64,000 nt of DNA from Owenia fusiformis (GCA_903813345.2 CAIIXF020000001.1:29574001-29638000); one strand, 5' to 3'. Counted from the first letter of the stretch, positions 1 to 64,000 are shown. Notes: a model not told the origin generated them from the sequence alone. Made by a program: numbers and translations.

Positions 1-573
1 ATGTCCCATATAATCAATTCCTCCAGGATTGGGGAGCCATCCACGCACAAGTCTTACTATACAATCTGGCATGATGTCTCTTCTGTGTCCATGATATACA
101 TATAAGTTTCTCCTCGCATCCGTCTGCAGTGCCAATTGTTTTTTTGAAACATATCGAGGGTGCCTCCATGCACCTCTATGTTGCAGCATCACCCAGAATT
201 TTTTGTAACATTTTTTTCTAGCTGTTGAATTCCTTTCATGAGGCTCACTGGTTTCTGTTTGCCACCACAACTGTCTAAACTGTTCTGATGTGCAACACGG
301 GGCACAAAAACAATGTGGGCATTCATCAGTACCCAATACTGGTGGAAATATCGGAGGGCCCAATGGATCATTATCGTCACTGTCTACATCCATGTCAGTT
401 TTAGTCTCGACTGGTTGGCTTGATTGTTCACTATTTTCACTTTCCAAATGTTGCTTCAAATCTTCAATACCAGCTTCTTTCACAGTGATGCCACAATGCT
501 CTAAAAATGTTCGTATTGCAAGTTCTTCTGTTTCATCAGTCCATATGGCAAATATATAACGTTTTGCAGACAT
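1..573 (-). CDS. KolX-like accessory protein of a Kolobok-type transposon (3'-partial, runs off the window start)
   Basis: Manual translation from ATG 573 is open for 191 codons to the window edge: MSAKRYIFAIW...ECPHCFCAPCC...RNSTARKKCYKKFWVMLQHRGAWRHPRY...RRDIMPDCIVRLVRGWLPNPGGIDYMGH. The Cys cluster, R/K..Y..F and R..MP.C....R...P.....Y.G pattern resembles KolX and the P2X7 C-terminal domain. It is divergent from the transposase. It is missing from the ORF track because the stop lies outside the window. Confidence 0.78.
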   Translation of the reverse strand, partial: MSAKRYIFAIWTDETEELAIRTFLEHCGITVKEAGIEDLKQHLESENSEQSSQPVETKTDMDVDSDDNDPLGPPIFPPVLGTDECPHCFCAPCCTSEQFRQLWWQTETSEPHERNSTARKKCYKKFWVMLQHRGAWRHPRYVSKKQLALQTDARRNLYVYHGHRRDIMPDCIVRLVRGWLPNPGGIDYMGH

Positions 574-1650
574 TTTTGCATGGAACAAAAAATGATTATA
601 AGTAATTGTTTATATGCTGGTTCTGATAAGAGTTTTGAATATACTGTTTATAGATAGTGGGGATGGTCACATGAGATTCTACTTCTAATACAAGTCAAGC
701 TAAGTTCAAAATACCATATTCATTCTATCAAAATACTTGCACACTTTTCAGGATAATGCAAACCAGCAAAAATAAGTAGTTTGGGCACATTTTGGAACAC
801 TTATGGTAATTCATTAGAAATTGCTAAAAGAGCAGTGGTAGGTAAATGGGACCTTATGGCTATGTGTTGACAGACTTATGAAGACATTTCACAAGTGTGT
901 ATCAAATTAAAGTTAGATTATCATCATTCAAAGTCTTTTTCAATGGCAGATCCCTTGATCTTTTCGTGTCTGTTCCATGGATCTGTAATCTTCATCCCAT
1001 AATCAGACCATTACTTGTAGATTTAGACCAGCATGATCACTTGTAATGTTCTGGATAGCTACCTCCTATGGATCATCATTATCTAACCGAGGGTGTACCA
1101 CTTAGTACTCCACTTGATTAGCTACACTATAAGCTATAATAATTAATATAATAGACCATATAAATTCACATTACTCTATATCAATAAGGCACACAAATGA
1201 AAGTTGACATTTTTACTAGCCATGGATGAACACATTCTGATGACCCCTTGGATTTGCCTCAAGTCTCTGGTCACCCCCCCCCCCCCAGGATCACCCAAAC
1301 TTAATAGTAAACTATAAGATCTGACAACATGAGTAAGGAATGATGCAAGCTGGATGACAATAACTTGTTTGACATTGCTTAGTTACCAAATGGTGCGAAA
1401 GTAAGATCATTCTTGCATAAAAATGAAATGACTAAGTTAATATTTAGTTCCATGTACAAAAGTTACTTTCCTGTGTACATTTACAATTTCACCAGATCAT
1501 TGGTAAAACTGAAGAGAAGAAATCTTATCAAATGACACATCCCTGAGAACAAATCTGTCAAAACTCAAAAACCAAAACCAAGCACTTTATCAGTGATTTT
1601 CTCCTGAATAAGACATATCAATAAGCATATAAGCAAAACTATCAAAGAAA

Positions 1651-3264
1651 ATGAGTGAAGAAAAGAAATTCTCTAATAAGGGGTTGACCTTTCAACTCTA
1701 TCTGAGAGGAAATGAAGTAAGAAAAAATGAAGTTCTTAGAAAAATGAGATTCCTCAAGGAAAAATCGCTTTCTAAAAAGTTGTCAAATAACACTGACGTA
1801 ATTGAAGAGGCCCTTGATTTTTGGATTAAAAATCATTCAAGAGAAACTGAAATGGCACAATCAGCATCGCAATTGGTCATCAATCAGGACTTTGTACCAC
1901 TTCAACCATTTTCCTCTGTTTCTAAGGATGACACAAACGAATTGATGTTTTTAACAACAACAAGTGCCATAAACCTTCTTGTAGCACAATCGAGTCATCA
2001 CCAAGAACTATGTAACTCCACTCTTCAATGGGAGAACAGTACAATGCATGGGCACGTCGCCATTGCTAATCTTAGATGTGAGCATGGACATAATATAAGA
2101 TGGACTTCATCCCCATACATGGCAAATGCTCATTTTCTTGTTAATTATAGAGTGTTCCATGGTTATATTACATCTGGGATGATACCTTCAAAGTATGAAC
2201 GATTCTCTGAAGGTGCTAACATTGGCACCATGTCCCAAAGCTATTTGGACAATCTTACAAAGGAGTTCGCCAATATAATTAAATCTTTGAAAAATGAATC
2301 ATCTGAGAACGCTGTCCAGTTGGAAATTGGGATGTATCCAAACTAAGAAGAAGGAATTACCATCATGACAGATGCTAGACACGGTTGCAGAAAGAACGCT
2401 AAAGACTGTGATATAGTTTGCATTGGTGAAAAAACTCATCAAGTCTTGCATTCAATCCATGTTACAAAGAGAGATGATCCCTGTTCACAGCGACATGAAA
2501 CATTCGGCACACGCAGAATGTATGATGATTTTGAGAGGCAAAATGTGTCTATTGGTACACACGTTCACGATTGTAATGGTGCTGTGAACTGCCTTGTGAG
2601 AGATACTCAGATATTTACGGACAACCAAAATGACTCATGGCACGCCTGCATTGCTTTGAAGAAGCAAATTCAAAATGTTGCATCAGGGCCCAAGTATAAG
2701 CATGGTCAATCATGGCATGCTCAACTGGAAGATAAACCAGAAGCAATAAGGAAATTTGCTTATACAGCCATGAAAAATTGTGGCGAGAATGCAGAAACAT
2801 TGAGAAACATGCTGGCAAATATGACTGAACATTTCCAAAATAATCATCAAAACTGTTTTGATCAATCTCGCTGTCGACTAGATCCAAACTATGAACCAAG
2901 TACAATTGTTGTGAGAAACGATGTTGCTATTCGACTATTAAATGATACAATTAAAAAAAGCACAATCTATAAAAATGCACATAATTACACAAAGGCGCTT
3001 TCAACAGCATATGTTGAAAGTTTTAACAATACACTAAACATGTTCCAGGATAAACGGATTTACTTTCAAGATATTCAATATGAAATGAGGACAAATTTAG
3101 CTGTATTATACTGGAATGAGAATGTGGACAGGGCTTATACAAGCTTGTTCGAATCAGAAGCCCCAGACATTCCCTTCAAGCACCCCAAAAAAGTTCTAAC
3201 AAAACCAACATATTCCTTCAGAGAAAACATTTGGGAAAAACTGATTGAATCAGTTTATACCTAG
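1651..3264 (+). pseudogene. DDE transposase (Kolobok-like) interrupted by one in-frame TAA at 2344-2346
   Basis: ORFs 1651-2346 and 2365-3264 share a frame (..GMYPN*EEGITIMTDARHG..) and fuse to about 537 aa. Motifs: HxxxC...CEHGH zinc-finger-like, TDARH (D1), HVHD (D2), NDSWH (DxxH), TAYVESFNN (E). Confidence 0.8.
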
Positions 3265-3972
3265 AACCAAAGGATCATATACAACATTGAATCAAAACAT
3301 ATTTTGGATTTTTATATATTTGGATATTCATCTTCAGTTCTGGATTACTTGAATAATGGTCATGAACTGGTAAGTAGGCACATTTTGTCTATCACTTCAT
3401 AACAGAACCACATGCTTTTGTTTACTTGTCATGACCTTTGACCTGAGAGCATAACATATTATTGGTCAAGTTCAAATTAAAGCCACATCCCACTGCGAAT
3501 ATTTAATGAGACATTTAAAATATTTCTTTTCAAGTTTGCTTGAAATATACTGGATAAAATTGGAATATGATTCGACATTTCTATTCTTTATGGTTTAATA
3601 CATAACTGTTAGAAATTTGGATGACTGGAAGTTCCTAGAAATCATGATATTGGCAAAATCAAAATAAATTTACTGGTTTCAGTGATTCAAACATTTTCAA
3701 CAGGCATAATTGGCTGTTCCAGGCTCTTCCATCTTCCTTTTATACCCGGTTTTCCCCTTTAAAAGCATTCATGCATGAACTAACCCATCCTGATAATGTG
3801 TGGGTTAGTACACACACTCATGCTTCAAAATTCCCAATGAAGAATGATACAGGCCCGGGGATGCAGGTTTAATTGCTTAAATAAATGATTTGTATAATAT
3901 ATATAAACATTAAGTAAGAATAGATGAAATGACATCTTGGAACTCCTCTTCCTCATTTAAAACTTGTAAATT

Positions 3973-6325
3973 ACGTTTGTGGAAGCCCAAGTATACTTGG
4001 CTACCCAACTATTCTGACTCTTGCCGAAGTGTTCTTACCTGACCCGAGTATTCCGAGTTTGCTAATTTTTTCAAATACACTCGATAGATGTCTTGTTTTT
4101 TATTTTGGTTTGTAACTTTGTACAATCAGCCTCCTCGGTCTTGCTTTGCAGCACAGGTTTCTCATATTACACATGACCTTAGATCTTGTGTCTCATGTTT
4201 CCAGTTGCAAAAAATCTTGATCTATTAAACAGACATAAACATGTTTTCAACTATGTTTTAGAAGTGTTAATGTACTAGTATAGATTATAGTATTAAGCTT
4301 ACTTCTAATCTCGGCATGTTTGTGTTTATAGACTAATAAGAGACTTCTAACATAGATACAGATGAATTCATTGGGTGTATGGGAAAATAAACTACATAAA
4401 GAGCGCTGAGCAGGCTGATATAGTGACCAAGATTTAAATATTGAAAATTCATGTAGCTACATTTACTGAAATTCAAACATATTTTATCTGATAAATTCAA
4501 CGCTAATTGAATATTTTTTTGTCAACTCTAGCCTTCTCAGGTTTGATGTTTTTGTCAAGCTCAGCCGACTTCTCCTAGAAAGTTTACGAATTACATATGT
4601 ATTTGCTAAATGCCAGCGAATAGGTGCAGGTTATGGTTAAAGATTTAATTGATACGCATCAAGGAGTGGGAGTCTACAAGTGGTGACATATTGTTATAGT
4701 CTCTAACTTTTTGTGGACGGCATTCTGTGGTTGGCGTTCGGCGCCTGTAACAAATGCCAGGGACGACATTTTGCATGTTAATGCTTTGTTAAAATATATT
4801 GCTGTCACTGTCACTAGCAAAGATGTCATAAAATCGTAACGAGGAAATCATTTTATTACTATTGGATTTTTGTTTTCAGGAATACTCTCATGTTTATTTA
4901 CACGAATAAAGGATCTAGTGCACCCTCCATTATGATCTCCCCATGAACAAAAATAAATTCATCTGAATTTTCGAAATGAATATACTGCTTTTATTATTAC
5001 ATTTATATGTACACTAGTATCCTGTTGACCTATATTCAGCACTGTATTGATGAATGGGCCACTTATTAGGGCCAATATTCAATCATAAAGTGTACAGGGG
5101 TAGAGATGCCAAATCAGGAAGTATTTTTTGTGTCTGTCAAAATCCATTTGCATCCTACACATCCCTACATCTTATCCAAATATGTTATGAATTAATGAAA
5201 CATAACAGTATAATCTTTGGATTTACAAAGTTATATGGCATTTCATAAGTGTAAAAGTTGCTTTTGAAGCATTTTTCTATAGCCATTTTGTAAGAAAAAA
5301 TGATGAAAAAATGTATAATCTTTTCATTTGAAGTATCACCTGAATCGATTGCAAACTTTATATTTGCACATCTGATGTGATATACCAGTTGTGTCATATT
5401 GTGAAATTATTTAATTTGCAATCGATTCAGGTCATAGTGTATTTAAAGTATTTTTGTGAAAATCAATAGAAACCAATGACCTTCATTGGAATCTGATGAT
5501 ATCAACATCTCGATGAAACACATACACCCTTGCTGAACTCAATGACCTCAACCTCAGCCCATGTGGGTCCAATCTTAGATATTTTCCGAAGTATTATGTG
5601 ACATTGTGTTCTTTATGTTACACCTAAAATGAATATTTTTGTTCATGGGGAAATCATAATGGAAAGTGCACTAGATCCTTTGGTCCAAATTTACATAAAA
5701 AGTAAAAAGCGCACAGAAGATATACAGTGGCTGTAAAAAATACTTACGTTCCAGGGACGGATCAGAAAATCAAGAGTAGGGGGTCCTAAATCTGAAAATT
5801 TGAGCCCAGTTTATAAAAACAGGCTCAAAATTAAAATAAATCATGCTCAGTAATGCCGAGTTGTTACCTTAATTGCTTAATTTATGTGGAGAGGGAAGAT
5901 TTTTTGCCCTATACGTTTTTTTGGCCCTCACTGTTTGGGGCCCTCCAGAGGGGAGGGTCGGGCCCCTGTCCTCCACCAGATCGACCATTGCGTTTTACCT
6001 TATGTATGATACAACACGCATATTCAATAATAGGGTCCTCCGCCCTTGTTATTTTTCTTAAATCAATGATAGTATGTTTTACATACCGAGCGGAGGTAGT
6101 CATTTATATCATTTATAAAAACATGAGTGGTTTCCAAATTAATTTCAGGAGCCATCTTTTGAATATACGTGGAATCCATTGACAAATGATTAAAAAACTA
6201 ATGCAGACATCTATTGAGTGTATTCGAAAAAATAAGTAAACCCAGAATACTTGGGTCAGGTCAGTATACTTCGGCAAGAATCAGAATAGATGGGTAGCCA
6301 AGAATACTTGGGCCTTCACATACGT
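3973..6325. mobile_element. Non-autonomous TIR element with ~120-bp imperfect terminal inverted repeats
   Basis: 3973-4093 (ACGTTTGTGGAAGCCCAAGTATACTTGGCTACCCAACTATTCTGA...) is the reverse complement of 6205-6325 (...TCAGAATAGATGGGTAGCCAAGAATACTTGGGCCTTCACATACGT). No convincing TSD. Confidence 0.75.
4910..5679. mobile_element. Nested MITE with AGG...CCT (Kolobok-like) termini
   Basis: ~46-bp TIR: AGGATCTAGTGCACCCTCCATTATGATCTCCCCATGAACAAAAATA versus TATTTTTGTTCATGGGGAAATCATAATGGAAAGTGCACTAGATCCT. Flanks ATAA/TTGG are not a clean TTAA duplication. Confidence 0.72.
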
Positions 6326-6541
6326 TCATGTGACCTTTATGGTAACAAACGACAAAACTAAAAGCTAATAGGCCTTAAACATTCATTTTTGAACTAGATA
6401 ACTTTTCATTAATAAATAGATGGCAGACATGTAGGTGGAACTAAATAGCTGAATTAGCACCCATCTACTACAGTAACTTCACTTCCCCCATGTATTAATA
6501 GTCTGTCTTATTGGATCTCATGTGATGTTATTACTTCATAG

Positions 6542-9500
6542 GCGGGAGGAGGAAGAGTGCGGTTGAGCTGCTAGAGGCTTCGAAACATCAATACGTGAAG
6601 TCATCCACGGTTCTCCAGAGCAGACAGAGACTTAGCAATAGTGAAAACTTACAGGTCGGGAACAGGTGAGTCACAACGAGATTCAATTTTCGGAGTTTTT
6701 CTCTCGTTGGTTCAGTGATTTTATCTTTTATATGAATTTTTATTGTATAATTGACATGGTTAATTTAAAAATGGCAGAACAAGTAACTATAGCTGTCTGG
6801 GGCAGGCCTGATGACTGATGGCTTGGTGTTTCCATCTTTATTGCTCCACTTTTGTAGTCATTTTTAAAATGTACTAGGAGAGCCTTATATTGTGTATAAA
6901 ACTTTAATTTAAACTCATGCGATTTTAATTATTATTTTATTACGTAAGAACAAATGTACCGCTTAATGTTTATAATAAATTCATAGACAGCGACGGATTT
7001 ATTTGAAATTACAGTTATGGCATTTCTCCCTCTGTCTGATTATGGTCATTACAAGTAAAGTTTGCATCGATCATCCTTTATTCAATTACATCAGAGATAT
7101 CATCAGAATATTTCACCGTAACTTATCTACTTTTCGGCTTATAGGATCCTCAGGGGAGGTTAGGTTAGATTAATGTTTCATATTTTCTAATGTCTCTCTG
7201 CTCTATGACTAACCTGTATGTGCTCCGAGATTGATACCTTCATAGAATAAACATGTTTTCTTAACCAAATTTGTTTTCACATTTGTATTGGGTTATGGCA
7301 TGCCAACATGTATATGTTTGAAGCTGAATCTTTTTATAATCTTTCATCTACTCCCAGATCTTTATCTCTTACATAAAATACATATAACAAGTAATTGTGT
7401 CCATTATGTTGATTATTTGTAAACCATTTGGAATGGTTCATGAAATAGTTAAATTATTGTTGTAAGACAGGTACTTTACTTTATATTACATGGACATTCA
7501 TTAAAGTGATATTTAATGTTATTGTATTCATTGGTTTTGATATGTTGAGTGGTATCGACCAGCAAATGTCTTTAATATCAAATTTAATATCAAAATGATA
7601 TTTGTTTTGAAAAGGTAATCATTCAGTGTTCGATAATAATTTCCCATGGGATAACAGTTAAATAGTGCCCCTGTTTTTGAAAATTTATCATTTACCACTC
7701 TTTTTCCGCATTTACTCAAGGAGATATTATATCTGCTATAGATATTAATGGTATTTTTTCAAATCAATAGACTATACCTCTAACATTCTATACCATCTCA
7801 ATTTTCTTGATAGTTTGCATTCATGAAATATACTACCCATGATTTGTGATAATAAATTCCTGTTGTAATAGTTGTACTCCCTTTGATTAAGAAAATCCAT
7901 TGTACATGAGTGATGGAACTTGAAATATTGAACAATTTTTTGTAAAAGCCTGTTCATCAAATAATAATATATTTTCTCTTTCCTTTGTACCTTGTAAATA
8001 TTTATGAATCTTTGACAGTACAACAAGATGTTTTGAAATTGTCTATCAGGGGTTTCAAAGGAAACTTTCTTTGATTCATATTACACCCTGGTTTAATTAA
8101 AACATTGGCTCTATTCGATCTCCTTGCATTCCAAATGAGCTTTCAATTGAAAGGGAAAATTAAAGCCTATTGATTATGGGTTCAGTTTTGTCTGAAGAGC
8201 GATGTTTGTGACTGAGATTGAACATTTATCACACAAGTAGAATTTGAAGGACTCGAGGGAGACTTAGCAACCTGTTTTCTTATGTTTGACACTTCCAGGG
8301 CAGCTGTCTAGGTGACGTGAAATCTAGCAATTTTTTATAAGAGGTTTAAAGTACACTGAGAAATTCTGGGTGCTACTGCCTCTTTGGAAGAGAGCAGACG
8401 CAAGCATTTGATAAAAATAGACTCTGATAAATCAGAATAACATATTTATATTTTTATGTCATAATCCTTTGATCGCCAACTTATGTTCTGTCAAAATGTA
8501 TTTGTAATTTATTAGACACACTCAATGAGGCAATGTTTTGTCAATGAGGCACAAAATCTTTGGTGAGGCATTTATTTCAACTGTTTAATACATTGCACAA
8601 GGCAAACGTGAACAATTTGTCTCATACGGTACAATGCATAAAGTAACATTTATGTCATCTAGATTCTAACATATTGTCTATCAATGATATTATAGCACTG
8701 CATTGCAAACATTTGAGCTGTTCCAATATGCAAATTGGAATTAAGGTTGAGGGGAAAGTGTCAAAAATAACTTGAGGCAAAATGCTGTTCGCAATATCTT
8801 CATATAAACTTTTCTCCAGTAGCTCATTATGCGAGTATACAATGATGGTAATTTTGAAATAATCTGAATTCAGAATGTATGGGGTTAATTACTTTGTACA
8901 AATTTTAACTTCTTACATTTTGTGTCTGGCGGCACTTCTGTCAGGCTGTTCAAGTTATGATAGATGAAAGCTTAATAAGAAAGTCATTCTGACCTGCTTT
9001 ATTGGGTATTAAGAAAAGAACATTATTTCCGACGTTAAGTCCAATTATATAAATGACACTATCCAGAAATAGGAACATAAAGTAGATATAAAATCACACC
9101 ATATTTGATATTAGATATTTCTCTGCGAAACCTTTTTGCAGCTTTGGAGTAGGTGTTCATATTTCTGACCCTTAATTCTAAGCTACAAAAATGAAAAACA
9201 TTGAAAGCCATCCACGTAAATAAAATGAAACTGAATGTTTAAATAGCTTGAAAAACATTGAAAGCCATCCACGTAAATAAAATGAAACTGAATGTTGAAA
9301 TAGCTTGGTTCGGCCTTACAAAATTGGGAAAGAATATGGGTTGAGCTATTATGGTTCACTGTATGTACAAGCACACAGTCATTTGATTTACTTTCAAAAT
9401 ACATCTTAAAGAGTTTATATAATCAATGTTGGCTAGAAGATTAATAATTCTGCACTTGTTCAGACAATTAATCATAGGCTTGTCTTTCCATTCCTTTAAT

Positions 9501-11261
9501 TTGAAATCGAATAGATTTTATTAACTATAAGAAACCTTAAAAGCTTATTTAGACCTGGTCTTCGAGCCAGCCATATTAAGTTTTTCTGAATAAAACCGTT
9601 TGCAAAGACGTAAATGGTCTCTAGGGTCAGTTATGTTCTGGTATAAATCTAATTGTTACGCATTAGAATGGAGATGAATATTGTGAAATTGCCTTGAGTC
9701 ATTAATGGGATCCAGATATTCTGATGAGGCTTCAGTTAGATGTTTGCTTGTTCGATGAGATAAATTACAGTCCAACCTCAACTGTTTGTCTTCTCTAATA
9801 AGCAACTCTGGTTTTTAACAGACAGATTCTAATTTTAAATTTTATGTCACATAGTTTTATAGTTTTTTGTGGATGCCGGTTGGCATTTGACGGGTGTCGT
9901 TCGGCATCTGTAACAAATGGCAGGTAGCGACATTTCGCATGCCAGTGCCTTGTTTAACTTTCCCACAAGCATTCATTTGATATTTGATGTCCAGGATATA
10001 TTAAGTATTTAATTGATTCTTATTATTTCAACTGAAATTGAAGTTGGAATTAATCAAAAAAAATTTACTGTAATTTTAATATGGAATGATATTAGAATAC
10101 TCCTTTATTGCAACGATTTTGTTCATTGATGAGTACAATGTACTTCCTTGTGTCAGATCTGATTTTTCAGTATTCGTTTTGTTATAATGTTTAGGCTGAG
10201 TGTTGCTGTCAATAATGAAATGCAAAACTGTACATATCATTTATTTTCCATTGTACTGAGATTAGAACCCTTTTATATCCTGAGGGAGTTTGAATAATGA
10301 TATCAATTCAGTGAAATATTTTAAAATGTCACATGGCATTGCCGAGTGTCATATGTAAAGAGCTTTCAATATATTCTATTTATAATGTTCTTCCAGACAT
10401 GCAAGGGGAGTTTACAACTTACAATATACACATAACCAGGACAACAACGCCCTAAACACAATACAGAGAAACAGAAGAGAGAGTCATTCCAACTCTATTG
10501 ACACCAATGATAATAACAATACACACAGTTCAGATGTTGATGACACAGATGGTGTAGATCACCATAGTGCATATCTAGATGACATTGAACCAACAGAACA
10601 ATCAGAAATGTCTCAGCAGCAGAGCTCTGATTCGCGTTATAATTTGCAAGTTGGATTATTGAAGCGCCCCATATACAGTAGCGAAGGGAGGATAAATCGT
10701 ATCGATTTAGTTCGGGATTTGGACACAAGAGTGACATGGCGTGACAGTCACACTGATACAGCCTCTGAAACAGACAGCTTCAAAGGCGATGTACAAACTG
10801 ATTCAGCCAGCAAAACTGATGATGTCATAGTACGTCGACGTCCCAAAACATCGAATATCATACGTTCCAGATCTGATCTTAGTCACCGCCATTCCCATAA
10901 CAGTTGTGATCTCTCAGAGGGGAGTTCGAAGATCTCACGAAATAGCGCTGATCTTGATAAATTCTTTAATGAAATGGGACTCGATAGAAGGGTACTTGAC
11001 CCAATGTTAGGAGGAAAATTGGATAAGATTGAATGCGTGGAAAGTATGAGTTCATTAAACTCGCGTTGTGCTCGAAGCCAATGTAGCGATGTTAGTGAGT
11101 CTAAATTGAGTGATAATGTATTAGCTCTACCAGAAGAGGCGACCTCAGCGACACCAGAACGTAGAAGTTCCTGCCACACATCAATTATAGAGAAAAATGC
11201 TCGTATTATAAAATGGCTATGTAGTGTTAAAAAGGCTAGATCTCATAGTACATCAAACTAA
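6542..11261 (+). CDS. FAM110: FAM110 family protein, join(6542..6665,10397..11261), 5' exon(s) not located
   Basis: Exon 6542-6665 (cataG|...AG|gtgag) encodes RRKSAVELLEASKHQYVKS (FAM110 N motif). A phase-2 splice to ttccag|10397 keeps frame with ORF 10608-11261, which has RSRSDLS, DLDKFFNEMGLD and SIIEKNARIIKWL (FAM110 C motifs). Confidence 0.9.
9192..9307. repeat. Tandem duplication, 2 x ~57 bp (intronic)
   Basis: TGAAAAACATTGAAAGCCATCCACGTAAATAAAATGAAACTGAATGTT starts at 9192 and again at 9249. Confidence 0.9.
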
Positions 11262-11557
11262 AGGGATAAGCTTGTAGCTAGTTCCCCGCAGGGACAACTG
11301 CTGGAGTAAAAGAGGCTGAAAACTGTTATTCCCTTGTTGCACACAAAATACTGGCATCAAATTATTCTTACAGTGCAGTCTGGCAATTCTGATCCTATGA
11401 AGTAAATGATATTGATTATTTTCCTATTTCCAATGAAACAAACAGTATCATTAATTGAAATGTATTACTTCAGTGCCAAACTTTTCTAAAGTTAACTGTT
11501 CGATATTAAGAAGTAACAAATCATTGTATGGTTATGTCTCTTTTTCCATATTTTAGT

Positions 11558-12303
11558 ACCCTAACCAGTGAAAGGATAGGTATCGATATGGTGAACCAAA
11601 TTCAACAATGTTATTGAAAACATTCTGTAAAAAAAACACGGTCCTTTATGTAATGTTGACTGATTGGCAACAAAATTAATGCGAAAATTATTTATATATA
11701 TTTTATATAACTGTTTTTGTTAACATTTTTTGTTTTTTAGTGCAATGGTTTTTTGTTCCTTTCTACCAATTTTTGAGAATGAAGTAAAATGTCTTTCCGA
11801 ACTTTGTTAGAACAAAATAGCATACACAACATTTTCTTAGACCTCTCAATATTATAGTTATACAAAGGAAATTTTGGTTGATTTGACAAAAAGTATGCAT
11901 AAACTTAAAACAGAACCCCCCAAAATAGTTAAAAATTAAGATAAACCTTTTATTTCATGAACAAGATACTTTTTTAAAATCAACCAAACTTTCGTTTGTA
12001 CAATTACAATATTGAGAGACCTAAACACATTGTGTTTATGTCGTTCTGTTCCAATGAGGTTCGGATAGATGTTTCATTTCATTCCAAACATATGATACCA
12101 ATAACAAAAGGAGTGTCTGATGTGTTTTCTAAAACAATATAGAAAAAAGTATTTATATGTATTTCAAATTATAATGTTACCATCCAAAAGATGATCATTA
12201 AATTGACGATCGTGTAAAATTTTCAGAATGTTTTGATTACTGGTTTAAGAGAAATATGTGTCCAAAAAGTTCACCACATCGATACCACTCCTTTGTATAG
12301 GGA
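11558..12303. mobile_element. Degenerate fold-back (palindromic) MITE downstream of the FAM110 stop
   Basis: GGTATCGATATGGTGAAC (~11580) pairs with GTTCACCACATCGATACC (~12270). CTCTCAATATT...TACAAAGGAAATTTTGGTTGATTT (~11842-11885) pairs with AAATCAACCAAACTTTCGTTTGTA...AATATTGAGAG (~11977-12018). Confidence 0.7.
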
Positions 12304-12480
12304 TAAAGAGAAGTCATTTATTCATTTGCTTATCCATTGTTTATATGTCCATCCTTCTAATGGAGAAATTAATCAAGTGCTTGTTCTCTGATTTGACTTT
12401 GATTTATAGGACGGTGCATGGGCAAAGCATATCTGGTACATGGAGAAAGAATTTTCAAAAAGCTGGTGTATTTGCCTTTG

Positions 12481-12651
12481 CAATGAAACCTGTAAAGTGG
12501 AACACCTCTAGAAGTGGAACGCCTTTGTGAAACACTTCAGAGCCCCAAGTCCAACTTACTTAATCTTAAATGAACCTCTATAAGTGGAACACTTCTCAAT
12601 TGGAACACTTTTTAGAGGTACCAAAGGGTTTCACTGAGATAGGTTTTACTG
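12481..12651. mobile_element. Tc1/mariner-type MITE family (CAGTAAAACCT...AGGTTTTACTG, internal AAGTGGAACAC repeats)
   Basis: Related copies or fragments at ~32627-32868, ~35506-35687, ~39596-39772, ~47570-47766 and ~58893-58975. Confidence 0.65.
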
Positions 12652-15600
12652 TAACTTGAATACTTTTTAATGTACATTTCATATTAGATAGGTTTACAAA
12701 TGTATGTAAGATGTCTATTTGTTTTTTCAAAATTCCTGACATTCTTTTAATTATCGATATTTGACATTTTCTCGACTAACAATGGGTAGAATGTATGCGT
12801 GAGATGAAAGACAAAAGACAGTCTACATGGCAGCAGCTCTTTTCAAAATATCATTTTAATTCAAAATAGCCATCGATGTCTTTAGATTAAAAGTTTTGGG
12901 CTGTAACTTGATTTATGCTTGACAGATTCAGTTCGTATTTGCAATGATTGTGCTTTTTAAGTCTAGGATATTGCCTTGACAGTTTTATCAAAACTGCTGA
13001 TTTTAAGTGACTGCCGATTCTGGTTATAATGAGAATACTCCTTTATGGATTTGGTTCTTATTTGAAATATTTTTTTCACTTTGTTATGATTGTAATTCTT
13101 TACAGACAAGAGATACTTCTACGGTATTTCTAGCATGGTCTATTCAGAATGATGAAAACATATTTAGTTTAGTTGGATTTGCATCTCAGATGATGAGTTG
13201 TCATTTTTCCCAGTGATAAACCTGGTGATCATATACTTTTAGTAAGAGAAAGAACAATTCCTGGGTTTATGGTGACATACAGATCAGCTTAAATATTATC
13301 CAATTCCAAATAATTGCTTCTCCTTTCGCTTCAACTGAACAAAAATACCAATGTGTATTGGATAAAAATCAGTGTTTACAATGGGATGATAAATGGGACA
13401 ATTCATAATTCTTATGAACACAATTATGCTTTGATAAGAGAGGCAATAGAAAATTTTACCATTATCATGCTCAGACTACAATGTAACATTATTAATATCA
13501 TACAGTATATTAATATAAGGTGCTGTCCATCCATAAGTTTATTAAGGGATCTATCAAAAAATGTTCTAAGCCTGAAGTTTACCCTTATGCAGCTACTGAT
13601 AATGGACTGGGCAGGCACCATATAAATTTAACACGAAAATATATTGAGCAAGATATAGTTGAATTGAATTCAATAACTGTCCCAGTCAGATTATTGCGAC
13701 CACCCAGTCCATTATTTATAGCTGTATATAAGGGTGAACTAAGCTGTGTTAAGTGAATGGCAAGGAAAGCATATTTTGGGATATTTTCAGGATATGATAA
13801 TTAGTAATATGTATGAGAGTAAAAAGATTTGAGCCAATGCTTGCACCTCAGATATAATATTACATATTTTATTGACATTACATTCCTATATTCTATCTGA
13901 AGGTGACACTTCAGGGATTTTGATCTAATTTCAACAGATGTGGAACTTGGCTTAGCCTCTCCAATAAATGTGATAAATGTATCAATTCATTAGTGCAATT
14001 ACCCTATGTACAATTTTGCTGAATTTTTCAGAAAACATTTGTTATATCTGTAGCTTCAGCTACTGAACATTTGAAGACCCTTCTAGATGCTAATAAAAAG
14101 TTATAAAAACTTAACAAGGGGGGGGAGTCATTTTGACTTAGGGCTTCTAGGGTTAAACAGAAAGATACTTCATAAGGTTCCCAAAGTAGAAAATCAATGT
14201 TTTCCAAAATCAAGTTGTCACTTTTACCGCCTCCCCAAACGTTAACAATTATGTTTTCCACGACTGTTCATGATTTGGATCAACCCCTGTTGTTGTGCAA
14301 TAATTATATTATTGTAAGCTAATATGATGGATGACAAATCCCAATTTGGGAATAAACGAATTACTGTGCTTCAAAACAACAAAATATATAATGTGCAATA
14401 ATGCACTAGTCACAACCCTCCTTTACATAAATAAATGTAAATATGACTGGATGTGCAGTCAATATGTTAACTAATTAAAGATTTTTGTTTTTACTGTATA
14501 TAAAAGTTATAAGAAACATGTATTTCATGTTTTATATGCAAAAGAACTCCAGCATTTTCATATCAGCTTAGGTCTTTTTCTAACTTTCGAAAAAATTCTA
14601 ATCACAGTATAGATAAATGTTATAGAAATAAAGTTGAAAATGCTCATATATATTGTACCTACAAAAGGTTTATACCATCACAAGACTGGGGGAATATACT
14701 GTGAGAAGGGAAAGAGAGACTTCATGCAATACTATTGGGAATTCAGTAATTTAAAGCTGAAAACAAGTCTGTTTGATCCATGTGCATCAGTCTCTATTGA
14801 TTTACTGCATATTTTAATCTGCATTCAACCAATACTTCAGTAGCTTTGTACTAATCAAGTCAACTAGGATGGAAGATAAATCTTAATACCTGGTAGACAA
14901 CTAAACTAAACGGAAATAAGACATGACAGTCAATCTCTTTCCGAAAACAAAATCCTCAACTATAGATGATAATCAATGACCTTTGGACATATTTTCCCTT
15001 TCCAGTGTCCGTATAAGATATACTTGAATATTGAGTTAATTCAAAATGGAGTATACCACAGGGATCGTTTTTGCAAAACACTGATTATAGTCAGTGCCAT
15101 CTTTTAAGATCTGATATGACCTTTAATTCATTTTTCTTCATTAGGTCATTAAGGGCCTGAGAAACAGTTAATTATATTTATTTATAGTCCACATATTATT
15201 GGTAAGTACTTCGAAATAGAGCATCAAACATGAACATTTTCCTTCATTTTTTGAAGCAGAATATCTTGCAGCGCAAATAAATGATAACATAGATCAATAA
15301 TTCAGGGACTATCTATAAAATCCAGATATCTGAGATATTATCAATAAGATCTTTATGGACAGTTGAAAGTATTCTCTCCTGGCGATAGCCAATTTTTTGA
15401 ATTGTCCTTGTGCTGCTGAGAGTTTAAGGGAAAGTTATTAAATGTTTTGGTCTAGTTTCATCAAATATTAGTTGTCCAATATAAATAGTCCAAAATAACT
15501 AGAAACACACCTAATGAAAGAATAAATCTGTAAACTGAAGAGAAATTCTGTTCAAAACATTGTAATTTTAAGGGAGAAAATCTATATTTTAACTTAATGT

Positions 15601-16525
15601 CATAGGATTTCTTGAGCACTTATCTGTAGCACTAAGGTCATCGTTATCAGTCATCTCTTCAATTCTAAGAAACAATTTTGAATTCCCAAGGTAAGGTTTT
15701 ATGTGTTGATCAGCATCATTCAGGCTTGTTTGTCATTTATTTGACACGCTTGTGGAACTTTCCCCGTCATTTCATCAATCTTTCAATTCACACAAAATTA
15801 TTTAATTTCCCATGAAGCCATTCTTGAGAACAAGTTTAATTAAATATGGTTTTTGTAACATTTATTACAAAATCATAATGACATCACAAAATTCGTTTTG
15901 GAGAATGGATAATGGTACATGTATTACATTATGTTTCAATGAAAAACTATTTCTTATTTAATTTCAGAATGTAGTTTTATCTCTACTTCTACTCTGAGAT
16001 TTAACATATGGTTTATTATATGGCCTTTGAGTTATGTAATTTCCTTATAAGCTTTAGCAGAAGATATAATAAAGATAACTTTTAAGCCTATTTTATGCAA
16101 TAATAGCATCAAAAGTGATGGTCTAGTCGAGACAAATTTTTGTGGCACTTCATTAGGCCTAATAAATTATGAATATTCACAAAACCATATTTTATAAATC
16201 ATTCTTTACTTCAATTTTGTCCAGAGCAATAATCTGGTCCACATTTTAGCTAGTGAGGTCTAAGCCTCAGAAAGCCTTAAAATGTTACACCAAATTATTC
16301 CTCCACCTTCCGGGTGACATTGTTCTCGAAACATGACCTTGACCTTCTGTGATTTCTATTGTGTTGACCTCTATGATCCTGGCATTGATGTGAATGACCT
16401 CTATGAGGCTGACTGATGATGACTACTGATTTAAGTATGTTAATTAGCACAGTATCTTGAGTTGACTTAAATATGACTTATATTAAGTTGACTGATATTT
16501 TGCCAAGCTTCCATATGGGAACCTG

Positions 16526-16896
16526 TACCCTGCGTGCAGAGTCTAGTTAAACTACACTCTGCCTAGTAGAGACCATATTACAGTTTAATAGCCCCACCCC
16601 CTCGACGGGTACCGGTGACAGTTTGGGTAAAACACTTTTGACCTATGCGCTGCCCTTCCACCAATCAGCGAGCTTCAAGAAACATACGCCAAATGCGTTC
16701 TAATTAAATATTCGCATGGCATTGGTCAATTCCGGGCTCAATGATGACGTCAGAAGGAATGACCATATAAAGAACGTCGGTCAAATTTGGCCGACGAAAA
16801 CTGATTGGCGCGGTGAGTTCACAGGTTTATTTTAGTTTGAAAGAGTGAAGACGAAGCTCTCTTTTAAGAAGTGAAGTCAAACGAATGCAAAGGGTA
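16526..16896 (+). mobile_element. Non-autonomous DNA element with TACCCT...AGGGTA ends and a 9-bp TSD (copy 1)
   Basis: GGGAACCTG lies at 16517-16525 and 16897-16905. A highly similar inverted copy is at 54656-55004. Strand is given only relative to the other copies. Confidence 0.85.
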
Positions 16897-17527
16897 GGGA
16901 ACCTGGGACTCGTGGCTTCCAATAGAAGATTCAGATCTATTTCACATATTGGAATAACAATGTCACTGTCACAAAGTAGCATTGTGATGGTATGAAATAA
17001 GTCAATTCAAATTACAAGCAATCATTCAGCACCCAGGATCATAACTGTATAAAAAGTTATCTGATGTCCAATCATTTTGTTTTTGTGAATCAGCATTTTG
17101 TTATTTAAGCCATCTGATGCAACATAGGCGCCACATAACTAAATGTCAGCCTTTCTAAGGGGAAGTCTTTGGAGACGTTTGCAAGTCCAACTAATAGCAT
17201 ACTATTGCTTAAAACACAACATTGATTAATCCGATCTATTCTAAGTTAATGCCTAATATGAGGAAACACTACAGCGAAGGGAGTGCCTTGACCCGTAGGG
17301 ATCTTTAAGGTTTAAAGTATTGTCCACAAGAGATTCCCCCATTATCCATGTAACCCATTCAATAACAAGTATAATCCCTTTATGACCTTCTTATTGGCAA
17401 TTTGCTTGTTATAATCCAGACAGTTCTATTCAATGTTCATTACAGTTGTATTACAGTATTCGGATGCTTTTTAATTCTAGTTTGCCTCTCATCTGCCTTT
17501 ATGGATTCCAAATTGATCTTCTACTGC

Positions 17528-17609
17528 TAGTCTTGGTTCAAGACCCTGGACTATCTCATCTCACAACTGGTTGTTAGAGTAGATAGTCTAGGGTCTTGAA
17601 GCAAGACTA
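17528..17609. mobile_element. 82-bp hairpin mini-element (TAG...CTA ends)
   Basis: TAGTCTTGGTTCAAGACCCTGGACTATCT pairs with AGATAGTCTAGGGTCTTGAAGCAAGACTA. Flanks TTCTACTGC/TACTACTAC match at 7/9. Confidence 0.6.
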
Positions 17610-19397
17610 TACTACTACTAGGACATCAACTTCTAAGGCTAATATGGTTTAATCGCATGTATTTGTGCATGTTAAATGTTAACTGGCCCCAATTGGACAT
17701 TTCTACACACTGACCACATTAATCCTCATTAAGAAGAAGTCAATGAGTAAAGAAATCCCTTAAAGTAATTTCAAGAATAAATCAATAATCCTAAAATTGT
17801 TTCATTCAAAATTCAATAGAGCAAGTCACGTGTGTTCAAAATAAAATGTGTATCACCGATCATTCAAGATGTTTTTGATACATGTAATACAAAGCATTTT
17901 GTGGTATTGTAAGGTCCAAAACTTTAGGCACCTGGATTGAAAGAAACATAATCACGCTGTGTTGAACATAGAAATCTCAAATGAATACTTGTAAACATGC
18001 CAATTAGGATCTGCATCAATTTAAGCATGAAGCATAATTATATTAACCACTCATATAAAAACATTGATATTCTATTTTAACAATTTTTAAAGAATTCCCT
18101 AGATGTAATATTAATATGACATGGCTAGGCTACATAATCAGATAATTGTGGCATTGTAGTCTCACATATCACTGATGACAGTTCTAAAGAACACCAGGCA
18201 TATAAATAGCAATGGGCACATGCGCTATGTATGTACTCAGTGTAACAAATACCAATGACATTTAGTCAATGGATTTTATTTAGGATCTCATTACTGAGAG
18301 TTACATTTTTCATGTCATTTTTCACTATAATTCAATGAATTTCCCTGTAATCAAAATGGAGTCAGCTGAGAATATGCTAGAACATTTCCTTCATAAAATC
18401 ATGAATCAACGATTTATTTCTTGTATACAGTGTAGGCTCAAAATTAGTAGACAGAGAGTGGAGATAAAATTTGTTTTGCAAAGGTTTGTATTATTTCCAA
18501 CAATAACATATAAATAAACATATTACAAATCTGTATAACAATAAAAAAAATGGCAACTCTGTAGAGTAGCAAATCCCAAGCAATGTTTCCACATTTAGGT
18601 GGTCATTTCGAAGATCCACAGAGCACATACACATAAAAGGTTCTACATTTGAAAGGTCATTAAAAGAGGTTTTCGCAGACAGATGATTATATCTTAGATT
18701 ATGAATATTTTCTGATCACCAAGACAGGTGTATCTTTTAGATCCATCCATTATCACTTAGAAAAGTATTATGTGATGATAATTAAGTGAATCAGACAAAG
18801 TGATTTTAAAGGGCAAATGAACACATCAACAAACTTTTTCAAAAATGTTGTCCTAATTTTCACTGAAATGCAACATTTAATTAATGGATAATTAGATTGC
18901 GCTTTGAGATGATGTGCTTTGAGACATATTTAATCTCCCAAAAGGAAAAGATTAGATACTTGATTTGGATGGCCAAAATGAGCTGAAACCAATAGATAAC
19001 ATGAATTTTCTCTATGGGGAAATAACACGAGGAACACTAATCTTTAGAGCAATGCAGTTTTCTTTTCAAGAAATAGGGGCCTAATTGATAAATTATGATA
19101 AAGAATGGTAATGCATTAAACATTGCAAAAAAGTCTTTCAAAAAGTATGTTGATGGGTTGATTGCACCCATGATATCACCGAGTCCAGTCGTTTTAATTA
19201 TCATTGTATATACTTTTCTTAGAGAAAATGAATGGATCTAAAAGACATGCCTTTCTTCATGGTCAGAAAATAGTCATAATCCAAGACATAACCATCTGAA
19301 ATTGTGTGCAATAACCTTTGTGGCCTTTTGCTTAAGTTTAAATCTAAAAAATGATAAAGTGTTTGTAATCTAAACTGAAATAGACTAAAAATGTTAA

Positions 19398-19949
19398 AGG
19401 GTGACGGATATCGTTTAGCAAATCGAACGCCCGTTTCTGGTGTTGCTCACCATTTAGTATAAAAGGCCCGATCCCGGAAAATACTCAAGGGTTCACAGGC
19501 TCGAGATCGTTGTGTCAACATATGTAACTGTTATATAGCATTAGTATAGTATAGATCGTCTCACATTTATAAAAGTGAGATTTTTATTTTGACAAATCAA
19601 TTTCACATTTATGGGTGAAGTTTCAGGATCCTCTATTTGTGTATAATAAGGAAAAATGACATCTAAATTTCCCCATAACATATTAGTACACAGCATATGA
19701 AATATCCTCCAAATGAAACAGCAGTTCTGATACAAGGATTTATATTGGCTGTTGTACATGTATATTCTTTGAACAATCACTCTCTCAATATTGTTTTCAG
19801 AATCATTATAAACGGATTACTTCATCTCCAAGACAATTTCAATTACTTGGAATTTACAAAACTCCCCTTATTTATTCAAAATGGACTGATCCAGTTGACT
19901 TTTCTGGAGCCACCATATTTTTTTTATACGGGAAGCTTATCGTAACGCT
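19398..19949. mobile_element. Kolobok-type non-autonomous element with TTAA TSD
   Basis: TTAA|AGGGTGACGGATA ... TATCGTAACGCT|TTAA; 552 bp; short imperfect TIR. Confidence 0.55.
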
Positions 19950-20053
19950 TTAAATAGATATTTTTCCAAAAAGGTAATACTAGACCTGGTATGCTACCAA
20001 AATTCATACAAAATAATGTGTGACTACTGAAATATATCCACTGATATTTAAGT

Positions 20054-20444
20054 TACTGTACTCAGGGTATTGTTCACTTGCAATTTAATTTCGCTTTGTT
20101 CGCAAATGTAGTAAAATCGCGAACAATTATTGTCACAAGATTTGGCTTTGAATCCCCAGGGATTTGACCCGGGAATTTTGATATGTTTCGTTCGGTGTAA
20201 AACGTTCCGTATGTTAACATGGGGTATTGTTCAATTTTATATCAACAATTTATGTACTTGGTAAGTTCATGCATATGTAAAAAGGCATGTAAGTATATTA
20301 ATATTACCATATTATCAATATGGAGTTTACAGAGCTGGAGGAAAAAATTCAACTTGTGCAATCCGCCAAATGTCATCAACTCAAATCCGCGAAATTAAAT
20401 AGCCGCGAAATTTTAAAGCGTTGAAATTTACCACGAGTACAGTA
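20054..20444. mobile_element. MITE with TACTGTACTC...GAGTACAGTA ends
   Basis: Terminal inverted repeat plus internal TTTCGC/CGCGAAA repeats. Confidence 0.65.
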
Positions 20445-21630
20445 TTGTCCTGAAGGATAGAGGTTAACTTAAAACGAACCTTATGACCAAGACACTGCCT
20501 GACAGAGAGCTTTACCTGTTCACTATATCCCATCAGTTCATTGGGATAATAAATACAACTTTGTGACGTTAATAGTTAACAACTTTAATACACAACAAAT
20601 CTCAACATGGTCCAAATATTAAAATAATAAATATACATACGTGTATTTGAATATGATAATTAACATGATAAATATAAATATTCAAATATAAAAAAGTGAA
20701 ATATAGTACAGTATTTACAGTTAGGGTATGACACAGAAATACCTTCATGAACATGGTATACACTTTCAATTTTAACTTGCGATACAACCTGAACTTAGAT
20801 CCCTCAATACAATAACAATAAAATAATTGTCATCATTATCTCACTACCATGTTTCTCTTCCTGTGATTGGTTGAACATATATCACATGTCCTATGACATT
20901 TCAGTGATACCATGTGACGTTACATTTCATTGGTAGATAAGTGAGCCTCTTTTTGAAGGATGAATCTTTCTTACACTTCTTTTTACATTCCTTTTCCAGA
21001 ATGAATCCCTCTAATATGAATATAAATAAGTCTCATTTGAAGAGCAAATATTTCCTCCTTTTCATTTTTAATATCCCTTATCCCTTGTTACAGAATGAGA
21101 AACATAACAGTGAATAAAAAACAAATACTTCATTCTATTTTCAGGGAAAACCTGTGCCACTTTCGAGAATAATTTAATTGTGAAATTTCATATTGGTATT
21201 TCTCTTAACAAAACAAAATATTTGTGTATTTTGTACAGTATACATTGTACATAGAATATCAGGTCATTTTGAGAGATATCAATTTTGCGGAGTTGATATC
21301 AAATATCATTAGCTTTTCACAAGTAATCTAGTGGTATTGTTTTACATAGCTCTTATCAAAAAGGCAATGTCTGTATTTAAATCATCCAAAATCACTAAAA
21401 TTCATCTTTAGTTTGTACTTTAGAGAATTGAGTATGAACTTACTTTTTTCAAAAATAATTGTCAATACAAAATGTATATACAATGTACACCAAAGAAAAC
21501 AGTATGAAGCACAATCAAAATACCACACATGACTTGAAGTAAAATTATCATATCTCCAAAATGGTGCTTTTTTCTCAGTAAGTCATGTACCCAATGGTAA
21601 GTGATGTTGTGTGTTTGTTTATCAGCATAT

Positions 21631-24600
21631 TCACCTTTTGAAAGGTATTTGGAAGTTTTTGTGCAGTGGACCTGGTCTTGAGTTTTTGGAGAGGCCAAGT
21701 CTGATAGATCGAGGACACGTCTTCAGAGGGGTGACATTATTCAGTGACTCTGGAGCACCTGCAAATACAAACAATCAGTGTTTGCATATATTAGTCTATA
21801 TCTTAGTGATACCACAATGACAATACTATTAGTTATTGAATGATTTGAAGCGCAATACAGGATATATTCTGCTCAAGAATATCGAGACAGAATATATCCT
21901 GTATTGCACTTCAAATCATTCAATAACATTTTTATCGTGTGATCCTCTGTATTGCTACTGAGATTGTCCCCTTCGTACCAACGGGGACAATCTCAGTAGC
22001 AATACAGATTGGTACAGCACAAGAACTGACCAATCAGAGGGCTTCATTTTACAGATCATACGATAAGTTCAGATGTTACGTTACACAACATATGATACAC
22101 TTTCGAATTTTAACAAGATATTATCATCCAAAATGTCACCACTTGTCATTTCAGGGGCGTAGCCAGCTTTTAGTCGGGGGAGGGGGGGGGGTTATCGCCA
22201 AAAACATTCGATTTCAGTCATGGGGGTGTGATTTCTTTTTACAAAAATTGATGTAACTTCCTTCAAACTTGAGCTAGAAGCTTCAAATGAAAAGCATTTT
22301 AAAGCTCTTTTCTTCCTCTATCTAATGGTTATATCTGTATTGCTTATGGGAGGGGGTGCGCCTATGCATTTGTTACAGAACATCAACTGAATAATACTGT
22401 CCACAAAAAGGTTGGAGACTATAACAGTATGTCAGCACTTCTGGTGGTGACATAATAAAAGCTATCATTCATTAAAAACAATGCAAAATAGAATGAAATC
22501 TGTGTAGTCTAGGGGCAAGGGGGGGGGGGGGCACAAGGGTTTGTAGCTAGACTTGAATCTATGTTTAAATAAATAAAGAATCCATGAAACATTAATACAT
22601 TTAAAATTATAGCAACAGTGCATGTTTTAGGATAATTCAATGCAAATATTAAAAGTGTGTGGTCCAACTGAAGATGCTACTTGATATCAGAGACTGTTGA
22701 TATATAGATGACCTGCAATACAATATTCGATCCACATCAAACAATTCAATATTAGATAATTAGACCCCCGATAGTGTTTTATTTGACGCTTCCTTTCTCT
22801 TAGGTGATGTGACTAACTCAATAAGAGCTTTCAGTTGGAAGTGGAGATTCATATAAAGGCTATTACTTATGCATTAATTCCAAGATGTTTTCCTTTGACA
22901 AGCCTGACAGCCCTGAGGAATAAAATTAATGTTATTGGAATGGTATTGATACTTAAACTGTTGTTGGTATTAGTACAAATAGAACTTCAAGTTTTATTAC
23001 ATTATGTAGCGAAACACCCACTCAGAATATGGGTCTACATGTACAATCTGCTAGTAAGTGACCATAATATGATTATATATCACTTCAATAACAAGCCTGT
23101 AATGATCTACTTGATGCAATATTCAACATCATGAAAGACAATTTGAGCAGAAATTATTAATTAACACATGATCTTGCACCTCAGTAAGTGAAAATTACCC
23201 AGTCTATGATTGGCTCGCACACTGCCCTCTGAATAAGAGCAATATTCTTAAGTTTGGAATTTAACCAATCAAGAGCATTTCATACCCACAATAATGTTGG
23301 CTTCTCCAAACATATACAGAAATTGCAGAGGCTATGCAAAGCCAATGTTCTGATTGGCTTATAGAAATTTATTGCCAATTAAGAGTATGACACAAAGTAA
23401 GTAGATGACTCTTGTGAAGAGTACTAATAAGAGGTTGTCAGTCATGAACTAAAATATAATTGAAGTAGAGAGAATAACGTGATACTGACCAATATACTAT
23501 GATGATGCTTAAAAGGTATAATGAAATTTGAGCTCATAATTTCCTGTAGACTTGCAATAAGTCTTATAATTAAATACTAAAGTTGAATGGAAACTGTATA
23601 CAGCACTTAGCTGTGTGCAATTTTCACTTATAAGAATTCACTTACATTTACATCGACGATGTAACATTCTAAGAATTGCATCACAGATCTAAATACTTCA
23701 TTCTGATTGATCAAACGGAGGTATATAACTTATACAGGTTACCTATGAAGAATTAAATAGCCTACTGTTTTCATTGAATCAACTTTCATTTTACTGTTGA
23801 CCTTGACCCCTAAGTTCAGTCAATCTTTGGTGAGGTGAGGTAAACAATTTTTATTGATAGTATATAAAAGTAATAATAAAAATAATGACAATAATTTAAA
23901 GGTAACATATGGAATTTATGAACTCCTCTTTTGAGAGCCCTTCAAAAGCAACATATGCCATAATTTATAATGGTATTGGTCTGTTGGTGGTTATTTTGTT
24001 ATCTTGATTCTCAAGGTTTTATAGCCGCTTGAAATTCGAAGATTGTAATACTGTAAGAAAGGTCAGTACAGTCTCCAGGGAATGAGGTAGTTCTACTGTA
24101 TGCATCCCTTCTGGAATCTAAAAAAATTTTTGAAGAAATTAATAACAAAATACCATGCTTCATCTGGATGACAATCTGGGACTCTCGAATTTCACAAATT
24201 AAATTACTCAGAAATGCTCAGATTGCACTAAAAAGCATTTTCAAGAGATACTAGACCATCTCGATGTGGCAAGCTACCTTTTTTGATGGGAAATTTTGAA
24301 AAACACATAAACTATTACAAAAACAGCTTAGCAAGCCTGTAGATCAATATGATCTGAGATGCAAGTATGACCATGAATATGAAAAAGTCCAAGCATAATG
24401 TCATCACAAATAATAGTTCAACTTTCTGTTTCTTTACTCGACCCCAATGCCATCTTTTAAAATGTAAGAGAGTAATACACACAAGTTGTGAGTAGCAAAT
24501 TGAATGGCATACCAAGGCAGAATGATGGTTAGCTTACATTATGGGATTAAATTAGTCAACATTAGTTTACTTACACGAAGAGCCAGGAACAACTCTATCT

Positions 24601-27600
24601 GTAGTAGATGAAGGTGGGTGTCTCCAGTGGAAGGCACTCGCAACAGACTTCACCTGGTCAACATCAGCTGAAATAAAGTTGACATGACACAGTCTATATT
24701 GACCAGAGGGAATCAATGGGATAACTGTATTATTCCGGAGGGTGTTGTTATGAAAGGTATAGTGTGTCAGTATTCACTTTACCCTATCATGCAAAGATAA
24801 TGTCTTCCAGTCCAAAGATCAGACCGAATTTGATTACTTTTCTCTTGTGATACATTTTTCTAGACTAATGGCTTTGATTTTGGTATATCACCTAAAGGTT
24901 AAATCTTTGCAAACACTTTCAACATTATCAAGTGAGTAAACTAGCCCATCGTCTATCAGGAAAGCGATTAAACTCACTCAGCGCACGTCTAGGGTTAAAA
25001 ATAAAAATTATGTTTTGTAGCATTGAGATTTGGTTCAGTCAGTTGATATTATTTATTAGGGAATGTTTAGTAATTTTTGTTTTCCTCAAATATTGTCCCT
25101 TGTGTTTTCTAACCTGCCTCCTCTATGCTACCCTGACTGTCATGTTCATCTACTGTCTGGCATTGACTTCCTCCTTTATCATCCATCAAGTCTGCATCAC
25201 ATGCATACACCTTCCCTCCTACAAATGATAGACAAACAATAGTAAATGAGCAATGTACACCTAGATACTCCAACCTTAAAATGTCATCCATGGCTACTAC
25301 CACAATTCATTTCAGTACACTTTTCACATGCAAGAACACAAACCATCAAACCAGAGCAGGACAGAGCCAACAGCCTCAGGCCAACCTCAGGCTATACATA
25401 TTGAACATTTTACAGGTAGATAACAAAATGAAGGGCTAACTAAAAGCAATAAATCTTATATTTGTAGACTACCAATACCTCATACATTATCTTGATAGAC
25501 GAACCCAATATATAAATAAAAGAACTGAGCTTACTTCTCCACACTCAAGATGAATTTTCTTTACTTTGGGCCTAAAAATACCCTCATTGGCACTTATTTC
25601 CAATACCTCATTGATGGTGGTGACATAAAATGATCCTCAAATTTTCAAAGAGACCTTTCCATATTTTCAAATAGGGCAGAAAACTCTTTGTAATCTAAAT
25701 TAAATAAATACCATTTAATTCTCCATAGAAAGACTCCTCATGATTAAAGCTGATGTCATCTTGAAGGAGGGTATGCTGCTCTACAGTGGTGTCATCTTGG
25801 GACTGTGCAATGTTAACAAATCCAGGTACCTGCAGGTATATAGGTGCTCATATTACTTGGGCATACTTCTGCTTTATACATATACGTACAGGGGTTTGGT
25901 TTCTTTTCCTCGGTGATCATTTTGTACACAAGACTTGAAACATCACTAAATATAGTACATTTTTGGATACTCACATGTTTATTAAAAACAGAAACATTAT
26001 GTTCTAATTCTCCCCTGTTTCAATCAATTTGTCAATATGAAATCAGAGTCCTATTGTTATCAAGAAAGTCTAAAATTGTATTGTACATGATGTATTGTTT
26101 CTGTAAACTTTCTGTGTCACCCTTTGTGAAGGCCAATAGAGAAAAAGATACAATTATAAAATCCAGACTTTATTTCTTACCTGTTGATCCTTTGGCCCCA
26201 ACTCTGTTAATTCTGGCGTCGTAGAATAATCATCTTCTATGGCTCTGACCTTGGGTGGAATTACTTCATCTTCAGTATCATCATAAGTTGTTTTCCTTTT
26301 CAGGTTCATCTCATGAATGAACTCACTGCCTTTAGATTGTTCACTATGTTTATTGTTAATATCACTGGCTGAAGGATTCTCATCAATGCTCCCCTGTGAC
26401 AGTCTTTCAGACAGTACATGTGAAGCTGTTTGAAACTGAACTGTTGTTAATTCGACTCCCTCATCATCTGCATCATCACAAGGAACATTCATATCAGTTC
26501 CTGGATCAAGGACATCACTGGAACTAGAGCTACTAAGAGATCCAATAATTGGTGAATAGCTGATTTCTTCATCATTTATATGATAGGGAGATCCTGTATT
26601 TGGTTCAGCATTAAATCTATTGGCAAAGTCAGAATTGGAGTCTGTTGGATTTAACTCCTGCTCAGTTTGATAGATGGTACTGTGATCATTCTCATCATCT
26701 CTACATAGTACAAACTTCTTGTGACCGGATTCAATGTTATCTTGCTCATCACTACATTCATTACTTTTCTGAGCATAATCAGGATGGTCTGCAGTGAGCT
26801 TTTCTAAACATGTTTCTATAGGGTCCATATGGTATGGAACATCTTCAGATATCAATGTGATCAGCATTGCTCGTATAGTTTGACTGATAGAAACACTATC
26901 GATAATGGGAGACGCCTTTTCCTGACTCATCTCTTTGATGTTGTCATCTTTGGGGAGCTCTATGAACATAGGACACACTGCACAATTTCTAGGAAAATCA
27001 AGTTTACGTTTTACACCCTTATGGTTTGCGATTTCAGAATCTGCACCTTGACTGATTGAATTTGGCTCATAATCTCCAGTATAAGGGCCATCCATCTGCT
27101 GATTTGTTGTATTAATATCACTTATATGGATATTGTTCTCATATTGGGCAACTGTAGTCTCCATGTAATTCCTTGCAGAGGCTATCAATTCTTTAACTTT
27201 GTTTTCTTCATTCTCTGAAGCCTTGTTTTCTTTCTCAGTTGAAATTATGTTTTTAACTTCATTTGGAGTGGTTATGGCTTCCCCTTGATGCCTCTTAGGT
27301 GCCATTAGATCCAGAACTTCATTAATATTTACTTGATACTCCGTAGTTGCAGTAGTACCCTCGAATTCTTTTTCATTGTTTACTGCAGTTATAGCTTCTC
27401 CTTGATCTTTCTCAGATGCTACTAAGTTTTCAACTTTATCTTTATTATTCGGAATAGAAATATTTTCTTCTTGATTTTTCTCAGAAACTTTTATACTTTT
27501 ATCAATTTCCTTTTCATTGTTTGCTGAGGCCAAAGCTTTGTCTTGATCTTTCGCAGATGCTATTTTATTTCCAGTCTCATTTTCATTGTTTGCTGTTATA

Positions 27601-29371
27601 TTCTCATGTTCAACTTTTTCAAAAATGATTTTAACATTTGCAATATTTGCTGTGGTATTATTTTCTTCTTGATCCTTCTCAGTTATAATCATGTTTTCAA
27701 CTTCATATTCAACATTTGCTACAGATTCAATTTTGTCATCTTCATTTAGTTTGACTTTTCTTTGGTTGTTCATTGTTTTCTCATACATCACATCTCCTAC
27801 TCTGTTGATCACATTTTCTAAAAACAAAACAACTTTATCAGAGTCATTTTCACCAAGTGATGGCTCTTGAACCTGAATCTCATTCTGATAACAATCTGGT
27901 TGTGAAACAATTTTAACTTGAGTAAGTTCTAACTGGATTGACTGAACTACAGCTTTGGCTGGTTTGGGAAGGAGTTCATCTCTATTATGCTGAACAGTGT
28001 TGGCAACTTCATCTGTTATATCCTCTAGGAATTTTGAGGCAGTTTGAACTGCATTAAGTTGATGACACTCTTCATTGCCTTCTCTAATATCTTCTTCCTC
28101 TTGATTAGGCTCACTCATATCTTCTTGTATTTGTTGTTCAATTTTGTCTTCAAATTGATCATGTGGTATTCCTAAGGGCTGGTGTGCTAGACTCATATCA
28201 GCCATTTTAAAGAAGTCGATAGCTGCTGAGGAATATTTTGTCCTGTCGTGAGTAGAAATGTTTTCAACGTGTTCCACTTTGACAGAAATATCTTCATTCA
28301 CTTGCACTTTTTCTGAATCAGCCATTTTATTATCACTTCCAATCTTATCATCACTTTCAAGCTGATCATCACTTTCAATCTTACCATCACTTTCAAGAGA
28401 ACCCAATGTATGACTGCTTTGCTGTGAAGATTTCTCAATTTTATTTGTCATTGTTATCAAAGACGTTTCATCTATTTTCTTCACCATATTTGTTAAGACA
28501 TTTTTCACTCCATCAAAGATGTCTTCGAACATTGCTGTTGATTTATTTGAATCTAGAATCTCATTTACATCATCATACATTTCAACTTCTGGTGATTTGA
28601 CAACTTCTTCTGTTGATATATCATCTTTAGTTTGGATTATTTCAGCTGAAATTGTGACTTTTGACCTTTCATCAATGACACTATCACATATAACATCCCT
28701 CCTTTCACATATGGCTTCTGATCCTTCAGCCATGACATTTTTCATTTTGTTCATTGGAAATTTTTGTTCAGCTTCATCTGCTGTATTGCTTATGGCAACC
28801 ATGTCAAAACATTTGTTGGTAGGTTTTGTGTTCTCTTCTATATCAACCATACAGCTCTTACCTGTTGTAATGGCTTCCAATACACTATCAATTATACCAT
28901 TCACTATATCACATGATTCAGTACAGACAGTTGTACCTGTAACATCTGGTACAGAATGAGCACTGAGCATATCGAATACTATAGCAAAGGTTGCTTCATT
29001 GTCAGCTGATCTTAGATTACTTAACAATACTGCATCAACCCGCTGTAACTTTGGTTTATCACTCGAAGCTATGGGTATGTTATCATAAGGTTCTGTGTCT
29101 TCCATAGGTTCAGTGTTATCTAAAGAATATTGGCTAATTGTGTGTTCCTCTTCAATGACTGGAGATGAGATATGGACGGATAAATCACAATCATTGTTTG
29201 TCTTTTGTTGCCCTGAAGATCCTTTTAGTTCAGTCATGTTTAAATCATTATCAGCTTTAGTATTTATGGAGTTCTTTTGTTGGTGAACATACACATCATT
29301 CTTCAGGGTTGCTTCAGATTGATATATATCACTTTGATGAAATAACGACACTGAAAGGTATTTATTCTCAT
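21631..29371 (-). CDS. RAD51AP2: RAD51AP2-like protein: exons 29371-26181, 25829-25712, 25218-25114, 24667-24575, 21758-21631 (stop TGA 21633-21631)
   Basis: All junctions are GT-AG with consistent phases (0,1,1,1). The last exon reads CAPESLNNVTPLKTCPRSIRLGLSKNSRPGPLHKNFQIPFKR*. As recalled, human RAD51AP2 ends ..[29 protein letters not shown]... The giant exon encodes >1000 aa of acidic, low-complexity sequence. Start is uncertain: ATG 29237 gives ~1166 aa and ATG 29420 gives ~1227 aa. Confidence 0.75.
21832..22008. repeat. Two adjacent near-perfect hairpins (21832-21927 and 21946-22008), probably a non-autonomous element
   Basis: GTTATTGAATGATTTGAAGCGCAATACAGGATATATTCTG pairs with CAGAATATATCCTGTATTGCACTTCAAATCATTCAATAAC. 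TCTGTATTGCTACTGAGATTGTCCCC pairs with GGGGACAATCTCAGTAGCAATACAGA. Confidence 0.85.
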
Positions 29372-30382
29372 CTGAAAAAAAAATTGTATAACTTATACCA
29401 CGGTTCTCTTGAAAGCCCATTGGATTACTAAGGATGCATGAAGAACTTTATTCTTATTCTGGAGGTTACCAAACAAATTTCCAAAAAGCCATTTATACCT
29501 CTATCAGATGACACAAAGGAATGGATTAGAATCTTATAAGTCAAAGTTTAGATTTGTTTCAATTGAAAAAGTAGACATGCAAAATTTGAAAACCAATACA
29601 CCCAAGAGAAAGCCCATGTTAGTAGAAATTACTGCTGAAGCTAGGATTCCTAAAGGGAGGGAGTAGTGAGGCAAACTTTTTATCAACGAGGGAAACACAC
29701 ATCTAGGAATTCACGTGGGGGAATGAAGAGAGACATTTTTTTTTGTAAATGAGGCAAATGTTTTTGTCAATGAGGCAAGTACCTATATAGGGTACAGTCA
29801 TGGATAATGGGAAGTTCTCCATACATCTCCATGTTAAGCATCTTGAATCATAATTCATAATTAGCACTATCGAAAGGTTATACTAATATCCCGATCACCT
29901 CTTATGTGTTTTGAATTTTTTTGTCACTGGATAAGACCAAATCTGGTGATTCAAAATCTGAAGCGGGAAAATATTCAAAATGGTGGCATTTGAATTTGTA
30001 ACTTTGACATCCTTTAGATCGGACTGTTCACTCATGATGGATGGAGCAAGGAACAATTCTTAATTCTCCGATGTGGTTCATTAGACAAGAGCAATAATAT
30101 AGAATTGTCACGGTCATATCAGGATATCACGATAACACTACCACGGCACGGTCATGGCAGGATCCTTGCGAAACTTAAAAACACTGAATAACATGGTGAC
30201 GGTTGTGCCAGGTATAAGAAACAGATAGAATGCAAGTCGAGATGTATTTCCGATAAGAGACATGTATGAATGCAGTCTGCTGCAGTGCAGACGAAATTTT
30301 TCTTTTCCAAATCATCAATAGAATCGATGATCAACGCATTTCATCCTTCCAATGTTCCACGTCAATGTGAAAACATACTTAC

Positions 30383-30625
30383 TAAAATCTTAACATCAAG
30401 TGGAATAACTCCTTTCACACGGAAAGCTCGCCAAAAGAAGAAGAATTAGAGAAAAATATTTTCAAATTTCGTACCGGAAGTAGCTTGGATCAAATTAAAC
30501 CGGTGCATTGTGGGCATTTCTTGCTGAGAGAAACAACAGAAAAGTGACAAATATTTCTTTCAGTAATTGGCTATTTACCACAAACGTACGTGTTTATTCG
30601 CCTATTCCATTATCGCAAGTGACGG
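30383..30625. promoter_or_regulatory. Putative bidirectional promoter and first non-coding exons of the RAD51AP2-like (-) and CYRI (+) genes
   Basis: ETS site ACCGGAAGT at 30473-30481 and STAF/ZNF143-like TGCATTGTGGGCA at 30504-30516. Outward-facing GTAAGT donors lie at 30626 (+) and 30382 (-). Local CpG enrichment. Confidence 0.55.
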
Positions 30626-31010
30626 GTAAGTGCATTGATTATATACATAGAGCTGAAACAGTTTGGATTTTCATGATTTTAATCATTATGAGCGTTCAAA
30701 TATTGAGAATCTGAACTGAGATTTCTTTGGAGTTTATTTTCTCTAGGCTAGAGCCTAGGGCAAAGATGTTTCATTCTATATTCTACAATGAGTGCTTCTT
30801 ACCCATGTTGATCTACTGTAAATGGATAAGGACTTTCTGATAATTCAGTTTTGACAGTTACGGTGCGGTAGTCATGGAATTCAATTTAGATCAAGTATAT
30901 CTCTGAACAAGTTGAAAAGTTTTCAGGATTTTCAAGTGACATTTTGCCAGCCTGTCAGATTTTCATTCTCGCAATAACAAAATCCAAGTTTTCTGCTTGT
31001 GCCTGTTTCA

Positions 31011-31305
31011 TACCCTTTGTATTGGTCATTCGACTTTGCTTCTTAAAAGAGAATTTCGTCTTCACTCTTTCAGTTTACAATAATCTCTGAACTGAGCCAT
31101 TCTCATAGAAATACAGGCGACTTTCTATATGTAGTAATTTCCTCTGACATCATCACATAGTTATGAGCACGCATTTAGCATGTGTTCAAGCTCACTGATT
31201 GGTTGAGAAATGATCAGCTTGGTAGGTTTGAAATGATTTATGACCTGGGCTGCAGTCATGGGCATAGGTCGGTAGAGGGTAGTTTACAACTCTGCACGCA
31301 GGGAA
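31011..31305 (-). mobile_element. Older, diverged copy of the TACCC 9-bp-TSD family
   Basis: TACCCTTTGTATT...CTTCTTAAAAGAGAATTTCGTCTTCACTCTTTCA...CTCTGCACGCAGGG; CTGTTTCA on both flanks. Confidence 0.7.
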
Positions 31306-34300
31306 CTGTTTCACTATTTCAAGAATCTCTATCAAACCACCTGACATAATTTTGTTTAATTATTCATTTTTAGCAAATCAGCCATTTTACTTATATTTCA
31401 GCCATTTTATTTGCTAGTGTCTACTGTTAATACTGGCGGTTATGTATTTTATATTAAACGTTGATGGTTTTGCAAGATGTTCTCTTTGTCCCTTTCAGAA
31501 ACCAGACAGATTATTGCATAAACTTAGAATATGCCAAGTTGGTACACTTGTACCATATTTTTTTTAAGCTTATAAGACCCATATACATGTATATTCCATC
31601 CATTTAAGCTTAGAGAGTCGAGTCTGCAGAAATATTACAGATGTTACCAATTATTGTTCTTTTATTGTTTCAAAATTACTGTTGAAATACAAATTACAGT
31701 ACTAGCACTACACAATTATAATTATTAGGTTTAACTACTCACAATGGCAGTAAATTGATATTTTTACTTGGTTGATTATTAGATTGTAACATTATGACAT
31801 TTCTCTCTGCCTCCCATGTCTATTGTCTCATGTTACAATAATTGATTTTATGGCAGATATATGTCTGCATTTCTTTGTAGCATACAACCCATGAGTTTGA
31901 TTTTATCAATATTCTTCCTGGTTTGCTGGTTATGTTGTTCCCGCAATATTCTTTCTATATTATGTTTGGGAATATTGTAACAATTCCCAATCATGTAATA
32001 AATATCAGTGATTTCCCCAGTGCTGCACTAGTACCTTGTCATTCTGATACTCATCACATCTTTCTGTTTCACATGAGAGAAGAAATGAGATGTCATGGTT
32101 TTAATTATGATACCTTGTTAAAATCTGAAAATAACATGGTACCGTATTGTAGAAAATCTGTCAAAGGATGAAAAATAGAGATATTAAGACCAAAATCTAG
32201 TAAAATTAGGATTTAGCACCCTCTTGAAAAAATCCTGGGTGTTAGATCAGTGAATACATTATCTGAAATTATCATTCATCTAACTATTAACTGTATTTTG
32301 TTCAGCAATTCTTGTTATATAGCATAATGATCTTTGGGTCTCATTTATACTTGATTTATGTGCTAATCAGGCGATGCATGTCACATAGAAGTTTATGACA
32401 GATCAATAGTTGAGTTGCGGGGAAAGAAGCTTGGAACGACTATCTCCTCATCCAAAAGGACTCGTTCATTATTTTTCAGTCATAAACTGACCAAGTAGGG
32501 GGAACAAGTACACCAGTAATTTGGAGCTGGTAAATTGGTACTAACTGCTGACAACATTCTGCTGAGTACTGAATTATTGGAAGTTGATTTGTAAATCTGG
32601 TAAAAAAATATTTTCAACTCAAAGAACAGTAAAACCTGGCTGTATAAGTAGAATGCCTTTGGTACCTCAACAAGTGTATCATTTATGGATGTATAGTAGA
32701 AAGAGCTTTAAGTTGAACACCTGTAAGTAGAACACCTTACAATTGGAACTTGTGGCCCATTGACTCCATGTTGATGAAGTTCCCTGTAAGTGGAACACCT
32801 CGCACTTTTTGTGGTCCTGAGGGCCACTTATACAGGTTCTACTGTATTCTACTTGATAGGTTTTACTGTATCTTGTTAATTAGGAATTAAAGAGGAAGTC
32901 AAACAGTTGTTTGTCTTTCAGTGTAGTACATGATAGTACATTGCACTGTAGTTGATCAGCATGTATAGAACTGTAAAAGAAGCAGTAAAAATAGAAGTGG
33001 TCCAAGTTGTGGAGAAAACCTGAGCTAGAAATGGTTTGAAAAGTTCAACCAGAAGTTTTTTAAAATGGATGGAAGAAATTTGTCTGAAATCACTTTTCCA
33101 ATCATATAATTTTAAAATGCTTGAGCTAACACTTATGTATATCTGGCCATATTGTTTAATGCAGCTTAAAACTTAATGCAGCTTAAAACTGACTTTTAAA
33201 TGTCAGCCATTATTGATGCCGAAGTTGACCATATTATTATTCAATGTTCTCCTTGTGTCATTGTCAATACCACGATGTCCAAACTATTTGCTACACCACT
33301 AAAAAAATTGTCCCTAGCATGAGAAACTTAAATTAGGCCTGCCATGAAACTTCAAATAGATATGTACAGCTCTTGAATACTATCACTAGTATTACAGGCC
33401 ATGTCTTTGAAATGTCACCATGTCTTTTCATATATGATAAAAACTTACTGTCCCAAAAGAGATAAAACATGTGTCTTAGTCTCTTAGATAAGTTCAATGT
33501 ACAGGATTTTACTCCTAATACTAATACTAAGGAAGTACTTGTGCCATATGGCTATATACATGCTGCATCATAAAGTTGTAAAACTGTAAAACACCTGATT
33601 AAAAAAAGTTTTTCATTGCTTAAGGTAGTGATTCATTCATACATTGTTTGTTGTTTGTTAATATCAGAAGAACAAACATATAAGGCCTGTGCGACCCGAA
33701 AAGCAGATATATCAAATGTTTATAGTTCAAGTTTTCAAATACAGTAGTTTAGTTTAGTTAAACACAGTTGCCACAGTTGTATTGAATTTTATTTTCTGGT
33801 GAGTATGTTTTTAGCGTTGGTTTCTTCATCCATGGGTCAATAGTATAATTGGTCATGTTTTCTTGGGGCTATACATTTACTATAGAAATGAGTATGTTAT
33901 ATTGTTAGGGACAACACAATATCAGTTTTTCATGATTGATCAATAACTTTTCTTTTAACCACATTTTGTATTAAAGTTCTGAATATTTCCTTACATGGCA
34001 AACAATAGGTTCTTGAATACTCTTCTCTATAATAAAAATTCTGCTTGAGACGAGATATTAAACTTATTATCACAAATATAATTATTCATACATTCTGAAG
34101 TGAATCAAGTCGACTATCAGTCTCTATTATATCTGATTGCTGTAGCAATTGTCTTTCAATATGATTCCTTAAGAGGTGCATAGAGCCATCTCCATTTCAA
34201 TTTCTCATGGGATTTGTGGATACAAATAAATGCAAAGGCAGGCGAGATGACCATTATACATCCCAATGTGATTATGTGGATATTATAAATTTGTCTATAT

Positions 34301-36248
34301 CCATCTGGGATTTAGATTAAAATGTGTCAAACTGACACTGCATTAAGTTTTTTCTAATACGATCAATGATTCAGCCATGTCCATTTTCCATTCATGGTTA
34401 GTATGTTCATGCATGTTAACATTCACCAGCCTTTAACGTAAATTGTTATTTTGATTCAGCAGAGAATATCATCTTCGCACGCTCGGTCTTCTCTTCAATG
34501 ACGGGAGCCGAGTGAATGAAGATGAGAGAATATCATCTTACTCACTTGAGATGTTTTTGCCAACTTAACATGAATGAATATTAGAAGCCTTTCCACGTAG
34601 ATGAGCCACTTTAGTACCTTGTCTTTTCGATGTTATATGTCTATAAAATATAAAGATGTTGTATCTTTGTCAAGTACGTTGGGGTGTAATCTACATTAGC
34701 GATGAAATAGAGTGAAATACCCTAAGAATGGGTTCTCTAAATGATACACATGGCATTTATTTACTCATCAGGATTTTGTACATGTACATCCATAATTTTA
34801 TTTGTACAATTTATTGACATTTTATCCTTTACAATTTTCAGTGAAGTAAGAGCACGCCCTGCTTCCCACATCAATACATTATGGATGACACTCCCTTTTT
34901 CTTTGAAAAAACATATTGAATCAATCCTTAATTTACTTTACTATTAACTCTACAACTTTATGTATGTGTTAAGTTTCTAACAAGATCAGTCAGATGTTAA
35001 TGATTTATTTATTAAAGCCAATGTTAGCATTGCACTCTTTGAATAATCATTATACAAAATTACATGCTAGATAAGAGTCAAAATCAAAAATAAATCGATT
35101 GAATCCTGATGTCTGCCAGTTCACATTGCTTTGTCTGACATCCCAGTCTCCATGGAAGATGTGGTTGCCTTGGTAACCTTACTCCATCAATCATGTTCTA
35201 CCTTTATGTTTTACAGGTAGCCTGAGAAACACAAGTCCATATGGAACCAAGCACTTCAGAGCACACTACCTTGGATATCTACTAATGGCACAGATTGGAG
35301 GGATCTGAAATCATCCCAGGGTCACAGTATTGAGGATTGAAAATCTGCTCAGAATTACATTATATTATTTTTTGAACAGAAATTTTCTCAGGATAGATTT
35401 ACACTGTTTAGGATCACTGAGGATTATTGATTCAAAGATAGAGGTTCCAGCTCAGAAGTTTTAAGGTAAGTTTCTTAATCATCAGAGGTATAGTCCTTGT
35501 ATCTGCATTAAAACCTGTCTAATCCAAACTCCTCTGGGCAAACGTTTTCAGATTAGCAGGTGTTTACATTTCAATGTTTCCAAAATATCTGAGTCAATGG
35601 GGAGATGACATATTTGGGACAGAGAAAATATGTTCACATTGAGTGGTGTTCGGATAAGAGAGGTATTCCGATATACAGGTTTCACTGTATTCCCTTCTAT
35701 ACATAATATGATAGTGTACCATGTTTCCATGTAGCTTTTTAGAATCAGAAAGTGCTTGGGCGAGATTGTGGAGAAAAAAACAATAAACAAACAGCAATTG
35801 ATAATTAACTAAAAAAAGTGTTGAACAACCAAAAAATGATATTTAAATCAGCCTAGAACTTCCTGAATGTGCTAGATAAGATTTGTGGTTTATGTCGATT
35901 TGATTGATTGCTTAAGTGCTCATCCAACTGTTAATCCCATTTTAGCATTACCCAATTTTCTAATCATGAATAAAGAATACCATGCAATTTACTGCATTAT
36001 AAATCACCACACTGGGATTATAGGCTTATTACATATGGGAAGAGGAAATTCAAGGTTGCATTATTGGATTTGTGGTATCTGAAACATGAGACATTTACCA
36101 GAAAATAATAGTTTTGAAATTAAAACAAAAGGAAATACATTTCATAAAATTTAGGAACTTAACCCAAGACAGGCAAAGGGAAGTATAAATAAGGAAGGCG
36201 GGACATTCGTCAAATTTATTCCTGAATGTTTGAGTGTTTGATTGCTAA

Positions 36249-36987
36249 TTATCCCAACGAACGAAGTTCGTTAGGGATATAGTGAAGCCCTCCGTCCGTC
36301 CGTCTGTCCGTCAGTCAGTCAGTCAGTCAGTCCGTCCGTCTGTCCGGAAGATAACTCAAATACTAGTTGACAGATTTTCTTCATATTTAGTGGAAAGATG
36401 GCCGCCGCTTTAAAAATGACGAGACTTTTTTGCAAAAATCATAAATTTTTCATCCTAAACCAAAGTAATTAATATTATTGTTTGAAATTTTGGTAGTGTA
36501 TTCACAACATTTATCTTTTTCACATATATTCCGTGTTTTTCATCCTGACCCCCAGGGGCCATGTATGGGGGGACAGGAAAACAGAAATTTTTGCTAATTT
36601 TTAAATCTTTCTGAAGTATAGCTTTATTATACTCAAATGAAAGGCAATTAAGAGTAGATTGCAAATATTGTATCTTTTTTCTGATTCCAGCCTCGTAAAA
36701 TTCAAAATGGCCGTCTAATGTACGATTTCGCAATAATTTTTCGATCCCTTCAAAGTATGGCTATATTATACTCAAATTGAAGGAATTTTGGAGTAGATCA
36801 CAATTATGGTATTATTTTTAAGATTTGTACCTCAGAAAATTCAAAATGGCTGCTTTGCAGGAATTCGCAATTCTAAAATCTAATTTTTTCATTTTCAACC
36901 AAAGTAATGAGTATAATTGATTGGAATTCGGTAATTGATATTTTGTTCGTTGGGATTTGCTACTCCGCGGAGTTGCCGTTATCTAGT
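36249..36987 (+). mobile_element. Helentron-associated non-autonomous element (HINE/DINE-1-like)
   Basis: SubTIR ATCCCAACGAA (36251) and TTCGTTGGGAT (36946-36956), a 5' inverted repeat, a (GTCC/GTCA/GTCT)n microsatellite at ~36291-36345, internal ~120-bp repeats, and a 3' stem-loop GCTACTCCGCGGAGTTGC. Confidence 0.78.
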
Positions 36988-38177
36988 AATGTCTATCGAT
37001 GATATTGTGATAATAATGTCTCTATCATAGATTATATTTCATTATTTGTCTATGTAATGAATCCATAATAGATTTGATTACATGCATCAGTGATCAAGAT
37101 AGAATCAAATCATTTCCAGGCGCCTGGTTTCTCCGTAATGAATACACCTGTAATTAATAACTCAGGTGAGTTTGACAGAACAAAGGTGTACTACATCAGG
37201 TGCTAATATAGGTGAAATGATCATCATGTATTTAGAATCATTTCAAGAGTATTTCCAAGCTGTTGCCATTCACTAGAATTTCATTATAGTCAAAAGAGGG
37301 GCAATCTTGAGAGCAAAATATAGTTGTCAAGTATGGAAGCTTATCTTTATTGTAGAGTTCAGATAATAAATAATACGCTTTTTTGATAATAAATAATAAA
37401 TGCTGTCCTCATCGGAAGGAAACTTAAGATGATAGGCAAAATAGATTTCACTAAGAATAGGGATCTAGGTGTAGCATCTTACTGGAATGTAAGTATATGT
37501 ATTTTGTACTCATTTGGGAAAAATGAAAAAATAGGATAAAAAAGAGCAATAAGATACTCAGCAGTGAAATGTAAATATAAGATGTTTTGTATTTAGGCAG
37601 GAGGTAGTAGGAAGGGACCTTTTATCTTCAGTTATCCAGGTAGATGCCCTTACAAATAATTTAAATGTTTTCAAAATCAACACTAACCAAGCCTCTGGGA
37701 CTGTAATGGAGAATGAGTGCTCATGTTTTATTGAAGAATATGCTTTTGTTCAAGTTTTGGGATAATAAAGGGAGGATGTTGACAGGTTGTTAGAGTAGCT
37801 TTAGAATATAGTGTTGATAGTATTAAGGGCAGGATACAGCTGGTACAGAGACCATCATGGTTCAGCTGTCTTTGTTGTTTAAAGCCCACCAGCAGAATGT
37901 TCTTCAGTGATAACTCCAAGTAAGGTGCTAATATAGAGATACCTAGGGAGTAAAGATACCTGAGGACAGATGTCGAATTTTAAACTAACATGATATTCTG
38001 AATTCTTGAGGTTATGCATTGCTTTCATCTTTCCTATCTTGTTATGGTTCGTTGATGCAAATACAGTCTAACACACAGAGTGATAATAGCTCAGAATTGT
38101 TCATCCTCTTTACAAACACAAATTCTCAGCATTGTGCGTATATTTGGTAATGGTCTTCTTTGATCACTTTTGTAGAG

Positions 38178-39476
38178 CACGGTGCCCATGTCAAGCTGCG
38201 CGCCTACTTAGGCGCGCAGTTTGTTTCGATCACAAACTGCGTGCCTAAGAACATTGGATCATTTAAGTTGGAGTCTGTATTTTGAAACGTTATTTAAAGA
38301 CATTTATCCTGCATTGTTTTCTTGTTCAATGCGTTCATTCTGTGGCGAATATACGAATCTTGCAAATACTAGCAAAAACTGTGTGCAAATGAATCTTAGT
38401 TTTAAAACATAAGCAGATTAATGGCATTTTCGTCACTGATTTAATGGGAATTTATACGTAAATCGATCTAGCACTTTAAACATAAATGACAAATACTTTA
38501 GACTCGTTTTATATTTAATTCCTTAAACATTTATCATGTTTAATTCAAAATATTTCGAAATAAAACAGATAATCAGGAGATTAAAAAGAAATAAACCACA
38601 AACTGCGCGCCTATTTTAGCCAGAAATTACAATCTGTGCGCATACACTATTAAAACTACATATTATCATTGGAATTTCTACAGAGGTACGTGTAGGTGTT
38701 TTCGATGTAGCTTTGGAAATTTTGCTTTATCGTCAGATTTTATGAGATTTTCATATTGAAAGTCAAAATGTATAATAGAAGTGACAATTAAGTTGGGAAC
38801 GAAAAAAACATTTATTTTCAGATCACCATCTTGGTGGATGGACTCTCATAGTGTTTCAATTATGGGGTTCTACTATTAGACACATATGTGCCTTGTATGG
38901 CGTAACGCCATACAAGGCACATATGTGTCTAATAGTAACGCCGTTTATGTTTTCTAATAATACAAAACAAGCTTGGATAGGCAAGCAGTTTTGAAATATT
39001 AGGCACGCAGTTTGTGAAATACATGTGAATATAGGCGCGCAGTTTGACAAGAAAAATGTTTAAATCACGTTTATGGCGTATTATCGTTTTGAACACAAAC
39101 TTTGCTGTTTTAATCAGATGGAGTGATCCTATATATTCTAGCATACACAGACACAATGGCAGAATAAACGGCAAATGATGATAAAAAGACATAGATATAA
39201 CTTTACACTGTAAATTTTGAACACAGAAGTTACTTAAGACCCTTATATTGAGATAACTAGGTTTACATCGGGAAAAACATTGAGTACTATGAGTAAATTA
39301 AGTTCATCTTCACAGAATGGTACTATCTTTAGAACGAGACTAACCTTGTATTTTTCGTATTTTGGCTCTTTTTGGGAGTCGTGTCCTCCCCGTCTCACAT
39401 TTTGAAATATGCGCGCAGTTTGTCAGAGTTTCAAACTGCGTGCCTAGTAGGCACGCTGCTTGACATGGGCATCGTG
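38178..39476. mobile_element. Non-autonomous Transib-like element (CAC...GTG, 5-bp TSD TAGAG)
   Basis: TAGAG|CACGGTGCCCATGTCAAGC ... GCTTGACATGGGCATCGTG|TAGAG. About 8 internal AAACTGCG(C/T)GCCTA-type motifs occur in both orientations. Confidence 0.8.
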
Positions 39477-41930
39477 TAGAGGAGGTACTGCACTAAGCAA
39501 CAACTAAAAAACTGCAAGTAATAAAAGATCTTGGAAAACTGAAAATCTGATTTGTACATAACAATAGCACAATATTCTCTAGGAGTCATTCAAATACAGA
39601 AAAACGTATATATAGTGAACACCTATGGAGTTATGAAAAGTGTTCACTGTAAGTAGGTGTTCACTACAGAGGGGATTTTACACAGAAATCAAAATAAAAT
39701 GTGTCTTGAAGTGGTGCTTACTTAACACAGGTGTTCACTAGAGAGGGGTATTCACCAAGACAGGTTTTACTGTACTAATTCATTGACATTTGGCTACATG
39801 TCTGAGATTTCATCCCAGTGGAAAAAGAGGATAAATAATTCAGTGCAGTGTTGTAGTGTGATTGATAGAGATGATCTGTAATGCTGTCAGCTTCCTTGTT
39901 ATTACCATTCCTGTTAATACTAAAGCAAAAATTTGAGAATTTGGAATGTTTTCGAGAATTTCAATAAAATGACCTTTGTTCTTTGACATTTCTTTGCCAA
40001 AATCAGTCAAATAGGATTTCCAGGTTGGTTGATTATCTTTCATTAAATTATCATTGAGGTTGTAAAATCTAGATAAGTCTTAAAAAAATTCCTAAAAAAT
40101 TAAACTTCTCAGAATGTCAATGTACCTTGATTTATAGGCCATATTTCTAGGTAATTACTATGGCACATATCTAAACATCTGATAACTAAGTCACCTTTGA
40201 CATAACCCTGTTGAGGTAAACCACAGATGGCTAGAACCTTCTCAGCCTCTCTTGGTCTGCCATATTTGCAGATCAATCAAAGTAGACCAGAGTTTTTTGG
40301 GAAGGGTTTTACATTTCACTATGTTAAGGCATTAGAAAATTCAACATCTCAAAGTAAACTATAATTGAATTGTGCTTTATTGAATAGCTAGAGTGTAGAA
40401 ATATATTTATTATCTTCCTGATTCAGTTTCTGTTTGGCATGTTTGTGTTTTTTTGCAAAAAACTGAAATCTCACATATGTATCAGTGAACTTAAACCAGG
40501 AAGATTTGCATTTCTATTTGTTGAGGAATGTTTTAAAATCCTTGATTCAAGAATCACAAACAATCGATACTGCATTTAAATCTGGCTACCTGGTGAGAAG
40601 TTGCTGCTTTTTGTGAGGAAAGCAATTGATATTTATGAATGATTGAGTTAGATTTTTGTTCAGTTTCTTTTTATTCAACATTTAATACGGTTCAGCAATA
40701 CTGTAATATAAATTACATGCATATGGAGCCTGTGTCTCATGATTCGGGCAGCTAGAGCAGTATACACTTCTGGTAAGTGAATATAGATAAATAATTGAAT
40801 TGCTTGATTAGATTTGCATAATAGTGAGATAATACCAGGATCAGTTGAAGGAATTATAGCTAGCATTGTGATAAGCTTTCAGAACATAATATAGTTCTTA
40901 CATCAGTGTTAATTGAAACAGTAATTTGGTTCATTTTCATTTGATTTCATTTATAATCATGTTCATTCAGAAACTGTGGTTATTTTCTCTGAGTACTGTG
41001 TTTATGCTGGTAATTGTGTGAGTTGAGAATTCTGGCACTATAAGTTGATTTTGACATGCTTGGTAAACAATAAGTGTTAAGAGTGAAAAAGTTATACAGA
41101 GGCTTGCTGTTATACTAAAAGATCATCTGGTTAGTGTCCAGTTAAAGTAAAAAATTAGTAGAAAGAAGAGGCTGAATCCAGGTATTATTTCCCAGTATCA
41201 ATGTACAGTACTGTAGTATCATTTTGATTCGCCAGATTAGCTCTTTATATAACGCTTGCTGCACAGTAAATACTTTTTTTCAAGGGGAAGTAGGAGATAC
41301 CACAATGGGTAATGTTGTCAGTTTGTACCACTGTCTGAATTATGAAGAAGCCGAAATTATAAATTGAAAGTGATCATAAATAACAACAAAATTTCAGATG
41401 GGTGTGCCATTCTTAAAAATAGAGGGAGAAAAATCTTAGTAAACATTGCTCAAATTTAAGTCAGTTGTAAATCAAGGCCATATTATGTCAGGGGCGTACC
41501 CAGGAATTGTCAAGGGGTTGTGATTTTTTGGGTTAGCATCACTAAGCGAAGCAAGCCCAAAAACGTGGTACGGGCGTTCACCTCCAGAATTTTTTTTAAA
41601 TTTACAGTGAATATGGTGCATTTTAAGCATTCCAAACTATGATTTGTTAATGTTTTTCAACAATGTTTACAAAAGTGCTTTTTCCTTTTTATGTTGGGGT
41701 GGGAGGGGTGCACCTAGAATCAGTTATATTTTATTATCATGTGCAGGATTAGAACCACAGATTCAGAATGAAACACAGACAGGACACATAGAAAAGTATA
41801 TGTTTTCATGAATTGTTGCTACAGTTTTTGAACACTGTTGACATTGTTAACAGCCATAGCCAGGGAAAAGGTAGTAAGCCCAATGTAGAATTTCTAGATT
41901 GAATACTTCTTTTCCCCTAGCCTATTATAT

Positions 41931-43596
41931 TACGGGGGATAAGCAAAACGAGGGCGAAGCCACGGACTGCGACTCGCGTAATTCAAAACGAGGTTACAAC
42001 GCATTATAGCTGAACAATGGCGGTAAGTCCAAACTTAATTTGGAAGGCATGTTAGGATTTGGGGTGGATTATTGGTTTGGATATTCTACAGAATAGCTAG
42101 TATGTTCCAGTCGGTGATCAACATATTCATACTCCATCTGCAATGGCATTCTTGGTGCTCGGCTGTCCAATAGTTTAGCATGAACACAAATGAATTCGAA
42201 ATCTGCCACAAAAAATGTAATTTTGTCAATATTTGTCCCTAATATACCGATTTAAACAAAGGAATCAGAAATGACATCGAATTAATATAATTATTCATGT
42301 TCTGTTGTTACAATTACACCTTCGTGTGATATTTGGTAAGCGAGAAACGTACAATTACATAGAAAATTGGAATTTATAATAGTCGCAGTCCATCCATCTG
42401 CCCAACGCAGTCCGCGACTCAGTGTTGCTTTATATCTGAAGCTGAACGCAATCACAGCCAAAGGTAGATAGCACAATGTGTGTACAGGTGTGGCCGAAAT
42501 GGAGCAACTTTGGACAAAATTGAATATAAAGGGCTATTTTAATAGACCTACATCGTGTCTCAATCCATTCTGCAAATATATACAAGCTGTCAAATACAGC
42601 TGAAATCATGAATTTATGGTAGCTAGCAATATTGATGAACTGTTGGAAAGATCATCCAAAATTACATTAACTAACCAACTCTCCAATTATTTGATATTTT
42701 CCTGATATCTTAAATACTAGTTAATGTACCCTTCCCCAACAGCTTTTATTGCATCATCAAAAAGTTAATTGTTTCGCATTTCTACTTCTTATAAAAAGTT
42801 TCACCACTATCCAATTATCCACTATTATTATCCCTATCCACAAATTGGTTTGTAATAAACATATTACGTTGTCATCTTGCGCTCGACTGTTCTGCCAAAT
42901 ACGCTATTGAATTGCCATATTTCTAGGTCTTAAACGATACAATATAGCAATTTGGGACATTGATTCAGGTAATAGATATATGTTAATCAACGTAACTTTG
43001 AATGATAATCTGGATGCTGACTTTCTTTTCCTGAAACAATAATAGCGTAGGAATATAGTTTACACTATCTTATTTATTTCGTGTTCGCGGCTGGACTGCG
43101 TTACTTAGAATATCAATGGAGGCTGTGTTGCGTTGTTGAAATAGCTTTGTTTACTGGACTGCGTCCACTATGAATGCGCAGTTTGAATCTAATTTTCTCC
43201 TCATGAACACATTCTATTATCAAATCATTTTCACGAATTATACTCGGAGCCTCAACTAACCTTTAGATATCAGAAACGTGTTAAAACTCCTTTCAAATGT
43301 ATAGTAAATTAAATAATATGCACATATTTTACAGGTAAAATCAGAACTTTGCTACTGTTTTAGCTTGATCTGGACAACTGCTTATTTTCTTATCTACAGA
43401 CCAACAGTAGATACAGAGTAATATCTTGGTCACCGATTAGACACTACGATAGCATTTAAAATACATGGATTTCTCTATTTTGTCGGAAGAAGCAGAAGGC
43501 ACTGCCGGATGTCCCTCCATTTTGGCGCTGGGCTGCGGTGTAAAGTTACGCGAGTCGCAGTCCGTGGCTTCGCCATCGTTTTGCTTATCCCCCGTG
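41931..43596. mobile_element. Second Transib-like non-autonomous element (5-bp TSD TATAT, ~50-bp TIR)
   Basis: TATAT|TACGGGGGATAAGCAAAACGAGGGCGAAGCCACGGACTGCGACTCGCGTAA ... TTACGCGAGTCGCAGTCCGTGGCTTCGCCATCGTTTTGCTTATCCCCCGTG|TATAT. The first base is T where the right end predicts C. Confidence 0.8.
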
Positions 43597-45510
43597 TATA
43601 TGTTAACATCAATATCACAATGTCACAGTATTAGTTTCAAACTCACAATATCAAAGTATTAATTTCAAACTCTTTAAAACTCTAAAGTCATTCAAAACAC
43701 TGTTGACCCAAATGAGGAAGTAGCTACATATAAAAAGTCTAGCATGAACCACATTTATTATAGAACATCTTGACTAATACAAAAGCTGAGTTATTAAAAA
43801 ACCACATATGTACTCTGTGCTTGTTAAGTTTGAATGAAAAAAAAATAATGAAATTCTTGAGCTAAAGATAGATAATGGCTAATTTATTAGTGGCCCAGTT
43901 TCTGTGTCATCACTTGAGTGTTGTTTGAGTTCACTATTTCCATGGTAACCAAGGATGCTGATTTTATGATGACAAGGAGCTGATAAGTTAGCCATTATAC
44001 AGCTATCAATTTGTTTTTATGTTTTCAAGTCACATGCTGATTCAGTGAAACTTTCTAGAGATCTAGAAAGTCCATGGTGCAACCTTTTGATATATGGAAT
44101 CTAACAACAGTCATAAATTTTATCAGAACAAACTATTTAATATTTTTTAAAATGTGTCAACTAGTATGGTGGTATTAAGGGTCATTGAAGGATTGAAAAG
44201 ATTTGCTGATCAAGTCTATGAAAAAATTGAATCTTGCACCACACATTTGTTTTGTCTCCTGGAAAATAGTATTTGGAACATAAGGGGCTTAGTACAATGA
44301 GGTGTTTCCCTGTAAAATCAAGATCCACATTTCCTGAAAAGTCATTGAAATTCTCTAATTGTGGTCATGCATTGAATTATAGAAAATAAACCAGGTATAT
44401 TATATATATATCTTTTATTGACTCTTTTAGATGTCATGTCATGACATATTAGTCACTAAGGTAGAGCAGTTCTTCCCATTGTCGAGTTGAAGAACTGGTA
44501 TCTTTATCCTGGCTAGAACCATAGACAATTCTAGCCAGCACCAGCCTTTTATCGAGTTAGCAGCACTCTAGTAATCGCCGGTATAGGTCAGCAGTCATAG
44601 GTCAATATTAAGTATATGTGTATCTTATCACTTGGGATATGATCAAGTTTTAGGGGAAATACAAATGAAATGAAACCAAAAAATGAAATAAATTAGTGAA
44701 TTAAAATAGGATGGTGCATTTACCATTAGATCATCGATTCATATCTGGTACATTGTCTGTTCTGTGTATGTGTATGGATCTGGCTATCTGCCTTTGATTG
44801 AAGTGATGAGCAGACTTATTATTGAGTTCAGAATATACTGAAGTGGGGATTGAGTAACAGCAGTCTTAGAGAAGAGACTGCAGAATTCAAGAGAGTCTAT
44901 AAGTTGAATACCTTCCATCTATGCTAATAATATACAATATCAGAAAAGCTTAAACATTGATATACTTGGTTTCCATATATATCGAGAGTCAAGATTGTGA
45001 GCAACCACAGTAGTGGCAAAGTAGAGGTGAGAGAAAGAGAGCCTACCTGAGACAGGATTGGAATGGATATATCTGAATTCAAAGAACTTAAAGTTTAGAG
45101 TGTGGAAACATTTAGTATTAGGATACAAATCATTTATCAGGAAAGTCTTTGACATAATATTGTGCCGAAGTTCATAAGATTAGAAAATCATAGAAATGGC
45201 TTGTGGTGTTGAGGTAAGAATGATATAATTTTAGACATGATATTACAAGTTTCCAAATTCTTTAAGATAATGGTCATAATTTATTTTCTAAACTGGATCA
45301 GTCACAAAAAATTGTGTAAATCCCAAACTCATAGAATTTAGATGGATAATCAACAATAACACCCCAGCAAATAGGAAATCTTCTTACAGGTAGTGCACAT
45401 AATGCAGATGGTTATTCTTGTCTAGAAATGAATCTGCAATTAAAAAGCCAGAAAATACTGTTTTATGATGTCATAAAATACACAGAATTCTGTAAATAAT
45501 GTGATGTCAC

Positions 45511-45706
45511 CATGGGCGTAGTGCCCGGTACGCTGGGTACGCACAGGCGTACCAGATGGTTGCAAATTCGCTCCAAATACAACCAAATTTCAAAATTTTC
45601 CTGGGGGAGAACCCTCAGACCCCCCTGAATGCTCGTTTTTTGATTCACTCAACTCTTGTTCCCGTGGTGGTGGCGTACTACTTAGAAAAATAGCGCTACG
45701 CCCATG
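45511..45706. mobile_element. hAT-type MITE with 8-bp TSD
   Basis: GATGTCAC|CATGGGCGTAG ... CTACGCCCATG|GATGTCAC. Related degenerate CAGGGGCGTA starts occur at ~22152 and ~41489. Confidence 0.85.
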
Positions 45707-48659
45707 GATGTCACCATTGTTTTCTTTCAAACACTTAGAGTCAAGGCGGCCTATATAGAAACAACTTTATGGACTTGAAAATGTCCCAACAAAATTTTCC
45801 AGAAAGTTTTTTTGTAAAATTAATCATATAATTCTTTCCATAAACAGAATGAAGTTTATGGAAGTGTTATGTAACATAATGATTAGGAATCCCAAAAGAA
45901 TCTACAGCATGATAAATGGTACTCTTCCGAGGGGTAGGACAGGATATGCAACTAACATAAGAATCTGACTCAATAATGAATGTGCATTCTCAGAATATAT
46001 GCCAATAATCCAGTTTGCTTCTCTGATATCACTGGTTATTTGAGTAGTGTATGAATGGGAAGAAGTATCCCATGAGTAACTTCTAAACAAAGTGTACCTG
46101 GATTTTCACTTTCTGGTAAATATCATGTGTAGTTTATCAATTGGGAGACTGAGGGAAAGATTGAATCAAGATTTAGGAAACATGTGTCTAACTAACCAAG
46201 TGGATTCCCAGATTGATAACTGAGTTTGGTTTACAAATTAGACCACCAGTTTCAATAAATAAACTTACAGAGCAGGAAATTCATTTATTCATCCATGGGA
46301 CATTCTGATATACCTATTCAAAAAGTCCTATTTGAGATGCTGATATATTTTTTTATTTGGTTTTGTGAAAAGGATAAGAATTAGAATTAGTTTTGGTATA
46401 TTTTTTTGTCTTTTGTAGTGGCAGTCGGCATTTGGCAGTTAGTCTTTGGTTGGCATTCAGGGGTTAGCATTCAATGTCTGTAATAAATGGCAGGTGGTGA
46501 CATTTTGCATGTTAATGTCTTGTTTTTCAAATTATCTTTGATTGAATTTTCTGCTTCTTGTGCCTTTGGTGTAAGTGTTACTTTTTTCACTAAGATTAAT
46601 AGTAAGTAAATCCTCCCAGTCTCTCTAGTGCTGAGAATTCAAACCAATGATCTGGAAGAGATGGCTGATTGAGTAATCTTGGTGATTCAATTTGCAAGTT
46701 CCAATTTTATTTGTAGTACTGAGATAAATTGGAAGTTTTATCTGTTATAAATTGTTCAAACCAGTGATTTAGAAAAAATTGAATTGAATTCATCCTTGTA
46801 GATAAAATCACCATTGCTCACAGAATTATAACCAAGAATCAAATTGGATGTTTGTCACTAGACTCTGAGCTGACACTGAGTATAAATGTGTGTATCTTAT
46901 GTCTAAATCAATTCAGACCTTGAAATGAAGTTATGCAATACTACATTGTAGAACAATGAGTAACAAGTGAGATGTAATTACAATTACAGAGAAAGTCTAG
47001 GAATTAATCAGTCTCTGGCATTCAAGTACCTGATCTTAAAATATCACGCAGGATTGGAATTATTCAACATTTTCCTCAGCTAAAGTATGTAGTATGCTTT
47101 CCTTGCATTTCTGTATACTTGATTGGTTTTCTTTTTTGACTTTTTTCCTTTCTTATTCTTCTCTATTTATTCTATTCTAAAATTGAAACTTACTTACATT
47201 TTACTTACTTGGTTGTTGTTAGATTATATAATGTTTGGCTCAATCAGGTATGATTCATGAAGCATTTAACAGATGAGTTAGATTCAGAAGAGATAGAGAA
47301 AGTTTGGAATCTTGACAGATGGGAGATATATAAGACCAAGTGTGTTTCTATGATTTTACTATGTATATTGTGATGTGAACTAGTATTTATACTGATGCAG
47401 AGTTTGCCGAATCTGTTATATTTCAAACATCCTTTCAAGATCTATGATTCACAAACAATTTTTGTGGTACTACTCTATCCTTCATTCAAATGACTTCATT
47501 TATTACTCAATTCAGGAAAGAATTGAAATACCCTTGGACCAAGGATGGTACCACTCAGTATTTCAGTATTCGTTTTATGGTTGCTAAATGCAGTAAAACA
47601 TGTACCTACACCTCTGTAAGTGGAATACCTCCATATGTGAGATTCGTAAGTCCCATGACCTACTGAACTTATGTTAAATGAACCTCTGTAAATAGAACAC
47701 CTCCCAAATGAAACACTTTTCAGAAGTACCAAGTTACCAAATATGTTCCACTTACACAGGTTCTACTTACACATACCTTTGTGCCGGTATGTTTGTATTT
47801 TTGTGAGGTTGTGTCAAATAGTGCTTTAGCATCTTACCTACAAAAACAAATAATTTACATGTATTGCCCTTTGTTTATATAGTGGTTTGGTACAGTATGT
47901 AGACCCAGTGGTTGGCATGCCATGCATGGTTACAGTCGATGCTGGAAAATAAGCGCTGGGAGAAAAAGTTGAATAACTATATTTTTGTAACATACAAATA
48001 GAACCTATAAATGTGAACATATGTATGTTTGAATGAAACTTTTCTCATTAGACATGTACAGCTATAGTGAAGCAGGGAAAATCAGCTGATATACAGATAT
48101 ATGTATGTGGCTGCTAAATTACCCTCAAAATGATATTCTAAAATCAAATATTTATCTAAGATGCAATTCTGCTGGATTGCTATTTCCTGATTGCTTTGTA
48201 AATCAAAACTTGGTTAGATTTTTACTCCACAGGAATGCATAATCAGGAAGGTGATGTTACACTGCTAGTGGTAGAAACAAATTCATTTATTGGAAAAATA
48301 AACTTTGATTAAGAGCTAACACCATCTGGCTGAAGTCTGATCCCATTGGGATGCTATTTCCAATTTGTTTGATGCTGGATCTTTTTTATGTTCCTTCGGA
48401 TAGATTTACTGCTCAGTTGAGCTTATTTTATGGAATTATCAGATATGAGATGGCCATGTGAGTATATCAGTCAACCCGGGACATTGTAAGGTCAAGTTTA
48501 TTACTGGCATCAAGGTTTTGTTTAGATTAAGTTTTATCATTTCTCTTTTGCTCTATTTATTAATCAATTTTGTTTTAACATGTTTTGACCATGTTTGAAA
48601 TGCAAAATTTTTATTGATATTTTATAGGATCAATTTTTTCATTATACCAGGAGCATAAC

Positions 48660-48788
48660 CACCCTTGGTAAGTGCAGCGATCAATAATGGATTGGCCGGG
48701 TTTAGCAGCCGCACCAGCGCGGTTTGACGCACCAATGCCACTGGTGAACCCAGCTGGTCCATTATTTTTGCTGCATATACTAAGGGTG
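48660..48788. repeat. Imperfect hairpin, probable transposon remnant
   Basis: CACCCTTGGTAAGTGCAGC...ATAATGGA pairs with TCCATTAT...GCTGCATATACTAAGGGTG. Confidence 0.6.
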
Positions 48789-49662
48789 ATAACAATTTTG
48801 TAACACTCGGGTACTGCTCAATTTCTCTATAAAATAAGTTTTACTCACAGATTCGTCAAATGATAAAACATGTGTTTATATAGTATTTTTCAATACCAGA
48901 TGTTACTTGACTAGTACCAGGTAAATGGTACTCCATCAGTCTGCTCAGTCTACACAGTATGAGTCTGGTTTCAGTGTCTACAATAGTATTTGTGTTTCAT
49001 TAATTCATTGAAAGATCATCTTGAAACCATTTATCATATGACCAAGGAGAACTTAAAGAGAGAAGAGAAAACTTGGGGAATTTGAAGTTGTGATGTCTCT
49101 GGATATCTTTCTCATCAGGAAATTAAAATAAGTGTTATGTTATCAATTCAATGGTTATTGTATTACATCAAATGCAGAATTTGAAATATACCTTTTATTG
49201 ACATATACTTTCATTACATGACCATATTACTTAGTCACATTCATATTTGACATGTTGATAATGATCTAACAGGAAGAATGCTCTCTTCCTCAAATTATGA
49301 AAAATATGACGCATCAATCTATTAATATTGTGCCATTACGTTGTATTGTAGTTTCCATATAGTTTATAGTGGTGTGAAAGTGTGAACAGTTTCAGAACAG
49401 TTTACATCAGTTATCATAGCACTATATAAGTGTATCATATTCTCGAGATCACTAAAAAACATTTCATTCTGTAACATGGGTGTAAGTGGATTTTTATTTT
49501 ACTTCAGTTTTAAAGTGCTATCTGGTTTATTCATATGGATATGACATTATACAGAAAGATATCATATTGGATATAATATACATTTATTAAAACAAATTAG
49601 ATAAGAAACATTTATTTATTTATTTATTTATTGTTATTTCTATTTTTCAGATCCAATGTGTG

Positions 49663-52600
49663 ATGGGGAACTTACTTAGGGTCCTCTCTAAAGACCCGCC
49701 ATCACCCAAGTTTGACATCTTTGTCGACTTTGAAAGTAAGTAAAAGATTCATTCTATCTGCATGTACTATTACAACATTATATTCTTGTTTCATTTATAC
49801 AAGCAGGTAAATCTCCACTTTTTGTTGAACTCATGTATTTTCCAATTTTCCAATTCTCTGTAAACATAAGGATTTCTGATGCACATAGATGTTTAAGGTA
49901 AAAGGGGCTCTAGTAATACATTTCTTGAATCTATTAAATAGATATTAATAAATATGTACAGTGATCTCCCCAGCATCAAAGCAAGTGGGTGCAGCACTCA
50001 CCTGAGATTTTAAAAACAGGCTTGCACCCACTTGAAAATGAGAAAAATCGTGTGAAATTGAGAATTTTGAACCCACTTAAGAAAAACTACTATGGAGAAC
50101 ACTGATGTATATTGAGACATTTATGGTTGATTTCTTTTTTATTTTCATTTAATTTTATCACAAGCTATATCAAAACTTTGTCTATCAATATTGAATTCAG
50201 TTCTTCCATGAGCTTAAATAAGATATAAAATATGTAGAGTATATTGAGATATTTGTGGTTAACCAAACAGTAGCCAGGAGCTAGACTCAATAACTCTCAA
50301 TTAACACTTCTTAGAGATAATTAACAGATCATTGTACTCAAGACATAGTGAAAGTATGTTGGCTGATGGGTTTCAATATCATTCTCGATTGTTTAGAAGT
50401 CAAGCTAATTCTGAATTTTGTTCAATTGTTTTGTGGGTTTTGCTTTTTGCAATACGCATTTTGATGGAGTAAGCCCTGAGATACCAACACAATCCTGTTA
50501 TAGTTAATGGTTTTTAGGACTTTGTTTTATGTTGGCAGATTGCCAGAATTCCAAGAATTGATACCAATGCCAATACAATGTAATTCATGGTTTGTAGGGC
50601 TTTATTGTTAACCAATATCAGAAGAACTTCAAGTATGGATGAGTCCACCTGAGATACAGTCCTATTCATATGGTTTAAAGGAATTTGATTTTTGTTAACA
50701 GATTGTCAACCAACACAAGAAGAACTTCAAGTATGGACACGGGTAGAATCAGTCCTGCGATATGCTAACACAATCCTCTTTGAGCTACAGAGCTACCCAG
50801 GGGCTGGTAATGAAATAAGAGAGGTATGTTATAAGTCAATACCATTAGGGGGACTCCATCAAACTTGGACGTGTGGGAAATAGCCCTTTGATGAAGTAGC
50901 CCCATGTTCATGTATGTTGAAGTTCTATGAAATACCCCTATGCCTCCAATTTGGAGGTAAGGGTTTTAATTGCGAGCCATTGTCTTAATTCTAGTACTGT
51001 ATCTTTACAGTTTTTGTTAATATATCTTTCAAACTATTTCTAAAAATCCGTTTGTTATGTAACAGGTTGATCTCAAGATGGAAAACATCTGATCACACTT
51101 TGCTACAAAAGCAATTTCAGATAAGGTTTCTGAGTCATTAGATTGCATCAATTGGGATTTACTGGCTCTGTGGGAACATGGCAGTTATAATAGAATATAT
51201 CGTAGGCAGCCTATATTGAGATAAGTGAAGCGAACTTGCGTGAAATATTTCGATGAATCAGGAAATGAATCAAGTGTGGGCATCAATACTTGAGGAAAGA
51301 TACGCGAGAATCCGCAATCTAATTTCGTTGACATTTTTCTTGATATGAAAGCGCAACGAGATGAAATGACGCTATCTTTGCTATCATTCATTGTACTGGA
51401 CTTATTTTCTTATAAAATGCTTTAAATTAGGATTAATGTTTCCCTTTTACAAATAGGAAATCTAACTTCAAAGTCTTGTATAATTTGGTTTCCAAGTAAT
51501 TTAGAGCATTTAGAATCACATCCATCACCTCGCAGATCCTAGCTAGATTCTCAGTTTCATATGTTTAGATAAATCAAAATATGAAAATCCTCCATGTATT
51601 TATGATATCAATCTAAGTGAACCCCTACATCAAGTGAACACCTTTCTATAATATTCAACATAGGGAGGGATACCTATGATTCCACTCAGGGCAAGTCCAT
51701 ATCCTTGACATATCCTTGTGTCACCCGCTTCATTGTTTATTATTGTATGTATTTTATGAAATAGATAAATAAATTAAAATTGAAAATAGTCCCCTCCATC
51801 CTCAGAAGGAAGATCTCCAGATATCACGTATTCCTTCCTTGTAATCTACAAACTCAATTATTCTGAGGAAAGGGTCCTTCATGTATGCTTTGTACTTTCA
51901 TAAATGATTGCCAATAAACAGATAAAATGTGTTGTTTAAAAGATACAGATTTTTACTCTCCTGAATTTGAGGTTAATTTCAATGAATCCCATTGGTCTAG
52001 ACATGGGCTTTCTATTCTAGTTGAAAGCCCATGGTCTAGAGAAAGTTAATTTACTTGTTCCATCAAGTCTGGTCTGGTCAATCAAAAATAAATAATACAT
52101 TTAACCTTAATAATCGACAAACTACAGATGGCGCTGAAATAGCTGAAAACTTTAATAATTTCTTTAGCTCTATTGGCAATAAACTTGCAAATAAGATTCA
52201 AAGCAATGCTGATCCAATGGTAAATTTAAGAAAAATTAATTCAAATGATAAATCACTCTTTTTATCTCCTGTAACAGAAACTGATGTTAAGAATCAACTT
52301 AAATCTTTGAAACCTTCTGCTGCTTCAATAGACGATATTAAGCCCTCAGTTGTCAAATTACTAAAAGAATCTTTATCAGCCCCACTTACACAGATTTTTA
52401 ACCTGTCAATCTCTACTGGAACATTTCCTGATGCATTGAAAATTGCTAGAGTCATTCCTATATTTAAAAAAGGTTTAAAAGAAATTTTTAATAACTACAG
52501 ACCCATTTCTATCTTAAGTGTATTTTCTAAAATGTTGGAAAAAATTGTTCATGATAAGGTTACCGTATTTCTTGAAAAATATGAAATTTTATACTTACAC

Positions 52601-55600
52601 CAATATGGCTTTAGGAAAAAACATTCAACATACATGGCCCTTTTAAATTTCATTGAAAATATTAGAAAGTCTTTAGATACAGGGAAAACTAGTCTTGGTA
52701 TTTATATTGATTTATCTAAAGCCTTTGACACCGTTGATCATAAAATATTATTACAAAAACTTGAATTCTATGGCATTCGTGGAGTAGCTCTTTCTTGGTT
52801 CACAAGTTATCTTGAAAATAGAAGAATCATCACTGAATTTACAAAGAAGAATGTTTCACTTGACCAATTTACAGAGACTGATGTGAAATATAGATCAATT
52901 GAAAATACAGTTGAATATGGAGTACCACAAGGGTCGGTAATAGGCCCCCTCTTATTTATAATATTCATTAATGACATATATCTCGTCTCAAATAAACTAT
53001 CCTTTGTTTTATATGCTGACGACACAAATATTGCGCTTACTGACAAAAATATTGAAAATCTAGTCATTGAAATGAATGAAGAATTACAAAATGTCTCAAA
53101 TTGGATGAAGGCAAATAAACTAACTCTTAATGTTGAAAAAACCAAGTTTATGATATTTAGCAATAAAAGAGATCTGAACGACAAGAATATTATCCTTAAG
53201 ATTGACAATCAACCAATTGAAGAGGTGAAAGAAATTAATTTCCTTGGCGTTATCATTGATTCAAAGTTACACTGGTCTCCTCACATTAATGCTATATGTA
53301 CAAAAATCTCTAATTTGATTGGTATAATATACAGGACTAGACATCGACTGACCTTGAATGCCATGACTACAATTTATTATTCAATGATTTATTCTTACTT
53401 AAGCTATGGAAATATCTTATGGGGAAATGCCATAAAAACACTCATTCAGAAATTATATATTTTGCAAAAGAAATTCTTAAGAGTCATTACGTATTCTGAT
53501 AGCTGTGCCGCTTCAGGTCCACTATTTCAGAAGCTAAAAATTTTAAATGTATTTGATATACATTCCCATCAAACAGCTAGCTTTGTACAAAAAACACTTT
53601 CTGAATCGCCTGATTTTCCTTTTAAAAAATTCAACCATCTTTTCTCATTAAGATCAACAATTCACTCACATGACACAAAATCAAAAAATGATTTGATTGT
53701 TCAACCTTTTAGAACAGAATATGGAAGAAAATCAATCGGGACAAGTGGCCCATCAATTTATAACTCTTTATCTACTGATTTGAGAAACTCAATTCATATA
53801 AAAATGTTTCAACGAAAGTTTAAGTCCAATTTGTTAAGTCATTATTAGTTAGTTTGAACCATACTTCCACTATGTTACATCAAGATAATTAAAAATGTAT
53901 GCTTTGTAAATTTGTACATTACAATAACTGTTCTAACATGACATGCTTTATGTATAACACATTTTATTTTTTCAAAACATGGAATCCATACACCCCTCGG
54001 GGTGTCCTTTTCATATCACTTGTAAATTAATATTGTATGAAAACTAGAATTGAATAATAAATAAATAAATTGAAAAGTTAAATGGAGCTTGTGTTTTATA
54101 TGCTCCTTAGTCCTTCCTCAATTTACAAATGACATCTTGCAAATGATGTAAGGTTAGAATAGTTGCCTTGGAATCTCAAGGTGCTATCACTAATGGAAAA
54201 TGTCAGAACAAGTTTTGTTTGATCATTTATTAGGATGCCAGTGTGAATCCTTAGACAGTTGCATGAAATATGCAATTGCTTCTGTCTATGTCAGTTTTAT
54301 TTAATAGGATTTTATTGCTGGTTATTGAATAATTCAACTGATTCTCTGAGCATCTTATCAACCAAGCAAGCACATTCTAAAGTGGGAACTGACTTACTAA
54401 TTTCCTTAAACTGTGCAACAATAGTGATCTAATATCTCACAGTTCTGGATCCTTTGACAAGACCATTTCAATTTCATATCAGTAAAACTATGCAATCAAT
54501 AAAGCAAACAAGAAAGTTCTCTCTAAACTACAATGCCAATAGTGCTTGAGAATTAATCAGGCATTTGGTCCATTAGGAAGAATGTAATCATTGAGATTGC
54601 ATTTATCATGAAGATACCAAATTCAGATTTTTCACTTGGAATTTGTGTTACCATATACCCTTTGCATTCGTTTGACTTCACTTCTTAAAAGAGAGCTTCG
54701 TCTTCACTCTTTCAAACTAAAATAAACCTGTGAACTCACCGCGCCAATCAGTGTTCGTCGGCAAAATTTGACCGACGTTCTATATATGGTCATTCCTTCT
54801 GACGTCATCGCTGAGCCCGGAATTGACCAATGACATGCGCATATTTTATTAGAACGCATTTGGCGTATGTTTCTTCAAGCTCGCTGATTGGTGGAAGAAA
54901 TACCCAAACTGTCACCGGTACCCGTCGTGGAGGCGGGGCTACTAAACTGAAATATAGTCTCTACTAGGCAGAGTGTAGTTTAACTAGACTCTGCGCGCAG
55001 GGTAGTTACCATACAGATACATGTATTTGACAATATCGACAATATTTCCATATTTCCATGATAAAATTTGGGTCCTAACATGGGAGGAAGGATTGTGAGC
55101 AGGTTTTTGTTGTAAATAAAAGTAACATATATTCAACTTTCACCAGCTGGTTTGACTCCTTAAACAGTTTATAGACAAACAATTACACAAGTAACAATCA
55201 TCTGTCCTTTTCATTTACTAACTTGAAACAAAGCACTATTTCAGCAGAACACAACCAGAAAAGATCACACTGCACACAATGAGCTGTTTTCCACGTAATC
55301 TAAGGAAATCAATTGTCTTGTTCACCAAATGAAGCAATAATGTACTCCCAGAGTGAAAAGGTCACCCAAAATTGTTTTACTCTATTATATTTCTCCAAAG
55401 TATTCTTATTTAATTACTAAGTTGTCAAATTGTTAATTGCCATAGACAGCTGTTAAATTGAAAGAGCAATGGTCTGACAATTGTATTATAGGTATATGTA
55501 ATAATAAATTATGCTTCATTGATTTTGTCCCGATGATCAATATGTACTCTTCCCTGTTCACTTCTTTAGTCAATTTGTAGATGTCTAAATAATAAATCAA

Positions 55601-58600
55601 TCTTTGAAAAATACTCTTATAAAATACCTCTAGCTAGTCAATACCTTCCTCTGGACAAAGTAGTTGTATACCTACATGCCTACAATACATAATACGTAAT
55701 ACGTAAGCAACCTGTATAGAATTATTCTTCAGAAGAGGAAGTATTTCATCAATATATTCATTGTTTATGTAGGTTCCCAATATACTTTCCTTCTGTATCT
55801 ATGACCTTCAATTCACTTCATTTTCTAGAGTAAGTGATTATGAACCCAGTATAATAGTCAGACATCTTTACCATGGAAATTCAATGGTGATGTATATATT
55901 TTCAGGCGATCAACAATCCTCGCAATGAGGAACAGCAGGAGAAGGCAATGAGTGTGGTGGTCCCACTGGTCTCACAGCTCAAGAGATACTATGACTTCTC
56001 ACTACACTTAGGTAAGCCATGTTGGAATATGATGTAATTTCATATCTTTATTATGTTACCACCACCATGGTATTCTGCATTTGGTGGTCAGTGTCTGTAA
56101 CAAATGGCAGCTTGTGACATTTTGCATGTTAATGCCTTGTTCTTAATATTGAAATTTTATATTTTTTCTTATTCTGTTTTGATCATGTGCTGATCATTCA
56201 AAGCATTGTACATAGTTTTAGCTATTTTGAGCCAAAAGAAAATATTATTTTTGAGCTTTTGAAGGCTTGATGTATCATAGCCTTTCTCTACCTACCACAA
56301 AGAAGGTGGGTCATAGCTATGAACCCTAAGTCAACAAAAATACATTTCAGATAATTAAATTCTTTGTCTTTTCAGAAAACATGATTCCACAGGTCCTGAG
56401 AGAGCTATGTAACAATGAATTGACTCCCAAGCTCCATCTCGAGCAACAACAAGCCCTTTTCAAGCAGTTTGCAGAGATTATAGACTTTACATTAAAGTTT
56501 GATGACCTTAAGGTAAATTTTCTAAATGCAACATACCATAAAGCCCATGAAAGTTTCAGCGCTGCAACGCATATATTGTGATGACAAATTGTTATAGTCT
56601 ATAACTGTGTCTGTAACAAATGGCAGGTGGTGACAATTTGCATGTTTATTCCTTGTTTATATTTGAAATAGAACTTAAGCATACTAGCTGACTGTATAAT
56701 TTTTGTAATGTTAAATGTAATGCCTTATGAATATTTCAGATGTCTAACCCTGCCATACAGAATGACTTTAGTTACTACAGGCGGACTTTGGGGAGAATAC
56801 GCATGGCTAATGAGGTAGGTACCAAGATAAGTTAGTCATTTATGTGTGGAACTGATTATTAAGTAAATGTTTCTCTTTGACTGCATATTTTTTTACATAG
56901 TTAAAAGGTACAAATACAGGGTGGGATAATAAAATTCAGTTTTTTGTGACTTACTTTTAAAACCTCCATTATAATACAATTATTAATTTCCTGAATGTTT
57001 GGTCAAGTTATCTTGTCCATATTACATGTACTTACATTTCATATAAAAAGACAATGAATGTTTTGCAGGAATAAAGAACAACTTTCTTATAAACATTGAA
57101 AATGATGTTTAGCCCACCCTGTATTTTATTTCAATTTACCAAATTTTTACATAAATATTGAGTGTACATGTATGTAGAGAATCTTTACCTTTAAAATGCA
57201 TGGATTTTACACTTGATCTCTCATATACATAGTATTTTACATATGCTCCATCTATTTAAACAAAAACAATTTTTGTTTGTTAAGGCTCAGGGAATTGTGG
57301 TGAGTTGTTGTCAGCATGTGCTCAGTACAAAATGTGCCGACCATGTTCTGAATGTGCTAAGTTATGTGTAGAGCATGTGCTCAATTACTAAATGTGCTCA
57401 GTAACTAAACAGACATCTCATTGTTGTTGTATTAGGCATTGCATTGTTATCTGCAGGAGTTTTATAGAAATTATCATTGCATACTGTGCCTTCCTTAGTA
57501 CAGAAACTCCATAATTTTTCCCACTTTGGACAAGGATTGAAATAGTTTATACCTGCGGTGGTTTTTAAGTCCCAGTTTCCATTTGGAACCTCTGTAAGTT
57601 TCACCTATGGAGCATTTCTTGCCACACTATATGTGCAAGCACTTTATTTTCGTTGTAATTTTTTCTGTGTATGTGAACACTATTTTACCATAAGCTGGTA
57701 TATGAATGCTCCAAAGCTTATTACAATCATCGCATGCATTGCATTTCTACATCAATACCATTTGCTTTTTTACACAAATTTTTCTCCATGTTGTATGTAG
57801 GTAGGTATGTTACAACAAAAGAACCACTATTTTTATATGTCTAAGAGTCACTCTATTCACACCTTAAATATAAAGTCATCAAACTTGCTCAAAATACTTT
57901 TGAGATTTGTTTTTGTAAAATGTCATTCATTCTTGATTTGCTGGGATATATTTGGTTCTCTTGTCCACTTGACAAAGAAGGAGTCCCATTTCAGTGTTGT
58001 CTGGGTACTAAGTTCAGTGCAAACTTTCCTCTCCTTTTATTAACCTCCCTAACTTTCCAAATATCAAGAGATATTTTTTAAGTTATTACATAATTTATCA
58101 AACCAAATCAAATTTTCAATGTGTGTTTGTGTTGCCAATAAAATTACCACATTATGTTAATATTATTATTTAATGTATTAATATCATTACTTGTTTATTT
58201 CTTTATTTGTCAATGTTTATGATTTGTTACAGGACCATGATGAACAGTTTGACGTTGATAATGAAATGGCCAATAGGATGTCTCTATTCTACGCTAATGC
58301 TACTCCCATGTTGAAAGTCCTTAGTAATACTACATCGAAGTTTGTCTCAGAGGTAAGTTGTACAATACATGTATGTGAACAATAAATGTACAATGCGTGA
58401 AAAATCTGTGTACAATATACAAAGAATAAGGGTACAACAAATGAACAATAAGAGTCCCATACATGAAAAATCAGTGTACAATATGCCAATAATCAGTGTA
58501 CAGTATATGAACAATGAAATTACAAGATGTGAAAAATCCATTATGATAAATGCACAATGCACAAAATGAGCAATAAGACTAATAACATGAAATCATGCTT

Positions 58601-60909
58601 ACTTTAAGTCATTAATACATTGTTTAATGTTCCAGAATAAAGACCTACCTGTAGAGAACACCACTGACTGTCTCAGTACTATGGCTAACATATGTAGGGT
58701 TATGATTGAAAACCAGTAAGTAGATATCTGCATTATTTTACTTTATGTTATTTAAACTATTGACTCTATTGTTCAATGATTCCAAGTGAGGTGCCAATCT
58801 GAAGGTAAAATATTGATAATCAGTTTTATGTTGATAATTGTATTCAACAATTGCTTCAAAATTTTGAATCTTGATAATGATAAATTATCATTACAGTAAA
58901 ACTTGCCAAGTGGAACAGCTAACTTGTCAAGTGGAGCAGCTCTTTAAGTGGAACACCTTTGTTAATGGAACACTTTTTTATGTTCATATTTTTTATATTT
59001 AACTCAGGTTTTAATGTTTTTGTTAGAAATCATCAGGTTTTAATGCATATCTGCTCATTTTCTTTCAGTAATTACAGATCTCGAATCACAAATGATGACA
59101 CAATATTATTTATATTGCGAGTTATGGTTGGTGTAATAATCCTCTACGACCATGTACACCCAGTAGGAGCTTTTGCTAAATCTTCCAACATTGATGTAAG
59201 TATGATTAGGTCTGATGGGGTGGTGTGGGTTTGGATTGTATGGTTTAACTATAATGTAGTCAGGCATGTGTTTCAGTTGTATTCGTTCTAGTTGGATATG
59301 GAGGGATATACCGTATTATCGCCTATTGGCGCACACTCCCTTATAAGCGCACATGCGACTTTGGAAACATGACAAACATTTGTGATCAGAGCAAAAGAGT
59401 AGGAAAACTTACAGAATAACGATTTTTTAACTCACCAAATTTCATTTCCGGGTAGGAAAATCCAACTTCCGGTCTGCGCAAACTTTGATGCGCGGTAGTT
59501 ATTATGACGATAAAATAAAAGTCAAAACTTTTACCTGATAAATATCGCAATATTTCTTTATTTTACCAATAGTTGGTCCTTTAAAAACGTAATATGATGG
59601 TAAAATACGACACAAGACATGATTTGGCGTGAAAAAACAGTAAGTAAGATAATATTCATTTCAAACCTTCGAATTCTGATTTTCACATATTATCGCCCAA
59701 TCAAAATGATAACTTATATGTGCGCTTATTGGGACTTTATTGGATTGATTTCTCTCCAATTCCATGTTATTTCACCTCAATTTCACAAGCGCACTGTGCG
59801 CCAATAGGCGATAATACGGTAGTTGGGTTTTGTATGTCATTGGTTGTTGAGTATGTTTCATTTTGTCGTGGAGCTCACGGTTGAGTGACATAATGACATG
59901 TATTAAAAAAAAGAAACAACAGCACTGTTCACTCAAGGTGTCCTCAATGTGACACGAGGATTCTCTCATATTAGGACTTTAGAAGTCTTATACAGTAGCA
60001 ATTTATACCATCATTTATCATGTATGCAATTATTATTCTGTGTTCCGTGTATAAACTGTTTTCAAACATACTTGTAATTATCATAATGCTATTGTGAATT
60101 TTTGTTTGTTTTACAGATCAAAAGTTGTTTAAAGGTTTTACAAAACCAACAGACTGCACGTGTTGAAGGTTTAATGAATGCTTTAAGGTATGTCAAACTT
60201 TATACTTTCCTATTTTTTGCTTTAGTTAAGACTAACATAGATAAGTAGTTAAATTGTGAGGTACTAATGAACTATGGACTGAGTGTAATGTACTAAAAAA
60301 TCTCATCACAGTTGTCCGTGGAATATGATGCTGTAACATCTTTTAATCGAAGTATCTGAAGTTAGACTAGGTTTTCTAGAAAGCTGATTTAACAGGGTTT
60401 TTAGGATAATTGTTCTATTTGCTTCTATTTCTTGAGAATGTTTGTACATCTATTTCATATCTTTTAATTCTGGATGATATTTGTAACACATTTGATAATG
60501 TTTTATTAATTCTGGCAGTGTCTTAGTGTATCTTATTCTTCATGATATTAGTGCCATATTTGCTTTGTATTGTGTTTGTGGTTCACATAACATGGTGTCG
60601 GTGGTGCTTAAGCATCTTGCTATACTATAATTATTACAATTTGTTTATTAAATATACATTTAAAACACCTAGTTGCAATGCGATAACATTAGTGATGTGT
60701 CTCATAACATTGGTGACGTGTCTCATTCTCATAACATTAGTGATGTGTCTCACAGCATGTATGGTTTGGCTTTTTCTGAGCACTTATTTGTTCATTGAGG
60801 AAGATGCAATTAAGAAATGAGTAAATGACCCCTACTGCCTTTCAGGTTCACAACTGTACATTTGAATGATGAAACAACGCCAAAAGGAGTGAAGGCATTA
60901 CTAGCATAG
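49663..60909 (+). CDS. CYRIB: CYFIP-related Rac1 interactor (CYRI/FAM49), 324 aa, join(49663..49735,50702..50823,55906..56011,56376..56512,56740..56814,58233..58352,58636..58715,59069..59195,60117..60187,60846..60909)
   Basis: All introns are GT-AG; exons total 975 nt. Motifs: MGNLLRVL...[108 protein letters not shown]. Probably a single pro-ortholog of CYRIA and CYRIB. Confidence 0.96.
52050..54073 (+). mobile_element. 5'-truncated non-LTR retrotransposon (CR1 group, L2/Crack-like) in a CYRI intron
   Basis: RT-bearing ORF 52055-53848, a 3' UTR ending in (AATA)n-AATTGA, and a candidate TSD AAAGTTAA at 52042-52049 and 54074-54081. Confidence 0.88.
52055..53848 (+). CDS. LINE ORF2 C-terminal part: reverse transcriptase, endonuclease domain missing
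   Basis: [59 protein letters not shown]; no stops across 597 codons; no ATG at the start of the frame. Confidence 0.9.
   Translation: MFHQVWSGQSKINNTFNLNNRQTTDGAEIAENFNNFFSSIGNKLANKIQSNADPMVNLRKINSNDKSLFLSPVTETDVKNQLKSLKPSAASIDDIKPSVVKLLKESLSAPLTQIFNLSISTGTFPDALKIARVIPIFKKGLKEIFNNYRPISILSVFSKMLEKIVHDKVTVFLEKYEILYLHQYGFRKKHSTYMALLNFIENIRKSLDTGKTSLGIYIDLSKAFDTVDHKILLQKLEFYGIRGVALSWFTSYLENRRIITEFTKKNVSLDQFTETDVKYRSIENTVEYGVPQGSVIGPLLFIIFINDIYLVSNKLSFVLYADDTNIALTDKNIENLVIEMNEELQNVSNWMKANKLTLNVEKTKFMIFSNKRDLNDKNIILKIDNQPIEEVKEINFLGVIIDSKLHWSPHINAICTKISNLIGIIYRTRHRLTLNAMTTIYYSMIYSYLSYGNILWGNAIKTLIQKLYILQKKFLRVITYSDSCAASGPLFQKLKILNVFDIHSHQTASFVQKTLSESPDFPFKKFNHLFSLRSTIHSHDTKSKNDLIVQPFRTEYGRKSIGTSGPSIYNSLSTDLRNSIHIKMFQRKFKSNLLSHY
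54656..55004 (-). mobile_element. TACCC 9-bp-TSD family (copy 2, inverted relative to 16526-16896)
   Basis: GTTACCATA lies at 54647-54655 and 55005-55013. The body is the reverse complement of copy 1 with a small deletion. Confidence 0.85.
56080..56142 (+). repeat. Short dispersed repeat ending CTGTAACAAATGGCAG...GACATTTTGCATGTTAATGCCTTGTT
   Basis: Other copies at ~4677-4790, ~9845-9955, ~46415-46525 and ~56578-56656; a 5' part occurs inverted at ~22400-22440. Confidence 0.75.
56917..57121. mobile_element. Tc1/mariner-type MITE
   Basis: TA|CAGGGTGGG ... CCCACCCTG|TA. Confidence 0.65.
59311..59819. mobile_element. Tc1/mariner (pogo-like) MITE in a CYRI intron
   Basis: TA|CCGTATTATCGCCTATTGGCGCACA ... 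TGTGCGCCAATAGGCGATAATACGG|TA, a perfect 25-bp TIR. Confidence 0.88.
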
Positions 60910-63900
60910 AGTGCCACCTATCCTGGGATATTCACCCACTCGGGATTGTTTTTACATTCCACAATGGATTTAAACCCTTGAGTCAGGATTATAATATGAA
61001 ATATATTCATGTCGTGGAGCCTCATTCATTATTATCATTAGTGACCATCATCTCTATTTGGATCCTTTACCATGATCCCATTGGATCCTTTAGGATCCTT
61101 AGGATGATCAACAAGAAACTTGATCTTGAAGTGGATCCTTAGAATAATCATGTGGATTTTTTATCATGATGTTTGGGATAAAAATATATCATTAATCAAC
61201 TGGATCTTTTTCACTTGATCATTGTCTATGGATCTGTCATTTATTTGTTCTATCTGTGATCTCCAACTATTGAACTACTTGGATGTACACTACAATGTTA
61301 AGGATAACACCAGTATTGGATTATATATTACTCAGCACAAAGTGGTACTCTTCTTCTGGAATCTGATTTATTAACATAGTGCCATCTTTATGATATTGGT
61401 GGAACTAAGTTCATCACAAGGAGGTGCTGCCATCTTTCAATGGATTTAAACAAGGAAGACACTGCATTCAGTTAAATGGATTGTACAGGATGATAAAGAG
61501 CTATGCATGGAATGCTGCTGCCCCTTTGAATTTTGTAGATAGTTAGTTGATGATATCTTGACAATATATAGATAGGATGACTTCCAAAAGTTATCAATAG
61601 AAAGTTAGGATTAATCAGAACTTTTTAGAGTTGTAAAAATTAAGGTCATTAAGAAAAATACAGCCTCTGAAATATCTATTAACACACAACATAAAAAGTT
61701 AGGGGCCAATTTTTTTTTTTTCATAATATTTTTATTTCCATCTTTAATTCATGCCAATTGAATATCATTATGGCCTTGAAATGATCATATGTAAAAAATG
61801 TAATTAGAATATTTATATGTTAGATGATTGTACAGAATATATAATATATATATATTGGGATGCCATGGGAGATGATACTTAATTGTAAACAGTCGTACTG
61901 GAGCTCTTATGGCTAGAGAAAATTATGTTGTCAGTTACTTTGGAAATCCTTTCCAGAAAACATCTATAAGTAATAATAATGATAAATTTCATTGTTTTGC
62001 CAAACTAACAATAATTTTTTGCATACTGTCTCTGCTCCCTTCCTCTGGACTTTGGCTGGGGTAAATGAGAGATAAGGGGGGGGGGGGGGGTGACACAGGG
62101 GCTTAATGCCAGCCTATTTCTCACAACACAATTGCCTTGTATGCAGATAATAGATGTCACCTCAATTCAAGTTGTACATAAATAAGCCTTGCTTGCGCTT
62201 AGTTATCCTGGAATAAGATCAGTATTATAGTATGTCATTATAACTTTGAGAATGAAATACGACCTTAGATTTGTATATATGAACACCATGTTTCAAATTG
62301 AATCACAGTAGGCTTTGAGCACTTGTGTTTTGTGTGGGGAAATTGAATATTTTCCCATTTTCAAAATGTTAACTAAATCATGTTCAAATAGTGGAAAATT
62401 ATCCAAGTTGAGTTAACAGGTTAATAAGTACACATTTCCTGATTTAACACCTTAGTTGTAACTTGTAAATCAAGTAATGATCTAATTTACACATAGATTT
62501 TCCAAAATATTGTTACAGCATTTAATAAGATTTATATGTAAACTTTTTTTATGTTCAAGAATGTATAACATGCGTTTTGGTAAAATAATGGAACCCAGAT
62601 CATCATGTAAACAACTTTCCATTGTTTGAACATGAATTACTTTCAATGTTTTTTACAGCTTTCTTGTGCAATTTTTCTGAATGAAAGTAAAGATGCATTG
62701 TAAATACACTATAAGATTGTGACTCAGGGTGTGTGGTTGATAAAGTGAAGTGATATATGATCATATTTCTTATTAATTATATATATATATATGATACAGC
62801 ATGGACATTTTTGAGTATTTCATTTTATATAAAGGAAATTATGTAGTTTTTTCATGACGAAATTCTAAAAGTTGTACAAAATCTGAAGTTCAATTTTCAA
62901 ATGATTTTGAAAAGACTTGAGATTTTTTTAGAATCAAATTGAAAGGAATATATTTCTAAATGTTGTATCATAATTATTATAATCATAGAATTAATTGTTT
63001 ATTTATTTGATAGATTCTATAAACCAATCTAGTTTGGTTTTGTTGTTATGTTTTGTTTTAAACTTTGTAACTAATTAGCTGGTGCAAATGTTAGTTTAGT
63101 TTGTATTATAATTATTACTCAGTTTTGTATCTGTTTAGTTCAATTTAAGACAAATATGGTGATAAAAATAAATAGGGTGATCATAAAGTAATGTGAAAAG
63201 TGCTCTAATTATTGTAAACATCAATGAATCTGGCTCATTTTCAAACAGAAAGTTGATCTAATAATTATACATACTTAGCACCAAGGTGTAAAGCACTGTT
63301 ATCTACAGTGTTTTCTTCATTTACTACATGCATGCTATTCTATTTGACAAGAAATGAATCACAAAACTGCACTTTTTGTTTTTGCATCTTGCTTAAAAAT
63401 ATTTCAAATTTACTATAAATTAGGTTTTATATTGAATATATATGTATAAGTATACTATGACCAATGTTTTTACAGAAAAATATAGCATAAAAATAAATAA
63501 TTGTACTTTGTGGCATTTTTGTACTAAGAGCAGTGTCGCCCTGTGCCATCAGCTGATTCAGTTAATCTTTTGCCAAACCCTCAAATTATTTGTTAAACAG
63601 TCTGCAGTCATTTTCCAATTACTCTTACCATTACACCCATTTATATCAAAATGCTTTACATCTGTATTATGGGTTTCAATTTTCTTCATACTATCTTGAG
63701 GGGCTTGCTTTTAGATATGGGTAGTTTTGACATAATATAATAACTGAATTTAGTTTAAATTAAAAATTAAGAATGTTATTTGATATATTGTTGGAAGGTT
63801 TCCTTTTAAGGATAATCCAACTTAACCCACACACACACTCGCTTGTATAATCCGAGCATCATTCAGATTTCTGCTCAATTTGTGTACAGGTATTCAGACC

Positions 63901-64000
63901 CACTATGTAAAATACATATCATGTTTTCAAGTTAATGTAATCAGGTGTAACAGACCCAGTGTAAAACTGAATATCTCCATGTTGAACCATCAAGTTATGT

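What the first reader, a model, noticed from the sequence alone, without database searches (positions are those of the whole stretch)
21631..29420. Hidden RAD51AP2-like gene in an apparently invertebrate genome
Seen: the anonymous 1088-aa ORF is one giant exon that splices in phase through three small exons to a terminal exon absent from the ORF track, encoding VTPLKTCPRSIRLGLSKNSRPGPLH. Knowledge (recalled): RAD51AP1 and RAD51AP2 share a C-terminal RAD51-binding R(L/I)GLS....LH motif; RAD51AP2 has PLKTCSRPIRIGLS, about 1160 aa mostly from one huge exon, is meiosis-specific and was described as vertebrate-specific. Inference: this is a deep RAD51AP2 ortholog (~1166 aa from ATG 29237), which would make this meiotic recombination cofactor much older than vertebrates. 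It is easy to miss because only ~30 aa are conserved.
Basis: partly seen in the sequence, partly recalled or inferred. Interest (0 to 1): 0.85.

Follow-up and report, generated by a model that had tools for sequence, protein, structure and literature searches.

The report
Annelid RAD51-binding-motif gene, already annotated
This is a real gene of the marine worm Owenia fusiformis: a long, acidic, mostly unstructured protein ending in the short peptide that vertebrate RAD51AP1 and RAD51AP2 use to hold the DNA-repair enzyme RAD51. It is already in public databases, and its claimed one-to-one match to RAD51AP2 could not be shown.

Summary
A 3,057-nt exon (29237..26181, minus strand), three small in-phase exons and a terminal exon (21758..21631) translate to 1,166 aa. 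That protein is letter-for-letter identical to the public Owenia fusiformis protein CAH1774203.1. A second public isoform of 1,117 aa skips the third small exon, and UniProt already names it "RAD51 interacting motif domain-containing protein". So the host is an annelid, and the gene is not hidden.

The terminal exon matches Pfam PF15696 above its curated cut-off (35.5 bits against 25). It keeps every residue that the RAD51AP1-RAD51 cryo-EM work calls critical (R-L-G-L-S, then L-H), with the same 6-residue spacer (PMC12704761). Membership of the RAD51AP1/AP2 motif family is therefore well supported.

Orthology to RAD51AP2 in particular is not shown. Only about 30 aa are comparable, nothing else in the protein matched anything, no vertebrate RAD51AP2 sequence was available, and the host genome could not be searched for a second family member. 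The giant-exon layout resembles RAD51AP2; the Tyr-Leu-Lys tail of RAD51AP2 is absent. My RNA lay showed weak minus-strand transcription but no junction reads.

Interest is modest.

The parts
26181..29237 (-). Giant first coding exon. It is 3,057 nt (1,019 codons) from the annotated ATG at 29237 to the donor CAG|gtaaga. It encodes an acidic, low-complexity, probably disordered region.
   Evidence: Identical to residues 1-1019 of P0005. No Pfam family at E<=10. The whole protein has pI 4.4. AlphaFold2 single-sequence mean pLDDT is 32.3, with 0 of 1,166 residues at 70 or more.
29238..29420 (-). In-frame upstream extension of the same open frame, up to an alternative ATG at 29420. It is not part of the public models.
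   Evidence: frame open to 29447. (contexts CCAATGG at 29420 and AACATGA at 29237). RNA depth in bin 29350-29683 is about 0. Which ATG is used is not decided here.
28327..28396 (-). An 18-nt tandem repeat (3.9 copies) inside the giant exon. The 1,117-aa public isoform lacks 54 nt here (18 aa). The missing piece is bounded GT..TA, so it is not a canonical intron and is probably a repeat-length allele or an assembly artefact.
   Evidence: TRF; alignment of the model to P0001.
25712..25829 (-). Small exon A (118 nt, phase 0 to 1): VPGFVNIAQSQDDTTVEQHTLLQDDISFNHEESFYGELN.
   Evidence: Present in both P0001 and P0005. Its RNA bin 25676-26009 has reads in 2 of 3 RNA runs.
25114..25218 (-). Small exon B (105 nt, phase 1 to 1).
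   Evidence: Present in both isoforms. Its RNA bin 25008-25341 has reads in 3 of 3 RNA runs, only as first_mate_on+. Reads cover position 25189 in X17 and X19 (table 3).
24575..24667 (-). Small exon C (93 nt, phase 1 to 1), an alternatively included cassette. It encodes ADVDQVKSVASAFHWRHPPSSTTDRVVPGSS, which holds the protein's only tryptophan.
   Evidence: Present in P0005 (1,166 aa) and skipped in P0001 (1,117 aa). Its RNA bin 24340-24673 has reads in 3 of 3 RNA runs, while the neighbouring intron bin 24006-24339 has none. One search gives W as 0.1% of residues and a single [FW]..PP match.
21631..21758 (-). Terminal coding exon (128 nt including the stop at 21631-21633, phase-1 acceptor). 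It encodes the whole RAD51-interacting motif.
   Evidence: One X19 RNA read in the sense orientation covers position 21672 (table 3).
21658..21747 (-). Match to Pfam PF15696 RAD51_interact (profile positions 8-37 of 39).
   Evidence: E=1.1e-8, 35.5 bits, cut-off 25. In the full proteins the scores are 29.7 bits (P0001) and 30 bits (P0005, residues 1123-1158).
21685..21705 (-). IRLGLSK, the counterpart of human RAD51AP1 Site-M (332-LRLGLSR-338).
   Evidence: Alignment to PDB 9qnc_B and 9qn8_B. Site definition from PMC12704761, section 9. Coordinates.
21661..21666 (-). L-H, the counterpart of RAD51AP1 L345-H346 (Site-C) and of RAD51AP2 L1143-H1144. It lies 6 residues after the Site-M block, as in human RAD51AP1.
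   Evidence: Mutagenesis from PMC1636435.
21832..22008 (.). Two near-perfect hairpins in the last intron: 40-nt arms at 21832-21871/21888-21927 and 26-nt arms at 21946-21971/21983-22008. They belong to a high-copy repeat, not to the gene product.
   Evidence: In one search, depth in bins 21668-22335 is 42-122 on both strands in the RNA runs, about 94% of laid reads run on into unlike sequence, and there are many irregular joints.

Best explanation
This is a genuine, transcribed and already annotated gene of the annelid Owenia fusiformis. It makes a 1,166-aa protein, and a 1,117-aa isoform that lacks the 31-aa exon C.

Nearly all of the protein is acidic (pI 4.4) and predicted to have no stable fold. 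The last 26 residues are basic (net +7) and carry a RAD51AP1/RAD51AP2-type RAD51-interacting motif, encoded entirely by the short last exon.

Inferred mechanism, by analogy with the solved human RAD51AP1-RAD51 filament complex:
- Six residues later, L-H would sit in the shallow groove used by RAD51AP1 L345/H346 (Site-C).
- This would tether the long acidic tail to RAD51 (possibly also DMC1) filaments and stabilise or modulate them during recombination.

Shown here: the gene structure, its identity with the public models, the Pfam family match, and conservation of the key residues and their spacing.

Inferred: RAD51 binding, and any role in meiosis or repair.

Not decided: whether the gene is orthologous to RAD51AP2, to RAD51AP1, or to a single ancestor of both. 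What the acidic 1,100 residues do is also unknown.
For: Gene and host:
- A 1,097-codon open frame, chance about 3e-37.
- The five-exon model is identical to CAH1774203.1 / A0A8J1XZT4.
- Isoform CAH1774204.1 / A0A8S4MZ13 matches at 98% identity.
- The Owenia annotation was built from RNA-seq evidence (STAR, StringTie, Trinity, Mikado, PASA), and 99.29% of its transcripts have RNA-seq support (PMC9977687, methods passage).

RNA lay:
- From 24340 to 29349, reads in the three RNA runs lie only as first_mate_on+. The tool notes that in most stranded libraries the first mate reads the strand opposite to the RNA, so this points to minus-strand RNA.
- The bins holding exons B and C have reads in 3 of 3 runs.
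- The intron-only bins 23004-23337, 24006-24339 and 25342-25675 have none in 3 of 3 runs.

Family:
- PF15696 at 35.5, 30 and 29.7 bits against a cut-off of 25.
- With the 41-aa exon as query, the only 2 PDB sequences found at E<=10 are both human RAD51AP1 (E 0.14 and 1.1). The alignment is LKTCPRSIRLGLSKNSRPGPLHKNF against VKSPNQSLRLGLSRLARVKPLHPNA.
- Residues shown by structure or mutagenesis to matter are all kept with the same spacing: RAD51AP1 R333, L334, L336, L345, H346 (PMC12704761 section 9), and RAD51AP1 R316/L319/L328/H329 with RAD51AP2 L1134/L1143/H1144 (PMC1636435).
- The motif sits at the extreme C-terminus and is wholly encoded by a short last exon, as reported for both human genes (PMC1636435).
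- The last 55 residues hold 5 R, 4 K and 1 H against 2 acidic residues. Human RAD51AP2 has 7 R, 5 K and 3 H against 1 acidic residue (PMC1636435).
Against: - The comparable part is only about 30 aa.
- Single-sequence searches do not reach any vertebrate family member with significance. phmmer against 1.84 billion representatives gave the protein itself plus 3 unrelated tandem-repeat proteins.
- Three word-based searches of 5.8 billion proteins gave only the protein itself.
- With a 73-aa C-terminal query, the best PDB hit was unrelated: beta-dystroglycan at E=0.0048, ahead of RAD51AP1 at E=0.41. This shows how noisy that level of similarity is.
- The whole protein finds nothing in the PDB.
- The protein is strongly acidic. 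From recall, not tested here, RAD51AP1 is a basic DNA-binding protein.
- No RAD51 binding was tested.
- No junction reads appeared in my lay, and RNA depth over the gene was at most 1.7 in any bin.
Confidence: 0.85

Rival explanations
1. One reading: a true one-to-one ortholog of vertebrate RAD51AP2. The layout of giant exon plus terminal motif exon, and a meiotic role, would then date back to the bilaterian ancestor.
For: - The architecture resembles human RAD51AP2, which has one very long exon, then two short exons, the last encoding the motif (PMC1636435). Here there is a 3,057-nt exon, 2-3 short exons and a motif exon.
- The sizes are similar: 1,166 aa here against 1,159 aa in human.
- No similarity to RAD51AP1 was found outside the motif.
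- Upstream of R-L-G-L-S the worm has CPRSI. RAD51AP2 has an essential SRPI tetrapeptide that is highly conserved in mammals (PMC8754306).
- From recall, not tested: a FAM110-type gene lies 10 kb away, and human FAM110C and RAD51AP2 are both on chromosome 2p.
Against: - No vertebrate RAD51AP2 sequence could be obtained, so no reciprocal search, tree or giant-exon comparison was made.
- The Tyr-Leu-Lys after L-H that human, mouse and chicken RAD51AP2 share is absent; the worm has KNFQIP.
- SRPI is not conserved as such; the worm has PRSI.
- The giant exon has no detectable relative anywhere.
- Long disordered exons arise easily, so the layout may be convergent.
- Similarity to RAD51AP2 within the motif could simply be the ancestral state.
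- Expression in meiotic tissue was not tested.
Confidence: 0.25
2. A descendant of the single pre-vertebrate gene from which RAD51AP1 (with NUCKS1), and perhaps also RAD51AP2, derive. It would be co-orthologous to both, with the large acidic exon being a lineage-specific expansion.
For: - RAD51AP1 and NUCKS1 are described as paralogs (PMC4787752, abstract). From recall, such paralog pairs imply a pre-vertebrate ancestor.
- A sea-cucumber genome paper treats RAD51AP1 as a gene of an echinoderm and reports it as positively selected there (PMC9700323). So family members outside vertebrates are already annotated under the RAD51AP1 name.
- The worm's Site-M, spacer and Site-C align residue for residue with human RAD51AP1.
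- The giant exon contains a length-variable repeat (the 54-nt difference is) and short recurring motifs.
- In one DNA run, contigs over the giant exon differ from the window about as much as intron contigs do (13/603 and 12/574 against 27/1237), though with 0 gaps against 7 (table 8). This fits fast, frame-preserving evolution.
Against: - No RAD51AP1-like N-terminal or DNA-binding region was detected.
- There is no canonical [FW]xPP (WVPP) site.
- The protein is acidic rather than basic.
- Whether Owenia also has a short RAD51AP1-like gene is unknown, because no genome is held.
Confidence: 0.45
3. Independent assembly: the phase-1 terminal motif exon was joined to an unrelated long acidic ORF in the annelid lineage by exon shuffling. 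The likeness to RAD51AP2 would then be convergent, and only the last exon would be homologous to the vertebrate genes.
For: - The only homologous part coincides with one exon. The Pfam match in P0005 starts at residue 1123, about where the last exon begins.
- Human RAD51AP1 and RAD51AP2 themselves share nothing but that exon (PMC1636435), so this module has been combined with different bodies before.
Against: - There is no positive evidence of shuffling: no donor copy and no flanking repeats that define a transfer.
- The strict motif occurs only once in the 64-kb window.
Confidence: 0.15
4. A chance resemblance: the C-terminal peptide is not a RAD51-binding motif.
For: - The motif is short.
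- Single-sequence hits are no better than noise.
Against: - The profile score is 10 bits above Pfam's curated cut-off (E=1.1e-8).
- All five functionally mapped residues and their spacing are kept.
- The position (extreme C-terminus, own exon, basic patch in an otherwise acidic protein) matches the family.
Confidence: 0.03

Closest known systems
Human and mouse RAD51AP2 (Kovalenko et al. 2006, PMC1636435; Ma et al. 2022, PMC8754306)
   Same: [quoted passage not shown]
- The last exon encodes a basic C-terminal RAD51-binding motif whose essential Leu and Leu-His are all present here.
- No other recognisable domain.
   Different: - Three (or two) short internal exons here, instead of one before the last.
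- No Tyr-Leu-Lys after L-H.
- PRSI where mammals have SRPI.
- No demonstrated similarity in the long exon.
- Expression pattern unknown.
- RAD51AP2 is described as vertebrate-specific.
Human RAD51AP1 (PDB 9QN8 and 9QNC; Kuhlen et al. 2025, PMC12704761)
   Same: - The C-terminal Site-M (LRLGLSR against IRLGLSK) and Site-C (L-H) have an identical 6-residue spacer.
- The protein is largely disordered.
- The motif is encoded by the last exon.
- With the 41-aa exon as query, both PDB sequences found at E<=10 are RAD51AP1.
   Different: - RAD51AP1 is 335-352 aa and has DNA/RNA-binding sites and a WVPP Site-N.
- The worm protein is 1,166 aa and acidic (pI 4.4). It has no [FW]xPP; the nearest thing is HWRHPP in the optional exon C.
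NUCKS1 (described as a RAD51AP1 paralog, PMC4787752)
   Same: Belongs to the same wider gene family according to that paper's abstract.
   Different: From recall, NUCKS1 lacks the RAD51-interacting motif. No similarity to it was tested here.
BRCA2 TR2 / FxPP and BRC FxxA recombinase-binding peptides (PMC11229353; PMC12704761)
   Same: - Short linear peptides in disordered proteins that dock on RAD51/DMC1.
- RAD51AP1 Site-C shares a binding site with TR2 (PMC12704761).
   Different: - A different sequence motif.
- The worm protein has FQTAS at residue 935 and WRHPP at 1108. Neither matched the Pfam BRCA2 repeat or any other family.

Membership tests
RAD51AP1/RAD51AP2 motif family (Pfam PF15696 RAD51_interact) | Profile match above Pfam's curated gathering score | tested here: met
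   35.5 bits for the exon alone, 30 bits for P0005 and 29.7 bits for P0001, against a cut-off of 25. PF15696 is also precomputed for P0001.
RAD51AP1/RAD51AP2 motif family (Pfam PF15696 RAD51_interact) | Motif at the extreme C-terminus, wholly encoded by a short last exon | tested here: met
   The terminal exon 21758..21631 encodes residues 1125-1166, and the Pfam match covers 1123-1158. The feature is stated for both human genes in PMC1636435.
RAD51AP1/RAD51AP2 motif family (Pfam PF15696 RAD51_interact) | Site-M core R-L-G-L-S (RAD51AP1 R333, L334, L336; RAD51AP2 L1134) | tested here: met
   IRLGLSK aligns with LRLGLSR of 9qnc_B. Residue roles come from PMC12704761 section 9 and PMC1636435.
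RAD51AP1/RAD51AP2 motif family (Pfam PF15696 RAD51_interact) | Site-C Leu-His (RAD51AP1 L345/H346; RAD51AP2 L1143/H1144) at a fixed distance from Site-M | tested here: met
   P-L-H is present, with 6 residues between the K of IRLGLSK and the L, as in human RAD51AP1.
RAD51AP1/RAD51AP2 motif family (Pfam PF15696 RAD51_interact) | Physical binding to RAD51 | not testable with these tools
   No eukaryotic RAD51 sequence could be obtained. The complex predictor takes only references from bacteria, archaea and phages, so no job was sent.
RAD51AP2 (orthology) | One very long coding exon followed by a few short exons | tested here: met
   A 3,057-nt exon, then exons of 118, 105 and (optionally) 93 nt, then a 128-nt terminal exon. 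Human RAD51AP2 has one long exon and two short ones.
RAD51AP2 (orthology) | Sequence similarity to vertebrate RAD51AP2 outside the motif, or a reciprocal best hit | not testable with these tools
   No RAD51AP2 sequence was returned by any tool. The giant exon found only itself among 8,000 scored candidates. The exon peptide found no vertebrate protein.
RAD51AP2 (orthology) | [quoted passage not shown] | tested here: not met
   The worm has LHKNFQIPFKR. The feature is from PMC1636435.
RAD51AP2 (orthology) | SRPI tetrapeptide required for RAD51 binding, highly conserved in mammals | tested here: inconclusive
   The worm has PRSI at what appears to be the corresponding place. SRPI is from PMC8754306. 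Its exact alignment could not be checked without a RAD51AP2 sequence.
RAD51AP2 (orthology) | Expression restricted to meiotic tissue | not testable with these tools
RAD51AP1 (orthology) | WVPP-type ([FW]xPP) Site-N upstream of the RAD51 motif | tested here: not met
   There is no [FW].PP in 1,166 aa. The only near match is HWRHPP in exon C, with one extra residue. The 73-aa tail did not align to Site-N of 9qn8_B.
RAD51AP1 (orthology) | Small protein (about 335-352 aa) with DNA/RNA-binding regions | tested here: not met
   The protein is 1,166 aa with pI 4.4. Every 60-residue block is net negative except the last 26 residues. No similarity to the full-length RAD51AP1 chain was found outside the motif.

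The most novel reading that the evidence does not exclude
The worm gene is a genuine pre-vertebrate RAD51AP2. On this reading, a giant-exon, disordered RAD51 partner specialised for meiosis already existed in the bilaterian ancestor alongside a short RAD51AP1-type gene. The optional exon C would then be an alternatively spliced second recombinase-docking site: it holds the protein's single Trp in a WxxPP context, placed where RAD51AP1 has its WVPP DMC1 site. That would let one gene switch between RAD51-only and RAD51+DMC1 engagement.
Probability: 0.15. Interest if true: 0.6.

Novelty: new member of a known kind. Interest (0 to 1): 0.3.

Why it matters
Reviews and primary papers still call RAD51AP1, RAD51AP2 and NUCKS1 vertebrate-specific (PMC3401455; PMC1636435; PMC4787752). 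An annelid protein with an intact Site-M/Site-C peptide shows that this way of docking onto RAD51 predates vertebrates. The worm version of the motif could also serve as a comparison point for separating essential residues from replaceable ones.

The gain is limited:
- The protein is already in NCBI and UniProt with the motif annotated.
- An echinoderm RAD51AP1 has been mentioned in print (PMC9700323).
- The more exciting claim, an ancient meiotic RAD51AP2, remains open.

In the papers searched I found none describing an invertebrate RAD51AP2. The search 'RAD51AP2' + 'invertebrate' gave 2 papers, both on mammalian germline by title. 'RAD51AP1' + 'invertebrate' gave 17 papers. Of those I read passages of PMC9700323, which bears on this, and PMC11229353, which does not; the others I judged by their listings only.

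Tried and rejected
Searches for relatives that found nothing useful:
- Word-based homolog searches, 3 of 3 used. The giant exon gave 1 hit (itself) among 8,000 scored candidates. The C-terminal 78 aa against proteins of similar length gave itself among 15 candidates. The 41-aa exon against longer proteins gave itself among 2 candidates.
- Exhaustive phmmer with the 41-aa exon gave 4 proteins at E<=0.001: the protein itself and three tandem-repeat translations with no RLGLS..LH. I rejected those three as noise.
- ESM Atlas, twice: no usable hit.
- PDB with the whole protein: 0 hits.
- PDB with a 73-aa tail: the top hit was beta-dystroglycan (E=0.0048), rejected as chance; RAD51AP1 came second.
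- Metagenome scan with P0005: 28 pattern matches, none confirmed.
- Earlier findings of this scan: nothing relevant by words, place or sequence.

Steps that failed outright:
- The window's own genome is not held, so I could not ask whether Owenia has a second PF15696 gene.
- A PDB chain id is not accepted by protein comparison.
- The 41-aa query is too short for the search for related loci.

RNA and structure:
- The look-up of sequencing runs listed no holder that is on record as RNA.
- X4, guessed to be RNA, covers introns and behaves like DNA (table 8).
- One search listed no junction for this gene.
- The single-sequence AlphaFold2 model was too poor for a fold search (mean pLDDT 32.3), so none was run.
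- No complex prediction was sent, because no eukaryotic RAD51 was available.

Surroundings:
- Pfam scan of 10 further window ORFs, looking for syntenic neighbours: 0 families.
- Rfam on 20000-31500: 0 matches.

Literature:
- One literature search was badly posed and returned nothing on RAD51AP1.
- The phrase 'RAD51 interacting motif' gave 1 unrelated paper.

Leads considered and not adopted as findings: FQTAS at residue 935 as a BRC-like FxTAS core, and HWRHPP as a Site-N analogue. Neither has profile support.


Full report
**1. Is it there?**

Yes. Translating the region stop to stop shows a 1,097-codon open frame at 26154..29447 on the minus strand. It also shows a 47-codon frame at 21631..21774 that ends ...VTPLKTCPRSIRLGLSKNSRPGPLHKNFQIPFKR*. 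At the window's base composition (about 34% G+C), an open frame of that length has probability about 3e-37.

Reading the minus strand and checking coordinates in scripts gives five coding exons with canonical splice sites and matching phases:
- giant exon 29237..26181 (3,057 nt, donor CAG|gtaaga)
- exon A 25829..25712 (118 nt)
- exon B 25218..25114 (105 nt)
- exon C 24667..24575 (93 nt)
- terminal exon 21758..21631 (128 nt including the stop)

The joined CDS is 3,501 nt and encodes 1,166 aa with no internal stop.

**2. Whose gene is it, and is it hidden?**

The giant exon finds a single protein among 8,000 scored candidates: P0001, 1,117 aa, 98% identical. NCBI lists it as 'unnamed protein product [Owenia fusiformis]', and UniRef as 'RAD51 interacting motif domain-containing protein', with PF15696 precomputed.

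Its 90% cluster has one more member, P0005 (CAH1774203.1 / A0A8J1XZT4, 1,166 aa). My five-exon translation is identical to P0005. P0001 (CAH1774204.1 / A0A8S4MZ13) differs in two ways:
- It skips exon C.
- It lacks 54 nt inside an 18-nt tandem repeat at 28327-28396. That gap is bounded GT..TA, so it is more likely a repeat-length allele or an assembly artefact than an intron.

The gene is not hidden: both isoforms and the motif annotation are public.

The Owenia annotation was built from RNA-seq evidence (STAR, StringTie, Trinity, Mikado, Augustus, PASA), and 99.29% of its transcripts are RNA-supported (PMC9977687, methods passage).

**3. My own RNA check**

No listed holder of the stretch is on record as RNA. 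I laid three raw RNA-seq runs of the same species label (X17-X19, about 6-12% of each run read) and one contig set (X4) on 21000-31000.

- Depth over the gene is very low, at most 1.7 in any bin.
- From 24340 to 29349 all RNA reads lie as first_mate_on+ and none as first_mate_on-. By the tool's own note on stranded libraries, this points to minus-strand RNA.
- The bins holding exon B (25008-25341) and exon C (24340-24673) have reads in 3 of 3 runs. Exon A's bin has reads in 2 of 3.
- The intron-only bins 23004-23337, 24006-24339 and 25342-25675 have none in 3 of 3 runs.
- One X19 read in the same orientation covers position 21672 in the terminal exon.
- No junction reached the listing threshold, so the four junctions are not directly shown by my data.

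X4 covers introns, so it behaves as DNA. Its contigs differ from the window as follows (table 8):

| Region | Differences | Gaps |
|---|---|---|
| Giant exon (two contigs) | 13/603 and 12/574 | 0 |
| Intron | 27/1237 | 7 |
| Around the terminal exon | 2/402 | 0 |
| Around exon C | 2/336 | 0 |

This hints at fast but frame-preserving evolution of the giant exon and more constraint near the 3' exons. It rests on one run and small numbers.

**4. What is the motif?**

The terminal-exon peptide matches Pfam PF15696 (RAD51_interact) at E=1.1e-8 and 35.5 bits, against a curated cut-off of 25. The full proteins score 29.7 bits (P0001) and 30 bits (P0005). Neither the giant exon nor exons A-C match any Pfam family.

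Against the PDB, the only two sequences found at E<=10 with the 41-aa exon are both human RAD51AP1 chains (9qnc_B at E=0.14; 9qn8_B at E=1.1). The alignment is LKTCPRSIRLGLSKNSRPGPLHKNF against VKSPNQSLRLGLSRLARVKPLHPNA.

The paper behind those entries (PMC12704761; passages and section 9) defines two sites:
- Site-M, 332-LRLGLSR-338. R333 pairs with RAD51 D50. [quoted passage not shown]
- Site-C. L345 and H346 sit in a shallow groove at RAD51 D184/Q145.

Kovalenko et al. (PMC1636435, passages) showed that RAD51AP1 R316A, L319Q, L328A and H329A, and RAD51AP2 L1134Q, L1143A and H1144A, weaken RAD51 binding. The worm keeps all of these positions (R, L, L, then L-H) with the same 6-residue spacer.

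The motif is at the extreme C-terminus, is encoded entirely by a short last exon as in both human genes, and is the only basic patch in the protein. The last 26 aa are net +7, and every other 60-residue block is net negative. The strict motif pattern occurs once in the six-frame translation of the window.

I regard family membership as well supported.

**5. Limits of that evidence**

The comparable part is about 30 aa, and only the profile sees it.
- phmmer with the exon against 1.84 billion representatives returned the protein itself plus three tandem-repeat translations that lack the motif.
- The three word-based searches returned only the protein itself.
- A 73-aa tail query put beta-dystroglycan (E=0.0048) above RAD51AP1 (E=0.41) in the PDB.
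- The Atlas gave nothing, and a metagenome scan gave nothing.

So no other family member, and in particular no vertebrate RAD51AP2, could be obtained.

**6. The rest of the protein**

- pI is 4.4. E, D, S and N make up 37% of residues.
- The single-sequence AlphaFold2 model has mean pLDDT 32.3, with no residue at 70 or more and only isolated helices. This fits disorder but does not prove it.
- Short recurring elements exist. [FLM][FL]E[DN][IV]x[DNR]x[VK] occurs three times (residues 236, 403, 472), each inside a predicted helix. EK[DN]Q[EG]E occurs three times.
- Two recombinase-motif look-alikes are leads only: FQTAS at 935 (a BRC-like FxTAS core) and the single Trp in HWRHPP in the optional exon C.
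- The RAD51AP1 P-motif is KWVPP (PMC11229353; PMC12704761). The worm has one extra residue between W and PP. No [FW]xPP exists in the protein, and the tail did not align to RAD51AP1 Site-N.

**7. RAD51AP2, RAD51AP1 or neither?**

For RAD51AP2:
- The layout of a giant exon plus short exons matches.
- The size is similar.
- No RAD51AP1-like regions were found.
- CPRSI sits where mammals have the essential SRPI (PMC8754306).

Against or neutral:
- SRPI itself is not kept.
- The giant exon has no detectable relative.
- Such exons evolve and expand quickly.

For a RAD51AP1-type or pre-duplication origin:
- Site-M, the spacer and Site-C are collinear with RAD51AP1.
- RAD51AP1 has been treated as an echinoderm gene in print (PMC9700323).

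The deciding fact is whether Owenia also has a short RAD51AP1-like gene. It was out of reach because no genome is held. My odds: co-ortholog or pre-duplication descendant 0.45, RAD51AP2 ortholog 0.25, independent exon capture 0.15, chance 0.03.

**8. Mechanism**

Inferred: the basic tail docks on RAD51 protomers through Site-M and Site-C, as in 9QNC. This tethers a roughly 1,100-residue acidic disordered arm to the filament. By analogy, binding would stabilise the filament and its L2 loop (PMC12704761).

What the acidic arm recruits or repels is unknown. Alternative inclusion of exon C directly upstream of the motif might tune a second contact. None of this was tested.

**9. Known or new?**

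The literature calls RAD51AP1 and RAD51AP2 vertebrate-specific (PMC3401455; PMC1636435). In the papers searched I found none on an invertebrate RAD51AP2 (2 papers, both mammalian by title). Only PMC9700323 bears on an invertebrate RAD51AP1 among the 17 papers; I read passages of that one and of PMC11229353 and judged the rest by their listings.

The databases, however, already hold this gene with its motif. I file it as a new, unpublished but database-annotated member of a known family. Interest is modest; it would rise if the census in the next steps shows an ancient RAD51AP2 lineage.

Supplementary tables of PMC9977687 (expression) and PMC9700323 (Table S15) could bear on this and could not be seen.

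Noticed in passing
window 10386-11261 (+): A 291-codon open frame matches Pfam FAM110_C (centrosome-associated C terminus) at E=4.9e-19 and 69.9 bits. It is probably a single-exon FAM110-type gene, about 10 kb from the 3' end of the RAD51-motif gene and convergent with it.
   Followed up: partly
window 1633-3264 (+): Two adjacent open frames (237 and 305 codons), separated by one stop, match the two halves of Pfam Mutator-like transposase (E=4.8e-6 and 0.0027). This looks like a decayed MULE-type transposase.
   Followed up: no
window 52040-53848 (+): A 602-codon open frame contains a reverse transcriptase domain (RVT_1, E=2.8e-35). It is probably a non-LTR retrotransposon copy.
   Followed up: no
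window 21668-22335, last intron of the gene: A high-copy repeat with two near-perfect hairpins: 40-nt arms 98% complementary and 26-nt arms 100% complementary. In the three RNA runs it reaches depth 42-122 on both strands, against about 1 for the gene. About 94% of laid reads run on into unlike sequence, so the reads come from many genomic copies. No Rfam family matches. It could be a MITE-like element, or possibly a source of hairpin RNA.
   Followed up: partly
window 30018-30351: A second short stretch has very high contig depth in X4 (about 15,700) and RNA reads on both strands. It is probably another dispersed repeat just upstream of the gene. No Rfam match.
   Followed up: no
P0005 residues 236, 403, 472 (window about 28532, 28031 and 27824, minus strand): The motif [FLM][FL]E[DN][IV]x[DNR]x[VK] recurs three times (MFEDIFDGV, FLEDITDEV, FLENVINRV). 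Each copy lies inside a helix of the low-confidence AlphaFold2 model. It may be a repeated short interaction helix in an otherwise disordered arm.
   Followed up: no
P0005 residue 935 (giant exon) and residue 1108 (exon C, window 24575-24667): FQTAS resembles the FxTAS core of BRC repeats. HWRHPP holds the protein's only Trp and lies shortly upstream of the RAD51 motif, where RAD51AP1 has KWVPP (PMC11229353). Neither has profile support.
   Followed up: partly
window 21672 (terminal exon): A C>G difference on the + strand appears in the X4 contig and in one X19 RNA read. It changes Gly to Arg in the spacer between Site-M and Site-C (RPGPLH to RPRPLH). This is a polymorphism at a position that also varies between the worm and human motifs.
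   Followed up: partly
window 1-609 (-): An open frame of 203 codons runs off the window's start and has no Pfam match at E<=0.1. It is Cys- and Trp-rich near its end. It may be an exon of a neighbouring gene or part of the transposon next to it.
   Followed up: no
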